The notes under the pieces are model-generated. The model saw nothing but the letters and a program-made list of their open reading frames with translations. It did not search any database and was not told the origin of the DNA. This document shows positions 1 to 64,000 of a stretch of 64,000 nucleotides of DNA, piece after piece. Source of the stretch: Chthoniobacterales bacterium (lineage in GTDB: Bacteria > Verrucomicrobiota > Verrucomicrobiia > Chthoniobacterales > UBA6821). The stretch is taken from positions 28,365-92,364 of the forward strand of contig JAIEQL010000005.1 of NCBI GenBank assembly GCA_019747735.1. Reading direction: 5' to 3'. A program made the translations under genes and the position numbers. Every line of letters starts with the position of its first letter. Within the stretch, counting starts at the first letter, position 1.

Positions 1-201
1 GCTTCCACCTCCATCAGCACTTCGATCATTCCCTTTTCTTCTCCAAAAGCTCATAGAAAGAAAAACACTCCTCAAAAAAAGAACATCAATATCGATGCTC
101 TCCTTGAAAAAATCAGTCAAACAGGAATGGAAAGCCTTACAGAAGAAGAGAAAGAAAAGCTCCAAGAGGCTCGCATGGAGCTCTTGAAAAGAGATGCTTG
201 A
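1..201 (+). CDS. 3' end of an upstream gene (partial, stop TGA 199-201)
   Basis: Frame 1 is open from base 1 to TGA at 199-201. The tail ...NINIDALLEKISQTGMESLTEEEKEKLQEARMELLKRDA resembles the short IDxLLxKIxxxGxxSLTxEEKxxL C-terminal tail seen on some rhomboid-family proteases (tentative). Confidence 0.4.
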   Translation, partial: ASTSISTSIIPFSSPKAHRKKNTPQKKNINIDALLEKISQTGMESLTEEEKEKLQEARMELLKRDA

Positions 202-253
202 ACAACCATATTGTTGTTACAAACCGTTATAATGTGTTACTTTCTGTTACAGT

Positions 254-1087
254 ATGGATCTCCATTGTTCTGACAACCAACAACTCACAACTGACAACTC
301 TAAAAACCTTAGTAGGCACCCCCTTTCCATAGCGATTATTTCTTACAACGAGGAACGCACCCTTGCACGCTGCCTCCAAAGCATTGCGGATTTGGCCCAC
401 GAAATTGTCCTCGTTGATTCTGGTTCCCAAGATAAAACACTCTCCATTGCTGCTTCTTTTGGAGCCCGTATTATTCATCAACCATGGCTTGGATATGCAG
501 CTCAAAAAAATGTGGCTATAGATCATTGCACCCAATCATGGGTTCTGGCGCTGGATTGTGATGAAGAAGTCTCTCCAGAACTGCATCAAAGCCTAGTTCG
601 TTTTTTTGAAGAAGGGAGATACAAAGAGGTGCAGGGAGCTTCTTTTGCCCGTAAAACCTGGTTTCTAGATCGATGGATCACTCATGGAGATTGGTATCCT
701 GATAAAAAATTACGCCTCTTCCGCCGCGATCAAGCTCGCTGGATCAATCCTATTCATGAAAAAATTGCCTTAGAAGGGCCCGTCGTAACGCTTCCAGGAG
801 AGTTACTCCATTATTCTTTTCCCTCCATGAAATCTTACCTCGATAAGATCCATCCTTTTTCCGAAGCATTTCTCAAAGAACAGCGTCAGAAAAAAAAGCC
901 ATGGTCTCTTGGTGCCACTATCACGCACTCCCTATGGCGATTCTTTCGTGCTTATATTTTACGGTGCGGTTTTCTTGATGGCTTTCCAGGCCTTTGGATT
1001 GCTGTTGCTACGGCCTTTGCTGTTTTTGTGCGCTATAGCCGGCTTTACGAAGAGGAAAAGAGAGCCACCGAAAGCACAACTGAGTAA
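254..1087 (+). CDS. Family 2 glycosyltransferase (LPS/cell-envelope type)
   Basis: LSIAIISYNEERTLARCLQSI...VLVDSGSQDKT...ALDCDEEV (GT-A fold with DxD motif). It is the only ATG-initiated frame. The N-terminal ~20 codons run through a CAACTNN heptamer repeat. Confidence 0.8.
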   Translation: MDLHCSDNQQLTTDNSKNLSRHPLSIAIISYNEERTLARCLQSIADLAHEIVLVDSGSQDKTLSIAASFGARIIHQPWLGYAAQKNVAIDHCTQSWVLALDCDEEVSPELHQSLVRFFEEGRYKEVQGASFARKTWFLDRWITHGDWYPDKKLRLFRRDQARWINPIHEKIALEGPVVTLPGELLHYSFPSMKSYLDKIHPFSEAFLKEQRQKKKPWSLGATITHSLWRFFRAYILRCGFLDGFPGLWIAVATAFAVFVRYSRLYEEEKRATESTTE

Positions 1088-1115
1088 TAGACTCCGTTTT
1101 AAAATTTTAGATCTG

Positions 1116-3494
1116 ATGAAATTTTGTCTCCTCTTTTTGGTACTAGGCATACTCTTAATCCCTTCGTCACCTCTTCCTGCAATGGAAGCAAGAAATGAGA
1201 ACGAAGAAGACGGGGCTTCAAGGAAAGTAGATCCTCTTAAAGATAGCCGGGAGGAAGAAGAGGAAGAGCTGATACAAAAGCGTAACAATGGCTATGATCC
1301 TTCTGTCACCCCCACGGTACTCCTTTCTCATAATGGGCAATATGAGAATGAGGAAAGTATTTTGAATCTAGACAACTTAGATCAAGACATAGAGCAAGCT
1401 AACAATGATTTAACTGTGCTACGGGAAAAACCTTCTGAAACATGGTGTATGGAGCGCTTTAGCTACTGGGCTGAGTTGCATGGGAAGTATGATAAGACTG
1501 CTCGTAACTATATTTTGACCAATGAATTAACTCAAAAGCTAGAAGATTTTTATGAAAAGTGTAAGAAGCTTGAGAAAGAACTCACAAAACGATTAGAAGA
1601 GTCAAGTAATCAGGTAAAGCGCACTAATCCATACAACAGCAGTGACGGAAGTGATGGGTCTATGGGAAACCTTAAAATGTTTTCTGAACCGCCTACAAGT
1701 GAGAATGTTTTGCTTCAACTAAGCAATAGAGGGGATCATGAAGAAGACAACCTACACGTAAGCAGTCCAACTCGGCGCTATTCTTTAGATCCAGAACAAC
1801 TACAAGCAGAAATTAAGGATGCTATAGCTATTTCAAATAAAATAGAGCAATTTTCAAGCAAAGAGTGGCTCGGGAATATTTCTGCGTACTGGACTAATCG
1901 TTACGACCATTATGAGAAAGCAGGATTCAAAAAACCTAAAGGCGCAGTATTCAAAGGAGAATTTTCAAAACTGGTAGGAGAGTTATTCTTGGTCTGCGAG
2001 ATACTTCAAACCAAGATCCAGCAACGATTAGCAGCCTTAAGTGAGAATCAACTAATTTATCAGAATTTTCCTAAAGCTGAGTTGAGAAAAGTAGAAAAAA
2101 TTGAGGCGGATACAGAAGCTCAGCTATACGAGGAAAGCAATACTTATCTCCAAAAGTTACAAGAGGAGCATCAAATCATTAAAAGAATTCTGGTCCAAAT
2201 GAAAAATGATCTTTTTTCACCAAAAGAGTTAAAGATACGTTCTGTCCTCAACGAGGAAGCTTATCATCATTATCTCAATATTTTTGAAAACCCATTATTA
2301 AAACAAGTAGCCTCGGATTTTCTAACCAGTTTTCTGGAGGATTATAAAAAGCTCCATAATAAAATTGAGGAACAAACAGAACTCCACCAACAACAGCAAC
2401 AACAGCAACAAAAGGAAGAAGAAACAAAACAATTAGAAACTCTCTTTCTAGAACGGCTGAAATCTCTAGAGGCTCAAATTCAACTCAAGAAGAAGCAACT
2501 GCATTCCTCTTCTAGCTCTTCTAGCATAAATAAGTGGCGTCAAAACCTCTTAAAAGATATGGAGGATTCTTTAAAAGAAGTAGCCAAAAAAATCGAAAGC
2601 ATTGAACTTTTACCAAACTCATCTGCTAGTACTGCTATTAATCTCTTACTCAACTCAGTAGAGAAGTCTCTCCCTGGACTTGAATTACTCGACCAAGAAG
2701 ATACTCGTAAACACTCCTATCAACTGATAAGGAAGGTTCTTTTTGAAAAAGCTCAATATACTCAAGGCGCAGTAGAATTAGCCCCCCTGTTGATCCAACG
2801 TTTTGATGAAGTCCTAACGTGCTGTGAAGAGGCTATCAACACCTATGATAAAGCATTACCTGAATTAACTCTCCTCTTTCATCATAAAGGTGTTGCTAGA
2901 TTTATAGGGGTTATGGAGGATCTTCGATACGAGCAGAATAAGGATGTTAAAGAACTATTGCCTGATCTCCAAGATATCGCTGACCAAGGAATTAAGAATT
3001 GGAAGGCTAACAATTATGATACTAAAACAAACGAGCAACTTAATTTAGAATTAAGCCGCTATAACACGGCATTTTTAAGCCGTAAGAGGGCCATTGACAC
3101 GATCTTGTGCGATCCAACAACCAAGCCGCAAACAACTGCCGAACAGATTGAAATTGCGCATCTCATTAAAGAGGTAGCACTCATTCCAACGATAAAGGAT
3201 GCAAAAACCAATTTTCACAAAGCGGGCATTGCCTATTTTGAAGCTTGGAAAGAAAATGGGAATCAGCCAAGTCAACCCTATTATAAAAAAGCTGGAGAGT
3301 GCTTCAGCAAGGCAGCAAAGGCTACTAATGAACAACAAAAAGAAAATTTCCAACTAGCAGGACATTATTTCTTCCAAGCAGGAGAGGAAGCTAAAAAAAA
3401 CAGCCCCAATGAAGAACACAAACAGGCCAATCTCTCCATGGCTTCCTTCTTTCTAGATAAGGCTAGTAACAGTGGCAATTGTACTATCATGTAG
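1116..3494 (+). CDS. Secreted coiled-coil/low-complexity protein of unknown function (793 aa)
   Basis: Start chosen at ATG 1116 (MKFCLLFLVLGILLIPSSPLPA, a Sec-type signal). The tracked ORF start at 909 overlaps the GT2 gene. The protein is E/K/Q-rich with polyQ (HQQQQQQQQK) and polyS tracts and an internal duplicated module (...SYWAELHGKYDK... / ...SAYWTNRYDHYEK...). No recognisable catalytic motif. Confidence 0.6.
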   Translation: MKFCLLFLVLGILLIPSSPLPAMEARNENEEDGASRKVDPLKDSREEEEEELIQKRNNGYDPSVTPTVLLSHNGQYENEESILNLDNLDQDIEQANNDLTVLREKPSETWCMERFSYWAELHGKYDKTARNYILTNELTQKLEDFYEKCKKLEKELTKRLEESSNQVKRTNPYNSSDGSDGSMGNLKMFSEPPTSENVLLQLSNRGDHEEDNLHVSSPTRRYSLDPEQLQAEIKDAIAISNKIEQFSSKEWLGNISAYWTNRYDHYEKAGFKKPKGAVFKGEFSKLVGELFLVCEILQTKIQQRLAALSENQLIYQNFPKAELRKVEKIEADTEAQLYEESNTYLQKLQEEHQIIKRILVQMKNDLFSPKELKIRSVLNEEAYHHYLNIFENPLLKQVASDFLTSFLEDYKKLHNKIEEQTELHQQQQQQQQKEEETKQLETLFLERLKSLEAQIQLKKKQLHSSSSSSSINKWRQNLLKDMEDSLKEVAKKIESIELLPNSSASTAINLLLNSVEKSLPGLELLDQEDTRKHSYQLIRKVLFEKAQYTQGAVELAPLLIQRFDEVLTCCEEAINTYDKALPELTLLFHHKGVARFIGVMEDLRYEQNKDVKELLPDLQDIADQGIKNWKANNYDTKTNEQLNLELSRYNTAFLSRKRAIDTILCDPTTKPQTTAEQIEIAHLIKEVALIPTIKDAKTNFHKAGIAYFEAWKENGNQPSQPYYKKAGECFSKAAKATNEQQKENFQLAGHYFFQAGEEAKKNSPNEEHKQANLSMASFFLDKASNSGNCTIM

Positions 3495-3544
3495 CAAGGC
3501 ACCTTGCTCTCTCCCACAATAAGTTTTACACAACCTCATCCATG

Positions 3545-3632
3545 TATAGTGGATTAAATTGAAAAGAGCGCGTTAGAAGCGCTGAAATTTTTTGTTAAGA
3601 CAAGGCCGAAGAGTTTAGGCTATCCAAAGATA
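3545..3632. mobile_element. MITE family A, half copy (A1)
   Basis: tatagtggattaaattgaaaagag...aaggccgaagagtttaggctatccaaagata aligns to the left half of the full 164-bp copy at 34873-35036. The right terminal inverted repeat (TIR) is absent. Confidence 0.75.
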
Positions 3633-3688
3633 TCATTTTTTAATCTGTATTCCTGCAACCTAAGCCCCTGTAACCTGCAACCTGTTTT

Positions 3689-5056
3689 ATGATTTCTTCC
3701 CTCGAGCAGCGTGTGACTTATTTAGAAGCAATGCTTCACAACACCGATCCCTCAGCAACAGGAATAGCGCCTATTGCAGCTCCTTCTCACACACTCTGGA
3801 TGATGGTCTCTGCGATTCTAGTGCTTTTTATGGTATTGCCAGGGCTCGCTCTTTTTTATGGCGGACTGGTGCGTCAAAAAAATGTTCTTTCTATTTTAGC
3901 AACCTGCCTTGGGATTGGTGGAATGGTGATCATTCTTTGGTGGGCTGTGGGGTACAGCTTGGTCTTTGGGCATAATTTTCACTCTCCTTTTTTGGGAGGA
4001 ACTGAATATTTTTTCTTACGAGGAGTCACCGAAGTTCCCAATAGTGATTATGCCTATTGGATTTCTCAAAATGTCTTTTGCATTTATGAGCTGATGTTCG
4101 CGATGATCACTCCAGCTCTGATTTTTGGTGCAACTGCAGAACGGATGAAGTTTTCAGCAGTTTTGCTTTATACTTTTTTTTGGATGTTCCTTGTTTACTT
4201 TCCATTAGCCCACATGGTATGGGGCTCTAATGGCTGGATGAATGGGCTACTCAACCCCCATGCAGTGATTCCTGCGCTTGATTTTGCAGGAGGAACCGTT
4301 GTTCACATGTCCTCGGGTTGGTCTGCTTTAATTCTTTGTATGTTGCTTGGGAAGCGCTTGGGACATGGAAAAGAACCGATGATGCCCCATAGCCTTGTGC
4401 TCACTGTGATTGGAACAGGTATTCTTTGGGTGGGATGGTATGGTTTTAATGCTGGGAGTGCTCTGGCTATTGATGCCATCGCCATGAATGCTTTCGTGAC
4501 GACAACACTGGCAGCAGGAGTCGCTTGTTTTACCTGGCCCATGATGGAATTTTTATTTCGCGGCAAACCAAGTGTGCTGGGATGCTGTTCTGGAGCGATT
4601 TCTGGATTGGTAGTAGTAACGCCTGCTTGTGGTTTTATTACAACAGAAGGAGCCATACTCATGGGCGTTGCCGCAGGAGTCATTCCTTATTTTGCCTGCA
4701 CCACCTTGAAGCAATGGCTTAAGTATGACGATGCTCTCGATACTTTTGGGATTCATGGCATCGGAGGAACTATTGGTGCACTCCTGACAGGAGTCTTGGC
4801 AACAGCTACGATGAATCCTCACCTCATCAGCTCTATTACGGCTCAAAATGGGCTTCAGCAAGCATTAACTAATCATTTGCTTTTGATCATTCAGGGGAAA
4901 GCGGTTGGGACAACTCTTCTTTATGCCATCGTCAGCAGTTTGCTCATTGCCCTTTTTGTAAGAGGGACCCTTGGCCTTCGGGCAGAACAAGAGGCAGAGG
5001 CACAGGGCCTCGATATTACTGATCATGGGGAAGAGGGCTACACCATGAATGGGTAG
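3689..5056 (+). CDS. amtB: Ammonium transporter (Amt family)
   Basis: Multi-pass membrane protein with the Amt signature DFAGGTVVHMSSGWSAL and WVGWYGFNAGS. No glnK/PII gene is adjacent. Confidence 0.9.
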   Translation: MISSLEQRVTYLEAMLHNTDPSATGIAPIAAPSHTLWMMVSAILVLFMVLPGLALFYGGLVRQKNVLSILATCLGIGGMVIILWWAVGYSLVFGHNFHSPFLGGTEYFFLRGVTEVPNSDYAYWISQNVFCIYELMFAMITPALIFGATAERMKFSAVLLYTFFWMFLVYFPLAHMVWGSNGWMNGLLNPHAVIPALDFAGGTVVHMSSGWSALILCMLLGKRLGHGKEPMMPHSLVLTVIGTGILWVGWYGFNAGSALAIDAIAMNAFVTTTLAAGVACFTWPMMEFLFRGKPSVLGCCSGAISGLVVVTPACGFITTEGAILMGVAAGVIPYFACTTLKQWLKYDDALDTFGIHGIGGTIGALLTGVLATATMNPHLISSITAQNGLQQALTNHLLLIIQGKAVGTTLLYAIVSSLLIALFVRGTLGLRAEQEAEAQGLDITDHGEEGYTMNG

Positions 5057-5084
5057 AGAGGAAGCAGAAGAACTATTCTTAATC

Positions 5085-5102
5085 TCTTCCATCCCTGTTA
5101 AT
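5085..5102. repeat. Family D 3'-end motif, short copy (D1)
   Basis: tcttccatccctgttaat (minus sense ATTAACAGGGATGGAAGA). It overlaps the mrdA stop codon. Confidence 0.5.
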
Positions 5103-7297
5103 CACTTCTTCGGTGTGGCAGAACGCCCTCCTCCGAGAAAATTAAAGAATTTTCCAAGCGCCCCTTGATCGTGTTTTTTATTTTTCACATGCCCCTGTGC
5201 ATCGGCTTCCTCACTAATATCAGGCGTTGCTTTGCTCTCTTCTGTGGCACTGTTTTCTACAGCAGTTTCTTCGTCAATAACCTCCCCTTGTTCTTGATCA
5301 GCCCCATAAGTGGATGGAGTCGCGCTTGCAAAGTCAATGCTAGCGATAGGATTAAAACTGCCAAGAGCGGGTGGAAGAGCTGTTAACTTCATCTCTTTTC
5401 CTTCCTCCATAGCAAAAATTTCTTCAAGAATTTTTGCTCCCAAAGGAGCTGCTACAGCCCCGCCAGACTTGGCTCCTTGGACTAAAACACAAACCACATA
5501 TTTGGGATGATCATAGGGAGCAAAGCAAAGAAACCAAGTGTGATTGTCTTTGACATGACCACGCCAAAATTGTGCTGTCCCTGTTTTTCCAGCAACAATA
5601 TTTTTTTTAAGACGTGCTTTTTTCGCAGTACCTCCATCTTCATTGACAACCTTCCACATCCCAAGCCGCACCTTCTCGATCTGCCCATCGCTAAATCCTC
5701 CTTCTTTTTTTAAATCCATTTTGATTTTTGCGGGCTCTTCCTCTAACACTGTGCCCTCTTGAGCGACAACTTGTTGAACTAATCGAGGAGCATAACAAGT
5801 CCCTCCGTTGGCTATCGCAGAACCGATCACAGCCATTTGAATAGGCGTTGTGAGCACAAAACCTTGACCAATGGCCACATTAGCAGTATGCCCCATTGTC
5901 CAGTGCTCTTTGGGAACATTAGCAGCTAGCCAGGATGGGCCTGGCAAGACCCCTGGAGCTTCCCCATTAAGTGGAAGTCCTGTTTTTTGACCTAACCCAA
6001 GCATGGTGCCCACCACATCAATTTGATCAATACCAGCGGCATTTCCATATTGATAGAAAAAGGCATTGCACGATTTTTTAATAGCATCACTCAAGTGTAA
6101 GGGGCCATGGGGTGGCAGAGGGGGCTTTGCTGTTAAGACCCAACACTTCATAAATTTGTTGCCATACTGAACACCTCCACTACAGGTGAATTCTTTGTCT
6201 TCAATCCCAGCGCGAATGCCTGCGAGTGCTGTGCAAATTTTAAAAATAGAACCAGGGGCATAAGCACCCATAGCACGATTGGTAAGTGGATCGGTAGGAT
6301 CATCGATGAGTCGCTTCCAATCAGCTTTGGAAATGCTTGGAATAAATTGATTGGGGTCAAAAGAAGGAACGGAGGCCATCGCCAAAATCGCTCCATTATT
6401 AGGATCCATAACAACAGCAGCTCCACGACCCACAACACGCAAAGCTTGCTCCACGATGTATTGGATCTTGGCATCGATGGTTAAAAAAACACGCGCACCT
6501 TGTTGTGCTGCTATTTCTTCTTCGACCTCCTCAATCTCTCCGTGAGCATTCCGTTTGAGAATGCGCTTACCAGGAGTTCCTCTAAGAAAGCGGTCGTAGG
6601 CCAACTCAATCTCTGCCTTGCCAACAAGGTCAGGTTCATAAAAGTGAAATTGACTTGCTTCTTTGGCATCAATTTCCCTGGGCATACCAACATAGCCAAA
6701 CAAGTGTGATGCCAATGCTCCATAAACATAGTGGCGTACTGGTTTGAGACTTACGGTAACACCTGGAAGCTCCAAATTATTCTCTTTAAAACAAGCCATT
6801 GTTTCAAAATCAAGATCTTGTCGATACGAGTAGGGGACCTCTTGATTATTGCGATATTGAAGCTGTAATTTGCGTGCATTGTAATCACCGGCAAGGCCCA
6901 ACTTTTCAAGACGTGGAATGATCGAGCTGTTGACGATCTTGACAATATCAGCCTCCTCTTTAATAAACGGCATACCACGATAAGAAGTTTGGTACTTTAT
7001 CATTGGCAAATAGCCTTCTTTTTCTTTGAAGGCTTTCACAATATCAGGAAGGTAAAAATCAACCTCACAACTAGCCCGATTTTCTACAAGAGGAAGCCCA
7101 TTACGATCGCAGATTTCTCCTCGTATTGCCGGAACACGAATCGTGAGCTCAGAGTTTCCTTTAATTTTTGCGCGATATTGATCTCCACAAATAATCTGCA
7201 CATACCAGAGCTTCGCTATCAAAATAAGAAAAGCCACCGCGATGATACTCACTAGTATCTTCACTTGGCGATGGGCGATGATCTCTCTTTTTCTCAC
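5102..7297 (-). CDS. mrdA: Penicillin-binding protein 2 (elongasome transpeptidase)
   Basis: N-terminal TM anchor. Motifs SxxK (GSIFK), SxN (SCN) and KTG (GKTGTA). Sits directly downstream of mreBCD. Has an acidic, low-complexity C-terminal extension of about 90 aa. Confidence 0.9.
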   Translation of the reverse strand: MRKREIIAHRQVKILVSIIAVAFLILIAKLWYVQIICGDQYRAKIKGNSELTIRVPAIRGEICDRNGLPLVENRASCEVDFYLPDIVKAFKEKEGYLPMIKYQTSYRGMPFIKEEADIVKIVNSSIIPRLEKLGLAGDYNARKLQLQYRNNQEVPYSYRQDLDFETMACFKENNLELPGVTVSLKPVRHYVYGALASHLFGYVGMPREIDAKEASQFHFYEPDLVGKAEIELAYDRFLRGTPGKRILKRNAHGEIEEVEEEIAAQQGARVFLTIDAKIQYIVEQALRVVGRGAAVVMDPNNGAILAMASVPSFDPNQFIPSISKADWKRLIDDPTDPLTNRAMGAYAPGSIFKICTALAGIRAGIEDKEFTCSGGVQYGNKFMKCWVLTAKPPLPPHGPLHLSDAIKKSCNAFFYQYGNAAGIDQIDVVGTMLGLGQKTGLPLNGEAPGVLPGPSWLAANVPKEHWTMGHTANVAIGQGFVLTTPIQMAVIGSAIANGGTCYAPRLVQQVVAQEGTVLEEEPAKIKMDLKKEGGFSDGQIEKVRLGMWKVVNEDGGTAKKARLKKNIVAGKTGTAQFWRGHVKDNHTWFLCFAPYDHPKYVVCVLVQGAKSGGAVAAPLGAKILEEIFAMEEGKEMKLTALPPALGSFNPIASIDFASATPSTYGADQEQGEVIDEETAVENSATEESKATPDISEEADAQGHVKNKKHDQGALGKFFNFLGGGRSATPKK

Positions 7298-7848
7298 GAT
7301 AGAGAGTAGTGGCGAGGAGCAGCACTCTGTTTTTTTACAGGAGGCAAAAGAAACTGCAACACAGCATAACAGAGAGGAGCTAAGAGAAGTGAGACTCCTG
7401 AGGGGATAAAAATGAGGGAAACTGTTGTTGGAGTTAAGTAAAAATTACCCCTGCCAAAAGCAAGAAGTAAAAAAGTTCCCAACAAAAAAGTTGCCGTGCA
7501 AAGAGCACTTCCTAAAGCATGAATTTCCCAACGAACACCATCCATCAGATGGCTAACCCATTGTAGCAGTACGGTCCAGATCATAAAAAAGAAGATAAAC
7601 CATCCTAGCCGTATTTCAATATGACCATGATCAATATGTGTTACCATCAGACCTTCAATAATGGCTGTCATGAAAGCAAATAAAAGCGCTCGAAAAAGAG
7701 GAAGCACCAATGCCCCAAAACAAAAAACAATGGGTACAAAAAAAAGTTGTGCTTGCCCTAAAAAAAAAGCCGGGGCAACGAGATCTTGAAGAATGAGGGC
7801 TGCGATCAATAGCAACGTCAGCAGTAAAAATGGAAAGACTATTTTCAC
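7294..7848 (-). CDS. mreD: Rod shape-determining protein MreD
   Basis: 184-aa polytopic membrane protein. Overlaps mreC and mrdA by 4 nt each, the canonical position. Confidence 0.65.
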   Translation of the reverse strand: MKIVFPFLLLTLLLIAALILQDLVAPAFFLGQAQLFFVPIVFCFGALVLPLFRALLFAFMTAIIEGLMVTHIDHGHIEIRLGWFIFFFMIWTVLLQWVSHLMDGVRWEIHALGSALCTATFLLGTFLLLAFGRGNFYLTPTTVSLIFIPSGVSLLLAPLCYAVLQFLLPPVKKQSAAPRHYSLS

Positions 7849-8642
7849 TTTGCTCCTACAATGACAAAAACTTCTTCCAACTCACTCAAATCCACAGCTG
7901 GTTCCAACAATGCTTGGCCATCCAAGGCACGGGCCTGAAAGCTCTTGATGGTTCCAATGGGAAGACCTGAAGGGAAGACGCCTCCGTGAACACCCGCAGT
8001 ATAAACTCGTTGACCCTCTTTTAAATCAGCTAGCTTACTTAAAAAAACAAGCTGCAGCACTGCTGTCGAATCTCTCAATCCGCTGACAATACCTTGCTCG
8101 GAGGTGCCTTCTACTTTGGCAGCAACATTACACTCTTCATCAGTAAGAAGCATCACGATGGAAAGATTCGATGTTACCACCGTAGTTTTACCAACGACAC
8201 CACTATCTGTAATCACAGGCATATCGGGAGCAATCCCATCATTAGAACCTCGATCAATTTTAATAGTATTCCACCAAGTAGAATGATCGCGAGCAATCAC
8301 TGTAGCTGGCACAAGCTGAAAAGAAGAGTGTTCGCGATAATTGATGATTTGTCGCAATTTTTTATTTTCTTCTTCAACACCGCGTAAAAGTTGATTTTCT
8401 GCAGAGAGTTTTTTGTTCTCCAGTAATAGTAATTGATACTGCTCATCGAGTTGGTCCAATGTAGTCCATTTTTGAGAAACTCCTTCAACATGTTTCTTCA
8501 AAGAAGAACTAGAATGAATCAGAGGCGCAACTAAACTTAAAAAAAGACGCTGAGCCCTTTGCAGCCCATTAGGAGTTAGAAAAGAAAAAAAGAGGATTCC
8601 TACAAGCAGCAGTGGAAAGAGAAAGAAACGCGAGTGCTTCAT
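7845..8642 (-). CDS. mreC: Rod shape-determining protein MreC
   Basis: N-terminal TM, a coiled-coil (LLLENKKLSAENQLLR), then beta-rich domains (MPVITDSGVVGKT...GVFPSGLPIG). Confidence 0.85.
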   Translation of the reverse strand: MKHSRFFLFPLLLVGILFFSFLTPNGLQRAQRLFLSLVAPLIHSSSSLKKHVEGVSQKWTTLDQLDEQYQLLLLENKKLSAENQLLRGVEEENKKLRQIINYREHSSFQLVPATVIARDHSTWWNTIKIDRGSNDGIAPDMPVITDSGVVGKTTVVTSNLSIVMLLTDEECNVAAKVEGTSEQGIVSGLRDSTAVLQLVFLSKLADLKEGQRVYTAGVHGGVFPSGLPIGTIKSFQARALDGQALLEPAVDLSELEEVFVIVGAK

Positions 8643-8823
8643 GAAAGTCTGCTAGTTGAAGTTATGTCGACTTTGCCTTCGGCAAAAAATTATTGTTTAG
8701 CCACATTAGCGGCCTGGTTAATACTTCAACTTTAACTTTTCACTTCAACTTTTATTCTAACAAGTAGATCTCAACTCACTCGTTTTAAAAAGCACTTCAA
8801 CATGAGCCTGTCGCTCAGCGACA

Positions 8824-9864
8824 CTACCTCACCCGATCTTGTGCTGCGACCACACGTAGAAATTCAATTTCTTGCAAGGCTCTTCCGGTGCCCTCTACAA
8901 CAGCACTGAGAGGATCTTCAGCAACATGAACAGGCAAGCTTGTTTCTTTAGCAATGAGCTTATCTAGGCCCCGCAGCAAAGCCCCTCCTCCTGCCAGGAC
9001 AACACCACGATCGACAAGATCAGCAGAGAGTTCTGGCGGGCAACGCTCAAGAGTGATCCGCACTGCATCGACAATAGTGGAAATAGGCTCCATCAAAGCT
9101 TCTCTCACTTCTTTGGAAGAAATAGTGATTGTTTTAGGAAGACCTACAGAAAGGTCGCGTCCTTTGACATCCATGGTTAATTCTTTCTCTAATGGGTAGG
9201 CTGAGCCTATCTGAAGCTTAATATCCTCAGCAGTACGTTCTCCGATGAGGATGTTGTACGCCCGTTTGATATAGTTGATAATTGCTTCATCAAGCTCATC
9301 TCCAGCAATACGGACACTGCGACTAAAAACAATTCCTGCAAGAGAAATGATAGCTACCTCGGTGGTGCCACCACCAATATCAACAATCATATTAGCTGCT
9401 GGGTCTGTTACTGGAAGCCCAACGCCAATAGCTGCAGCCATCGGTTCTTCAATTAAAAAAACTTCTCGAGCTCCAGCGTGCAAAGCAGAATCCTTAACGG
9501 CGCGTTTTTCTACTTCCGTAATACCACTTGGTACGGCAATGACAACACGAGGCCTTACAAAACGACGCACACCATGAGCCTTAGCAATAAAATGCCGCAA
9601 CATGGCTTCTGTAATTTCAAAGTCAGCAATGACGCCGTCTTTGAGCGGTCGAATGGCAGTAATATTGCCAGGGGTACGACCTAGCATTCGTTTAGCTTCG
9701 TCTCCCACTGCAAGCACGTGAGTTGTTCCTGCTTTTACCGCTACAATGGAGGGTTCGCGTAAGACAACACCATGATCTTTGAGATAAACCAAAGTGTTCG
9801 CCGTACCTAAATCAATTCCAATATCGGTCGAAAAAAGACCAAAAAACTTCGAAAAAATACTCAT
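8824..9864 (-). CDS. mreB: Rod shape-determining actin homologue MreB
   Basis: [20 protein letters not shown] and [10 protein letters not shown] actin-fold ATPase motifs. Confidence 0.95.
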
Positions 9865-9974
9865 AAAAAAATAGAAAAAACTGCTATAGGAAAATAGTCA
9901 TAAAAACACTCAAAGAACACAAAAAAATGGGGTTACCACAAATGAATGATTTTTTACCCATCACTTATTACCCA

Positions 9975-11030
9975 TTACTTCGTGCCCGTTACTTTTTCAA
10001 TAGCCTCGATCACTGCAGCTAAAGGAATATTAGCAAGATAGCGTTCGCGAGTATCAGTAATAACGGCATCTGGATCGAGCAAAGGCCCATAGTCACTAGC
10101 TTTAATAACCGTAGAGCGTGTCATCCATGGATGCCATTCTTGAATTTTGCTTGGGCCAAACAGAGCCACTGTATCCTTCTCCAAAGCAGCTGCCATATGC
10201 ATAGGAACAGAATCAACACCTACAAAAAGGCGGGCTCCTTCAATAAGAGCCGCCAGCTCTCCCAATGTTAATTGGCCAGCTAGTGACAAAACACGCGGAG
10301 AGTCTACTTGCCGAAGAATGGAAGCAATCATCATCATCTCTTGTGAGTCAGGAGAAGAGGTTACAACAACAGGCCATCCTTGATCAGCTAGCCTCTGAAT
10401 AACCGTTGCAAAACGATCATCTTCCCAGCATTTAAAAAACCAACGAGCTGTTGGGTGAATGAGAATGTAAGGGTTCCTAATGGCAGCTTGCTTCAGACGC
10501 TTCTGTACGGAGGAGCGATCTCCTTCATCGACAACTAAACGGCAACGCCCCTGTTCTGCTGCAATCTTGATTCCAAGGGGTTCTAGTGCTGCTAAGTGCT
10601 GTTCAACAGTATGACGTGTGTCGCTTGGAAAAAGAGGAATCAAATTTGTAAAGCAAGAACGCCAAAAAAAATCGCGACGTTTGGGGTAATCCATTCCTAT
10701 AGCTTTTCGTGGCCTTAAGAGTCGCGCTAAGAGAGCTCCTTGCATCTGTTCTGAAAGGTGCAATATAATATCGTAATGTTGTGCCCATAAATGACCGAAG
10801 AGTTTGGTATGTTCCCAAAGACCACGCACTCCACGAAGAGTGCGATTCCAAGTCCAGATGTGACGCACATCAGGATTATTTTTTAAAAGGGCTTCCATCC
10901 CTTCATAAACAAGAAAATCGACCTGGCATTCTGGAAATAGCTCTTTTAACGCCCGAGCAACAGGGGTTGTCAAAAGGACATCCCCATGATGACGCAATTT
11001 AACAATCAAGATTGAAGAGCGTGAAGTCAT
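9975..11030 (-). CDS. Family 9 glycosyltransferase (LPS heptosyltransferase type)
   Basis: ILIVKLRHHGDVLLTTPV..., ...LFVGVDSVPMHMAAAL (GT9 signature). Start moved to ATG 11030 (MTSRSSILIV) because the tracked 5' extension to 11078 reads through repeat C1. Confidence 0.8.
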   Translation of the reverse strand: MTSRSSILIVKLRHHGDVLLTTPVARALKELFPECQVDFLVYEGMEALLKNNPDVRHIWTWNRTLRGVRGLWEHTKLFGHLWAQHYDIILHLSEQMQGALLARLLRPRKAIGMDYPKRRDFFWRSCFTNLIPLFPSDTRHTVEQHLAALEPLGIKIAAEQGRCRLVVDEGDRSSVQKRLKQAAIRNPYILIHPTARWFFKCWEDDRFATVIQRLADQGWPVVVTSSPDSQEMMMIASILRQVDSPRVLSLAGQLTLGELAALIEGARLFVGVDSVPMHMAAALEKDTVALFGPSKIQEWHPWMTRSTVIKASDYGPLLDPDAVITDTRERYLANIPLAAVIEAIEKVTGTK

Positions 11031-11048
11031 TTCAAAATAAGAATAAGA

Positions 11049-11156
11049 AATAGCCACAAAAGAACTCAAAAAACACAAAGAAAAAAGCTAGCTAATTATT
11101 CACTGACTTTTTTTATTTGGCATCTTTGCGTTTCTTTGTGTTCTTTTGTGGCTATT
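11049..11156. repeat. Family C long palindromic element (C1)
   Basis: Arms aatagccacaaaagaac... and ...gttcttttgtggctatt are inverted around a spacer of about 50 nt. Closest to the copy at 40151-40277 (shared agctaattattc.ctgac core). Confidence 0.8.
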
Positions 11157-11160
11157 CATT

Positions 11161-11205
11161 TTTTCTGCCATCCCTTTCATCGCTTCCATCCCTATTAATT
11201 TCTTT
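11161..11205. repeat. Family D 3'-end motif (D2)
   Basis: ttttctgccatccctttcatcgcttccatccctattaatttc. Minus sense: AAATTAATAGGGATGGAAGCGATGAAAGGGATGGCAGAAAA. Lies downstream of the pfkB-type gene stop. Confidence 0.7.
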
Positions 11206-11230
11206 TTAAATTGATAGTTGTTACTGAAGC

Positions 11231-12154
11231 TCAAAAAGCACTCAAGCGTCGGAAAGTTTGGAAACGTTTCTCAATATCACCAGTATTAAGAGAGTGCAAT
11301 TTTTCCAAACTAAATGATTCTACGGTGAAGCTCGCCATGACGCTTCCATAAACAACGGCCTCTCGTAAAAGGGATTTATCAATCTCATCTCCTTTGATAG
11401 CGATGTTCAGACGGCTTGCTAAATAACCTGCTACTCCTCCTGCAAAAGCGTCTCCAGCGCCAGTAGGGTCAACAATTTTTTCTAATGGAAAAGCAGGACA
11501 ACTAAAGATTTCTTCGTGATCAAAAAGCAGTGCTCCATGTTCCCCTTTTTTGATAACGACATAACGAGGTCCCATGGAAAGAAGGGTGCGTCCAGCTTTG
11601 ATGAGGTTGCTCTCTTTGGTGAGTTCACGAGCTTCACTCTCATTAATGAGTAGCAGATCAACACTCTTGAGAAGCTGCTGCAGTGCAGGCAAGGTGCTGC
11701 TAATCCAATAATTCATCGTATCAGCAATCACAAAATGAGGGCGTTCGACTTGCCCCAATACATGCTGCTGCAATTGCGGAGCAATATTTCCTAAGAGCAC
11801 TACCTGAGACTGACGATAGAGTGATGGTAAGGTAGGGATAAAATTTTCAAAAACATTTAATTCGGTAACGCGTGTTTCTCGAGCACCTAAATCTTCTCCA
11901 AAATATTCCCCTGACCAGTGAAAGGTTTTACCAGGAAGAATCTGCAACCCCTCCAAATCGATCTGACATTTTTTAAAATCATCGAGATGCTTTTGTGGAA
12001 AATCTTCCCCTACAATGCCGACAAGACGGGGTGGCACAAAAAAACTAGCACTCACAGAGCAATAAGAAGCAGCGCCTCCTAATAAATGAAACCGCTCTTC
12101 TACGGGAGTTTTAACGGTATCGATCCCCACAGAACCAACAATAAGTAAAGACAT
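11231..12154 (-). CDS. PfkB/ribokinase-family carbohydrate or nucleoside kinase
   Basis: N-terminal GSVGIDTV...LGGAASY and C-terminal DPTGAGDAFAGGVAGYL (PfkB signature 2). Confidence 0.8.
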   Translation of the reverse strand: MSLLIVGSVGIDTVKTPVEERFHLLGGAASYCSVSASFFVPPRLVGIVGEDFPQKHLDDFKKCQIDLEGLQILPGKTFHWSGEYFGEDLGARETRVTELNVFENFIPTLPSLYRQSQVVLLGNIAPQLQQHVLGQVERPHFVIADTMNYWISSTLPALQQLLKSVDLLLINESEARELTKESNLIKAGRTLLSMGPRYVVIKKGEHGALLFDHEEIFSCPAFPLEKIVDPTGAGDAFAGGVAGYLASRLNIAIKGDEIDKSLLREAVVYGSVMASFTVESFSLEKLHSLNTGDIEKRFQTFRRLSAF

Positions 12155-12240
12155 AGCGACAGAGAATAATTCACAGCAATGAAAGTGGGAAGAGATTATT
12201 CACAACAATGAAAGATGAGTTTGAAGAAAAAAATTAACAA

Positions 12241-12312
12241 GGATGGAAGCGATAAAAGCGATGAAGCAAGTATCGTTTATCCCTCTCATCTCTTTTATCC
12301 CTGTTAATTTTT
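12241..12312. repeat. Family D motif, inverted pair (D3)
   Basis: ggatggaagcgataaaagcgat ... tatccctgttaat. One copy is inverted and one is in the usual orientation. The TAA of ATTAACAGGG is the stop codon of the batE-like gene. Confidence 0.65.
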
Positions 12313-13050
12313 TTCTAAAGGAATTAAAGCCTCCAACACTGAAGAAGGAACCCAGCCGCTTGGACCGGAAGCTGTCTTTATATAAGACCAAAAACCGTGT
12401 TGAGAAAGAAGAGTCACACAGATGCCTGGTGGCAGTTGCACAATGATAGAAGCATTATCAGCAGGGGTGCTGCGAAGAGGAATCCCACGTGTTGCAGAGG
12501 AGCCTGCTATTTTTTGGTCAGCATCAGTAATCATCATCTCCTTCTGAGCAATCGTTCTTGGATCAATCATATTTCCTAAAAAGGCAACGGCATGTCCGGC
12601 AAAAAAGAAAAAGAGAACGACTAAAAAGGGCCAGCGCCCCTTTTTTGCTCCCTGTTCTACACGACCCAGTGCGAAAAAAAGCATTCCGACAAAAAGAAGT
12701 GCTGCACTCCATCCGACAAGAGAGCCAATCAGAACCAACAGTTCAGGAGAACAACTTCTTGCTAGAGAGGTTTGCCATGAGCCCTCACGAGGAAGTCCCA
12801 TTTTTTTTAAAAGAGTTTCCAAATGATCTTGGGCAACTTTAAGTCTCGGTTCTAGGATCAAAGCCCGCCTGAGAGCTAGCAGCGCTTCCATTTGGTTGCC
12901 TTGAGACTCTGCAGCAAGAGCATCGTTGTAGTAACGCTCAGGAGAGCTTGTAAGAAGGTCTATCGTTGATTGTTTATTATCGGAGGAAGCTGTGAGGGGA
13001 ATGACGGCGCTTCCTAACAAAATTAAAAAAAGAAATAGGAATTTTTTCAT
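12304..13050 (-). CDS. BatE-like protein (signal peptide, TPR-like segment, 2 TM helices, SH3b)
   Basis: Last gene of the Bat cluster. C-terminal SH3b-like ...GFWSYIKTASGPSGWVPSSVL and an N-terminal TPR-like ALAAESQGNQMEALLALRRALILEP. Confidence 0.6.
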   Translation of the reverse strand: MKKFLFLFLILLGSAVIPLTASSDNKQSTIDLLTSSPERYYNDALAAESQGNQMEALLALRRALILEPRLKVAQDHLETLLKKMGLPREGSWQTSLARSCSPELLVLIGSLVGWSAALLFVGMLFFALGRVEQGAKKGRWPFLVVLFFFFAGHAVAFLGNMIDPRTIAQKEMMITDADQKIAGSSATRGIPLRSTPADNASIIVQLPPGICVTLLSQHGFWSYIKTASGPSGWVPSSVLEALIPLEKN

Positions 13051-13143
13051 GAATTGAGATCTGTCATCAACCGAGTTATGTTTAGCTTGATCAAAAAGGG
13101 AATGTGTTTTTCAAGGCTGAATGTCATTGATGGTTGTGCTGCT

Positions 13144-15033
13144 TCACAGATCAGGTGAAAGCATCGTTACTATTTTTTGACGCTCCTGATTGCTCAAGAC
13201 AACTTCTCGGGCTCCATAGTTAATTTCATCCCGCCGTCTCAAAATCGCTTCTAACCTCGATTGGTTTGAGGGATCTCTCTTTAACAAAAGCTCCGCCACT
13301 TCTCCAGCTTTATTAAAAAAGTGAATTGGTTCTAGCGTTTGCTGATGGAGCTCTTCCCATAATTTTTTAAGCTGTAACTTCTCTCGATCTCGCAAAGCAA
13401 TTATTCGGCGGCGATATTCCATTCCAAGATAAGCAAAGCAGAGCAGAACCATTCCCAAAAGGATGCTCGAGGCAATGATAAAGTCTTTCCTATAGAAAGG
13501 TGGCAACCACGATTTGTTTGAAAAATGATCCAATAGTTGCTCTTGAGCTGGCGTGGTGGAAGGAGCTGCTGCCGGAGTTGAGGAATTAGTAGCACTTACT
13601 GGCGATGGTGTTCCTGCAGCAGGCTGTATCGATAATGGAATCGGCTTCGTTTTTAAAGTGACATACTTTGCGCTATTGGGATCGAAGTAAGAAAAAAGTG
13701 CCCCCGGTGTTGCAGTCAGAGCTTGTTGTGTGATCATCGTTGTTTCAAATGTCTTGATACCGCCCCAGTTCAAGGTGTCATTGGGCTCAAAACGATCTGT
13801 AGAAGGATAGAGCTTCCATCCATCAGTTTCTGTGAGCTGGGGGGGCGTGAGCGCTTTAAAATTTCCTTTCCCTTCTAGACTTAAAGAAAGAGTGATCGGG
13901 TCGCCGGGAAGAAGCTTTGTGGGAGAAGCATTGGCCATTAGGCGGAATTCTCCAATCGCTCCGGAAAACCCATCAGGCCTTCCTTCTTGGGGTAATGGCA
14001 ATACTTCCAGAGAGAGTTTATTGGTGGTGATTTTAACTTGCTTGCCTTGTGTCGCTCCCCTGGTTTGTCCCATGAGTTGTGCAATCACATCGGGAACTCC
14101 TGGAGGAACGGATCCAGGAAGTTCGATGAGAAGAGTGAGTGAAGCTGGTGTCATCTCAAGCCCTCCTGGCTTTACTGCTGAAATCAACGTCCGCAAGGTG
14201 ACAACGTTGTAAGTCCTGCCATTGCGCTGTAGCACATCCGCTTTGGGTTTGGTGAAGCGCTCTATAAGGAGACCCTCTTGATTGAAAAGCACATCACTCC
14301 TGGGTTGGGCATTATAATGGGCATCGACATAGAAACGAACCTCAGCGGGAATAACCTCCCCCACGTAGAGCTTCTTTTTAGCAACGCAAAGTTCTCCAAA
14401 AGCAACTTGGTCCCAAGAATCATCAGAAGCTCTCCTGTTGTTGCCAGCACTCATAGTAGGTGATGGAACATTATTAGGAGTACCGCTACTAGGAATAGGA
14501 ACTCCATTTAACAAAGCGGTAACTTGAGGCGTGTTTTGCTTAGAAGAGACATCCGCTACGGTCAGTTGTAGTGGTGCTGTTTGAAATATTTTTCCTTGGG
14601 CACGAACAGGAATCGCTGGAATTGTAAAAGTTCCTGTTTGCAGAGGGGTCACGATATACGAGTAATTGACCGAAGAAGAAACAGAGTAGTTGACCATCTG
14701 CACTTGAGAGGATTGGCCTACAAGGGTGATTTTAAGGCCATTGACAGAAAGATCTTTGGGGAGATCCGCCTCTTGTGTCCCTGTTACTTTTACATCAAGT
14801 TGCACCATATCACCTGCAGGAACACGATTACGCGAAAGTTCTGCGGTGACCTTGATGGCTGGGGTCGTGACCACATCGGCGGAAGCGCGTGTAAATCCGA
14901 AAGAGACTAAAAACAGAGAGCAAGTCAGAGGAATAGCCACAAAAGAACGCAAAAAAATTCTAGGAAATTTTATAAAATTTCTAAAAAGAAAATAATTAGA
15001 AGTTGAAGACTGCGATCGATTGTTCCTGCTCAT
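13144..15033 (-). CDS. BatD-like (oxygen-tolerance family) protein
   Basis: 629 aa with beta-rich repeats, a C-terminal TM (IIASSILLGMVLLCFAYLGM) and the expected operon position. An alternative TTG start at 14952 gives a clean signal peptide, (M)RSFVAIPLTCSLFLVSFGFTRASA. That segment is encoded by an arm of repeat C2. Confidence 0.7.
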   Translation of the reverse strand: MSRNNRSQSSTSNYFLFRNFIKFPRIFLRSFVAIPLTCSLFLVSFGFTRASADVVTTPAIKVTAELSRNRVPAGDMVQLDVKVTGTQEADLPKDLSVNGLKITLVGQSSQVQMVNYSVSSSVNYSYIVTPLQTGTFTIPAIPVRAQGKIFQTAPLQLTVADVSSKQNTPQVTALLNGVPIPSSGTPNNVPSPTMSAGNNRRASDDSWDQVAFGELCVAKKKLYVGEVIPAEVRFYVDAHYNAQPRSDVLFNQEGLLIERFTKPKADVLQRNGRTYNVVTLRTLISAVKPGGLEMTPASLTLLIELPGSVPPGVPDVIAQLMGQTRGATQGKQVKITTNKLSLEVLPLPQEGRPDGFSGAIGEFRLMANASPTKLLPGDPITLSLSLEGKGNFKALTPPQLTETDGWKLYPSTDRFEPNDTLNWGGIKTFETTMITQQALTATPGALFSYFDPNSAKYVTLKTKPIPLSIQPAAGTPSPVSATNSSTPAAAPSTTPAQEQLLDHFSNKSWLPPFYRKDFIIASSILLGMVLLCFAYLGMEYRRRIIALRDREKLQLKKLWEELHQQTLEPIHFFNKAGEVAELLLKRDPSNQSRLEAILRRRDEINYGAREVVLSNQERQKIVTMLSPDL

Positions 15034-15068
15034 TTCTTTGCGTTTCTTTGTGTTCTTTTGTGGCTATT
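14932..15068. repeat. Family C long palindromic element (C2)
   Basis: aatagccacaaaagaacgcaaaaaa ... tttgcgtttctttgtgttcttttgtggctatt. The core attctaggaaattttataaaatttct is shared with C3 and C4. Spans the batD 5' end and the batB/C-batD spacer. Confidence 0.8.
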
Positions 15069-15092
15069 TGTTTTTTAGCCTTCAGCCTGCTT

Positions 15093-17375
15093 TCACCAAT
15101 CCCTTGTGGTCTCTTCGGTATTTTGCTGTTGCTGTGAAAATGGGACACGACGTTCTTCATCTTCTACCGAGCGCAACACAGCTTCTGCCTGACTTAGGGA
15201 CATGCCATTATCATTTTCTTTTTCAGCAGCAGCAGTATTGGCCTCTTCTTTTTTCCCTTGTTCGCCACCACCCAGTGCTCCCTGCTTTTTCTCGGAAGGA
15301 GTTGGCGCAGCCTTTGATTGAGCTCCTTGCTCTTGAGGGGAAGGGGCATTTTGGTCAGCAGCAGAAGGAGAGGGTTGTTGTTTTTCTTTTTCTTGGTTAC
15401 CTCCAGCGGAAGGATTGTCCTTGTTCGAAGGAGGGGTAGGTTGAGGATTGTCGCCATGATCAGAGCCGCTATCTTTGTTGGGTTCTGCAGCAGAGGGTTT
15501 CGGCGAGGCTTGAGAATTCTCTTTTTGTTGATCTTGCTGTTTGGAAGAAGAATCTCCTGATGGTTGCTCTTGGGATGGTGGTGTAGAGTCAGACTTTTTA
15601 TCAGGGTTCTGAGTCGATCCATTATTTCCAGAAGAAGGTGGAGAATTCTCTTTTTGCTGATCTTGCTGCTGATTGTTTGGGTTGTTCTGATTATTTGAAT
15701 TGTTGGGATTACTCTTTTGCTTATCTTGCTTGTTGTTTTGATTATTTGGAGAGGATTGTTGAGGCTGGTTTTTAGGAGGTTCTTGCTCTTTTTCTTGTTT
15801 TAATTTTTCGATCATCTTTTTGACGAGATCGCGATTTTCTTGAGCATTTTTATTGTGAGGATCTGCTTTGAGCACTGTTTCATAATGCTGCAGTGCATTA
15901 TTCCAATCAGCCAATTTTTCTGCCTTTTTTTGAGCAGTCTCTCCTTGCCTCACAAGGGTATTAGCAAGGTTGTAGGTAGCCATTTGTTGAATCTGCTTAG
16001 AAGAAGAGGTCATTGCCTGGGTGAAATAAGTCTCTGCTTTTTTATAGTCTTGTTGCTTGTAGGCAGCTGCTCCTGCATCAAAACGAAGGGCTCGAGAAGG
16101 TGATCCTGACTGGATCTGCTGTTCAAAATCACGCAGTGCGTTGGCGTAATCTCCTTGGGCATAAGCTGAGAGGGGGTCTTGAAAAAGCCTAAAATCGCGT
16201 ATTGCGTCGTCGCTGCGGTGCTCGTCTCCTCGAGCATTAGATATACACTGTGGGACTACGCTCCTCGCTCCTGGCACTACATCAATTTTATTCATTTTCA
16301 AGTCACCCTCTGCGATTCCTGGTGAAGAGAAACATCCTAGTAATAACAGTGCCAATACAGCACTTTTCCTGCGACGTCGCTCACTAGACAAACACCAAAG
16401 TGTTAAAAAAAAGAGCGCCGTGGCAAGGGGCCATGCATAACGCTCTTGGGGGCGGCGCAGAGTAAGACTCGAAGTGTTACTCGCATTGAGCGGTAGGATT
16501 CCTTTTTCCACAATCGTGCGTACAGCATCACTCCCAAAGGGTTCATAAAATCCCCCTGTCACTTTTGAGATTTCTTGAAGTCGCTCAACATCAAGCTTTG
16601 AAAGAACCGGCTTTCCATGTTCGTCCCGGACAAAATCATTTTCTCCTAATTCATTTTTAATCGAAATCAAAGAGCCCTCCGCAGAGCCTATTCCAATCGT
16701 AAAAATTTTGATGTTCTGTGCCGCTGCCTCTTTAGCCGCGGTAACACCACTTGCTTCCAACTCTTCTCCATCAGTCATGAGAACAATCGAACGATCCCCT
16801 TCACTTTTTCCAAAAGCACTAATGGCCATTTTAATTGCTTCGGCAATATTAGTTCCTCCCATGGGAATCAAATTCATATCAAGATCGGCAAGCGCATCGG
16901 CAATCGCAGAATGATCGAGTGTCAAAGGAGCTTCTAAAAATCCCCTTCCCGCAAAAGCAACAAGACCAATTCGATCTCCTGGCAAAAGTTCTAATAAGTC
17001 TTGTCCCAAAAGTTGTGACCGCGCAAGTCGTGTGGGCGTGACATCTGTTGCCAACATACTGCGAGAGACATCGATGACGGCGATCACATCGCGACCTTGG
17101 CTTTTTACTTCGCGTTCTTCATATCCCTTGCGTGGTTGTGCCAGCGTGATAATGGCAAAAACAAATGCTAGCAGAAGAAAAAGAAAACGTACCCACCGCT
17201 TTGAGGCACTCACTCCTCCCACTAATGTACTGCGAAGCCTCATAGCAATTACCTTTGCCAGGAGGTGTTTCTTTTGTTCTTCAGTCCAATAAAAAAGAAA
17301 ACCTAACGGCAAAACAAACAACAGCAGCCAGAGGTAAGTACTATTGGCAAAAGTGAGAGGAGAAGATGAAAGCAT
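15093..17375 (-). CDS. BatB-BatC fusion protein (TM + VWA domain, internal lipobox-like signal, TPR domain, long Q/N/P/S-rich tail)
   Basis: VWA MIDAS motif DVSRSML, then a TM helix (YAWPLATALFFLTLWCL), then RRRRKSAVLALLLLGC (signal/lipobox-like), then TPRs (YAQGDYANALRDFEQ..., YKQQDYKKAETYF..., ATYNLANTLVRQGE...). One uninterrupted frame. Confidence 0.8.
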   Translation of the reverse strand: MLSSSPLTFANSTYLWLLLFVLPLGFLFYWTEEQKKHLLAKVIAMRLRSTLVGGVSASKRWVRFLFLLLAFVFAIITLAQPRKGYEEREVKSQGRDVIAVIDVSRSMLATDVTPTRLARSQLLGQDLLELLPGDRIGLVAFAGRGFLEAPLTLDHSAIADALADLDMNLIPMGGTNIAEAIKMAISAFGKSEGDRSIVLMTDGEELEASGVTAAKEAAAQNIKIFTIGIGSAEGSLISIKNELGENDFVRDEHGKPVLSKLDVERLQEISKVTGGFYEPFGSDAVRTIVEKGILPLNASNTSSLTLRRPQERYAWPLATALFFLTLWCLSSERRRRKSAVLALLLLGCFSSPGIAEGDLKMNKIDVVPGARSVVPQCISNARGDEHRSDDAIRDFRLFQDPLSAYAQGDYANALRDFEQQIQSGSPSRALRFDAGAAAYKQQDYKKAETYFTQAMTSSSKQIQQMATYNLANTLVRQGETAQKKAEKLADWNNALQHYETVLKADPHNKNAQENRDLVKKMIEKLKQEKEQEPPKNQPQQSSPNNQNNKQDKQKSNPNNSNNQNNPNNQQQDQQKENSPPSSGNNGSTQNPDKKSDSTPPSQEQPSGDSSSKQQDQQKENSQASPKPSAAEPNKDSGSDHGDNPQPTPPSNKDNPSAGGNQEKEKQQPSPSAADQNAPSPQEQGAQSKAAPTPSEKKQGALGGGEQGKKEEANTAAAEKENDNGMSLSQAEAVLRSVEDEERRVPFSQQQQNTEETTRDW
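16170..16310. mobile_element. MITE family B, full-length copy embedded in frame in the batB/C ORF (B4)
   Basis: Both TIRs are present (gagggggtcttgaaaaa ... ttttcaagtcaccctc). The copy aligns along its whole length to the intergenic copy at 45810-45950. It is 141 bp (47 codons) and is read as EGDLKMNKIDVVPGARSVVPQCISNARGDEHRSDDAIRDFRLFQDPL. Confidence 0.85.
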
Positions 17376-17377
17376 TT

Positions 17378-18415
17378 TTAGGGAATTTTTCTAAAATAAC
17401 TCTGGGACAAAACCATCTCTGCAAGTAGCAGCAGCGTTCCCAAGGCAACAAACCACCAGAAAAAATCTTGATTATTCACATTTTTCTCTATTTCAATTTT
17501 GCTTTTTTCTAATTTATCGATTTCCTTAAACGTCTTATCTAAAGAGGTAGAATCAGCTGCGCGGAAATATCTTCCCTTTCCAATAGTGGCAATATCTTGC
17601 AAGAGTTTTTCATCAAAATCAAAAATCACTTGCTTATAAAAAACTCGCCCAAACTGATCCTTAACTGGTACAGAAACAGGTCCATTGCTTCCAGCACCAA
17701 CAGTATAAATACGAATTCCCAGAGCTTGGGTAGCCTCTGCTGCAGTAAGTGGCATCACTTTGCCTGCATTGTTGGAGCCATCGGTAAGCAGAACGATGAG
17801 TTTTGTTTTTGCCGTGCTTTTTTTTAAGCGGGCTGCGGCTGCTGCCAAAGCCGATCCGATGGCCGTCCCATCTTCAACAAGTCCGAGCTGTACGCGATCG
17901 AGATTTTGAATCAGCCACTCATGATCCAACGTAATGGGACTAACCAAATAGGGACGCCCCGCAAAAGCAATAATCCCAATACGGTCATTGGGACGTCCTT
18001 CAATAAATTGCTCGGTCACTCGCTTGACTGCCTCTAAGCGACTGGCAGGCTGATTGCCAATAGTATAATCCTCGGTAGACATCGATCCAGAAACATCGAG
18101 GACCAGCATGATATCAATACCGCTTGCTTTAATATGTTGTAAGGTTTGTCCCAGCTGAGGGCGTGCAAGAGCAATAATGAATAATGCCATCGCACCATAA
18201 ATCAGCGCCGCCAGCAAAGATCCTGAACGTGCTCGACGAGGCTGCCCAAGCTTGAGAACTAAACTGGTAGAGGAAAAAAGAACTCCAGGGCTTCCTCCAA
18301 ATCGCCCTCGCAGCCAAGCAAGAAGAGGCAATCCAAGGAGTCCAAACAGGACCCAAGGATGAACAAAGGAAAAGTCGCCGTGTGGCGTTGTAAGAATTCC
18401 TTGAGAAAAATGCAT
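17378..18415 (-). CDS. BatA-like VWA-domain membrane protein
   Basis: N-terminal TM helices, MIDAS motif DVSGSMS, C-terminal TM. Sits 2 nt upstream of batB/C. Confidence 0.85.
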   Translation of the reverse strand: MHFSQGILTTPHGDFSFVHPWVLFGLLGLPLLAWLRGRFGGSPGVLFSSTSLVLKLGQPRRARSGSLLAALIYGAMALFIIALARPQLGQTLQHIKASGIDIMLVLDVSGSMSTEDYTIGNQPASRLEAVKRVTEQFIEGRPNDRIGIIAFAGRPYLVSPITLDHEWLIQNLDRVQLGLVEDGTAIGSALAAAAARLKKSTAKTKLIVLLTDGSNNAGKVMPLTAAEATQALGIRIYTVGAGSNGPVSVPVKDQFGRVFYKQVIFDFDEKLLQDIATIGKGRYFRAADSTSLDKTFKEIDKLEKSKIEIEKNVNNQDFFWWFVALGTLLLLAEMVLSQSYFRKIP

Positions 18416-18418
18416 CTG

Positions 18419-18946
18419 TTATCCTCCCTGAATAAAATGTTCTGCTGCTCTAATCAAGGCGTGGCGGTCCTCTTGGGTTGCGCGGCCTCCAGCAAATTTT
18501 AAAAGATCCGATTTTTCTAAAAAGAGTTTGAGAGATTCTTGCTCCGCACTGGTAAAACGATCGCTATGACGCAACGATTCCAAAAACTCTTCGGTTGTCT
18601 GCCGTGGAGCCGCTAGCCCAAAAACCATCCCAAGATAACTACGAAGCAATCCGGAAACGAGAATCCCAAACTCATGATCACTTCCCTCCATAAGTTTATT
18701 CTTCATCGCTGTAAGAGCCTCTAAAGCTGCTTGGCGAGGTGTCAGTGATTTTTTCTGACGCCATTTTTTAATTCCAAAAAAGAGGCCTATTCCCAGTAAT
18801 ACTAGAAACGCAGCCCCCAAAAGAAGTTGCGTTGGTGTATAAGAAAAAAAAGAGACTGGCCCTACAATGTCATGCAAAGGAGCTGGGGCAGCCGCTGGGA
18901 GGCTATTAGGGGAAACAAAAGAAGAAAAATTAGGGGTTTGGTTCAT
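18419..18946 (-). CDS. Small single-TM protein of the Bat operon (DUF4381-like)
   Basis: 175 aa with one TM (LLLGAAFLVLLGIGLFFGI) followed by a helical domain. Position between the DUF58 gene and batA matches the canonical operon. Confidence 0.55.
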   Translation of the reverse strand: MNQTPNFSSFVSPNSLPAAAPAPLHDIVGPVSFFSYTPTQLLLGAAFLVLLGIGLFFGIKKWRQKKSLTPRQAALEALTAMKNKLMEGSDHEFGILVSGLLRSYLGMVFGLAAPRQTTEEFLESLRHSDRFTSAEQESLKLFLEKSDLLKFAGGRATQEDRHALIRAAEHFIQGG

Positions 18947-19141
18947 AAACGATGAGAACAGGCTATAGGCTGCAGGCTATAGGTAGGCTGCAAAGCGCTT
19001 CACGCTTGATTTCTAAAATACCATCGTTTTTGCGATGGCGAAGAATCAACTGAGAACTGGCAACCGAGAACCGACAACTTTTTTCAATTTGAAAAAATGG
19101 CAAGAATTCCGATTTCATTTTCATTCTAAAATCACCTTAAC

Positions 19142-20026
19142 TTATCGATAATGCTTCCCCCGCCGTGCAAAAAAGGAACGAAGGGTTGGTAAATAATCCT
19201 CTTCGGTTCGCAATGGCACCGTGTCAATACGGCGAGCCGCTAGAAAATGTTTTAAATCAAGAGAGCGGCGGTGTGCTGCTTGTTGGTATTTTTCTCTCAG
19301 CGAAGCAGAAGAGGTATTGATCTCGATTTGTTCTCCTGTTTCAGGATCTTCCAAAGTGATGACCCCAACATCAGGTAACATCTCTTCCACAGGGTCTACA
19401 ATGGGAAGGGCAATGACATCATGACGTTTAGCCGTGACGGCAAGGGGTTTCGAAAAATCGTTATTATCGAGAAAATCAGAAATGAGAAAGAGAATGGTCT
19501 GGCGATGCAATACTTTGTTCAAGTAGTTCAGGGCTTGTTCAATATTAGTTTTGGAACTCTTGGACTGAAAATAAAAGAGCTCATGGATCAGCCTCAAGTT
19601 GTGCACCCGCCCTTTCTTAGGAGGAATGAAGAGTTCTATTTGATCGGAAAAAAGAAGCAGCCCAACCTTGTCATTGTTATAAATAGCGCTAAAAGCTAAG
19701 AGCGCACCGACCTCCGCGGCGATTTCTCGTTTGCTTTCTTGCACGCTTCCAAAATTTCCAGAAGCACTGACATCCAGCAAAATCATGACGGTCACTTCTC
19801 GCTCTTCGGTAAACTTTTTTATAAAAGGCTCTCCGGTCCGCGCCGTCACATTCCAATCAATAGAGCGAATTTCATCCCCTGGCGTGTAAGGGCGCACCTC
19901 CTCAAAATTCATCCCTTGGCCTTTGAAGACGCTCTGATACTGACCTGCTAAGGAATCTTGGACAAGGTGCCTAGTACGCAGCTCAATGCGGCGAATTTTT
20001 TTTCTGATTTCTTGAGAAGTTTTCAT
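19142..20026 (-). CDS. DUF58 (VWA-like) protein, MoxR partner
   Basis: GQYQSVFKGQGMNFEEVRPYTPGDEIRSIDWNVTARTGEPFIKKF...LLDVSASG is the typical DUF58 N-terminal signature. Confidence 0.85.
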   Translation of the reverse strand: MKTSQEIRKKIRRIELRTRHLVQDSLAGQYQSVFKGQGMNFEEVRPYTPGDEIRSIDWNVTARTGEPFIKKFTEEREVTVMILLDVSASGNFGSVQESKREIAAEVGALLAFSAIYNNDKVGLLLFSDQIELFIPPKKGRVHNLRLIHELFYFQSKSSKTNIEQALNYLNKVLHRQTILFLISDFLDNNDFSKPLAVTAKRHDVIALPIVDPVEEMLPDVGVITLEDPETGEQIEINTSSASLREKYQQAAHRRSLDLKHFLAARRIDTVPLRTEEDYLPTLRSFFARRGKHYR

Positions 20027-20049
20027 ATCTATTGAAAAGCTATGCTTTT

Positions 20050-20192
20050 CTTAGAAGAAAATAGCCACAAAAGAACGCAAAAACATTTTAGGAATTTTTA
20101 TAAAAATTCTTAAATAAGAAAGACTCGAAACGAAAATCAAAGGTTGTATTTTATTTTTTTCCTCTGCGCTCTTTGTGTTCTTTTGTGGCTAT
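20050..20192. repeat. Family C long palindromic element (C3)
   Basis: aatagccacaaaagaacgcaaaaac ... ctttgtgttcttttgtggctat. Fills most of the 180-nt moxR-DUF58 spacer. Confidence 0.8.
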
Positions 20193-20206
20193 AAATCTTC
20201 TTTCCG

Positions 20207-21196
20207 TTAGGGCACAGGCAGTCCTTCAAAAATTTTCTTAATAACATCTTCGGAGGTCATCGACTCCGCTTCGGCTTCGTAGCTCACGGCAACACGATGG
20301 CGGAGCACATCAAATCCAATCGACTTCACATCATGAGGAGTGACATAACCCCGTCCTTGCAAGAAGGCATGAGCTTTGGCAGCCAAGGTCAAAAAGATTG
20401 TGGCTCGAGGAGAGGCACCATAACGAATCATTCCCTCCATTTTTAATTGATAAGCGGCTGGTTCCCGTGTCGCCCAGACAAGGTCGACGATGTAGTTTTT
20501 GACTTTTTCATCTACATAGATGTCATTGACTACTTTTCTCGATTCCAAAAGTTGCTCCTTCTGCAACACAGGCTGCACCTTGGGCAGAGGTTCGGAAGTG
20601 GCCATTGTATCGAGAATTAAGCGCTCTTCTTTTCGGGTAGGATAACCGACAATGACCTTTAACATAAACCGATCAAGCTGCGCCTCAGGCAAGGGATAGG
20701 TTCCCTCTTGCTCTAGGGGATTTTGTGTCGCAAGGACTAAAAAAGGATCGGGTAAAGGAAAGGTTTCTTCGCTAATGGTTACCTGTCGCTCTTGCATGGC
20801 TTCGAGTAGAGCACTTTGGACTTTGGCGGGAGCACGGTTGATTTCATCAGCCAAAATGAGGTTGGCAAAAATAGGGCCTTTGCGAGTGGTGAAGACCGCT
20901 TCTCGGGGATTGTAAATGAGAGTTCCAATCAGATCAGCTGGGAGCAAGTCAGGAGTAAATTGCAACCGTTGAAAAGAAGCCTGAACACAGGAGGCAAGAG
21001 TACGTACGGTCAACGTCTTTGCCAATCCTGGAACACCTTCTAGAAGCACATGCCCATTGCCCAGAAGGCCAATGAGCAAAGCCCTCACCAATCCTTGTTG
21101 GCCAATCACAACACGACTGATTTCTTGGACGAGAGGATGAACCCAGGAACTAGCTTCCTGCACACGACGATCGAGTTCTTGAACAGAGTGATTCAT
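20207..21196 (-). CDS. moxR: MoxR-family AAA+ ATPase
   Basis: Walker A GVPGLAKT, Walker B LILADEINRA, and the typical 329-aa MoxR length. First gene of the Bat cluster. Confidence 0.9.
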   Translation of the reverse strand: MNHSVQELDRRVQEASSWVHPLVQEISRVVIGQQGLVRALLIGLLGNGHVLLEGVPGLAKTLTVRTLASCVQASFQRLQFTPDLLPADLIGTLIYNPREAVFTTRKGPIFANLILADEINRAPAKVQSALLEAMQERQVTISEETFPLPDPFLVLATQNPLEQEGTYPLPEAQLDRFMLKVIVGYPTRKEERLILDTMATSEPLPKVQPVLQKEQLLESRKVVNDIYVDEKVKNYIVDLVWATREPAAYQLKMEGMIRYGASPRATIFLTLAAKAHAFLQGRGYVTPHDVKSIGFDVLRHRVAVSYEAEAESMTSEDVIKKIFEGLPVP

Positions 21197-21419
21197 TGTT
21201 TTTAAAAGTGTAAGGGTTGAGAAGTTTAGGAGCTTAGGTTGGAACAGAAAAAAACCGAATTAAAAAAATCTGAGATAGCTTATTCAAATGACAACGCAAA
21301 GATCAATTCGTTCAAAAAAATTTTTCCACCCAAGTAATCAGTTAGATATTACGTCTCTATCTTAAATTTACTTGAAGTTAAATTTAAACGCACTAGGACT
21401 CTTGGGCTCTACTTAAATT

Positions 21420-21548
21420 ATGTTTACCATGGCAAAAATAAGAAATGGGGATTCCTATTTGAAAACTCATCTTTCTATTAATGACTACTACTCAGAAAAA
21501 GAATCTGTTGCTGGAATATGGGCAGGAAATGGAGCACGCTCTATTTAA
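21420..21548 (+). pseudogene. N-terminal stump of a TrwC/TraI-type conjugative relaxase
   Basis: MFTMAKIRNGDSYLKTHLSINDYYSEKESVAGIWAGNGARSI* matches the relaxase N-terminus pattern (...a.irsg.sa..YY....dnYY......g.WaGkGAe.LGL) and stops exactly where the vapC 3' end begins. Confidence 0.6.
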
Positions 21549-21981
21549 AAAAAATCACTTTTATTCCCACTTTCTCTGCCAACAATTTTTGTCGAGCATG
21601 ACAGGTGACAAACTCTCCAACACCGAGCAGCAATGCTAAAGCAACGTGGAGTATATCAAGCGTGCGACACCCTATTGCGGCTGTATGCACCTGCACAAGC
21701 TGTAGGGCATGAGAATACTCTTCACCTTGAAAAGAAATTCGTGTGTAGGTGCCCTGATTAAGGTTTTTTTGGAAATAATAGTGGCATGTGGAAGCCTCTT
21801 GAGAAGAGATTTGCTTGCGGAATAATTGTTGTTGAATCGCGCCCATAAGCTCTAATTCGGCTAAGAGAGGCAATGGAAGAGGGAGTAATGCTTCTTGCTC
21901 AATCCACTGTGTTATTTTAGAAGTGCGAGCATCTTCTAAATAGAGTGAAGCAAGAACGCTAGTGTCGCAGTAATGCTTCAT
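21541..21981 (-). CDS. vapC: PIN-domain toxin VapC
   Basis: 146 aa with an N-terminal YCDTSVL acidic residue and the PIN pattern. Overlaps the upstream antitoxin gene by 4 nt. Confidence 0.8.
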   Translation of the reverse strand: MKHYCDTSVLASLYLEDARTSKITQWIEQEALLPLPLPLLAELELMGAIQQQLFRKQISSQEASTCHYYFQKNLNQGTYTRISFQGEEYSHALQLVQVHTAAIGCRTLDILHVALALLLGVGEFVTCHARQKLLAEKVGIKVIFFK

Positions 21982-22223
21982 CGCTCTCCCCTCATTTCGG
22001 AAATGAGTTCTGCATTACTAATCCCTTTGATCGGATGAGCAAAAGTTGCTCGAAGCTGTCTTTGAAAATCAGGACATTTGATTTTGGAGGGCCTTTTCTC
22101 AAGTGGTCTTATTTCTGCAACAGCTTTATTCCTCTTGGTAATGGTGACTCTTTCGCCAGCTTCAATCCAAAGCAATACTTTAGCAAGGCTGTGTTGAACA
22201 GTTCTGATACTTGCGGTTTTCAT
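21978..22223 (-). CDS. vapB: Phd/YefM-type antitoxin (VapB partner)
   Basis: MKTASIRTVQHSLAKVLLWIEAGERVTITKRNKAVAEIRPL. An alternative ATG lies 9 nt upstream (22232). Confidence 0.7.
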   Translation of the reverse strand: MKTASIRTVQHSLAKVLLWIEAGERVTITKRNKAVAEIRPLEKRPSKIKCPDFQRQLRATFAHPIKGISNAELISEMRGER

Positions 22224-22275
22224 GTGTAACATTATTGTTTAACATTACAAAAACGTCTACTCTCTATTTTTGAAC

Positions 22276-24408
22276 CTAACTCGTCGCCGTCTTTTTTTGA
22301 GAAGAGAAATTTTGCAACGGCGCCGTAAATGGCTTAGGAAGGGGATCAGTAGGCCTTAAGGCTCGTGGCAAAAGCGGTTGTGGTTTTTTGGAAGAGTTCA
22401 AATCTTGGTAACGAAGGCGTTCACGATGATTCATCGGATCATCAAAGAGTTCTTCATACTGCGTGTTTAAAGAGAGGGCCTGATCATACTTCGCAGTGGC
22501 TGCAATGTAGTTGTATTCAGCTTGAAGGACTGTTGTCTGGGCTTGGAGCAGCTGGACTTGAGCATTCAGCACATCAAGTTGAACTCCAGCGCCAGCATTC
22601 AAGCGCTCTTGCGAGAGACGCAATGCCTCAGCGGCTTGTATGACGTTAGCTTTTTGACTATCAACGGTCTCTTGAGCTTGTTGCATGTTAGAAATAGCTT
22701 GCTGAACGCTCAGAATCACTTGGCGCGTGCCATTGTCATAAGCTGTCTTAGCAATCATGAGGTTGGCTTTGGCCTGTTTTACATTACCGTAGGTGGCCAA
22801 TCCATCGAAGATAGCCCAATTTCCTTGAACGCCAAAAAACCAACCACTGACATAGTTGCCAAGATCGTGGTTGTAAATAGTCGTTCCAGCGGAGTTAACA
22901 GAAGCAGAATCCACTGAGAGAAACTGATAGCCGCCATTGGCTGTGATGGTAGGTAAATAGCCACCGATAGCTGCCGTGATGTTTTGAGCCATGATCAAAA
23001 TATTTTGACGTTGTGCTTTCAACGTCGGGCTACGCCGCAAGGCTGTATAAATCGACTTGTCCGAATCAACCTTTCGCGGGTGGTAATCCAATTCTCCAAC
23101 GACATCAAAGGGAACCTCCACTGATTGAAGGTTGGGATAATTAATACCAATAAGCTGTACGAGTTGAAAAAGAGAAAGTCGCAAGTTATTGCGTGCTGTA
23201 ATCAAGGCTGGCTGGGCATTAGCAAGTTGAACCTCTGCTTGGAGCACATTAAAACGAGGGACTGTTCCAGCCTCGTAGCGACTTTTTTGATCTTCTACCT
23301 GACTGGCGAGCAGTTCGACGCTTTGTTCATTGGCAACGACAAGAGCTCGGTTAAGTACAACTTGATAAAAAGCAGTGACGATTTGGGCTATCACCGAATC
23401 AATGGTGACGCGCAGATTGTAGTAGGCCATTTGCTCGGAGAATTTTGCCGCTTTAATATTGGCAATCGCGGTGCCTCCATTGTAAAGGAGTTGCGAGCCA
23501 CCTAAGGTGATTCCCCAAGCCTGATTGATGGGGTACTGATTGGAAGGGTTGGTCGGGAGAGAAGAATCATTGCTTAGGTTGGGCTGAACCCATTTATAAG
23601 TTGAGTTAGTGACACCAAACTGCGGGATGATAGCCGAACGCACCGTAATAAAATTGCCACTCTGCTGACGGATCGCATCAATGGCTGTGAGTACCGAAGG
23701 ATTTTTTTGAAGAGCTGTTTTTACACAATCATTGATGGTTAAACGTGTGGCCCCCTTAGCCACGACCCCTGATTTTACCTTCTCTCCGGCCTTCATGAGT
23801 GCTTGAGCAGAAGCGGGAATTTGAGAGGTTTTGCTTTGCAATGTTAGATCCTCTGCAAAAAAAGAAGAGTTGCTCCCCAACGCAGGAGGAGTCTGGGTGG
23901 GTAAAGGTGCTGCTAAGGGAAGCGAAGAACTGGTAGTGGGAGTAGGAGCGGCTGTAGTGCTTGGATCTGTTGGAGAAGGAGAGCTCGGTGCAAAAGCATT
24001 TGTTGCTGGCACAACCGTGGTGGGAGAAGGTGTTGGTAAGGTCGCCGAGGGGGTGAGTGGATCACTTTGGTTTACCGCTCCAGAGCCACTTGGTGTTGGC
24101 GTTGGCGTTGGAAGAGGATTGTTAGTAACTCCTAATACAGGCTGAGAAGGAGCATTACTACTTGATGGAAGCGATACGGTCTCTGCTTCATGAGTGGGTG
24201 TTGGTAGGGTTATTACCTCTGGAGAAGAAGTCGTCGCTTTAATTTCATTGGTAGTACCAGGATCCAGCGTGGGAGCAGAATGAAAGAGTGCGTTTGCCTT
24301 ATAATCAGGATTGGGCACAGGAGCACTCTCTTGAGCAATCGCAGAAAATAGGCTCAGGGAAAAGAAGACAAGCAAAGTGAGCAGCTGTTGTCTGGAGGTG
24401 ATGGCCAT
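22276..24408 (-). CDS. tolC: TolC-family outer-membrane efflux protein with a long Pro/Thr/Ser-rich N-terminal region
   Basis: Signal peptide, then a PT/S-rich linker of about 190 aa, then two TolC repeats (LTINDCVKTALQKNPSV..., SIYTALRRSPTLKAQ...). Confidence 0.8.
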   Translation of the reverse strand: MAITSRQQLLTLLVFFSLSLFSAIAQESAPVPNPDYKANALFHSAPTLDPGTTNEIKATTSSPEVITLPTPTHEAETVSLPSSSNAPSQPVLGVTNNPLPTPTPTPSGSGAVNQSDPLTPSATLPTPSPTTVVPATNAFAPSSPSPTDPSTTAAPTPTTSSSLPLAAPLPTQTPPALGSNSSFFAEDLTLQSKTSQIPASAQALMKAGEKVKSGVVAKGATRLTINDCVKTALQKNPSVLTAIDAIRQQSGNFITVRSAIIPQFGVTNSTYKWVQPNLSNDSSLPTNPSNQYPINQAWGITLGGSQLLYNGGTAIANIKAAKFSEQMAYYNLRVTIDSVIAQIVTAFYQVVLNRALVVANEQSVELLASQVEDQKSRYEAGTVPRFNVLQAEVQLANAQPALITARNNLRLSLFQLVQLIGINYPNLQSVEVPFDVVGELDYHPRKVDSDKSIYTALRRSPTLKAQRQNILIMAQNITAAIGGYLPTITANGGYQFLSVDSASVNSAGTTIYNHDLGNYVSGWFFGVQGNWAIFDGLATYGNVKQAKANLMIAKTAYDNGTRQVILSVQQAISNMQQAQETVDSQKANVIQAAEALRLSQERLNAGAGVQLDVLNAQVQLLQAQTTVLQAEYNYIAATAKYDQALSLNTQYEELFDDPMNHRERLRYQDLNSSKKPQPLLPRALRPTDPLPKPFTAPLQNFSSQKKTATS

Positions 24409-24463
24409 AATCTAAATAAAGGGGGACTATGCTAACGCAAAAGAGTTTGTTTTTGGAAAAGAA

Positions 24464-24510
24464 TTCACCACAAAGAACACAAAAAAGAATTTTTTTATAA
24501 AAAATTCCAA
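24464..24510. repeat. Family C element, single arm plus core (C4)
   Basis: ttcaccacaaagaacacaaaaaagaatttttttataaaaaattccaag matches one arm and the palindromic core of C2/C3. Confidence 0.5.
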
Positions 24511-24535
24511 GTGTTAAAAATTCACGTTTTTAGGT

Positions 24536-26008
24536 TTATGCTCTAGAGTTGCAAAGCCTCTTAAAATGAACTTTCAGAACGCGCTTGCCATCACTCTCTT
24601 TGACGGTAACTCGATAATCTCCTATCAAAACCTCGTCACCTCGTTGGGGTAAGTGATCCAAAAGCTGCGTAATATATCCGGCGATCGTGCTTACCTCTGC
24701 TCCTTCAAAAGAAAGCTCTGTTATTTCGGCTAGATCATGTAAGGCAAAGGATCCCGTTATTTCAAATTCATCTTCATTAATTTTTTTAAATTCTTCTTCG
24801 TTATCAAATTCATCTTGAATAGAGCCAACCAACTCCTCGAGCACATTGTCCAAGGTGACAATGCCAACAGCACCTCCATATTCATCAATAGCAATCGCTA
24901 AATGGGCATGCCGACTTAAAAAAAACGAGAGCAATTTTTCCAGTGGCATCATTTCTGAAACATGCAGAATAGGATGTTGAATGGAAGCAAGCTGTTTCCC
25001 ATTGGCTTCTATTCGCTGTGGCTCTGATTCAACAACATCAGCAGAGGATCTTTCACCAGAGAAAGCAGGATGATAAAATACTTTTCCTAAAAGATCTTTG
25101 ATATGAACAAATCCAGAAGCTTCATCGAGCTCTCCAGAGCAGATAGGAAAACGCGTATGTTGTGAGCTGATGACTTTGGCAAGCTCCTCCTGAAAATTTT
25201 TTTTAAGATCAAAGATAATGACATCGCTTCGTGGTGTCATGATATCGCGCACCACATGATGGCGGAGATCGAACGCGTTGAGGGCTAGCTTTTGACCAAG
25301 AGGGGTAATTTCTTCGCTTTTGGTGCTCTCTCCTAAAATCAAACGCAACTCCTCTTCACTATGAAACAATGCTGTTTCGTTAGCCGGTTCTAGCCTCAAG
25401 ATATGGCGGAGTAAAAAATTGGAAGAGCTATTAAGCAAGCTAATAGCTGGGCGAAAGAGTGTATAAAAAGTTGTTAAAAAAGGACTCAGCCAGAGCGCTG
25501 TGGGAATCGCTTTTCGAATGGCGAAGGTCTTAGGAGCTTGTTCTCCGAGAACTATGTGGAGAAAAGTAATACCAGTAAAAGCGAGGAGAAAAGAGACCGA
25601 AGAAGTAATTTTGCACGAAGTAATGCCGCATGCAAAAAAAAGAGGTGTGATTAACGAATTTAAAAAAGGTTCCCCAACCCATCCTAGCCCAAGGCTTGCA
25701 AGAGTGACCCCTAATTGTGTCGCCGAGAGGTAAACATCGAGATGATTAATGATATGTTGGACTCGTCGAGCATGCGGATATTTTTCTTTAACGAGTGTCT
25801 CTACTTGGCTGGAGCGGATTTTAACGATGGCAAACTCCGAAGCCACAAAGAGAGCGTTGAGCAAGACCAACAAAAAAATAACCAGCAACTTCAAAAAAAT
25901 GATTTCCCCAAAACCCAAAAAAGCAGGTTCCGCGCTACTGACCGAAGGCTGAAGGCTGAAGGCTAAAGGCAGTACCTGTAAGGAAACTAGAAGCATGGTA
26001 GTTACCAC
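24536..26008 (-). CDS. CNNM/HlyC/CorC-family transporter (DUF21 + CBS pair + CorC_HlyC)
   Basis: LLNALFVASEFAIVKIRSSQV (DUF21), a CBS pair, and the C-terminal ...GDEVLIGDYRVTVKESDGKRVLKV. The first ~30 codons read through an AGCCTTC heptamer repeat, so the true start is uncertain. Confidence 0.85.
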   Translation of the reverse strand: MVTTMLLVSLQVLPLAFSLQPSVSSAEPAFLGFGEIIFLKLLVIFLLVLLNALFVASEFAIVKIRSSQVETLVKEKYPHARRVQHIINHLDVYLSATQLGVTLASLGLGWVGEPFLNSLITPLFFACGITSCKITSSVSFLLAFTGITFLHIVLGEQAPKTFAIRKAIPTALWLSPFLTTFYTLFRPAISLLNSSSNFLLRHILRLEPANETALFHSEEELRLILGESTKSEEITPLGQKLALNAFDLRHHVVRDIMTPRSDVIIFDLKKNFQEELAKVISSQHTRFPICSGELDEASGFVHIKDLLGKVFYHPAFSGERSSADVVESEPQRIEANGKQLASIQHPILHVSEMMPLEKLLSFFLSRHAHLAIAIDEYGGAVGIVTLDNVLEELVGSIQDEFDNEEEFKKINEDEFEITGSFALHDLAEITELSFEGAEVSTIAGYITQLLDHLPQRGDEVLIGDYRVTVKESDGKRVLKVHFKRLCNSRA

Positions 26009-26110
26009 AAGGTGCTTTTATAAAAAAGGGCTGCTTGAAAGAAGTTTTCGCATTTAGATTCTGCGAACCGCGAACAGCCAACCACGAAGGGTCATCGCCA
26101 TGCGATGACC

Positions 26111-26380
26111 TTACCAACTCGATTTCGTCACCCCGGGAATCAAACCATTAGAGGCCATTTCACGAAAAGTAATACGAGAGAGTTGAAAACGTCGAATGAA
26201 CGCACGGCGACGTCCTGTAAGCTTGCAACGATTGGAAAGCCGTACAGGACTTGCATCACGAGGCAACTGGCTTAGGCCAATATAATCTTTTTTTGCTTTA
26301 AGCTCTGCACGCAATGCTGCCCATTTTTGAACAGTTGCTCTTTTGCGCTTTTCGCGTTCAATCCATGAAGTTTTTGCCAT
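26111..26380 (-). CDS. rpsN: 30S ribosomal protein S14 (89 aa, zinc-independent type)
   Basis: [14 protein letters not shown]...[49 protein letters not shown]. No CxxC pairs. It is not in a ribosomal-protein cluster here. Confidence 0.85.
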
Positions 26381-26436
26381 AAGGAGGAAAAAACTATCAC
26401 AAAAGAAACAACTGACAAGGTTTTTTTTTAAACGGG

Positions 26437-35286: not shown

Positions 35287-36450
35287 CTACAGCGTCCTAC
35301 AAAAATTCTCTAAACGATCGAGGCCTTCTTTGATGATATCCATTCCGGCTGCGTAGCTAAGACGAATAACATGATCGTTGCCAAAAGCAATGCCTGGAAT
35401 AACAGCAACATTCGTTTTGCTCAAAAGGCGGTCAGCGAAATTCATCGAGGTCATACCGAATTTGGAAATATCGGCTAAAATATAAAAAGCTCCCAATGGC
35501 TTTGTGGCAGAAATGCGATGAATCGTGCCAAGACGGTTAAACATGTATTCACGACGAATGTTAAATTCATCGCGCATGTCAGTTACGCATTGCTGGCTCT
35601 CCGTTAAAGCCGCCAAGGCTCCATACTGAGCAAAAGTACAGGGGTTAGAAGTGCTGTGACTTTGGATGGAATCAATAGCTTGAGCAATTTTTTTAGGAGC
35701 TCCCAGATATCCAAGACGCCATCCTGTCATTGCATAGGCCTTGCTAAAACCATTGACCGTAATGGTCAAATCATGTGCTTCAGGAGTCACTGAGGCAATG
35801 CTGACATGCTTGGTCTCATCATAAACAAGATGCTCATAGATTTCATCGGAGAGGATTAAAATTTCTTCCTCAGCGGCAACCTCTGCAATGGCACGGAGCT
35901 CTTCTTTTGTATAAACGGAACCTGTAGGATTGCCTGGAGAATTGATAATGACCATCTTCGTACGGGGCGACATGGCCCCTTCAAAATCTTCGGCCGTCAT
36001 CTTCCAGTTGTTGGCGGCAGTGGTAGGAACAATGACTGGCTCTGCTCCAGCAAGGCGCACCATCTCTGGATAACTCAACCAATAAGGAGAAGGAATGATT
36101 ACTTCATCTCCCTCACTAACACAGGCCATGATGGCATTAAAGCAGCTCTGTTTAGCACCGCAGCTGACAATAATGTCGGTTGCTAGGTAATCGAGACCAT
36201 TCTCTTTTTTAAATTTATGAGCAATTGCTTGACGTAGCTCTAGAATGCCAGCGGAGGGGGTATATTTCGTGAGATTCTCATGCAGCGCTTTTTGGGCGGC
36301 AGTTTTAATATGCTCGGGAGTTTCAAAATCAGGCTCTCCAGCAGCAAAATTACAAACAGCGACCCCTTCGGCGCGTAGTGCTTTTGCTTTGCTGTCGATG
36401 GAAAGAGTAAGAGAAGGAGTAATATGAGTGAGGCGCGGTGCAAGTTCCAT
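35287..36450 (-). CDS. aspC: Class I PLP-dependent (aspartate-type) aminotransferase
   Basis: ...NFAAGEPDFETP..., SKAYAMTGWRLGY (PLP lysine), 387 aa. Confidence 0.85.
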   Translation of the reverse strand: MELAPRLTHITPSLTLSIDSKAKALRAEGVAVCNFAAGEPDFETPEHIKTAAQKALHENLTKYTPSAGILELRQAIAHKFKKENGLDYLATDIIVSCGAKQSCFNAIMACVSEGDEVIIPSPYWLSYPEMVRLAGAEPVIVPTTAANNWKMTAEDFEGAMSPRTKMVIINSPGNPTGSVYTKEELRAIAEVAAEEEILILSDEIYEHLVYDETKHVSIASVTPEAHDLTITVNGFSKAYAMTGWRLGYLGAPKKIAQAIDSIQSHSTSNPCTFAQYGALAALTESQQCVTDMRDEFNIRREYMFNRLGTIHRISATKPLGAFYILADISKFGMTSMNFADRLLSKTNVAVIPGIAFGNDHVIRLSYAAGMDIIKEGLDRLENFCRTL

Positions 36451-36492
36451 AAGATCAGTTGAAGTTGTTTAGCGGTTTAGGAGTTTAGAGGT

Positions 36493-37602
36493 TTAGGAAG
36501 TAATAATCTTCTTAAAATTATTTTCCTCGATATGAATGATTCCAATTTCGCGCAAGAAGCTCTCCTTCGAGTCGGAAGCGTGAGCACTGTTGACCATAAT
36601 ATTTTGGCCAAACTCTTTGCGAATAGTTCCATGAGGAGCTTTAGAAGGGTCTGTGGGACCGAGAACTTCGCGAATTTTTCGTACTGCATCTTCTCCTTGA
36701 TAAATGAGCGCAATGCAACGCTCTGTTCCAGGGTGCGCATGCTTTTCTTCAGGATATTCTGAAGGACGTGCTCCCGACATGAACGCGATGATCGACTCCC
36801 AGTGGATCCGACCGTCAGGAAGTTTTGCCTCCAGCACTTCGAGAACGGGTCCATAAAACTCCTTTGCCTGCGCCACGCTCATGTTTTGGACTTTAAAACC
36901 AACAAGAGCGAGTCCTGTGCGTGCTAAGAGGTCGATAATGGCGCCGGGGCGCATGTTAGGGAATTTAAAATTGTCTGGTTTGATGAGCACCAACGTTTTT
37001 TCAAGAGCGGTTCCTTCAGCAAATTCCGAAGTCACATCGAGAATGCCTCCCTCTTGATCGGAATGAGCGGCTAAGAGCGCTAATCCTTCTTGAGCCTCTT
37101 GCAGAGTAGTAGGAGCAATGATTCCTGGTTCAAAATAAAAAACATCTGCGTTTTCCTCTTCTTCTACTTCGATCAAAAAATGCTCACTATAAATATCCCT
37201 CAAGGTCTCTCCTCGGCCATCCATGCTCTCATCATCCCCAACAATGGCGCTAATTTTTTTGATAGCATCAGCTCCCTGAAAAAGAAGAGCAAGAAGCTGG
37301 CGCTGCTCGCCAAAAAAAGAATCACTGTTTAAGTAGTGAGCGGTGAGCTCTTGCTCGTTCAAACTGGCGGCAAGGCCTTGGGCAAGCTTTTCGCTAGGAT
37401 TAAAAAAACGTCCTCCGACAAGCTCTAATCCTGATTGAGAAATAAGCCGGGATAAGATACCACCTGTACGTCCTTTGCGAACAGAATGAGGGGTAATGAG
37501 CACATAGGTAAGTTGATGAGACACGGGTAATAAGTAGGAGAAGAATTTAAAAATAAAGGATAAAGGGGCAGCGAACGTATTAGAGATCTTAGCAAGAGTC
37601 AA
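36493..37602 (-). CDS. Tandem nucleoside-diphosphate-kinase-domain protein (degenerate N-terminal + catalytic C-terminal NDK domain)
   Basis: C-terminal domain: TLVLIKPDNF...GPTDPSKAPHGTIRKEFG...NSAHASDS (catalytic His). N-terminal domain: YVLITPHSVRKGRTGGILSRLI...LLFQGADAIKKISAIVG, without the NxxHxSD motif. A GTG at 37524 is a plausible alternative start. Confidence 0.7.
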   Translation of the reverse strand: MTLAKISNTFAAPLSFIFKFFSYLLPVSHQLTYVLITPHSVRKGRTGGILSRLISQSGLELVGGRFFNPSEKLAQGLAASLNEQELTAHYLNSDSFFGEQRQLLALLFQGADAIKKISAIVGDDESMDGRGETLRDIYSEHFLIEVEEEENADVFYFEPGIIAPTTLQEAQEGLALLAAHSDQEGGILDVTSEFAEGTALEKTLVLIKPDNFKFPNMRPGAIIDLLARTGLALVGFKVQNMSVAQAKEFYGPVLEVLEAKLPDGRIHWESIIAFMSGARPSEYPEEKHAHPGTERCIALIYQGEDAVRKIREVLGPTDPSKAPHGTIRKEFGQNIMVNSAHASDSKESFLREIGIIHIEENNFKKIITS

Positions 37603-37665
37603 ACTGCTTTTTGCCTTAAGGTTTTATTTACTCTTCTCATTTCAGCCTATACCTTCTCCCCTTCC

Positions 37666-38799
37666 ATGAAAAAAGATGCTTCTCCTTCACGCCTTCTTGT
37701 TTCCGAAAGCATTCGCGGAGCCGATATGTTTTATGCGACCTCTTTTCGAGTTTCTGACGATTTTGCTTTTGTCGAACATCGAGGAAAAAAAACTATTTTG
37801 CTTAGCGACTTAGAAATTGATCGCGGACGTCAAGAAGCGGCTGTTGATGAAGTTGTCTCCTATAGCGCTCTTGCAGGCATGCTCGAACGCCGATGGAAGA
37901 GGAAATCGACCTACGCGGAAGTCCTTGCTGCTTTTGTAAAAAAATATGCCACTTCCCGAGTGGTCGTCCCCGAAACCTTTCCCTTAGGCCTTGCGCGAGC
38001 ATTGGAAGAAAATGGTCTTTCTTTGAAAGTGGTTGAGGGAATTTTTTATCCCCAGCGCATGCTCAAATCCGCTGAGGAAGTTCGTAAAATAGAGCGAGCC
38101 TTACGAATCACGGAGGTCGGTATGGAACGAGCTCATGAGATTCTCAAGGCGACAACATTTGGAAAACGCAATCAACTTCTTTGGTGTGGAAAACCACTTA
38201 CTTCAGTGCGCCTGCGCCAGGAGGTAGAAATGACGCTCTATGCAGCTGGAGGACTCCCTGAAGGCCAATCGATTATTGCTGGAGGCAAACAAGCCTACGA
38301 TCCTCATGGGAAAGGAGATGGCCCTCTTTATGCCAATCAACTCATTATCATTGATCTCTTTCCACGCGATGCAGCGACTGGTTTTTATGGGGATATCACC
38401 CGCACGGTGGTACGCGGACGGGCCCCTGAAGCACAGCGGCATCTTTGGGAGACTTGCTTGCAAGGGCAAAAAAATGTTTTAAAAAAACTACGTCCAGGCA
38501 GCTTGGGAAGTCCTATTTATGAGGAACTGCAACAGTTCTTTACCCAGAAAGGTTATCCAAAAGAAATCAAAAACGGTCATTGGAGCGGCTTTTTTCATAG
38601 CACAGGACATGGATTAGGCCTAGAGGTGCACGAACTTCCTCGTTTCGAATCAGCGACCTTTACGCCAGGAAATGTTTTGACCATAGAACCAGGCCTCTAT
38701 GTTCCTGGCATTGGAGGCGTGCGGCATGAAGATGTCGTGTTGATTACAAAAACGGGGTACCGTCAACTAACTCGTTTTCCCAAGCAACTTGAAATTTAG
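37666..38799 (+). CDS. pepP: M24-family Xaa-Pro aminopeptidase
   Basis: Pita-bread fold metal ligands: ...IIDLFPRD...GDITRT..., HSTGHGLGLEVHE, LTIEPGLY...GGVRHED. Confidence 0.8.
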   Translation: MKKDASPSRLLVSESIRGADMFYATSFRVSDDFAFVEHRGKKTILLSDLEIDRGRQEAAVDEVVSYSALAGMLERRWKRKSTYAEVLAAFVKKYATSRVVVPETFPLGLARALEENGLSLKVVEGIFYPQRMLKSAEEVRKIERALRITEVGMERAHEILKATTFGKRNQLLWCGKPLTSVRLRQEVEMTLYAAGGLPEGQSIIAGGKQAYDPHGKGDGPLYANQLIIIDLFPRDAATGFYGDITRTVVRGRAPEAQRHLWETCLQGQKNVLKKLRPGSLGSPIYEELQQFFTQKGYPKEIKNGHWSGFFHSTGHGLGLEVHELPRFESATFTPGNVLTIEPGLYVPGIGGVRHEDVVLITKTGYRQLTRFPKQLEI

Positions 38800-38839
38800 A
38801 GTGTTTGCTAAAATCCTCTTTGTTGAAATTTGAGTCTGG

Positions 38840-38920
38840 AGTTTGAGTTTGAGTTACCTTCGCGCTTCGCGCATCTTAAAAAATAAAGCGCGAAGCGCCT
38901 ATTAAACTCAAACTCAAACT
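38840..38920. repeat. Family E palindromic element, intact (E2)
   Basis: agtttgagtttgagttaccttcgcgcttcgcgc...gcgcgaagcgcctattaaactcaaactcaaact. Followed by the conserved gctagcactcaaactt box. Confidence 0.75.
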
Positions 38921-39011
38921 GCTAGCACTCAAACTTTCATCACATACAATTTTGTTTTCTTTAAATGAATACGACTACAATGATTGATGACGCTTCCTAA
39001 CTAATTTCCCT

Positions 39012-39977
39012 ATGCCTGCTTCTTTTCGCGATTACTATGAAACGCTCGGTGTTAGCAAATCTGCAACAGCCGATGAAATTAAAAAAGCTTTTCGTAAGCT
39101 TGCCCGTCAGCATCATCCCGATTTGGCAAAAGATAAAAAAGCAGCAGAGGCAAAATTTAAAGAAATCAATGAGGCCTACGAGGTTTTGGGCAATCCCGAA
39201 AACCGAAAAAAGTATGATGCTTATGGAGCCAATTGGTCTCAAGCAGCTGCCGGTGGAAGAAGTCGTCAAGGTGCTGCTTCGGGGATGCCAGGAGGTTTTG
39301 GTGGCTTTGAAAACATGGGAGGTTTTGAGCAAGAAGGCGAATCGTTTCATTTTGGAGGCACTGGGTACAGCGACTTCTTTGAACAATTTTTTGGAACACG
39401 CCGTAGTGGTAGCTCTGGAAGTCGCTCTCAGAGTGGATTTGGAGGAATGCCTCAACGTGGCAGTGATATTGAGGCTGATCTTCTGGTTACCCTGGAAGAA
39501 GTGCTCCATGGAGCGACACGCCAAGTTTCTTTTCGAAAAGCTGGTTCTGAGAAATTGCAAACCTACACGGTTAAGATTCCTCAAGGCGTCCATGAAGGGC
39601 AACGTATTCGACTTGCAGGACAAGGGGGATCAGGCGGACCACAGGGAACTCCTGGAGATCTCTACCTCTGCATCAAACTCCAACAGCATCCTGATTTTTA
39701 TTTTGAAGGAAGCGATGTTTACTACGATCTGGAAATTCCCGCTTGGCAAGCTGTACTTGGCGGTGAATTAACGATTCCAGTTCCCGAAGGCCGCGTGAAA
39801 TTAAAAATCCCTGCAGGAACTGAAAGCGGAAAAAAATTTAGAATCCCTCACAAAGGCCTTCCCAGCGGAGGTAGCAATCGAGGTGACTTTTTTGCTGTGG
39901 TGACCATTAAGATTCCCACCACTCTCTCAGCCGCAGAGAAAGCTGCTTGGGAGCAGTTACGAATGGCGCAGAGTTAA
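39012..39977 (+). CDS. cbpA: DnaJ-class co-chaperone without zinc finger (CbpA-like)
   Basis: J domain DYYETLGVSKSATADEIKKAFRKLARQHHPDL, a G/F-rich linker, and two C-terminal beta domains. No CxxCxGxG repeats. Confidence 0.8.
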   Translation: MPASFRDYYETLGVSKSATADEIKKAFRKLARQHHPDLAKDKKAAEAKFKEINEAYEVLGNPENRKKYDAYGANWSQAAAGGRSRQGAASGMPGGFGGFENMGGFEQEGESFHFGGTGYSDFFEQFFGTRRSGSSGSRSQSGFGGMPQRGSDIEADLLVTLEEVLHGATRQVSFRKAGSEKLQTYTVKIPQGVHEGQRIRLAGQGGSGGPQGTPGDLYLCIKLQQHPDFYFEGSDVYYDLEIPAWQAVLGGELTIPVPEGRVKLKIPAGTESGKKFRIPHKGLPSGGSNRGDFFAVVTIKIPTTLSAAEKAAWEQLRMAQS

Positions 39978-40139
39978 CCTGAGTTCCGCAGTTGTGAATG
40001 GCGATCTTTCGCAATAGACTCAGCCTCAAAACATTTTCCAAACCTCTTATGTATGACACATACACCGCAGGCTTTTGAAAATAATTTTGAAACCAAGTCC
40101 TTACAAAATATCATCCACCCCAACTGCGAAATTCAGGTT
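39976..40139. repeat. MITE-like element bounded by 19-nt imperfect inverted repeats (family G, single copy in window)
   Basis: aacctgagttccgcagttg ... caactgcgaaattcaggtt (16 of 19 complementary by eye). Spans 164 bp and starts at the cbpA stop codon. Confidence 0.4.
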
Positions 40140-40150
40140 AAAATGGAAGA

Positions 40151-40323
40151 AATAGCCACAAAAGAACTCAAAGAAAAAGGCACATTATTTTTTTAAAATT
40201 AGCTAATTATTCCGCTGACACCGCTGACATTTTTTGTTTGGCATCTTTGTGTTTCTTTGTGTTCTTTTGTGGCTATTCATTTTTTTCTGCCATCCCTTCT
40301 ATCGCTTCCATTCCTGTTAATTC
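40151..40323. repeat. Family C palindrome (C5) fused to family D motif (D4)
   Basis: aatagccacaaaagaactcaaag ... tttgtgttcttttgtggctatt followed by cattttttctgccatcccttctatcgcttccattcctgttaattc. Same C+D arrangement as 11049-11205. Confidence 0.8.
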
Positions 40324-41535
40324 TTTTTTTGGGAAATACGTTGGCAGAGATGTTTGATGAAGCTCATTGATAGCTCCCAATGCCTTAGTGAGAGACTCTA
40401 TTTCATCAGCTCGATGAGATGCTGTCAGTGTAAGGCGAAGGCGCGCAGCTCCTCGAGGGACCGAAGGGTAGCGAAGTGCTGAAAGGAAAAATCCACCTTT
40501 CAAAAGTTCACAAGAGGTAGCAAGTGTCTTTTTTTCATCTCCAATAATTAGTGGAAAAATGGCGCTAACTGGTTTAGTGGGCCAAGAAGCAAGCTTTGTA
40601 AAATAATGAATATTTTGCCAGAGCTGTTGTGCGAGTGTTTCTCCTTCTTGGGAATTAATAATCCGTAAAGCTGCTCGTGCCGCTGCAATAGAAGAAGGTG
40701 GGGCAGCTGTCGTATAAATAAAGCTACGAGCACGGTGCAACAAATAGTCAATCAGGCACCGCGAAGCGCAGAGGTAGCCACCAGTAGCACCCATGGCTTT
40801 ACTCATTGTGCCCATTTGAATTTCTACATGCTGGGAAAGACCGAGTTCTCCAATTAGGCCGCCCATTCGTTTTCCAGCAAGACCACGAACGCCTATAACA
40901 TGAGCTTCATCCACAAAAAGCAGAGCGCCATAACGCTCCTTTAAGGCTACTATTTCGCGCAAAGGAGCCACATCTCCATCCATACTAAAAGCGGATTCCG
41001 TAACGATTAAAATGACTCCTTGAGGAAATTTCTGGCGTGCCCAACGAAGCTGTTTTTCCAAATGCTCTAAGTCGTTGTGATGAAAAATACGCAACGTTGC
41101 TTTGCTTGCTCTAGCCCCATCAATAAGGCATGCATGAGCTAATTTGTCTAAAATGATGATATCACCATGCTCCAGCAATACGGAAAGCGCCCCTGTAGCA
41201 GCAGCAAAGCCTGTTGGAAACAAGAGTGCTGCTTCTTGATTGGTAACTGCTGCTAGTTCTTCTTCCAACGCTGCATGTTCTTTGCTCGTGCCACAGACAA
41301 GTCGTGAGGCAGTAGCCCCAAATCCAAACCGCTTCATCGCCTCTTGGGCGGCATAACAAAGTTGGGGATGGCTTGCTAAGCCCAAATAATCACTCGAAGA
41401 AAAATTACATAACTCTTGATCACCAACCAAAAGATGACCCCTTCTCACCCTCTCTATCACCGCAGGAGAGCGCCATAACTTTTTTTCTTTTATCCTACCT
41501 AGCTCGGCTGAAAGGCGTTCTTGTAGCTGGATCAT
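40273..41535 (-). CDS. bioF: 8-amino-7-oxononanoate synthase-type alpha-oxoamine synthase
   Basis: PLP fold with ...DEAHVIGVRG..., GTMSKAMGATGGY (PLP lysine). The last ~18 codons (KKELTGMEAIEGMAEKNE) are encoded by repeat D4/C5. Confidence 0.65.
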   Translation of the reverse strand: MIQLQERLSAELGRIKEKKLWRSPAVIERVRRGHLLVGDQELCNFSSSDYLGLASHPQLCYAAQEAMKRFGFGATASRLVCGTSKEHAALEEELAAVTNQEAALLFPTGFAAATGALSVLLEHGDIIILDKLAHACLIDGARASKATLRIFHHNDLEHLEKQLRWARQKFPQGVILIVTESAFSMDGDVAPLREIVALKERYGALLFVDEAHVIGVRGLAGKRMGGLIGELGLSQHVEIQMGTMSKAMGATGGYLCASRCLIDYLLHRARSFIYTTAAPPSSIAAARAALRIINSQEGETLAQQLWQNIHYFTKLASWPTKPVSAIFPLIIGDEKKTLATSCELLKGGFFLSALRYPSVPRGAARLRLTLTASHRADEIESLTKALGAINELHQTSLPTYFPKKELTGMEAIEGMAEKNE

Positions 41536-42545
41536 TTTGATTCCAGCAATATGCGAAGAACAGCAGGCCCTTGATAAATAAAGGCTGTGTAAATCTGTAA
41601 TAAAGTCGCTCCTGCCCTCAAGCGCTCTTGAGCTGAAACTGCATCGTGAATACCTCCACAGGCAATGACAGGAAGCGTTGTCTGTTGACGAATCCTCTGG
41701 AGTACTTGGAGAGAGCGAGATTGCAAAGGAACTCCGCTGAGTCCTCCTGTTTGATCTTGATTAGCACGGATACTAGAGTGATCCAGCGTCGTGTTGGTCG
41801 CGATGAGCCCAGCAAGTTTTTCCTCTTCGGCAAGCTCTAGGATACTGACCAAATCTTCCTGGGTAAGGTCCGGTGCAACCTTGATAAATAGAGGAACAGA
41901 GGGCGACCCCTCCCAATCACGCAATGTTTTGATAATGGTGGCTAAGGCTGTTTTGGCTTGTAAGTCGCGCAACCCTGGCGTGTTGGGAGAGCTAACATTA
42001 ATCACATAGTAATCACCAAGACCATGAAGCTCACGAAAGCTTGCAAGGTAATCCTGAGCAGCCTCTTCAAGTGGCGTGATGCGTGATTTGCCAATATTGA
42101 TCCCCACTGGAATACGAGGCCATTTCCCTTGTGACCTCATAAAATTAAGGCGATGAGCAACAGCAGCCGCTCCCTCATTATTAAATCCCAGACGGTTGAT
42201 GAGGGCTTCTTGTTCTGGAAAACGAAAAAGTCGTGGCTTGGGATTGCCTGGTTGCGCGTGGGCCGTAATGGTTCCAATTTCGACAAATCCAAAACCAAGC
42301 GCTTCCCAAGCCAAAAGAGCCACGCCATTTTTGTCCATCCCTGCTGCAAGTCCAATAGGATGAGAAAATTCAATGCCAGCAAGAGTGCGAGGAAGGAGAG
42401 GCATTTCTCCTGCAAGTCCATTTGTGATTTTTTTTAAAAACCAAGGAGCTCCGGAAGCTACTTTGAGTGCGGTTAAGACTGCCTCATGTGCTTTTTCTGG
42501 ATCGAGTTGAAAGAAAAAAGGACGAAGGATTTTTTGGTAGAGCAC
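41532..42545 (-). CDS. pyrD: Dihydroorotate dehydrogenase (quinone, class 2)
   Basis: ...GLAAGMDKNG...GFGFVEIGTIT..., NISSPNTPGLR, TGGLSGVPL, ACGGI. GTG start. 4-nt overlap with bioF. Confidence 0.85.
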   Translation of the reverse strand: MLYQKILRPFFFQLDPEKAHEAVLTALKVASGAPWFLKKITNGLAGEMPLLPRTLAGIEFSHPIGLAAGMDKNGVALLAWEALGFGFVEIGTITAHAQPGNPKPRLFRFPEQEALINRLGFNNEGAAAVAHRLNFMRSQGKWPRIPVGINIGKSRITPLEEAAQDYLASFRELHGLGDYYVINVSSPNTPGLRDLQAKTALATIIKTLRDWEGSPSVPLFIKVAPDLTQEDLVSILELAEEEKLAGLIATNTTLDHSSIRANQDQTGGLSGVPLQSRSLQVLQRIRQQTTLPVIACGGIHDAVSAQERLRAGATLLQIYTAFIYQGPAVLRILLESK

Positions 42546-42891
42546 GGCAGAAAAGAATTGTTAAACCTAAAAAAGTGAATCGAAATGGGAAATATGGCGT
42601 AAGGAGTTGGTTCTAATAGGGTTTTTCAATCGGTGCAGCGTACCTTAAGCTATAGCTTGCTATGGCGCTCCTTTTTATACGTAAGCTTGCGATTGAAAAA
42701 ACTTTTTCAGGTCGAGTATATTGCGTCAGATTTTCTGTTTCCATTCACGTTTTTAGGTTAAGCAATCAACGATACTCGGTGACGGTTAGAAGTTGAAGTT
42801 GAAGTTTTGATCAGAATCAGACCTTGCTTCCAAAGAAAGAAGGACTACGAGTGCCTCCTTGAGGTCCGTCTGGAGGATTTTCAACCAGAAA

Positions 42892-44238
42892 CTATTTTCC
42901 AATGCAAAAGTTTTGAAAAATTTCTCCCAAGATTTCTTCCGTGCTAACGGCTCCGACAACGTTGCCAACTTTCTCAAGAGCGGCATGCAGTTCTACTGCC
43001 AAAAGTTCGAGAGCTTCCTTTTGATCGATGATGTTAAGCGCCCTTTCAGTCGCTTGCAAAGCTTCTTGTAAACACGCTTGATGGCGTTTGTTAATGGCAA
43101 CTGAGGAAGAAATAGATTCGATAACCACCTGATTTTTATTAGTCACTTGCTCAATAATACGACTGATTAATAAATCGATACCCTCCCCTGTAACGCAGGA
43201 AATAAGGATCGCAGTAGGGTGGCGCTCTTTTACAACGGTACAGTCTAGAAGAAGATCCATTTTGTTAAAAACAAGCAACTCTCCCTCTTTGATAGGCACA
43301 ATGGGTTCTTTAAAAAGCATGGCATCGACAAGATGGAGACAAAGCTCCGAGGCATGAGCCGAGCGCTGGGCTCGTAGCACTCCTTCTTGCTCAATAAGGT
43401 CCTCCGTGGCACGAAGACCAGCAGTATCAGTGAAACGAAACGGGAAGCCGCCCAGTACCATTGATTCCTCTAAAGTGTCGCGCGTGGTCCCTGGAATAGG
43501 GCTGACAATGGCACGCTCCATGCCAAGGAGGTAGTTGAGAAGACTCGATTTTCCGGCATTGGGAGCTCCGCAAAGTGCTACCGAGATTCCTTCGCGTAGC
43601 AGGCGTCCCTCTTCTGCGGTAGCGAGGAGTTCTTGAAGATGCTCCCCAATTTTTGCAATGCGAGAGCGTAAGAGTTCTCCCGTTTCTGGGGCAATGTCCT
43701 CTTCGGGAAAATCTAAAAATGCTTCGAGATGCGCCATTGCTGCAAGGAGCTCCTTGCGTAAGAGCGTGATCTCTTGACCCAGTCGCCCAGAGAGCTGTTC
43801 CATGGCACTGCGCTGAGACCGCTCTGTTTGAGAAGCAATCAAATCCATCACCGCCTCGGCTTGCGTGAGGTCCATTTTGCCGTTGAGATAAGCTCGTTGC
43901 GTAAACTCTCCAGGCCGTGCAATGCGCGCGCCCGAGAGTAGCAAAACTTCCAAAATGCGTGCGCTGATGCGGACTCCTCCATGACAACTGATTTCCACAA
44001 GATCCTCTCCAGTGTAACTGCCAGGGGCACGAAAGAGCGTGAGCAGCACCTCATCGATCACCTCACTTTGATGGACAATTTTTCCAAAGTAGCAGCGATG
44101 GGACTCCATTAGCGATGGCTTTTTTTTCCCCTGAAAGAGGGCTTCCGCAATGGCAATAGCCTCCGTTCCAGAAAGGCGCAAAAGCGCAATCGCTCCTTGG
44201 CCTGGAGCTGTGGCAATAGCGGCGATGGTGTCAGTCAT
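42892..44238 (-). CDS. mnmE: tRNA modification GTPase MnmE
   Basis: [12 protein letters not shown] domain [12 protein letters not shown] / DTAG / NKMD, and the C-terminal FCIGK. Confidence 0.9.
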
Positions 44239-44267
44239 GAAGCTTAAAGTAAAAAGTTGAAATGCTG

Positions 44268-45674
44268 CTACAAAGAGGCAGCAACCCCAAACAACTTCCG
44301 CTTCCCAATCAATTCAGCCACCTCGGGCGGGACCATCTTTTTCCAACTCTCGTCACGGTTTTTAATTTTGTTAATGACAGTGAGGGATTGAATTCCCAGG
44401 TAGTCAGGATGGCAGCTGTTAACCGAAATGATGAAATTGTTGGAGAGTAAGTATTCGTAGAGGTCTTTTAAGTGAGGCTGGATGGGAAAAGAATTAGCCT
44501 CGAGTAAATTTCCTTGTTCATCCAGCGTAGGATAGACGTAAAGCTGAACCCCTTTTTTGAAAAGCCGTCCCAAACCTTCTAAAATTCCGCCTTCCAGTTT
44601 CGTATAATATTTTTCATCAAAAATTTCGTATAGACTTGGAATCCCCAATGGAAGGCCAATATTTTTAGTGGTATAGCGGGTGAGGTATTGGATAAGGCGG
44701 TAAAATTCGCCATAATTGGAAATAAGAACGGTGCGCCCTAACGCACTGAGCATATCGATGCGGTCCATAAAATCTTGATGATCGAGTGCTCCTTCTCTCA
44801 ACAAATTAGACATGGTAATCTCCATGAGGATTTCTGGCTGTTGGCCGGCAAGCTGTTCGTTTTTCAAAAACATCTTTAGGGAGCAATCCAGCATGTCATT
44901 GGCCAGAAGTGTCACCGGACGGAAGCTACCTCGTTCCACGAGCAAAGGCTTATTATGAAATTTGTCCGCAGCCTGGATCACATCTCCATCAGCATTAAAA
45001 AGGACCGCCTGTGCCAGGCCTTGGGTTACGAGTTCTAGACACATGATCCGATTGTCAACCATCTTAAAATCAGGGCCTGCAAAGCGAATCATATCAATTT
45101 CAACCCGTAGAGGGGTGAGATCATCGATCAATGATGCAATAAAAGCAGTAGGATCTTTTCTTAAGAAAAAAGCGCCGTAGATAAGATTGATGCCGACAAT
45201 TCCCAGAACCTCTTGTTGATCAATATTTTCAGCATCAAGCAACCGGACGTGCAGGATGATTTCATGAGGCTCGCCCAGTGGCGCTGTCTGAAAACGAATC
45301 CCCATCCAACCGTGAGACTCCTTATTCGATTTATAGGAACGAGCAGCTACTGTGTCAGCAAAAGCAAAGAACGTACGCCATGAGCCACTCTTTTCGTTTA
45401 ATCGTTGGATGAGTAATTGGTACTCATGATCGAGCATGGTGTTAAGGCGCTCACGACTCACATAGCGACCGCAACGTCCATAAATTGCATCCGAAAAGGC
45501 CATGTCATAAGCCGACATTGTTTTAGCAACGGTACCAGAGGCTCCTCCTACGTGGAAAAAACGGCGAGCGACCTCTTGCCCTGCTCCTATTTCAGCAAAT
45601 GTCCCATAGATCGAAGGATCCATATTGATCTGAAATGCTTTTTTATTTCCTTGGAGTTCGAAGGGGTTGGGCAT
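44268..45674 (-). CDS. Conserved-looking soluble protein of unknown function (468 aa)
   Basis: A long uninterrupted frame 29 nt upstream of mnmE on the same strand. The N-terminal GTFAEIGAGQEVARRFFHVGGASGTVAKTMSAYDMAFSDAIYG could not be assigned to a family. Confidence 0.5.
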   Translation of the reverse strand: MPNPFELQGNKKAFQINMDPSIYGTFAEIGAGQEVARRFFHVGGASGTVAKTMSAYDMAFSDAIYGRCGRYVSRERLNTMLDHEYQLLIQRLNEKSGSWRTFFAFADTVAARSYKSNKESHGWMGIRFQTAPLGEPHEIILHVRLLDAENIDQQEVLGIVGINLIYGAFFLRKDPTAFIASLIDDLTPLRVEIDMIRFAGPDFKMVDNRIMCLELVTQGLAQAVLFNADGDVIQAADKFHNKPLLVERGSFRPVTLLANDMLDCSLKMFLKNEQLAGQQPEILMEITMSNLLREGALDHQDFMDRIDMLSALGRTVLISNYGEFYRLIQYLTRYTTKNIGLPLGIPSLYEIFDEKYYTKLEGGILEGLGRLFKKGVQLYVYPTLDEQGNLLEANSFPIQPHLKDLYEYLLSNNFIISVNSCHPDYLGIQSLTVINKIKNRDESWKKMVPPEVAELIGKRKLFGVAASL

Positions 45675-45701
45675 GGTAAATAGGCTAAAGGCTAAAAGTG
45701 A

Positions 45702-45808
45702 AAGGCCGAAGAGCCAGGGCTATATCTTATAACGAGAGTAATGAGAACGCAGTCTTTTCCTGAAAAGATCACGTCAATTTTGTGTAATTTCTAAGTAATT
45801 TGACTATA
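45702..45808. mobile_element. MITE family A variant, half copy (A5)
   Basis: aaggccgaagag...gatcacgtcaattttgtgtaattt...gactata is the reverse complement of the left part of 49810-49964. Directly abuts MITE B1. Confidence 0.7.
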
Positions 45809-45809
45809 T

Positions 45810-45950
45810 GAGGGTGTCTTGAAAATGAATAAAATTGATGCAGTACCAGGAGCGAAGCGCACAGACCCGCAGTGTATATGGACATACTCGAGGACGCGAG
45901 CACTGGAGCGACACCGTAATGCGCAATTTTAGTCTTTTCAAGACACCCTC
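45810..45950. mobile_element. MITE family B, full copy (B1)
   Basis: 141 bp. TIRs gagggtgtcttgaaaa ... ttttcaagacaccctc. Confidence 0.85.
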
Positions 45951-46100
45951 TATAACTCAATAGCTTCCTTTATTCGTTTTATAAGCATATTCAAAGATTT
46001 TGCTTGAATATGACATCCTGGTAGAGAAGGAACAGACGCGACAAAAAAAACCTTCTGAATCACGTTCAATAATAACATTGAATTCATTTCTTTTATTCAT
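45950..46100 (-). pseudogene. hicB-like antitoxin remnant (frameshifted and truncated)
   Basis: ATG at 46100. Removing one T from the T8 run (plus-strand A8 at 46043-46050) gives MNKRNEFNVIIERDSEGFFVASVPSLPGCHIQAKSLNMLIKRIKEAIEL*, the HicB N-terminal-domain pattern (y.v.ie.d..g.yva.vP.LPGC..qg.t..ea....keAi). The stop is formed at the edge of MITE B1. Confidence 0.6.
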
Positions 46101-46137
46101 AGCTCAAAAATAACAAGAAACCTCCTAACTACCAATG

Positions 46138-47547
46138 TCATTTATTTTGCGATGACAAAGCTGCCTCCAGCCTTCTTTTTAGGCCTTCAAATGAGCCGTT
46201 GCTAAAAATAACCACGATTTCTTTAGGCTTCAAGAGTGATTGAAGCTTACGCACAATCTCCTCCACAGAAGGTTCATAAAAAGCTTCTTTACCTAGGGGA
46301 CGAAGTTCTTCGGCGAGACGTTCTGGATTGAGGCGTTCCCCTTCTGCTAGTAAAGAAGCTCGAGCAACGCCACCAATGATAACACCATCAGCAGCAGCAA
46401 AGGCCGAGGGCAATATTTCTTGAAAAACAGCGCGACGCGAGGTGTTACTGCGCGGTTCAAAAAGAGCCCAGATTTTTGTGGTAGCGCCAAAGCGAGCGCG
46501 TACCCCTTCGAGCGTTTGGCGAATGGCTGTAGGGTGATGGCCAAAATCATCGATGAGGATGATTCCATGAGGGAGTGTGACTATTTCTTGACGGCGCTTG
46601 ACTCCTTGAAAAGAGAGCAATGCCTTTTGCAGTGTTGGAATGGGAATGCCATAAAAATGAGCTGCAGAAAGAGCCATTGCGGCATTACGAATATTGTGTT
46701 CTCCCATCATGGCTATTTCAAAAGAATGGCCCAGGAGCTGAAATCCAGAAAGCCCTTCACGTTGCCATACCTCGGTAATGCGATGACTTACATTTTCGGA
46801 AAACCCAACTTCGATAACAGGGGCAAATACTTTTTGGGCAACGTCGCAACAGTTTTGATCATCTCCGTTAAGTAAAATCATTCCTTCCGAGGGAACCAGC
46901 TGTAGCAAGCGCCGGAAGCTAAGCTTGATTTCATCTAGGTTGGCAAAGATATCGGCATGATCAAATTCGATATTATTGATCACCACAAGCTCGGGCAAGT
47001 AGTGTAAAAATTTGGAGCGCTTGTCAAAGAAAGCTGTGTCATATTCATCTCCCTCCAAAATCACATGGCGCGATTTTTTTGGATCTCGAAAACAAGCCCC
47101 CTGGGCGAGGTTGTTGGGAATGCCCCCAATCAAATAAGAAGGGTTTTTTTCGGCTACTTCAAAAATCCAAGCTAACATCGAAGAAGTCGTTGTCTTGCCA
47201 TGAGTTCCTGCCACGACAAGATTGTGTCGACCATGCAAAAACTGTGTGCGGAGCAGCTCTGGAAGCGAAGTGTAGGGGAGCTTGCCATTGAGAACGGCTT
47301 CGACCTCCACGTTGCCACGGGAAAGCGCATTGCCAATGACGATGAGGGTGGGCTGCTTAGGAAGGTTCTCTGGAGAGTATCCCTCAAAAATGGGAATCCC
47401 TTGTGCTCTCAAAAAATCAGAAATCGGTGGATAGGTTTTGGCATCCGATCCAGTGACTTTCCATCCTTGCTGTTGTAAGGCTGCTGCAACGGCTCCCATA
47501 GCGGTGCCGCAGATGCCGATGAAGTGAATATGTTGAGAAGAGTTCAA
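46138..47547 (-). CDS. mpl: UDP-N-acetylmuramate:L-alanyl-gamma-D-glutamyl-meso-DAP ligase (murein peptide ligase)
   Basis: HIHFIGICGTAMGAVAAAL, GTHGKTTTS P-loop, Mur ligase middle and C-terminal domains. TTG start. Confidence 0.8.
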   Translation of the reverse strand: MNSSQHIHFIGICGTAMGAVAAALQQQGWKVTGSDAKTYPPISDFLRAQGIPIFEGYSPENLPKQPTLIVIGNALSRGNVEVEAVLNGKLPYTSLPELLRTQFLHGRHNLVVAGTHGKTTTSSMLAWIFEVAEKNPSYLIGGIPNNLAQGACFRDPKKSRHVILEGDEYDTAFFDKRSKFLHYLPELVVINNIEFDHADIFANLDEIKLSFRRLLQLVPSEGMILLNGDDQNCCDVAQKVFAPVIEVGFSENVSHRITEVWQREGLSGFQLLGHSFEIAMMGEHNIRNAAMALSAAHFYGIPIPTLQKALLSFQGVKRRQEIVTLPHGIILIDDFGHHPTAIRQTLEGVRARFGATTKIWALFEPRSNTSRRAVFQEILPSAFAAADGVIIGGVARASLLAEGERLNPERLAEELRPLGKEAFYEPSVEEIVRKLQSLLKPKEIVVIFSNGSFEGLKRRLEAALSSQNK

Positions 47548-47561
47548 GGTAGTTTAGAAAT

Positions 47562-48593
47562 TTAATGGTTTTGTTTTAGTTCTATCTCAATTTGTTCAAT
47601 ACTGGGCAGACTTGTTTCAAGTTCTTTTGGGAGAACTTCCGTCAATAGATACTCCGAAATACCTATTGGGCTGCTAATATTACGCAAAGAGTATTCAGCA
47701 ACAATACGGTTGTGTTTTTTACATAATAACAAACCAATCGTTGGGTGATCTTGAGGGTGCTTTAATTCAGTATCTACGGCTGCAAGATAAAAATTAAGCT
47801 GTCCTGTATATTCTGGTTTAAACGCTGTTGCTTTAAGCTCGACAACAACATAGCAACGCAGCTTGAGGTGATAAAATAACAAGTCGATGAAAAAGTCTTC
47901 TCCGCCTATTTCTACATGAATTTGATGGCCAACAAAAGAAAAGCCAGTGCCAAGCTCTAATAAAAAACGAACAATCTGATCGACGAGTGCGTTTTCAATG
48001 CTTCGGTCATTTGCATGTTGGCTTAATCCTAAAAAATCAAAAACATAAGGATCTTTGAGAACTGCAGTAACCAAGTCAGATTGAGGAGCAGGCAATCGCT
48101 GAGAAAAATTGCTAATAGCTTTTCCTTCACGTTCAAATAAACCTGTCTCAATTTGCATGCCCAATACATTGCGAGACCAGCCATGCTCTATCGTTTTTAT
48201 AGCATACCATTCACGGGCAGTTAGAGAAGGGACCTGCGTTAGCAAAACAATATTATGAAACCATGGCAATTGGTCAGCAGGCTGCTGACCAATTTTGCAT
48301 TCGGGATATGCTTCCGCAAATCGGCGCATATATTTTAAATTTGAAGGAGAGAAACCTTTCATTTCTGGAAAGGCTGCTCGCAGATCTCTGGCCAATCGAT
48401 CGATGACTTTTGTTCCCCATTTTTGTTGTTGCTGTTTTTCTAAAATGGAGTGGCCTATCTCCCAGTAAAGTTTGATTAACTCGCTGTTAACAGACTGAAC
48501 AGCACGCATTTGCTTTGTTTGAATACGCTGCTTGAGATTGCCTAACCACGTGGTATAGGCAGTTTCATTTTTGCTTACTTTATGGAGATCCAT
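47562..48593 (-). CDS. yhcG: YhcG/DUF1016-family PD-(D/E)XK nuclease
   Basis: ...ELIKLYWEIGHSILEKQ...WGTKVIDRLARDLRAAFPEMKGFSPSNLKYMRRFAEAYP...; C-terminal IDLLFYHLKLRCYVVVELK (D..E.K nuclease core). Confidence 0.85.
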   Translation of the reverse strand: MDLHKVSKNETAYTTWLGNLKQRIQTKQMRAVQSVNSELIKLYWEIGHSILEKQQQQKWGTKVIDRLARDLRAAFPEMKGFSPSNLKYMRRFAEAYPECKIGQQPADQLPWFHNIVLLTQVPSLTAREWYAIKTIEHGWSRNVLGMQIETGLFEREGKAISNFSQRLPAPQSDLVTAVLKDPYVFDFLGLSQHANDRSIENALVDQIVRFLLELGTGFSFVGHQIHVEIGGEDFFIDLLFYHLKLRCYVVVELKATAFKPEYTGQLNFYLAAVDTELKHPQDHPTIGLLLCKKHNRIVAEYSLRNISSPIGISEYLLTEVLPKELETSLPSIEQIEIELKQNH

Positions 48594-48764
48594 TTTTTAT
48601 TTTGTGACGTTTTCAAGGAGTTCATGAAAATTTTAACCGTAATAGTGAAACCTGCATTGCAAGATAATCAAAGCGCCATTTTAACAACGACAAACTAAGC
48701 GATCAGATGCAGAGAATTCTGTCAATTTCTTGTGGTTGTAATAAACCCTCCCGCTTTTTGAAAC

Positions 48765-48791
48765 TTGACAAGGCTCGGAGCGCTCTATAAT
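48765..48791 (+). promoter_or_regulatory. Candidate sigma70-type promoter of the rpn gene
   Basis: Perfect TTGACA (48765-48770) and perfect TATAAT (48786-48791). The spacer is only 15 nt. The -10 box ends 9 nt before the ATG at 48801, which implies a leaderless or near-leaderless mRNA. Confidence 0.4.
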
Positions 48792-48800
48792 AGGACGCCT

Positions 48801-49670
48801 ATGCCACGCTATCTCGATCCTAAGAACGATTTTATTTTTAAAAGAATTTTTGGGCACCATCCCGAGCTGCTCAAGAGTTTTCTCAATGCCATCTTACCGC
48901 TGCCAGAGGATTGTGTGATCGAAAGCCTTACGTACCTTCCAACTGAAAATGTTCCTGAGGTTCCTGTACTCAAATACTCCATTGTTGATGTCCGTTGCCT
49001 CGACAATCATGGACGACACTTTATTGTGGAGATGCAGTTGCAATGGACCGGTGACTTCATTAAACGGATGCTGTTTAACTCAGCGACAACATATGTCCGG
49101 CAACTTGAAAAAGGAAAAGAATACGCAGACTTAAGTCCGGTCTATGGATTAGCTTTGCTAGATACTAAATTCGATCAAAGTGAAGAGTGGTTTCATCACT
49201 ATCAGATGCGGCACGCTGTTGATAACAATAAAACGCTAGACGATATTCAGCTTGTCTTAATTGAACTGCCCAAGCTCAAGCCTGCAATTATTACCCAAAA
49301 AAAACTGGCAATTTTATGGCTCCGTTTTTTAAAAGAGATCAATGAACGAACCCAGGAGGTTGATCCTAGCCTGCTAAGCGTAGCACCGATTAAAGAGGCC
49401 TTAAGCCTTCTTGAGATTGCTTCCTACAATGAAGCAGAATTACTGGCCTACGATCGAGAGTGGGATGCTGTTAGTTCCGAGAAAACTCTGTTGAGCGGTA
49501 GATTTGCCGAGGGTAAAGCTGAAGGCAGAGCTGAAGGACTGGCTGAAGGAGAAATGAAAACCAAGATAGAAGTGGTGCATAATCTTCATCAGCTTGGAAT
49601 TTCTATAGAGCAGATTGCTATAGCGACTCATCTTTCTGCTGCAGAAATACAGAGGATTCTAAAAAAATAG
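48801..49670 (+). CDS. rpn: Rpn-family recombination-promoting nuclease / putative transposase (PD-(D/E)XK)
   Basis: MPRYLDPKNDFIFKRIFG..., ...VDVRCLDNHGRHFIVEMQ (D..E.Q/K core), and the C-terminal AEGKAEGRAEGLAEGE repeat typical of the family. Start moved from TTG 48765 to ATG 48801. Confidence 0.8.
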   Translation: MPRYLDPKNDFIFKRIFGHHPELLKSFLNAILPLPEDCVIESLTYLPTENVPEVPVLKYSIVDVRCLDNHGRHFIVEMQLQWTGDFIKRMLFNSATTYVRQLEKGKEYADLSPVYGLALLDTKFDQSEEWFHHYQMRHAVDNNKTLDDIQLVLIELPKLKPAIITQKKLAILWLRFLKEINERTQEVDPSLLSVAPIKEALSLLEIASYNEAELLAYDREWDAVSSEKTLLSGRFAEGKAEGRAEGLAEGEMKTKIEVVHNLHQLGISIEQIAIATHLSAAEIQRILKK

Positions 49671-49809
49671 TTCTTCTCGGTATCATCTTAATTTTTCCGG
49701 GGAAAATTGAGATGAGTTGAGGCTGAAACGTCATAGAGCTTTTTGGAATCTCAATAAAAGATTCCTTGGTACGGTTGTGTATGCCTTGGGAGGTTTGTTT
49801 TTTACCTCT

Positions 49810-49964
49810 TATAGTCAAAAATTACACAAAATTGACTTGATCTTTTCAGAAAAAGACTGCGTTCTCATTACTCCCGTTCTAAGATAGAGCGCTCTCTCTT
49901 CGGCCTTGCTTTTTCTAAAAATTTCTGCACTTCTACCATGCCTTTTTTAATTTAATACACTATA
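49810..49964. mobile_element. MITE family A variant, full copy (A4)
   Basis: The left end tatagtcaaaaattacacaaaattgac is shared with A5. The right half ...cttcggcctt...atttctgcacttctaccatgccttttttaatttaatacactata is shared with A2. TA flanks. Confidence 0.75.
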
Positions 49965-50138
49965 AAAGTCGCTCAAGGAACTCCTCAATGGCGTAAGTGT
50001 CTTGCCGATTTTCTGCGCAATGGCTTGTTGGAAATACGAAGTACATTACTAAATACCATTGCGAGGATTTTCTTTTGTGAAATTAAAAATGAAATGATTT
50101 TGCTCCATGCCATCAAAATTAAGAAAGAAACAGTATGA
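49965..50138 (+). pseudogene. higB/RelE-like (Gp49-type) toxin remnant, 5'-truncated by MITE A4
   Basis: Open frame without a start codon: ...LLEIRSTLLNTIARIFFCEIKNEMILLHAIKIKKETV* (pattern l.ElR....yRi.y....ivlLh.f.KK). Begins at the MITE edge. Its TGA overlaps the next ATG (ATGA). Confidence 0.55.
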
Positions 50139-50272
50139 ACAAGAATCAAAACAATCCTCATCGAGGAAGTAATTTTCTTGATGAAAAAAATGATACTCTT
50201 TCTTTGAAGACCTTAGTGAAGGCAGCATCTGCTCTTGGAAAAACTCTCAAAATAGAATTAGTGACCGCCTAA
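50135..50272 (+). pseudogene. Short higA/XRE-type antitoxin remnant (45 codons)
   Basis: MNKNQNNPHRGSNFLDEKNDTLSLKTLVKAASALGKTLKIELVTA*. The tail (sl.tl.k.a.aLGk.l.ieLv) matches XRE antitoxin C-termini, but most of the HTH is missing. Confidence 0.4.
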
Positions 50273-50277
50273 AATTT

Positions 50278-50508
50278 ATGAAAATACGTATTACCATTAT
50301 GCCGCAATCAGCTGTGCTTGATCCCGCGGGAGTTGCCACTGCTCATGCTTTAGAACATTTGGGATTTGCCGGCGTACATTCGGTACGCATTGGAAAGTCG
50401 ATAGAACTCGATATTGCAGAGGCCACGGAAGAACAGCTTCATCAAGCCTGTCGGGATCTGCTTTCCAATCCGGTGATAGAGGATTATCATTTTGAAATTT
50501 TAAAATGA
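50278..50508 (+). CDS. purS: Phosphoribosylformylglycinamidine synthase subunit PurS
   Basis: 76 aa, ...VLDPAGVATAHALEHLGF... . 4-nt overlap with purQ. Confidence 0.85.
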   Translation: MKIRITIMPQSAVLDPAGVATAHALEHLGFAGVHSVRIGKSIELDIAEATEEQLHQACRDLLSNPVIEDYHFEILK

Positions 50509-51203
50509 TCCGCTGCGCTGTTCTTCAATTTCCAGGATCCAATTGTGATCAAGATGCTCTCATAGCAATCCGTTCTTTTTCCGGCGTGGCGGCAGAACTG
50601 GTGTGGCATCAAACTACCTCGCTGGAGGCTTTTGATCTTATCATCTTACCGGGAGGCTTCTCTTATGGTGACTATCTTCGCTCTGGGGCTATTGCTTGTT
50701 TTTCTCCTGTGATGCAAGCGGTTAAAAAAGCCGCACAGCAAGGAAAAATAATCCTTGGCATCTGCAATGGATTTCAAATTCTCTGCGAAGCTCACCTCTT
50801 GCCCGGAACTTTAATTCGCAATCGCAATCTTTTATTCCGCTGTGAGGAAACGATTCTTCGCCTTGAGAATAACGTTACTCCCTTTACACAAGCTTGTGAA
50901 AAAGGGCAGCTCTTGCGTCTTCCAATTGCTCATGGAGAAGGATGTTATGTGGCTCAGCCCGACGTTCTCCAAGAGCTCAATAATAACAATCAAATTCTTT
51001 TACGTTATGCTACAGCAGAAGGCGAGATCACCAAAGCAGCAAGTCCCAATGGGTCGTTAGAAAATATCGCTGGTATTTGTAACCGCGAAAAAAATATTTT
51101 TGGCCTCATGCCTCACCCCGAACGTGCTTGTGAAGCACTTCTCGGGAGCACAGATGGGAGGTTTCTTTTCCATTCTTTGATCACTTCATTGTCAAAAAAA
51201 TGA
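50505..51203 (+). CDS. purQ: Phosphoribosylformylglycinamidine synthase glutaminase subunit PurQ
   Basis: [18 protein letters not shown], catalytic GICNGFQ, MPHPER. Confidence 0.9.
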
Positions 51204-53446
51204 ACACCCCTCCGATTACCCCAGCTCTTATTGCTAAACATGGTTTGTCATCTGACGAATACCAAAAAATTCTCACCATCCTTGGCCGCGAACCTAGCTA
51301 CGAAGAGCTGGGGGTCTTTTCGGTGATGTGGAGTGAACATTGCTCTTACAAAAACTCTCGTCCTCTCTTGCGCCAATTTCCCACGACTGGGAAAAATGTT
51401 TTAGTAAAAGCGGGAGAAGAAAATGCTGGAGTACTCGATATCGGCAACGGTTGGGCTGTGGCTTTTAAAATAGAAAGTCACAACCATCCTAGCGCTATTG
51501 AGCCCTTTCAAGGAGCAGCCACGGGCGTGGGTGGTATCATTCGCGATATTTTTACGATGGGTGCAAGACCTGCATTTTTACTCGATTCACTCCGCTTTGG
51601 CTCGATTGAAGGCGATACCCTTGCCGCTCGTGCTAATCGCCGATTATTTGCAGGGGTGGTTGCCGGTATTAGTCATTATGGCAACTGTATGGGTGTGCCA
51701 ACAATTGGAGGAGAGGTCTATTTTGATAAAAGTTATGAAGGCAACCCTTTGGTCAATGCTTTTTGTCTCGGTGTCTTGCGCCACGAACAAATTGCACGTG
51801 GGGCTGCCAAGGGTATTGGCAATCCCATTTTTTATGTGGGCGCTGAAACAGGGCGAGATGGGCTTGCTGGGGCTGCGTTTGCTTCTCGGGAGCTTACGGA
51901 AGAATCCAAAGCCGATCGGCCAGCAGTTCAAGTTGGCGATCCTTTTCGCGAAAAATTATTGCTCGAAGCTTGTCTAGAATTATTGGAAAGCGGCTGTGTC
52001 GCTGGCATCCAAGACATGGGAGCAGCAGGGCTTACATGCTCCACCTGCGAAACTGCCAGCCGTGGAGGAACAGGCGTGGAAGTTGATTTGAACTTGGTTC
52101 CCAAACGCTCTAACGATTTGACTCCCTATGAGCTTTTACTGAGCGAATCACAAGAGAGGATGTTGGTCATTGTACAAAAGGGAGAAGAAGCGACCGTCCA
52201 AAAGATTTTTGAAAAATGGGAATTGCCCTACGCCTTGATTGGTCATGTCACCGATGATGGAAAAATGAGAATTCGTGCTGGATCAACGGTGGTCGTTGAT
52301 GTTCCTGCGCGAGCTCTTGCTGATGAAGCCCCCCTTTATGAACGAGAGGCCGCTCCTTGGACCGCTCCTGCTCTTCTTGATCTTAAGACTGTTCCTGTTG
52401 CCGATGTGATCATGGCCTTGCATCAACTTTTTGCTCATCCAAGCATAGCTTCCAAACAATGGGCTTGGCGCCAATATGATTACATGGTGCAAACGGGAAC
52501 CGTTGTGCCACCCGGCTCTGATGCCGCTGTTTTCCACCTCCGCGAAGCAGACAAATTCTTAGCAGCTACCACCGATTGCAATGCGATTTATTGTCATCTT
52601 GATCCTCGAGAGGGGGCCAAAGCAGCCGTAGCGGAAGCCACACGTAATCTTGCTTGCTCTGGAGCAATGCCCTTGGGAGTGACCGATAATTTGAATTTTG
52701 GCAATCCTTACAAACCAGAAAACTTTTTCCAACTCCGCGCTGCTGTGGAGGGAATCTCGGAAGGATGTCGTGCTTTTGATATTCCCGTAACAGGGGGCAA
52801 TGTCAGTCTCTACAATGAAAGCCAGCATGGAGCAATCGACCCGACACCAACTATTGCAATGGTTGGGATCATTGAAAAAAAAGAGCAGATCACCACGCAG
52901 CATTTTAAGAATCCAGGTGATGTGATCTATCTTTTAGGCGAGCTTGGAGAGGAACTGGGTGGTTCTCACTACTTGCTGGTCGTCCACCAACGTAAGGAAG
53001 GACTTCCTCCGCGAGTTGATTTTGCAAAAGAAAAGGCGCTGCAAAACCAGCTTCTTTCTTTAATTAAAAGTGGCTTGGTGCAGAGCGCTCATGATTGTTC
53101 TGAAGGAGGGCTTGCGGTAGCCTTGGCAGAATCGTGCTTTGCGAGAGCTCAACAAGATAGCAAGGCGCTCCTGGGTGCCACCATTGATCTAGGCACCACT
53201 GGCCTTCGGCCTGATGTGGCTCTTTTTAACGAATCTCAAGGACGCATCCTCTTTTCTGCACGTCCAGAAAATGCTACTGCCATCGAGGCTACTCTCCAAG
53301 CCGCAAAGCTCCCTTTCCAACGCCTTGGTATCGTCACAACAGCAGAGGAAATTGTTATCCAACTCAATGGAGAGAAATATCAATGGATGACCCGCAACCT
53401 ACATCACACCTGGTCAACAGCTATTCCACACATGATGCAGGGGTAG
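51200..53446 (+). CDS. purL: Phosphoribosylformylglycinamidine synthase subunit PurL (small type)
   Basis: [26 protein letters not shown]. 748 aa. Operon purS-purQ-purL. Confidence 0.9.
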
Positions 53447-53447
53447 T

Positions 53448-55784
53448 TCAAAGCAACGATTGCGGATCGACATCAATGGTAACAACAATTCCCTTGGGTG
53501 AGGGAAGAGACTTAAGAGCTGAATGGACTAGTCTCTGCATGGTCTTGATGGAGGGGCTTCGTAAAGCAAGATGAAAACGATATTGCCCATGTGTTTTTTC
53601 CAAAGGAGCAGGAACGGCTTCACCTACATGAATTGAAGAAGCAGCCCCGTTTTGAAATTTTTTTGCTAGAACCGCTGCGTGAAGAGCAACAGCTTCACGC
53701 AATACACCTCTGACTTGAAGCAAGATCATTCGTTGAAAAGGAGGATATCCAAACTGTTTTCGAAACTCCATTTCTTGCTCAAAAAACCCATGATAGTCGT
53801 GGTGACGTGAAAATTGAATAGAGGGACTTGTTGGTGTGAATGTTTGAATCATCACCTCTCCTTCACGATCACCGCGTCCAGCACGCCCCGCCACCTGTGT
53901 TAGAAGCTGAAATGTTTTTTCTCCTGCACGAAAATCGGGAGCGTGCAAGCTGGTATCAGCATTGATAATACCAACCAAGGTAACATTTGGAAAATCGAGC
54001 CCCTTAGCAATCATCTGAGTTCCAATAAGAATATCAATATGGCGAGCCCTAAATTGTTGAAATATTTCTTGATATGATTTTTTATGGCGCATTGTATCAG
54101 CATCCATCCGAAAACTACGTGCTTGAGGAAATGCTTGTCGGACGGCGGCTTCGACGCGTTGCGTCCCAACCCCTGAATAAAGAATTTCGGTACTACGGCA
54201 CTCAGGACAGGCTGTGGGTGGCTTTTCAATATGGCCACAGAGATGACAGATAAGTTTTTCCGTAACGCGATGAAACGTTAAGGACAAACTGCAATGTGGG
54301 CATGTAGAGGCTGTTCCACATTGTGGGCAAAGAAGAGCGCTGGAAAAACCGCGCCGATTTAAAAAAAGAATAATTTGTTCAGAACGCTCCAAGCGTAATT
54401 CTATCGCTTTGCGCAGCGGAAAAGAGAGAACGCTGTCAGCTCCTTTTTGTTTCCCTTGCAAACGGAGGTCGAGAACGCGCACGAGAGGCATTTTTTGTTG
54501 ATCAGCACGTTGCGGAAGTTCTAGCAAATGATATTTTTTAAGACGCGTATTTTGATAACTCTCGAGCGAAGGGGTCGCGCTTCCCAAAATGATGACGCAT
54601 TGCTCATAGTGGGCACGCATGACAGCCACATCACGCGCGTGATAGCGTGGCGTTTCCTCTTGTTTGTAGCTTGTCTCGTGCTCTTCATCGACAATGATGA
54701 GACCGAGATTTTGCAAAGGAGCAAAGATGGCACTTCGTGCTCCAATGACCACACGAGCCTCACCATGATACAAACGCAGCCATTCATCATGACGCTCCCT
54801 TTGAGAAAGATGACTGTGGAGTACAGCAATCAGTTTTCTCTCTCGCGTGGACTCTAATCGTGCTCGAAAGCGCTCTACTGTTTGTGGAGTAAGCGCAATT
54901 TCGGGAACCAAAACAATAACGGATTTGTCCAGGGAAAGCGCTTGCTCCATAGCGCGTAGATAAACTTCGGTTTTTCCACTGCCCGTCACGCCATGAAGCA
55001 AGAAGGGCTTTGGCGCTTGCTGAGAATGTTCCCGTTTTGTAAGTTCCTCACAAAGGAGCTGGACGACGTGCTCTTGATCTCGATTGAGCTTAGGAATAGG
55101 ACTAGGGAGTAACTCTTCTCCAGCAAAGAGATCAGATTCTATGGGCTGCTCCTCAATAGCGATCCATCCCGCGTTCATTAGTCCTTTTAGTGAGGCTGAA
55201 GAAGCTTTCGTTTTTTCTAATAGCAACGAAAGCTCTTTTTTTTCTTGCGCAAGAAGCATCTCTTCAAGAATGGCTTTTTGCTTGGGAGCCCTCTTACCAA
55301 GAGCCTCTAGAGTTGCCGCTGTCGGTTTTTTTAATAAAGAAACAAGGCGCTTTTTTTTTGCTGCTAACGAATCATTGCGAATAGTAGGAGGCAAGATTGA
55401 ACGCAAGACTGCGTCCAAAGAAGTGCAGTAATAATCAGCAATCCAATGTGCTAATTTCATGAGAAGAGGAGAAAGAAGCGGTTTGTTTTCTTCCTCCATC
55501 GTTGCATGATCAATGACAGCAAGGATCGGTTTGATTCCAGAAAACGAACAAGCCGAGTGCAACGATAAAACAACTCCCATGGCTTCTTTCCCTCTCAAAG
55601 CGACGCAAACGCGGCTTCCTACAAGAATGCGAGACGCCAACTCTTTTGGAACTGCATAGTCAAGTTGGGTTCCTTGGGTGCGATCAATCAGAATACGGGC
55701 GTAACCGCTACCATGCAGCGGTAGTTCGCAGTTGGCAGTTAACAGTTGACAGTCGCTTCGCGGTGTTCGGAACTTGTAGTACAA
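53448..55784 (-). CDS. priA: Primosomal replication-restart helicase PriA
   Basis: GVTGSGKTEVY, IVDEEHE, and the Cys-rich zinc region CPQCG...CPHC...CHLCG...CPEC. TTG start. The first ~25 codons read through a CAACTGN heptamer repeat. Confidence 0.9.
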   Translation of the reverse strand: MYYKFRTPRSDCQLLTANCELPLHGSGYARILIDRTQGTQLDYAVPKELASRILVGSRVCVALRGKEAMGVVLSLHSACSFSGIKPILAVIDHATMEEENKPLLSPLLMKLAHWIADYYCTSLDAVLRSILPPTIRNDSLAAKKKRLVSLLKKPTAATLEALGKRAPKQKAILEEMLLAQEKKELSLLLEKTKASSASLKGLMNAGWIAIEEQPIESDLFAGEELLPSPIPKLNRDQEHVVQLLCEELTKREHSQQAPKPFLLHGVTGSGKTEVYLRAMEQALSLDKSVIVLVPEIALTPQTVERFRARLESTRERKLIAVLHSHLSQRERHDEWLRLYHGEARVVIGARSAIFAPLQNLGLIIVDEEHETSYKQEETPRYHARDVAVMRAHYEQCVIILGSATPSLESYQNTRLKKYHLLELPQRADQQKMPLVRVLDLRLQGKQKGADSVLSFPLRKAIELRLERSEQIILFLNRRGFSSALLCPQCGTASTCPHCSLSLTFHRVTEKLICHLCGHIEKPPTACPECRSTEILYSGVGTQRVEAAVRQAFPQARSFRMDADTMRHKKSYQEIFQQFRARHIDILIGTQMIAKGLDFPNVTLVGIINADTSLHAPDFRAGEKTFQLLTQVAGRAGRGDREGEVMIQTFTPTSPSIQFSRHHDYHGFFEQEMEFRKQFGYPPFQRMILLQVRGVLREAVALHAAVLAKKFQNGAASSIHVGEAVPAPLEKTHGQYRFHLALRSPSIKTMQRLVHSALKSLPSPKGIVVTIDVDPQSLL

Positions 55785-55922
55785 AAAATTTTTAAAATAA
55801 AAACATTTTTTCTCTTCGGAGACTAGCGAACGAGAAATAATGTAAGTTTTCTCAAAAACGATCGAAAGATTCTGCGAACTGCCAACTATGAACTACCGCC
55901 TCTCATCGCTGCGGGATGAGAA

Positions 55923-55995
<73 letters not shown>

Positions 55996-56068
55996 GATTC
56001 TGAAAGAGGGATAAACTTAAAGAGTTTTTTTTTGTGGAGCAAGCTGCAAAATAGCGAAGAGTCTATGA

Positions 56069-56233
56069 GAGGGTGTCTTGAAAAGACTAAAATTGCGCAT
56101 TACGGCGTCGCAGGGAGGTACGTCATTCCCGCGAAGGCGGGAATCGCGTCCTCGAGTATGTCCATATACACTGCGGGTCTGTGCGCTTCGCTCCTGGTAC
56201 TGCATCAATTTTATTCATTTTCAAGACACCCTC
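56069..56233. mobile_element. MITE family B copy carrying a nested family F hairpin (B2)
   Basis: 165 bp with both TIRs intact. Relative to B1 an internal segment is replaced by gcagggaggtacgtcattcccgcgaaggcgggaatcgcg (hairpin at 56121-56146). Confidence 0.85.
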
Positions 56234-56351
56234 TGAGTAAGAGGTGAAGAGTGTAAAAATAACTGCGAAATGATTCTTTACTCTTCACTGCCCTCTAAAC
56301 TATTTGTTTCGTAGCTTCCAGCATAGGAGCTTAGTAAACAGCGGGATCTAG

Positions 56352-57758
56352 CTAAAATACAACCCCCATTTGAGCGCCTAACACCAGTGCATTAGCAATA
56401 GAAGCGCTTCCACCAGGGTTGATGACCCACTGTATATCTGGCTGAAAATAAGCAAATTTCGTGAGCAAGATGCGATAGCCACCTTCATAAACAAGTTCAT
56501 ACGTTCGATTTCCATTACCAGCAGCTTCCTGGACGCCTGCGTAGCTTGTGCTGAAATTTCCATAAGCTGCGCCAAAGATAGTGAGGTCTTCGCTGCGACC
56601 AGGAATAAGGCCGGTATAAATAGCGCCAGCATTGACTTGAAAGGGGAGCAAAGAAATATTTTGTTGTGGACTCAAGGCACAAGCTGACCAAAGTACTAAT
56701 CCTTTGTCGCTAGTGGGTTCAGGCCGATAGACTGTTTGATCGGCATGCCAATAGAATCCGTAGGCATTGGGTATTTGAAGGGTGCTGTTAAATTGAGAAT
56801 ACTCCATACTCGAGTAATATCCGCCCATCCAATAATGACCTTGAAATCCTTTAATTACGCTAGCAGGAAGATTAGTGCGGGAACCCGGTGGTTTTACAAA
56901 GAGATCACGAGCCTCTTTCATTTTATTAGTAGGTTGTGCTCGATGAGAAAAAGAGGACTTAAAAAATTCTGGAGTCCATTCGTATTGACTGAAAAGCATT
57001 ACTCCATTACTGGGATAAAAATTCCAATTAAGGCCATTAGTGGAAGGTTGAGGTACGGCTTGATAAACGCCGAGCTTCAAGAGCATGTCAGCAGGAAGCT
57101 TCGCTTTTAAATAACTTCCCCAGGTAGCATTGGGGCAAACAGAGGCTCGGCTATTGACCGGCACAGCTTGGATCATGCCATCAATTCCATTATTCATATA
57201 CAGCCAATAAAGAGGAGAGGTCTCAAAATCGTCTCCCACAGCAATACGCCCTATCTTAAGGCTGACTCGATCATTCCAAAAATCTTGTTGGTAAGAGAGC
57301 TGATACCAATGGATGGTAGGTCCTCCATAAATCTGCTGGACGGTAAATGCGTTGCGAATATTTTGCTGCGAAAGATTGGAGCCATCACGTTGGATCGCAC
57401 TCACCATGAAATAACCACCATGCCATCCAAAAAGTTTTTCTGTTTCCACAAGACACGCAAAAGCAAAGCTATCTGTGTAAGTAAACCCACCGGGACTTTT
57501 TCCGCCGACAGGATTGCCAGCCATATCAGCGGTGTAAGTAATCGAAGGCCCTACTCCTTTTGATTCCAAGCTCTCTCGCCAGCCAAACCAATTTCCCGAA
57601 GCACGTTCATACTCCATGATGGTATGAGGCACATCTGCAATGGTGTTGTAAGGAGAATTTTCTGATAGGTTGAGGCCATTGGTCGTAGAGAGCAGAGCAG
57701 CTTGAAGAGACGTTGAAAAGCAGAGTACTGTTGCTGTAAAAAAATGAAGAGGGCGCAT
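56352..57758 (-). CDS. oprB: OprB-family carbohydrate-selective porin
   Basis: Signal peptide MRPLHFFTATVLCFSTSLQA. Aromatic-rich beta-barrel pattern, C-terminal ...LGAQMGVVF, about 470 aa. Confidence 0.7.
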   Translation of the reverse strand: MRPLHFFTATVLCFSTSLQAALLSTTNGLNLSENSPYNTIADVPHTIMEYERASGNWFGWRESLESKGVGPSITYTADMAGNPVGGKSPGGFTYTDSFAFACLVETEKLFGWHGGYFMVSAIQRDGSNLSQQNIRNAFTVQQIYGGPTIHWYQLSYQQDFWNDRVSLKIGRIAVGDDFETSPLYWLYMNNGIDGMIQAVPVNSRASVCPNATWGSYLKAKLPADMLLKLGVYQAVPQPSTNGLNWNFYPSNGVMLFSQYEWTPEFFKSSFSHRAQPTNKMKEARDLFVKPPGSRTNLPASVIKGFQGHYWMGGYYSSMEYSQFNSTLQIPNAYGFYWHADQTVYRPEPTSDKGLVLWSACALSPQQNISLLPFQVNAGAIYTGLIPGRSEDLTIFGAAYGNFSTSYAGVQEAAGNGNRTYELVYEGGYRILLTKFAYFQPDIQWVINPGGSASIANALVLGAQMGVVF

Positions 57759-57847
57759 GATCAGTGCTAAATTATTTTTTTTGATTAGCCGAAGGCCTTA
57801 CTATAGCCTAAAGCCTTTAGCCTATAGCCTACAGCCTTTCTATCAAT

Positions 57848-58528
57848 ATGAGTTTTTCAATGTACTTTCTCCTCATTGGCGTGCCTCTTCTCTTAGGTCT
57901 TTGGGCACAACTGCGCGTTAGTTCTGCTTTTAATCGTTACAAAAAAATCGGCGTTAGCTCTGGATTTACCGGAGCAGAAGTAGCACAAAAAATAATCGAT
58001 GCGGCTGGATTACAGGATGTCTCCATCCTTCCAGCAGAAGGGATCATGAGCGATCATTACGATCCCTCTAAAAAGTGCTTACATCTTTCCTCTGATGTTT
58101 TTTATGGCAACTCGATTACTTCGGTAGGTGTTGCTGCACATGAGTGTGGTCATGCACTTCAACATCAGGCCGATTATGGGCCTTTAAAATTGAGAACACT
58201 GCTAGTTCCTGCCACTCAATTTTCCTCAAAACTTCTCCCTTTTGTGATTCTTGGAGGATTCTTTTTTCATCTGGCAAATTTAATCACACTTGGAATTGCT
58301 TGTTATGCGGTTCTTGCCGTTTTTCAATTAATAACCTTGCCTGTAGAATTTGATGCTTCTTCTCGCGCTAAAGTAACATTGAAAAAAATGGGCATCATCC
58401 AATCATCAGGTGAGATTAAAGGTGTCGATGCTGTTCTTGATGCCGCTGCTTGGACCTATATTGCAGCTTTTGTAGCAGCCATTGGAAATTTGATTTACCT
58501 CATGATGATCCGGCGTGAACAACGTTAG
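57848..58528 (+). CDS. Membrane zinc metallopeptidase (Zn_peptidase_2 type)
   Basis: N-terminal TM, ...HYDPSKKCLHLS..., HExxH as AAHECGHALQH, C-terminal TM helices. Confidence 0.85.
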   Translation: MSFSMYFLLIGVPLLLGLWAQLRVSSAFNRYKKIGVSSGFTGAEVAQKIIDAAGLQDVSILPAEGIMSDHYDPSKKCLHLSSDVFYGNSITSVGVAAHECGHALQHQADYGPLKLRTLLVPATQFSSKLLPFVILGGFFFHLANLITLGIACYAVLAVFQLITLPVEFDASSRAKVTLKKMGIIQSSGEIKGVDAVLDAAAWTYIAAFVAAIGNLIYLMMIRREQR

Positions 58529-58631
58529 AGCGCATATCTTTCTCGGATGAATTTTAGCTTTATTTATTTTTGGGCCAAAGCCCGAAGATCCCTCAAAACC
58601 AAACTACAAGCACTCAAACTTCTTCATAGAC

Positions 58632-59435
58632 ATGTCTTTTTTGACTCAACCTCCAGTTGTTCTCTCTATTGCTGGTTCTGATTGCTCTGCAGGAGCTGGC
58701 ATTCAAGCCGATCTCAAGACGTTTAGCTCTTTTGGTTGTTATGGCCTCACGGCAGTAACCTGTATTGTTGCCGAGATTCCTGGAAAAGTTGTTTCTATTC
58801 AACCGATCGAACCAAAGATTGTGAGGGATCAGATTGCTCTTCTTTTTAAAACATATCCTATAGCCGCTTTTAAGACCGGAATGCTCTTTTCAACTCCTAT
58901 TATTGAGGTGTTGGCGGAAGTCCTTGGTGAACTCAAATCCCCCCCTTTACTTGTTATCGATCCCGTCATGATTGCTAGTAGCGGTGATTCTTTACTAACT
59001 CCAGATGCTATCAATGCTTATTACCATCATCTTTTTCCAAGAGCTTCCTTAATCACGCCCAACCTTGATGAATTGACCTTCTTAGCGGGAGGTATAAAAA
59101 TACCACGCTCTCTTGAAGAGATGGGGCAGCTGGGACTTCACCTTATGAAAAAAATCAACAAACCACTTTTACTTAAAGGGGGGCACCTTAAGCAAAAAGA
59201 AGCGACAGACCTTTTGCTTATGCCTGACGGAAGCGAAGAACTATTTTCAGCTCCCTTTTTTAAAAATGCAGAAACGCATGGGACTGGATGTACCTACTCT
59301 GCAGCCATTACAGCAGGACTTGCCAAAGGCAACTCACTTTCAAGGGCCATCAGCGAGGCTAAGTCCTTCATTACCCAAGCCATCATCAATACCCATCAAT
59401 GGGGTGAGGTGAGAGCCTTGAAACAGACTCGTTAG
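58632..59435 (+). CDS. thiD: Hydroxymethylpyrimidine/phosphomethylpyrimidine kinase
   Basis: VLSIAGSDCSAGAGIQADLKTF, ...KGGHL..., GTGCTYSAAITAGLA. Confidence 0.85.
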   Translation: MSFLTQPPVVLSIAGSDCSAGAGIQADLKTFSSFGCYGLTAVTCIVAEIPGKVVSIQPIEPKIVRDQIALLFKTYPIAAFKTGMLFSTPIIEVLAEVLGELKSPPLLVIDPVMIASSGDSLLTPDAINAYYHHLFPRASLITPNLDELTFLAGGIKIPRSLEEMGQLGLHLMKKINKPLLLKGGHLKQKEATDLLLMPDGSEELFSAPFFKNAETHGTGCTYSAAITAGLAKGNSLSRAISEAKSFITQAIINTHQWGEVRALKQTR

Positions 59436-59508
59436 GTAGCGCTCGAACACTTTTACTTTTTAGAGCATCATTAAAAAAATTTGCAGTCGATGCAGTGCCA
59501 GGAGCTGA

Positions 59509-59623
59509 GAGGGTGTCTTGAAAATGAATAAAATTGATGCAGTACCAGGAGCGAAGCGCACAGACCCGCAGTGTATAGGGACATACTCGAGGACGCGAGC
59601 ACTGGAGCGACGCCGTAATGCGC
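59509..59623. mobile_element. MITE family B, 3'-truncated copy (B3)
   Basis: Left TIR gagggtgtcttgaaaatgaataaaattgatgcagtaccagg... aligns to B1 up to ...gccgtaatgcgc. The right TIR is missing. Confidence 0.75.
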
Positions 59624-59647
59624 GGCTAGAGAATTTTTTAATATGCT

Positions 59648-62600
59648 CTAAATCCAAACAACCTTGGCTTCAAGAGCCATGAGTCCAGGAACTAATTTTC
59701 GCAACGCCTCGCCATAGGCATCCAATTGAGGTTGATAAAAAAGTCGTTTCTTTTCTCTTTCCTCATTCCGTTGAGGTGCTGTTTTAAAATCAATAATCGT
59801 CCCTATAACTCCTGCTGGCGTGCTATGGAGAACGACTCGGTCAAAGGTTCCAGTAAGGAGTTCTCTTTTTTCAGAAAGAACAACAGCAAAAGAACGTTCT
59901 CGCCAAACCTGTAATGACATTTCTTTTTCCGGATACTGACCCCAAAAAGTAGCACGTTGAAAAACAGCTTTTAATTCGTGCTCCCTCTGAAATCGCTCTA
60001 AGAGGTCTTTTGCAGAATACAAGGTTTTTTGAAAAGGAAAACGATCAACAAGAAGTGATGCCCAGCTTTCAGCAGTTGGGAGTTTTTCCTCGAGCCATTC
60101 TATCTCTGCAAGAAGAGCATGCTTGAGGATACCTTCCTTGCGCACAGCACTATCATAAAATTGCTGAGCAAGTGAAGTGTCTTTAGAGTTGTTTTCTTGA
60201 GTAGGGGAACGTAAGGAAAGTTTTTTGAGAGGAGCTGTTTTACATTCCAGTGTCGGCACAATTTCCCGAGGGAGTGTCGCTTGTTGATGAGCTTGTTTTT
60301 GTTCACGCCATGATTTTCCTGTAGCATGATGAGCTTTTAAGCCAGAAGCTCGTAACCATTGAGCAATGCTTTTTTTGGAAGAATTAGAAGAGGGTAAAAT
60401 AACCAGATCAAGATAAGAAATAGCGCGCGTCATACCGACATAGAGCAAGCTGAGTGCCTCCGCCCATTGCTCCTGGTGAAGTTCTTCCAGCTGTTTTTTC
60501 CTTCCTTGTAACGCCATCATCTCTTGGGAAGTTTGAATAAAAAAAACACCATGGTTATCTCGATGGAGACGTAATCTCTCATGAGCACCAGCAAAAATAT
60601 TGGTATCGAGATCCATTAAAATAACGCTTTCAAATTCTAGTCCTTTGGAAGCATGGATACTTAAGACGCGCACCCCTTGATTTAATGGGCTTTCAATGCG
60701 TTGGTGACGCACTTGCTCTACAAAATCTGAAAGCGTTTTTGTTATTTCAAAACGATGAGCCATACTCACCAGTTGTTGAAGTCTTTCTCGCTCATAGCTG
60801 CTGCAAGCCTCATAAAAAGAGGGAATAACGATCCAGGCACGTAACATTTTTGGAAGACCTTGTGTCATTATTTGTTTTCTTAAAGCAAGAGGGGAATCGT
60901 TGAGCACTATCGCAAGAGGAGAACAAGTGACATGCTCATAAGTAGCACTGTTTCCTGGATGATCGATCCAGGAAAGAAGCGAAAGAAGCACTTCGACAGC
61001 AAGTGTATCAGCAAGAGGATTTCCTCCTTCTCCACTCGCTAAGATGCCTCGGCTGCGCAGGGCTGAGAGCAATGGTGGAATAAACTTAGTGCGACGCACG
61101 AGAATGGCCACTTCACGCTCGGGATCTTCATCGCGATGTAGTACCACTAGCTCGATGACCTTTTGAAGAACAGAGGAGAGTGGCTCTTCTACTTCGTGTA
61201 ATAAAACCCGTCCACCAAGCTCTGGCAAAGAGGAGGCTCTCTGCTGCGGTTCAAAATCAAGACACCAACGTGCTGCTGCTTTTTTAAAAGCAGGCTCTGT
61301 TTCCATTTTTAAAAGAGCCTCTTCATTGTTGAGAGCTGAAAAAACTTCATTCACAGCGGCCAAGACAGCATTACTGGAGCGGTAGCTTTCATGCAACGAA
61401 GGGACGGACAAAAGATAGGGAGCATATTCCTCTTCAAGGCTCTGTAAGAGATAGCGCTTCCCTCCACGCCAACCATAAATCCCTTGTTTGACATCACCGA
61501 CGACAAAAGTAGTTCCTCCTTTGGCCAAAACTTCCTTCATTAAGAAAGAGAGAAAGTTGTGTTGGCGTTGACTAGTGTCCTGATATTCATCAAGGAGAAG
61601 ATGTTCAACCCTTGATTCTAAGCTCCTTGCAAGGTCATTGGTGAGAAATTGAGAGAATGCGCCCGTCACGATCGCCTCAATTTCCTCAAACGTATAAGCG
61701 CCTGCCTGAAACGCTTCTTCATAACGAAGTTGCTGATACCGCTCCATCAACCTCTCTAATGTTTCCTCTCGCAAAAGAGCAAGGCGTCTTTGCTCCTGGG
61801 CAGAAGCTTTTATAAGAGGGACCAGCTGCGTGAGAAACTCTTCAGGGATGGGCTTCCCATAAAAAGAAGGCTCTTCTTTCAAGCACTGCATCGTTAAGGA
61901 GCTAAGGTTCCAAAGATCCTTGAGCAAGAGTGGCTCTGCAGAAGCCTCTTTTAATTGTTGAAGTGCTTTTTTCCAATGAGTGTTTGGTTTTCCTTGAGCT
62001 GTTAAGGGCGGAGAAAAAGATTCTAAAAAAGTGCGAAGGCTCTCCGCTTCTTTTTGAGTGAGCAAGCGAGGACCAGACTCTTCTGAACCCCTTGCAATCA
62101 GGGACTCTTGGCCTTTCTTCATTAAATTTCTTGCAAAAAAATGATTTTTTTCTAAAAGAGCAGCAGCCTCTTCCAAAAAAGAAACACGACGGGTAAAATG
62201 ATGAATCGCAGACCATTCTCTTGCAAAATCGGCATCTTTTTCTACAAGTCGTAGTACCGTTTTTTTAGCAAGAAGATCCCGGAGATCGCTGTCAGCAAGA
62301 CTCCAACAAGGAGCCATTCCTAAATCAAGTGCCTGTGCCTGCGCTTGCTTAGCAAAAAGAGCATCAATGGTTTCTATGGAAAGGCGGTCTACTTGCTCCA
62401 CCAAAAGCCGCAATAAGCGATAACAGTGATCCTGTGTGGGAGAAGGCAATCCAGTTCTTTCCACGATGCGTGATCTCATTTCTTCATGAGTACACGCTGT
62501 AGCGACAACTTTAAAAATGCGTGCAAGCATCTCCCCAGCGGCTTTACGGGTAAAGGTCACCGCAAGAATGCTAGCGGGATCAACGCGATGTCCATGAGCA

Positions 62601-62689
62601 TCAGCAGCCAGCAAAATTTGTAAGTAACGGCGCGCTAGCTGCTCAGTCTTACCAGAGCCAGCAGAAGCCCGTTGAACAAGAAGAGGCAT
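59648..62689 (-). CDS. UvrD/AddA-type helicase with a C-terminal PD-(D/E)XK nuclease domain
   Basis: Walker A ASAGSGKTE, LLLDEYQDTS, VGDVKQGIYGWRGG, and the C-terminal GTFDRVVL...IIDFKT nuclease motif. No addB-like partner is in the window. Confidence 0.8.
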   Translation of the reverse strand: MPLLVQRASAGSGKTEQLARRYLQILLAADAHGHRVDPASILAVTFTRKAAGEMLARIFKVVATACTHEEMRSRIVERTGLPSPTQDHCYRLLRLLVEQVDRLSIETIDALFAKQAQAQALDLGMAPCWSLADSDLRDLLAKKTVLRLVEKDADFAREWSAIHHFTRRVSFLEEAAALLEKNHFFARNLMKKGQESLIARGSEESGPRLLTQKEAESLRTFLESFSPPLTAQGKPNTHWKKALQQLKEASAEPLLLKDLWNLSSLTMQCLKEEPSFYGKPIPEEFLTQLVPLIKASAQEQRRLALLREETLERLMERYQQLRYEEAFQAGAYTFEEIEAIVTGAFSQFLTNDLARSLESRVEHLLLDEYQDTSQRQHNFLSFLMKEVLAKGGTTFVVGDVKQGIYGWRGGKRYLLQSLEEEYAPYLLSVPSLHESYRSSNAVLAAVNEVFSALNNEEALLKMETEPAFKKAAARWCLDFEPQQRASSLPELGGRVLLHEVEEPLSSVLQKVIELVVLHRDEDPEREVAILVRRTKFIPPLLSALRSRGILASGEGGNPLADTLAVEVLLSLLSWIDHPGNSATYEHVTCSPLAIVLNDSPLALRKQIMTQGLPKMLRAWIVIPSFYEACSSYERERLQQLVSMAHRFEITKTLSDFVEQVRHQRIESPLNQGVRVLSIHASKGLEFESVILMDLDTNIFAGAHERLRLHRDNHGVFFIQTSQEMMALQGRKKQLEELHQEQWAEALSLLYVGMTRAISYLDLVILPSSNSSKKSIAQWLRASGLKAHHATGKSWREQKQAHQQATLPREIVPTLECKTAPLKKLSLRSPTQENNSKDTSLAQQFYDSAVRKEGILKHALLAEIEWLEEKLPTAESWASLLVDRFPFQKTLYSAKDLLERFQREHELKAVFQRATFWGQYPEKEMSLQVWRERSFAVVLSEKRELLTGTFDRVVLHSTPAGVIGTIIDFKTAPQRNEEREKKRLFYQPQLDAYGEALRKLVPGLMALEAKVVWI

Positions 62690-62874
62690 GGGGAAAGGTA
62701 GCTAGAGCAAGTGGACTATTTTTGAAGATGAATATTTATTTTTGTTTGATGACTGTTCCAACTACAGACCAAATAATGAGTAATGGGTCGATTTTTGAAT
62801 CCTTTTTTCAAAACATCGAGTATCAAGCAACAATAAACCTTGATTTTCAAAAATCGCGTCCGTACGGACAAACC

Positions 62875-63234
62875 CTAACTATAATGCGCCTCTTTTTTTA
62901 CAGTAACAGCAACACACTCAGCATTGGGTAAAATAAATTTGCGAACAGTGAATTCAACCCAGAGGAGCGGAAAAAAAGTAAGCAATCTTTCACTTAATTT
63001 ATCAGCAAGGGTTTCAATAAGCTGCCAAGGATGAGCTTGGCATTCTCGTTCGAGATAAACACTCACTGCATGATAATCTATCGTGGTTGAAAGATCATCA
63101 TTTAACTCTTCAGGCTGTGATAGGGCTACAAAACTTACATCTAAAAGAAGGCGTTGTGGCTCAGAACGTTCTTCATCAGAAGCGCCAATATTCACCATCA
63201 CAGCGAGGCCTTTAATTTGAATGAGTCGGTCCAT
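62875..63234 (-). CDS. folB: Dihydroneopterin aldolase
   Basis: 119 aa, IQIKGLAVMVNIGASDEERSEPQRLLLDVSF...IDYHAVS (FolB pattern). Confidence 0.7.
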   Translation of the reverse strand: MDRLIQIKGLAVMVNIGASDEERSEPQRLLLDVSFVALSQPEELNDDLSTTIDYHAVSVYLERECQAHPWQLIETLADKLSERLLTFFPLLWVEFTVRKFILPNAECVAVTVKKEAHYS

Positions 63235-63246
63235 GGTATTTTTTTC

Positions 63247-63288
63247 TTTCTGCTATTGCTTTTATCGCTTCCATCCCTGTTAATTTCT
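63247..63288. repeat. Family D 3'-end motif (D5)
   Basis: tttctgctattgcttttatcgcttccatccctgttaatttc, between the znuA-like stop and the folB start. Confidence 0.7.
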
Positions 63289-63312
63289 GTTTTTTGAAGA
63301 ATACCTGAAGCA

Positions 63313-64000
63313 TCACAAAGCACGATCAATTTTTTCTAACTCCGAAAGCATCCAGGTGACATAGTTTTTTTCTGTGAGCGGTTGAGTTTCGGTTACTGCT
63401 ATAATCGGTACGTCTTGCTTTTTAGCAATGGTGAGCAAGCGAGTTGTGGAGGCGTTGCTGGCTTGAATATTGTTAAAAAGAAGCCGCGCTGTTTTTGTTA
63501 AGAGACTTTTTTCCATAGCTACAGTCTGTTGAAAAGTCGGCTCTGTCTCATTCATGATCGCCTGCTGATAACCTTCATTGAGTATTTCCAATCCTAGCGC
63601 TGTGGCCATGTAATTGAAAACAGGCTCTGTAGCGGTCACTTTAACACCGTTGGTCTTGGTGCGCAGCGAAGCAATTTTTTCGTAGAGTGGCTTCATACTT
63701 TCTAAAAAAACTGCCTCTGCTTCTGGCTTGTTTAAAACTTCCGCTAATTTCTTTGCAAGAGCAGGCATGGTGGATGGGTTGTACCAAAGATGCGGATTGT
63801 CTCCCTTCCTGGCATGCATCAGCTCTGCAATGATGATGACAAGACGACTCTTTTTTCCTGGAATTCCTAGTAATTTTTCCATCCAGGAATCATAGCCAAT
63901 CCCATTCTCAATAATGATATCGGCCTGGGCAACAGCTCTGGCAGTCGCAGCATCTGATTGGAACTCGTGAGGATCCTGATTGGGATTACTCATGATGCTA
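63313..64000 (-). CDS. TroA/ZnuA-family metal ABC transporter substrate-binding protein (5' end outside window)
   Basis: ...NQDPHEFQSD... (the DPH.w motif is normally internal), ...DNPHLWYNP..., and the family-typical C-terminal half. The frame stays open to base 64000, so the tracked ATG at 63993 is probably internal. Confidence 0.7.
   Translation of the reverse strand, partial: SIMSNPNQDPHEFQSDAATARAVAQADIIIENGIGYDSWMEKLLGIPGKKSRLVIIIAELMHARKGDNPHLWYNPSTMPALAKKLAEVLNKPEAEAVFLESMKPLYEKIASLRTKTNGVKVTATEPVFNYMATALGLEILNEGYQQAIMNETEPTFQQTVAMEKSLLTKTARLLFNNIQASNASTTRLLTIAKKQDVPIIAVTETQPLTEKNYVTWMLSELEKIDRAL

Follow-up and report, generated by a model that had tools for sequence, protein, structure and literature searches.

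What stands in for the Shine–Dalgarno (SD) element at genes whose start codons are preceded by tandem, G-poor repeats, and is it the repeat or its composition that matters there? The question is raised by a Zn-peptidase gene in 64,000 nt of DNA from a Chthoniobacterales bacterium (hereafter the window), which belongs to a low-GC clade of that order within the Verrucomicrobiota and to a verrucomicrobial genome of the soil and freshwater type. We analyzed start regions statistically at the 43 ORF starts of the window against coding controls (129 samples in the case of periodicity), and array orientation was counted in the window together with 17 related loci. The gene names given in the initial annotation agree with Pfam for Zn_peptidase_2, DUF4381, amtB, aminotransferase, MoxR, CesT, ThiD, polyprenyl synthase and MreC; a further array-led gene of 468 aa has no match in Pfam. 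At the gathering score, Rfam finds only one tRNA in the whole window, which has no rRNA gene. Around the focal region (57650–58700) Rfam gives no match at E≤1, and a riboswitch or leader of a known family of structured RNAs was rejected there on that ground.

The focal array lies on the plus strand at 57801..57837 and comprises 5.3 imperfect AGCCTNN copies, which TRF reports in the CTATAGC register with period 7, 83% matches and a score of 53. The letters at 57805–57847 read as first described, that is, agcctaa agccttt agcctat agcctac agcc and then tttctatcaat, with the ATG of the Zn_peptidase_2 gene (57848–58528, 226 aa) at 57848, so that the array stops 10 nt 5' of the ATG. Periodicity in this leader reaches Z=5.5 at period 7, and its −43..−4 region holds 5 G and 13 C. 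The predicted minimum free energy (MFE) of −35..+15 is −0.4 kcal/mol; folded as 96 nt, the leader could form a modest hairpin (−17.1 kcal/mol, z=−1.2). A search with AGCCTNNAGCCTNNAGCCT allowing up to 2 mismatches returns seven matches at three loci (18960–85, 25946–71 and 57805–37), compared with a mean of 0.23 in shuffled sequence, where none of 100 shuffles gets to seven. Six nucleotides 5' of the array is the GCCGAAGG motif (57788..57795, plus strand), a small predicted GC hairpin with a GAA(G) loop that is also found 10–40 nt 5' of other G-poor leaders (3605, 8676, 28654, 28693 and 45705); GCCGAAGR occurs 15 times in the window against 4.1 expected. Hairpin-plus-leader modules resembling this pairing of motif and G-poor leader are seen in the relative L003. 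Two simple origins were considered for the array and rejected. It is not a palindromic element of the MITE/REP type, given that it has no partner arm and that its flanks are not common with those of other AGCCT arrays. Nor have the AGCCT arrays been dispersed as one element, the identity in alignments being confined to the arrays themselves.

AGCCTNN arrays occupy four to five loci of the window. Upstream of the DUF4381 gene, about four units, one of them interrupted, lie on the minus strand at 18958..18992 and stop 11 nt before the ATG at 18946 (Z=2.5); this array sits within a 195-nt intergenic insert (18947–19141). Before the 468-aa gene, units of the form AGCCTTT AGCCTAT (45675..45700, minus strand) stop 7 nt short of the ATG at 45674 (Z=3.6). 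The CNNM/CorC gene has 3.9 copies of AGCCTTC in its 5' region (25944..25970, minus strand), which belong either to the leader of a TTG start at 25918, 25 nt further on, or to an N-terminal extension from an ATG at 25996; at the equivalent place, its orthologue in L003 has another array, made of four CTGYAAC copies. The amtB array (3652..3688, plus strand) consists of AACCTRN units (cctgcaacctaagcccctgtaacctgcaacctg) and stops 4 nt before the ATG at 3689, in a leader that is predicted to be unpaired (Z=2.4; 6 G, 14 C); in L003, the amtB-type unit CCTGYAA also stands before several genes.

Other leaders are built from other units. The aspC array (36451..36497, minus strand), four copies of CTAAACCN followed by CAACTTCAACTG, fills the 42-nt gap from the stop codon of the ndk-containing ORF at 36493 to the ATG of the aspC-like aminotransferase gene at 36450 (Z=4.0; 2 G, 13 C; MFE of 81 nt, −3.2 kcal/mol). 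An 8-nt period (ccaaccta agctccta aacttctc aaccctta) runs through the moxR leader (21197..21241, minus strand; ATG at 21196), with Z=3.7, 1 G, 13 C and an MFE of −1.7 kcal/mol. Two copies of the 16-mer CTTCAACTCTTAAACC (32698..32740, minus strand) precede the ATG of the CesT-family chaperone gene at 32697 (Z=5.0; 0 G, 12 C), and the first copy may pair with an upstream GTTTAAGAGTT arm in a predicted hairpin fold of −15.9 kcal/mol (z=−3.2). The same gene has a TATAAT 7 nt before its ATG, a position from which even a leaderless mRNA could be made. The thiD leader (58590..58622, plus strand) is G-poor, with 1 G in 40 nt; its predicted fold has a hairpin at the 5' end, after which about 45 nt stay unpaired.

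Some arrays lie within ORFs or run the other way. Upstream of the conserved N-terminus of PriA, yet within the longest ORF, are four copies of YAACTGN (cgactgt caactgt taactgc caactgc; 55723..55753, minus strand), which resemble the TAACTGA unit described in other bacteria; the small YAACTGN arrays of this kind number only three (55723–55753, 281–300 and 19047–19059). In the GT2 glycosyltransferase gene, 3.7 copies of ACAACYN (273..299, plus strand) lie 20 nt 3' of the ATG at 254, the sole canonical start, and precede the conserved domain. The arrays that had been reported in opposite orientation are present as well, both on the plus strand. One, detected by TRF at 8723..8752, is 80–110 nt upstream of mreC, reads as the GTTGAAGT type on the mreB/mreC sense strand and is complementary to ACTTCAAC in the mreC leader. 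The other (CAACTGA GAACTGG CAACCGA GAACCGA; 19047..19078) is directly 3' of the DUF58 gene, within the 195-nt insert that also carries the DUF4381 array.

As had been claimed, G is depleted before starts: positions −40..−1 of the 43 ORFs contain 13.6% G and 22.7% C, G is below C in 30 ORFs and equal to it in four (sign test, p=0.001), and G per position falls from 23% at −60 to 10–13% in −18..−1. The claim that these genes lack an SD element also holds. Pairing with ACCUCCUUA at dG≤−3.5 is found at 5/43 starts (12%) compared with 32% of coding controls, no enrichment of such pairing was found at alternative in-frame start-type codons, and the rate is 0–11% in the relatives L001/L206 (GCA_964724675.1), L207, L208 and L003 (GCA_019747895.1). 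Exceptions include the purine-rich agaaagagggg-ATG at 31970–31980, present as described, and a strong GGGAGGA before batA (17378..18415), with related GAGGAGG-type purine runs before batA in L207 and L208; judged from sequence, the canonical anti-SD is probably still present in the clade. Predicted structure is reduced around starts, the mean MFE of −35..+15 being −4.1 kcal/mol against −8.3 kcal/mol in coding sequence (p=2e-10), and for the array-led genes this value lies between 0 and −3.1 kcal/mol, with 0–7 G in 40 nt; leaders come out unpaired in the predicted folds. Positions −45..−1 also hold few start-like triplets (1.34, compared with 2.05 for the antisense strand and 2.54 for coding sequence), and 14/41 leaders have none at all, compared with 3/41 on the antisense strand.

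Against this background, periodicity marks a subset of leaders. The window contains 12 strict self-repeat runs of 5–9 nt, and Markov shuffles give 0.15. A test of 5-mer recurrence was too noisy from homopolymer runs (13 against 8.7 in shuffles), and a periodicity Z-score was used instead: at periods 6–8 in −43..−4, Z exceeds 2 at 7/43 starts and in 4/129 coding samples (Fisher p=0.006). The seven genes are those for the Zn-peptidase, the CesT-like chaperone, aspC, moxR, the 468-aa protein, DUF4381 and amtB. In all seven G is below C and the sense strand is the G-poor one, with two to five copies at periods of 6–8 and a distance to the ATG of 4–16 nt. The observation in the initial annotation is borne out, with the qualification that its "many genes" amounts to about one gene in six with a strong array and at most a quarter when weak cases are included; of the ten examples listed there, seven are periodic, and thiD (Z=−0.1), ispA (Z=1.0) and mreC (Z=1.3) are G-poor but not significantly periodic.

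Non-coding arrays that lie within 60 nt of an ORF start, counted over the window together with 17 related loci, have their G-poor strand in the sense of the gene 16 times and their G-rich strand twice (p=0.0013), as an orientation bias relative to the downstream gene would have it. Position is less telling: about 40% of the non-coding arrays in the related loci (13/32) are away from any start, and in the window about 6–7 of the 19 intergenic arrays found by TRF lie within 50 nt of one, so that positional enrichment alone is weak. Palindrome geometry was rejected as a general cause of the bias, because a search of 260 nt upstream found no significant complement among 14 leaders; the lowest z-scores belong to the leaders of the Zn-peptidase gene (−1.9) and of CesT (−1.7), and in the former the stretch that was searched runs into the coding sequence of the divergent gene. 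Such geometry accounts for a few elements and not for the whole class of arrays. The early caveat that the repeats might have a pure repeat-expansion origin was apt as to how arrays arise and leaves their orientation unexplained.

Comparison with relatives separates the repeat from the composition. A periodic G-poor leader is found at the thiD orthologue of 9/13 relatives, each with a different, unrelated unit, and, by inspection, at the neighboring Zn-peptidase gene in about 3/18. In two of these relatives (L130 and L132) the thiD leaders have common flanks and differ in the copy number of TTCATCC, five against about 3.5. The arrays are dispensable: those of the Zn-peptidase, moxR and DUF4381 leaders are all missing in a close relative whose Zn-peptidase is 81% and whose MoxR is 92% identical. 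Four relatives lack the moxR array and still have G-poor leaders there, and in the closest two sampled, L206 and L207, the moxR leader has 0–1 G in 40 nt without an array. DUF58 and DUF4381 overlap or abut in relatives, with no array at that place. That the moxR and DUF4381 arrays are not conserved lowers our confidence in selection on the repeat itself. The conserved feature is the composition of the leader and not the repeat. At the locus of Terrimicrobium sacchariphilum (13 genes, operon-rich; MoxR 75% identical), SD pairing is found at 62% of starts. The leaders had been called lineage-specific, and this is apt for the G-poor, SD-less regime, which is common to the low-GC Chthoniobacterales relatives, unlike the Terrimicrobium locus. 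It does not apply to heptamer arrays before starts, given that AGCCTNN arrays are found in Acidobacteriota, Planctomycetota, Cyanobacteria, Desulfobacterota and Verrucomicrobiota, and that TAACTGA arrays have been published for Beggiatoaceae, Cyanobacteria and Bacteroidetes (PMC4679880). Across these other phyla the orientation bias of AGCCTNN arrays is moderate (24 vs 8), and for arrays of other units the cross-phylum orientation test is not significant (16 vs 10).

We propose, with a probability of roughly one half, that the selected trait is an unstructured landing zone free of SD elements and start codons, and that tandem duplication is the mutational route by which such leaders are built. 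Most start codons of the clade would then be found by ribosomes without SD pairing, and the 20–45 nt before the start codon would be kept G-poor on the mRNA strand. Such a stretch would provide no stable G-C or G-U self-pairing, no SD-like purine run and no AUG, GUG or UUG, so that, within an open and single-stranded landing zone presumably held by ribosomal protein S1, the authentic AUG would be the first start codon available to the 30S subunit. The 6–8-nt tandem repeats would be the way in which many G-poor leaders arise or lengthen, with G-poor units (AGCCTNN, AACCTGY, CTAAACCN, AAACTC, YAACTGN) being duplicated locally by slippage or arriving with small repeat modules. Next to a start codon, arrays would survive only if the G-poor strand is in the mRNA, and the periodicity would be a mutational footprint rather than a signal that is read. 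We infer that array sequence forms part of the transcribed 5' UTR and promotes, or at least permits, initiation with the involvement of S1; the repeats probably keep the start site open for ribosomes.

A neutral origin is the rival that comes closest, and we regard it as possible, if doubtful. It holds that the arrays have no positive role, being microsatellite-like slippage products and fragments of small mobile or palindromic intergenic elements that can arise at any place between genes, and that the bias is what remains once selection has removed orientations that are G-rich, SD-like, structured or start-bearing. Dispersed repeat families do saturate the window. The thiD leader is an 82% copy of a dispersed 33-nt element that recurs at 33872 and 38905; the 468-aa gene array abuts a dispersed repeat of approximately 100 nt (45695–45797), and the amtB array is about 20 nt from a MITE-like repeat. 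The DUF4381 array was brought in by its 195-nt insert, at a junction whose two genes overlap in relatives, and the absence of arrays from a close relative and the 13 of 32 that are away from starts also fit this reading. Palindromes, moreover, can place a G-poor arm next to the 3' side on both strands by geometry, as at 19868/19972 in L003 and in the element at 38829..38937 (plus strand), which consists of a TTTGAG hexamer arm, GCGCTTCGCGC/GCGCGAAGCGC hairpins and an AAACTC hexamer arm, and whose 3' arm is the G-poor one on either strand. A second copy at 33629–33904 is interrupted by a MITE; together with the copy in the thiD leader, these AAACTC elements have the inverted arms and dispersed copies by which MITE/REP-like elements are recognized. 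Two observations weigh against neutrality. The periodic G-poor leader of thiD persists in its 9 of 13 relatives despite full turnover of the unit (at the Zn-peptidase gene, in about 3 of 18), and palindromic geometry is a minority condition, with 12 of 14 leaders counted as having no significant complement within 260 nt upstream. The sole difference between this rival and the landing-zone proposal is whether an array adds anything beyond being tolerated.

A model based on composition only does not account for the recurrence of the same few units at unlinked loci. This recurrence is among the points in favor of a reading in which an OB-fold protein, either a cold-shock-domain protein with one heptamer per monomer or the domains of S1, binds the arrays in heptad register, which we think unlikely. 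The protein would keep the leader single-stranded and recruit or repress ribosomes, and the genes would make up a regulon controlled after transcription, along the lines suggested for TAACTGA repeats. Period 7 is dominant, and AGCCTNN, CCTGYAA and YAACTGN recur at unlinked loci within the genome and in relatives (in L003, CTGYAAC has four sites upstream of three genes within 20 kb). AGCCTNN arrays precede start codons in many phyla, and in the case of Bacillus subtilis CspB, as summarized in PMC4679880, each heptamer of a repeat is bound by one protein. Yet there are at least five unrelated families of units, with periods from 6 to 8 plus a 16-mer; units are swapped freely between orthologous leaders, and arrays are missing in close relatives. 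The amtB, aspC, moxR, thiD, peptidase and chaperone genes have no common function, and a candidate protein is not encoded within the window. The suggestion in the initial annotation of a single sequence-specific site for an RNA-binding protein is hard to reconcile with this number of unit families and with their turnover at orthologous leaders. A bolder version would make G-poor heptamer arrays (AGCCUNN and relatives) a second, widespread bacterial ribosome-binding site that has arisen repeatedly in lineages abandoning SD; OB-fold proteins (S1 domains or cold-shock proteins) would read it in heptad register, keep the leader open and pass it on to the 30S subunit. We would not expect it to hold; if it did, the same units at unlinked genes and across phyla would reflect a shared reader and not a shared mutation bias.

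A signal at the level of DNA or transcription is very unlikely. The array would in that case be a promoter-proximal spacer, an operator-like site or a rut-like site for Rho loading that couples transcription to translation. An excess of C over G is the hallmark of rut sites, and the leaders are C-rich and G-poor as RNA; in L003 a near-consensus TTGATA-N16-TATAAT lies directly upstream of an array, and reporter assays in Nostoc showed an effect of heptamer repeats on how a regulator acts at a promoter (bioRxiv 10.1101/2022.06.06.494920). Arrays of 25–45 nt are nevertheless below the typical length of rut sites, and a promoter is improbable in the 42-nt intercistronic gap that the aspC array fills. 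Scans for sigma-70-type promoters at the arrays gave weak and inconsistent matches with no consistent geometry, and the diversity of units argues against one DNA-binding regulator. Finally, contingency loci, in which copy number would switch or tune expression by phase variation as for the (ATCTTTC)n tract in the hmw 5' UTR of Haemophilus influenzae, are the least likely reading: the heptamer tracts are likewise in 5' UTR position and G-free in the H. influenzae unit (PMC12721329), the copy number of the thiD leader differs between L130 and L132 at the species level, and a complementary G-rich arm lies near some arrays (mreC, CesT, Zn-peptidase of L003), but the arrays are short (two to five units) and imperfect, so that slippage should be low, the downstream genes (amtB, aminotransferase, moxR, thiD, Zn-peptidase, ispA) are housekeeping rather than surface or virulence genes, and L004 and L005 are the same strain at the locus (1 mismatch in 3325 nt), which leaves no copy-number variation to compare.

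The locus bears on how start codons are chosen without SD pairing, which concerns a large share of the bacterial tree, namely Bacteroidia, many Cyanobacteria and Verrucomicrobia. It offers a compact handle defined by sequence, in that its leaders are almost free of G, of predicted structure and of decoy starts, are locked in orientation to their gene and are built from few units; at thiD at least, they are maintained while the units change, a pattern by which selection for a physical property can be told apart from selection for a motif. There are practical consequences as well. Gene callers that expect an SD element misplace starts, the Zn-peptidase gene having been called four codons short and the starts of priA, CNNM and ndk being ambiguous, and G-free repeat leaders could become portable expression elements for SD-independent hosts.

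Several known systems resemble these leaders in part. Like REP, BIME and MITE elements, some arrays belong to dispersed copies with inverted arms and GC hairpins, between co-directional genes, that can insert in operons; this membership extends only to some (thiD, the leader of a dnaJ-like gene, the 3' end of ispA, mreC), whereas the focal array and most others have neither a partner arm nor dispersed flanks. Heptanucleotides are the commonest longer-unit tandem repeats in many genomes, with an origin in slippage proposed (Mrazek 2007, as cited in PMC4679880); unlike the start-proximal, strand-specific and G-poor placement described here, surveys of long SSRs and cyanobacterial STRRs give abundance. 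The hmw1/hmw2 tract of H. influenzae has at least 11 perfect copies, is phase-variable and RNase III-dependent, and controls adhesins (PMC12721329). It is a G-free heptamer, transcribed in a 5' UTR, that pairs with a G-rich arm and whose copy number matters, whereas the arrays considered here have two to five imperfect copies before housekeeping genes and mostly no complementary arm. Closer in its physical character is the omega leader of TMV, which is G-free and unstructured, contains ACAAUUAC repeats and a CAA tract, and acts as an enhancer in E. coli through S1. The leaders of the window are similarly nearly G-free, carry short direct repeats, are predicted to be unstructured and abut the AUG; omega is one viral leader in a heterologous host and theirs a chromosomal architecture, and no homology is implied. 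SD-independent translation of the TMV 5' leader on E. coli ribosomes has been reported (PMC13577412).

As a regime, the clade resembles the SD-independent Bacteroidia and Verrucomicrobiales. In Verrucomicrobiales, Bacteroidia and Cyanobiaceae, the frequency of SD is below chance and initiation is SD-independent (PMC10798248; PMC10783764); here too, start regions show SD-like pairing less often than control sequence does, and leaders are G-depleted. SD independence has been published for the order Verrucomicrobiales and not for Chthoniobacterales, of which a low-GC subclade shows it here and the Terrimicrobium locus, a small sample, appears to use SD. Tandem-repeat leaders are absent from the published description. 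The closest precedent for these is the TAACTGA heptamer repeats of Beggiatoaceae, also found in Cyanobacteria and Bacteroidetes, where a function by S1, Csp or CsrA was suggested (MacGregor 2015, PMC4679880). In both systems two to six tandem 7-nt copies, mostly in forward orientation, stop near the start codon, for TAACTGA one to a few nt away, without a recognizable ribosome-binding site, the downstream genes have no common function, and some copies lie in the 5' ends of ORFs. One unit dominates in the TAACTGA system, whereas at least five unrelated G-poor units of 6–8 nt are used here, AGCCTNN being the commonest, in a host from the Verrucomicrobiota whose clade avoids SD and in which units turn over at orthologous leaders.

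A heptamer array of the form AGCCTNN stands directly before the gene for a Zn-peptidase, where nucleotides 57801-57847 (plus strand) read ctatagcctaaagcctttagcctatagcctacagcctttctatcaat and are followed by an ATG at 57848. TRF assigns positions 57801-57837 a period of 7, 5.3 copies, and 83% matches. The tandem repeat reported here in the initial annotation is real and nonrandom, given that AGCCTNNAGCCTNNAGCCT has 7 matches (at most two mismatches) at three loci in the window compared with 0.23 in shuffles, and that strict short-period self-repeats number 12 compared with 0.15. The downstream ORF (57848-58528) encodes a Zn_peptidase_2 protein (Pfam), and its public gene call begins four codons after ATG 57848. 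Judged from its homologs, nearly all of which have 226 aa and match it over 100% of its length, the protein probably does start at ATG 57848. Fifteen window sites (4.1 expected; 3605, 8676, 28654, 28693, 45705, and 57788 among them) carry GCCGAAGR, a small hairpin of GC pairs whose loop is of the GAAG type. Frequently it lies 10-40 nt 5' of G-poor leaders, and the LemA and rhodopsin genes of the related locus L003 carry similar hairpin-plus-leader modules.

The G shortage described at the Shine-Dalgarno (SD) position is borne out over the 43 window ORFs that formed our start-region sample, in which G falls from 23% at position -60 to 10-13% in the final 18 nt, precisely the stretch that an SD would occupy. 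Positions -40 to -1 contain 13.6% G and 22.7% C, with G below C in 30 ORFs and equal to it in four (p = 0.001). Only 5/43 starts pair with the anti-SD (ΔG ≤ -3.5), compared with 32% of coding-sequence controls, and mis-called starts do not explain this low figure because, in the early part of every ORF, SD-like sequences precede 19.7% of in-frame ATG, GTG, or TTG codons and 19.1% of other codons. Strong SDs persist at a few genes, before batA (GGGAGGA) and a PIN-domain gene (a GAGGGGAG run), and GAGGAGG-type runs related to that of batA precede batA in the relatives L207 and L208, which suggests that the canonical anti-SD is still present. The 50 nt around starts fold weakly (mean -4.1 kcal/mol vs. 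-8.3 for coding sequence; p = 2e-10). Start-like triplets are depleted between -45 and -1 (1.34 per leader vs. 2.05 on the antisense strand), and 14/41 leaders have none on the sense strand compared with 3/41 on the antisense.

Periodicity at periods 6-8, scored relative to shuffled versions of each 40-nt stretch, exceeded Z = 2 in 7/43 start regions and 4/129 coding samples (p = 0.006). The seven leaders are those of the Zn-peptidase gene (Z = 5.5, AGCCTNN), a CesT-like gene (5.0, a 16-mer present twice), aspC (4.0, CTAAACCN), moxR (3.7, 8-nt period), a 468-aa gene (3.6, AGCCTNN), the DUF4381 gene (2.5, AGCCTNN), and amtB (2.4, AACCTRN). In every one of them the sense strand is poor in G and the array ends 4-16 nt from the ATG, whereas thiD, ispA, and mreC, put forward as further examples, are G-poor yet not significantly periodic. 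Predicted structure of the array-led start regions is near zero (0 to -3.1 kcal/mol). Three other arrays (273-299, 25944-25970, and 55723-55753) are situated upstream of the conserved protein core but downstream of the longest ORF's first in-frame start, and may be leader or N-terminal coding sequence. The PriA ortholog begins with MSYARILID, and near the equivalent point of the window priA (55690-55784) there is no in-frame ATG, GTG, or TTG. The priA 5' end does contain a short overlapping ORF and an out-of-frame ATG, the latter within a small hairpin, and a CTG that is in frame follows the YAACTGN array at a distance of 4 nt; a noncanonical start codon, an assembly indel, and a 25-residue extension from TTG 55784 are all possible. 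A tRNA gene (55923-55995, minus strand) lies directly upstream, an order shared with L001.

When noncoding arrays of period 6-8 were pooled from the window and 17 related loci, the start of an ORF (≥120 aa) no more than 60 nt away was faced by the G-poor strand in 16 cases, the G-rich strand in 2, both in 1, and neither in 13 (p = 0.0013), an orientation bias relative to the downstream gene. Opposite-orientation repeats exist as annotated (8723-8752 and 19047-19078), together with 33872-33902 and 38829-38855; they lie directly 3' of genes and are G-rich on the sense strand there. Some are parts of palindromic elements (38829-38937; 19868/19972 in L003) in which, whichever strand is read, the 3' arm is the G-poor one, a geometry that would produce the bias without selection. 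A significant complementary arm upstream is absent for 12/14 leaders, so palindrome geometry accounts for only a minority. That the repeats are neutral and filtered by selection is, on balance, an unlikely account, although the strongest of the alternatives.

Several other repeat families are dispersed in the window. A MITE-like family of ~165 nt with terminal inverted repeats TATAGTGGATTAAATTGAAAAG has two full and two half copies (3545-3632, 33706-33875, 34873-35036, and 49896-49964), one full copy being inserted in another palindromic element (33629-33904). An internally palindromic repeat of ~150 nt (GAGGGTGTCTTGAAAA...) has copies 87-100% identical at 45810-45951, 56068-56237, 59505-59623, and 16241-16312, the last inside batB and coincident with an in-frame insertion of ~28 residues (760 aa vs. 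732 aa in the L206 ortholog). ATAGCCACAAAAGAACNCAAAGAAA and TTTCTTTGNGTTCTTTTGTGGCTAT form inverted pairs, spaced by 60-100 nt and often followed by a T-run, at 11045/11123, 14932/15040, 20056/20160, and 40147/40244 and also in L001 and L003. This family is kept across relatives, where its T-rich strand often immediately precedes start codons, and may serve as a terminator in both directions or as a regulator site; the ORF starts overlapped by some of its copies (11078 and 15033) are probably mis-called.

The nearest named homologs of the Zn-peptidase and MoxR are in Chthoniobacterales/Spartobacteria MAGs (72-86% identity), and MoxR of Terrimicrobium sacchariphilum is 75% identical to that of the window, whose G+C content is 44%. 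The window also encodes mreB/mreC, a moxR-DUF58-DUF4381-batA-batB-batD operon, a CNNM/CorC transporter, ndk, an aspC-like aminotransferase, ispA, an M24 peptidase, a DnaJ-like protein, priA, an OprB porin, thiD, a UvrD/PDDEXK helicase, and amtB. The gene for a CesT-family (type III secretion) chaperone in a verrucomicrobium (32179-32697) adjoins a PTS EIIA-like gene and has TATAAT 7 nt 5' of its ATG, which would suit a leaderless transcript. In the 369-aa ORF 36493-37602 the NDK domain spans residues 201-357 only; ndk proper probably starts within the ORF, near 37000, and part of 37000-37602 would then be noncoding or another small gene.

Comparison with relatives separates repeat from composition. 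The Zn-peptidase leader of L001 (protein 81% identical) has no array, and that of L003 (72%) has a different, CCTGCAA-type array plus an inverse arm, with a near-consensus promoter between the two arms. GC-rich relatives (L130-L137) share a block, TTGAAC...cTGgTATGAT (extended -10-like), ~20-60 nt upstream of the ATG, with ~20 nt of SD-less leader after it; this block is probably the Zn-peptidase promoter there. The neighboring thiD has a periodic G-poor leader in 9/13 relatives, with unrelated units (GCAATNA, TTCATCC, TTCCNACC, a TTCAGGT-like unit, and an 8-mer), and its leaders in L130 and L132, which have common flanks, are distinguished by substitutions and by the number of repeat copies. 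At moxR and DUF4381, by contrast, four relatives lack the arrays, one of them with a 92% identical MoxR, whereas the moxR leaders of the two closest (L206 and L207) are still G-poor, with 0-1 G in 40 nt. By sequence, then, what the clade conserves is the composition of the leaders, whereas the repeats are gained and lost. In the four relatives the DUF58 and DUF4381 genes either overlap or adjoin, and the 195 nt separating them in the window (18947-19141) is therefore an insert. It holds an A/T palindrome, a G-rich array, a terminator-like hairpin (CCATCG..CGATGG, then T-rich sequence), a GAAG-loop hairpin, and a G-poor array, and looks like a repeat module that split an operon. SD pairing is found at 0-11% of starts in low-GC relatives (L001/L206, L207, L208, and L003) and at 62% in the T. 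sacchariphilum locus (L209; 13 genes only, operon-rich), which suggests, from a small and operon-rich sample, that the initiation regime switched within one order.

A scan for three AGCCTNN units in one genome per species returned at least 120 loci, and we estimate that ~1,000 chance matches would be expected in a collection of that size. The matches listed include Acidobacteriota, Planctomycetota, Verrucomicrobiota, Desulfobacterota/Myxococcota, Cyanobacteria, Hydrogenedentes, Parcubacteria, and others; among them, 53/116 scored arrays reach at least four units, more than chance yields, and many abut SD-less ATGs (e.g., loci L025, L026, L047, L070, L112, and L113). Where an intergenic array among these matches has an ORF start no more than 80 nt away on one side alone, that side is the G-poor one 24 times and the G-rich one 8 times (p = 0.007); neither the longer arrays (13 vs. 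6) nor the non-AGCCT arrays of these loci (16 vs. 10) show a significant bias.

The initial observation is thus confirmed and its interpretation supported in part. We favor, with a probability of about one half, the hypothesis that what is selected is an unstructured landing zone for SD-independent initiation, poor in G and free of SDs and start codons; such zones would be built or lengthened mutationally, through tandem duplication of a few G-poor units, and arrays beside starts would be retained in the G-poor orientation only. We infer that the arrays are transcribed and affect translation, perhaps with a protein partner. An RNA-binding protein that reads the heptad register, an idea kept in play by the recurrence of the same units at unlinked loci, we consider doubtful. 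Signals at the DNA level or related to Rho are improbable, and phase variation, as driven in an RNase III-dependent manner by the G-free (ATCTTTC)n tract (n ≥ 11) of the Haemophilus influenzae hmw 5' UTR, which pairs with a G-rich arm (PMC12721329), is very improbable. The leaders give a simple and testable way into the question of how starts are selected independently of SDs.

The scarcity of SDs has parallels in a recent report that Verrucomicrobiales lack them globally (PMC10798248) and in a published listing of Akkermansia as SD-scarce with CCUCC conserved, and the TMV leader is described as supporting translation in Escherichia coli without an SD (PMC13577412). Start-proximal heptamer repeats are themselves of a known but obscure kind. 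Heptanucleotides are the commonest longer-unit tandem repeats in the Mrazek survey, as cited in PMC4679880, and a Nostoc preprint describes heptamer repeats near the recF and recO start codons with weak reporter effects (bioRxiv 10.1101/2022.06.06.494920). In one Beggiatoaceae genome there are 169 sets of TAACTGA repeats, mostly forward and ending one to a few nucleotides before start codons without an RBS; they are present too in Cyanobacteria and a few Bacteroidetes, and S1, Csp, or CsrA have been proposed as their candidate readers (MacGregor 2015; PMC4679880).
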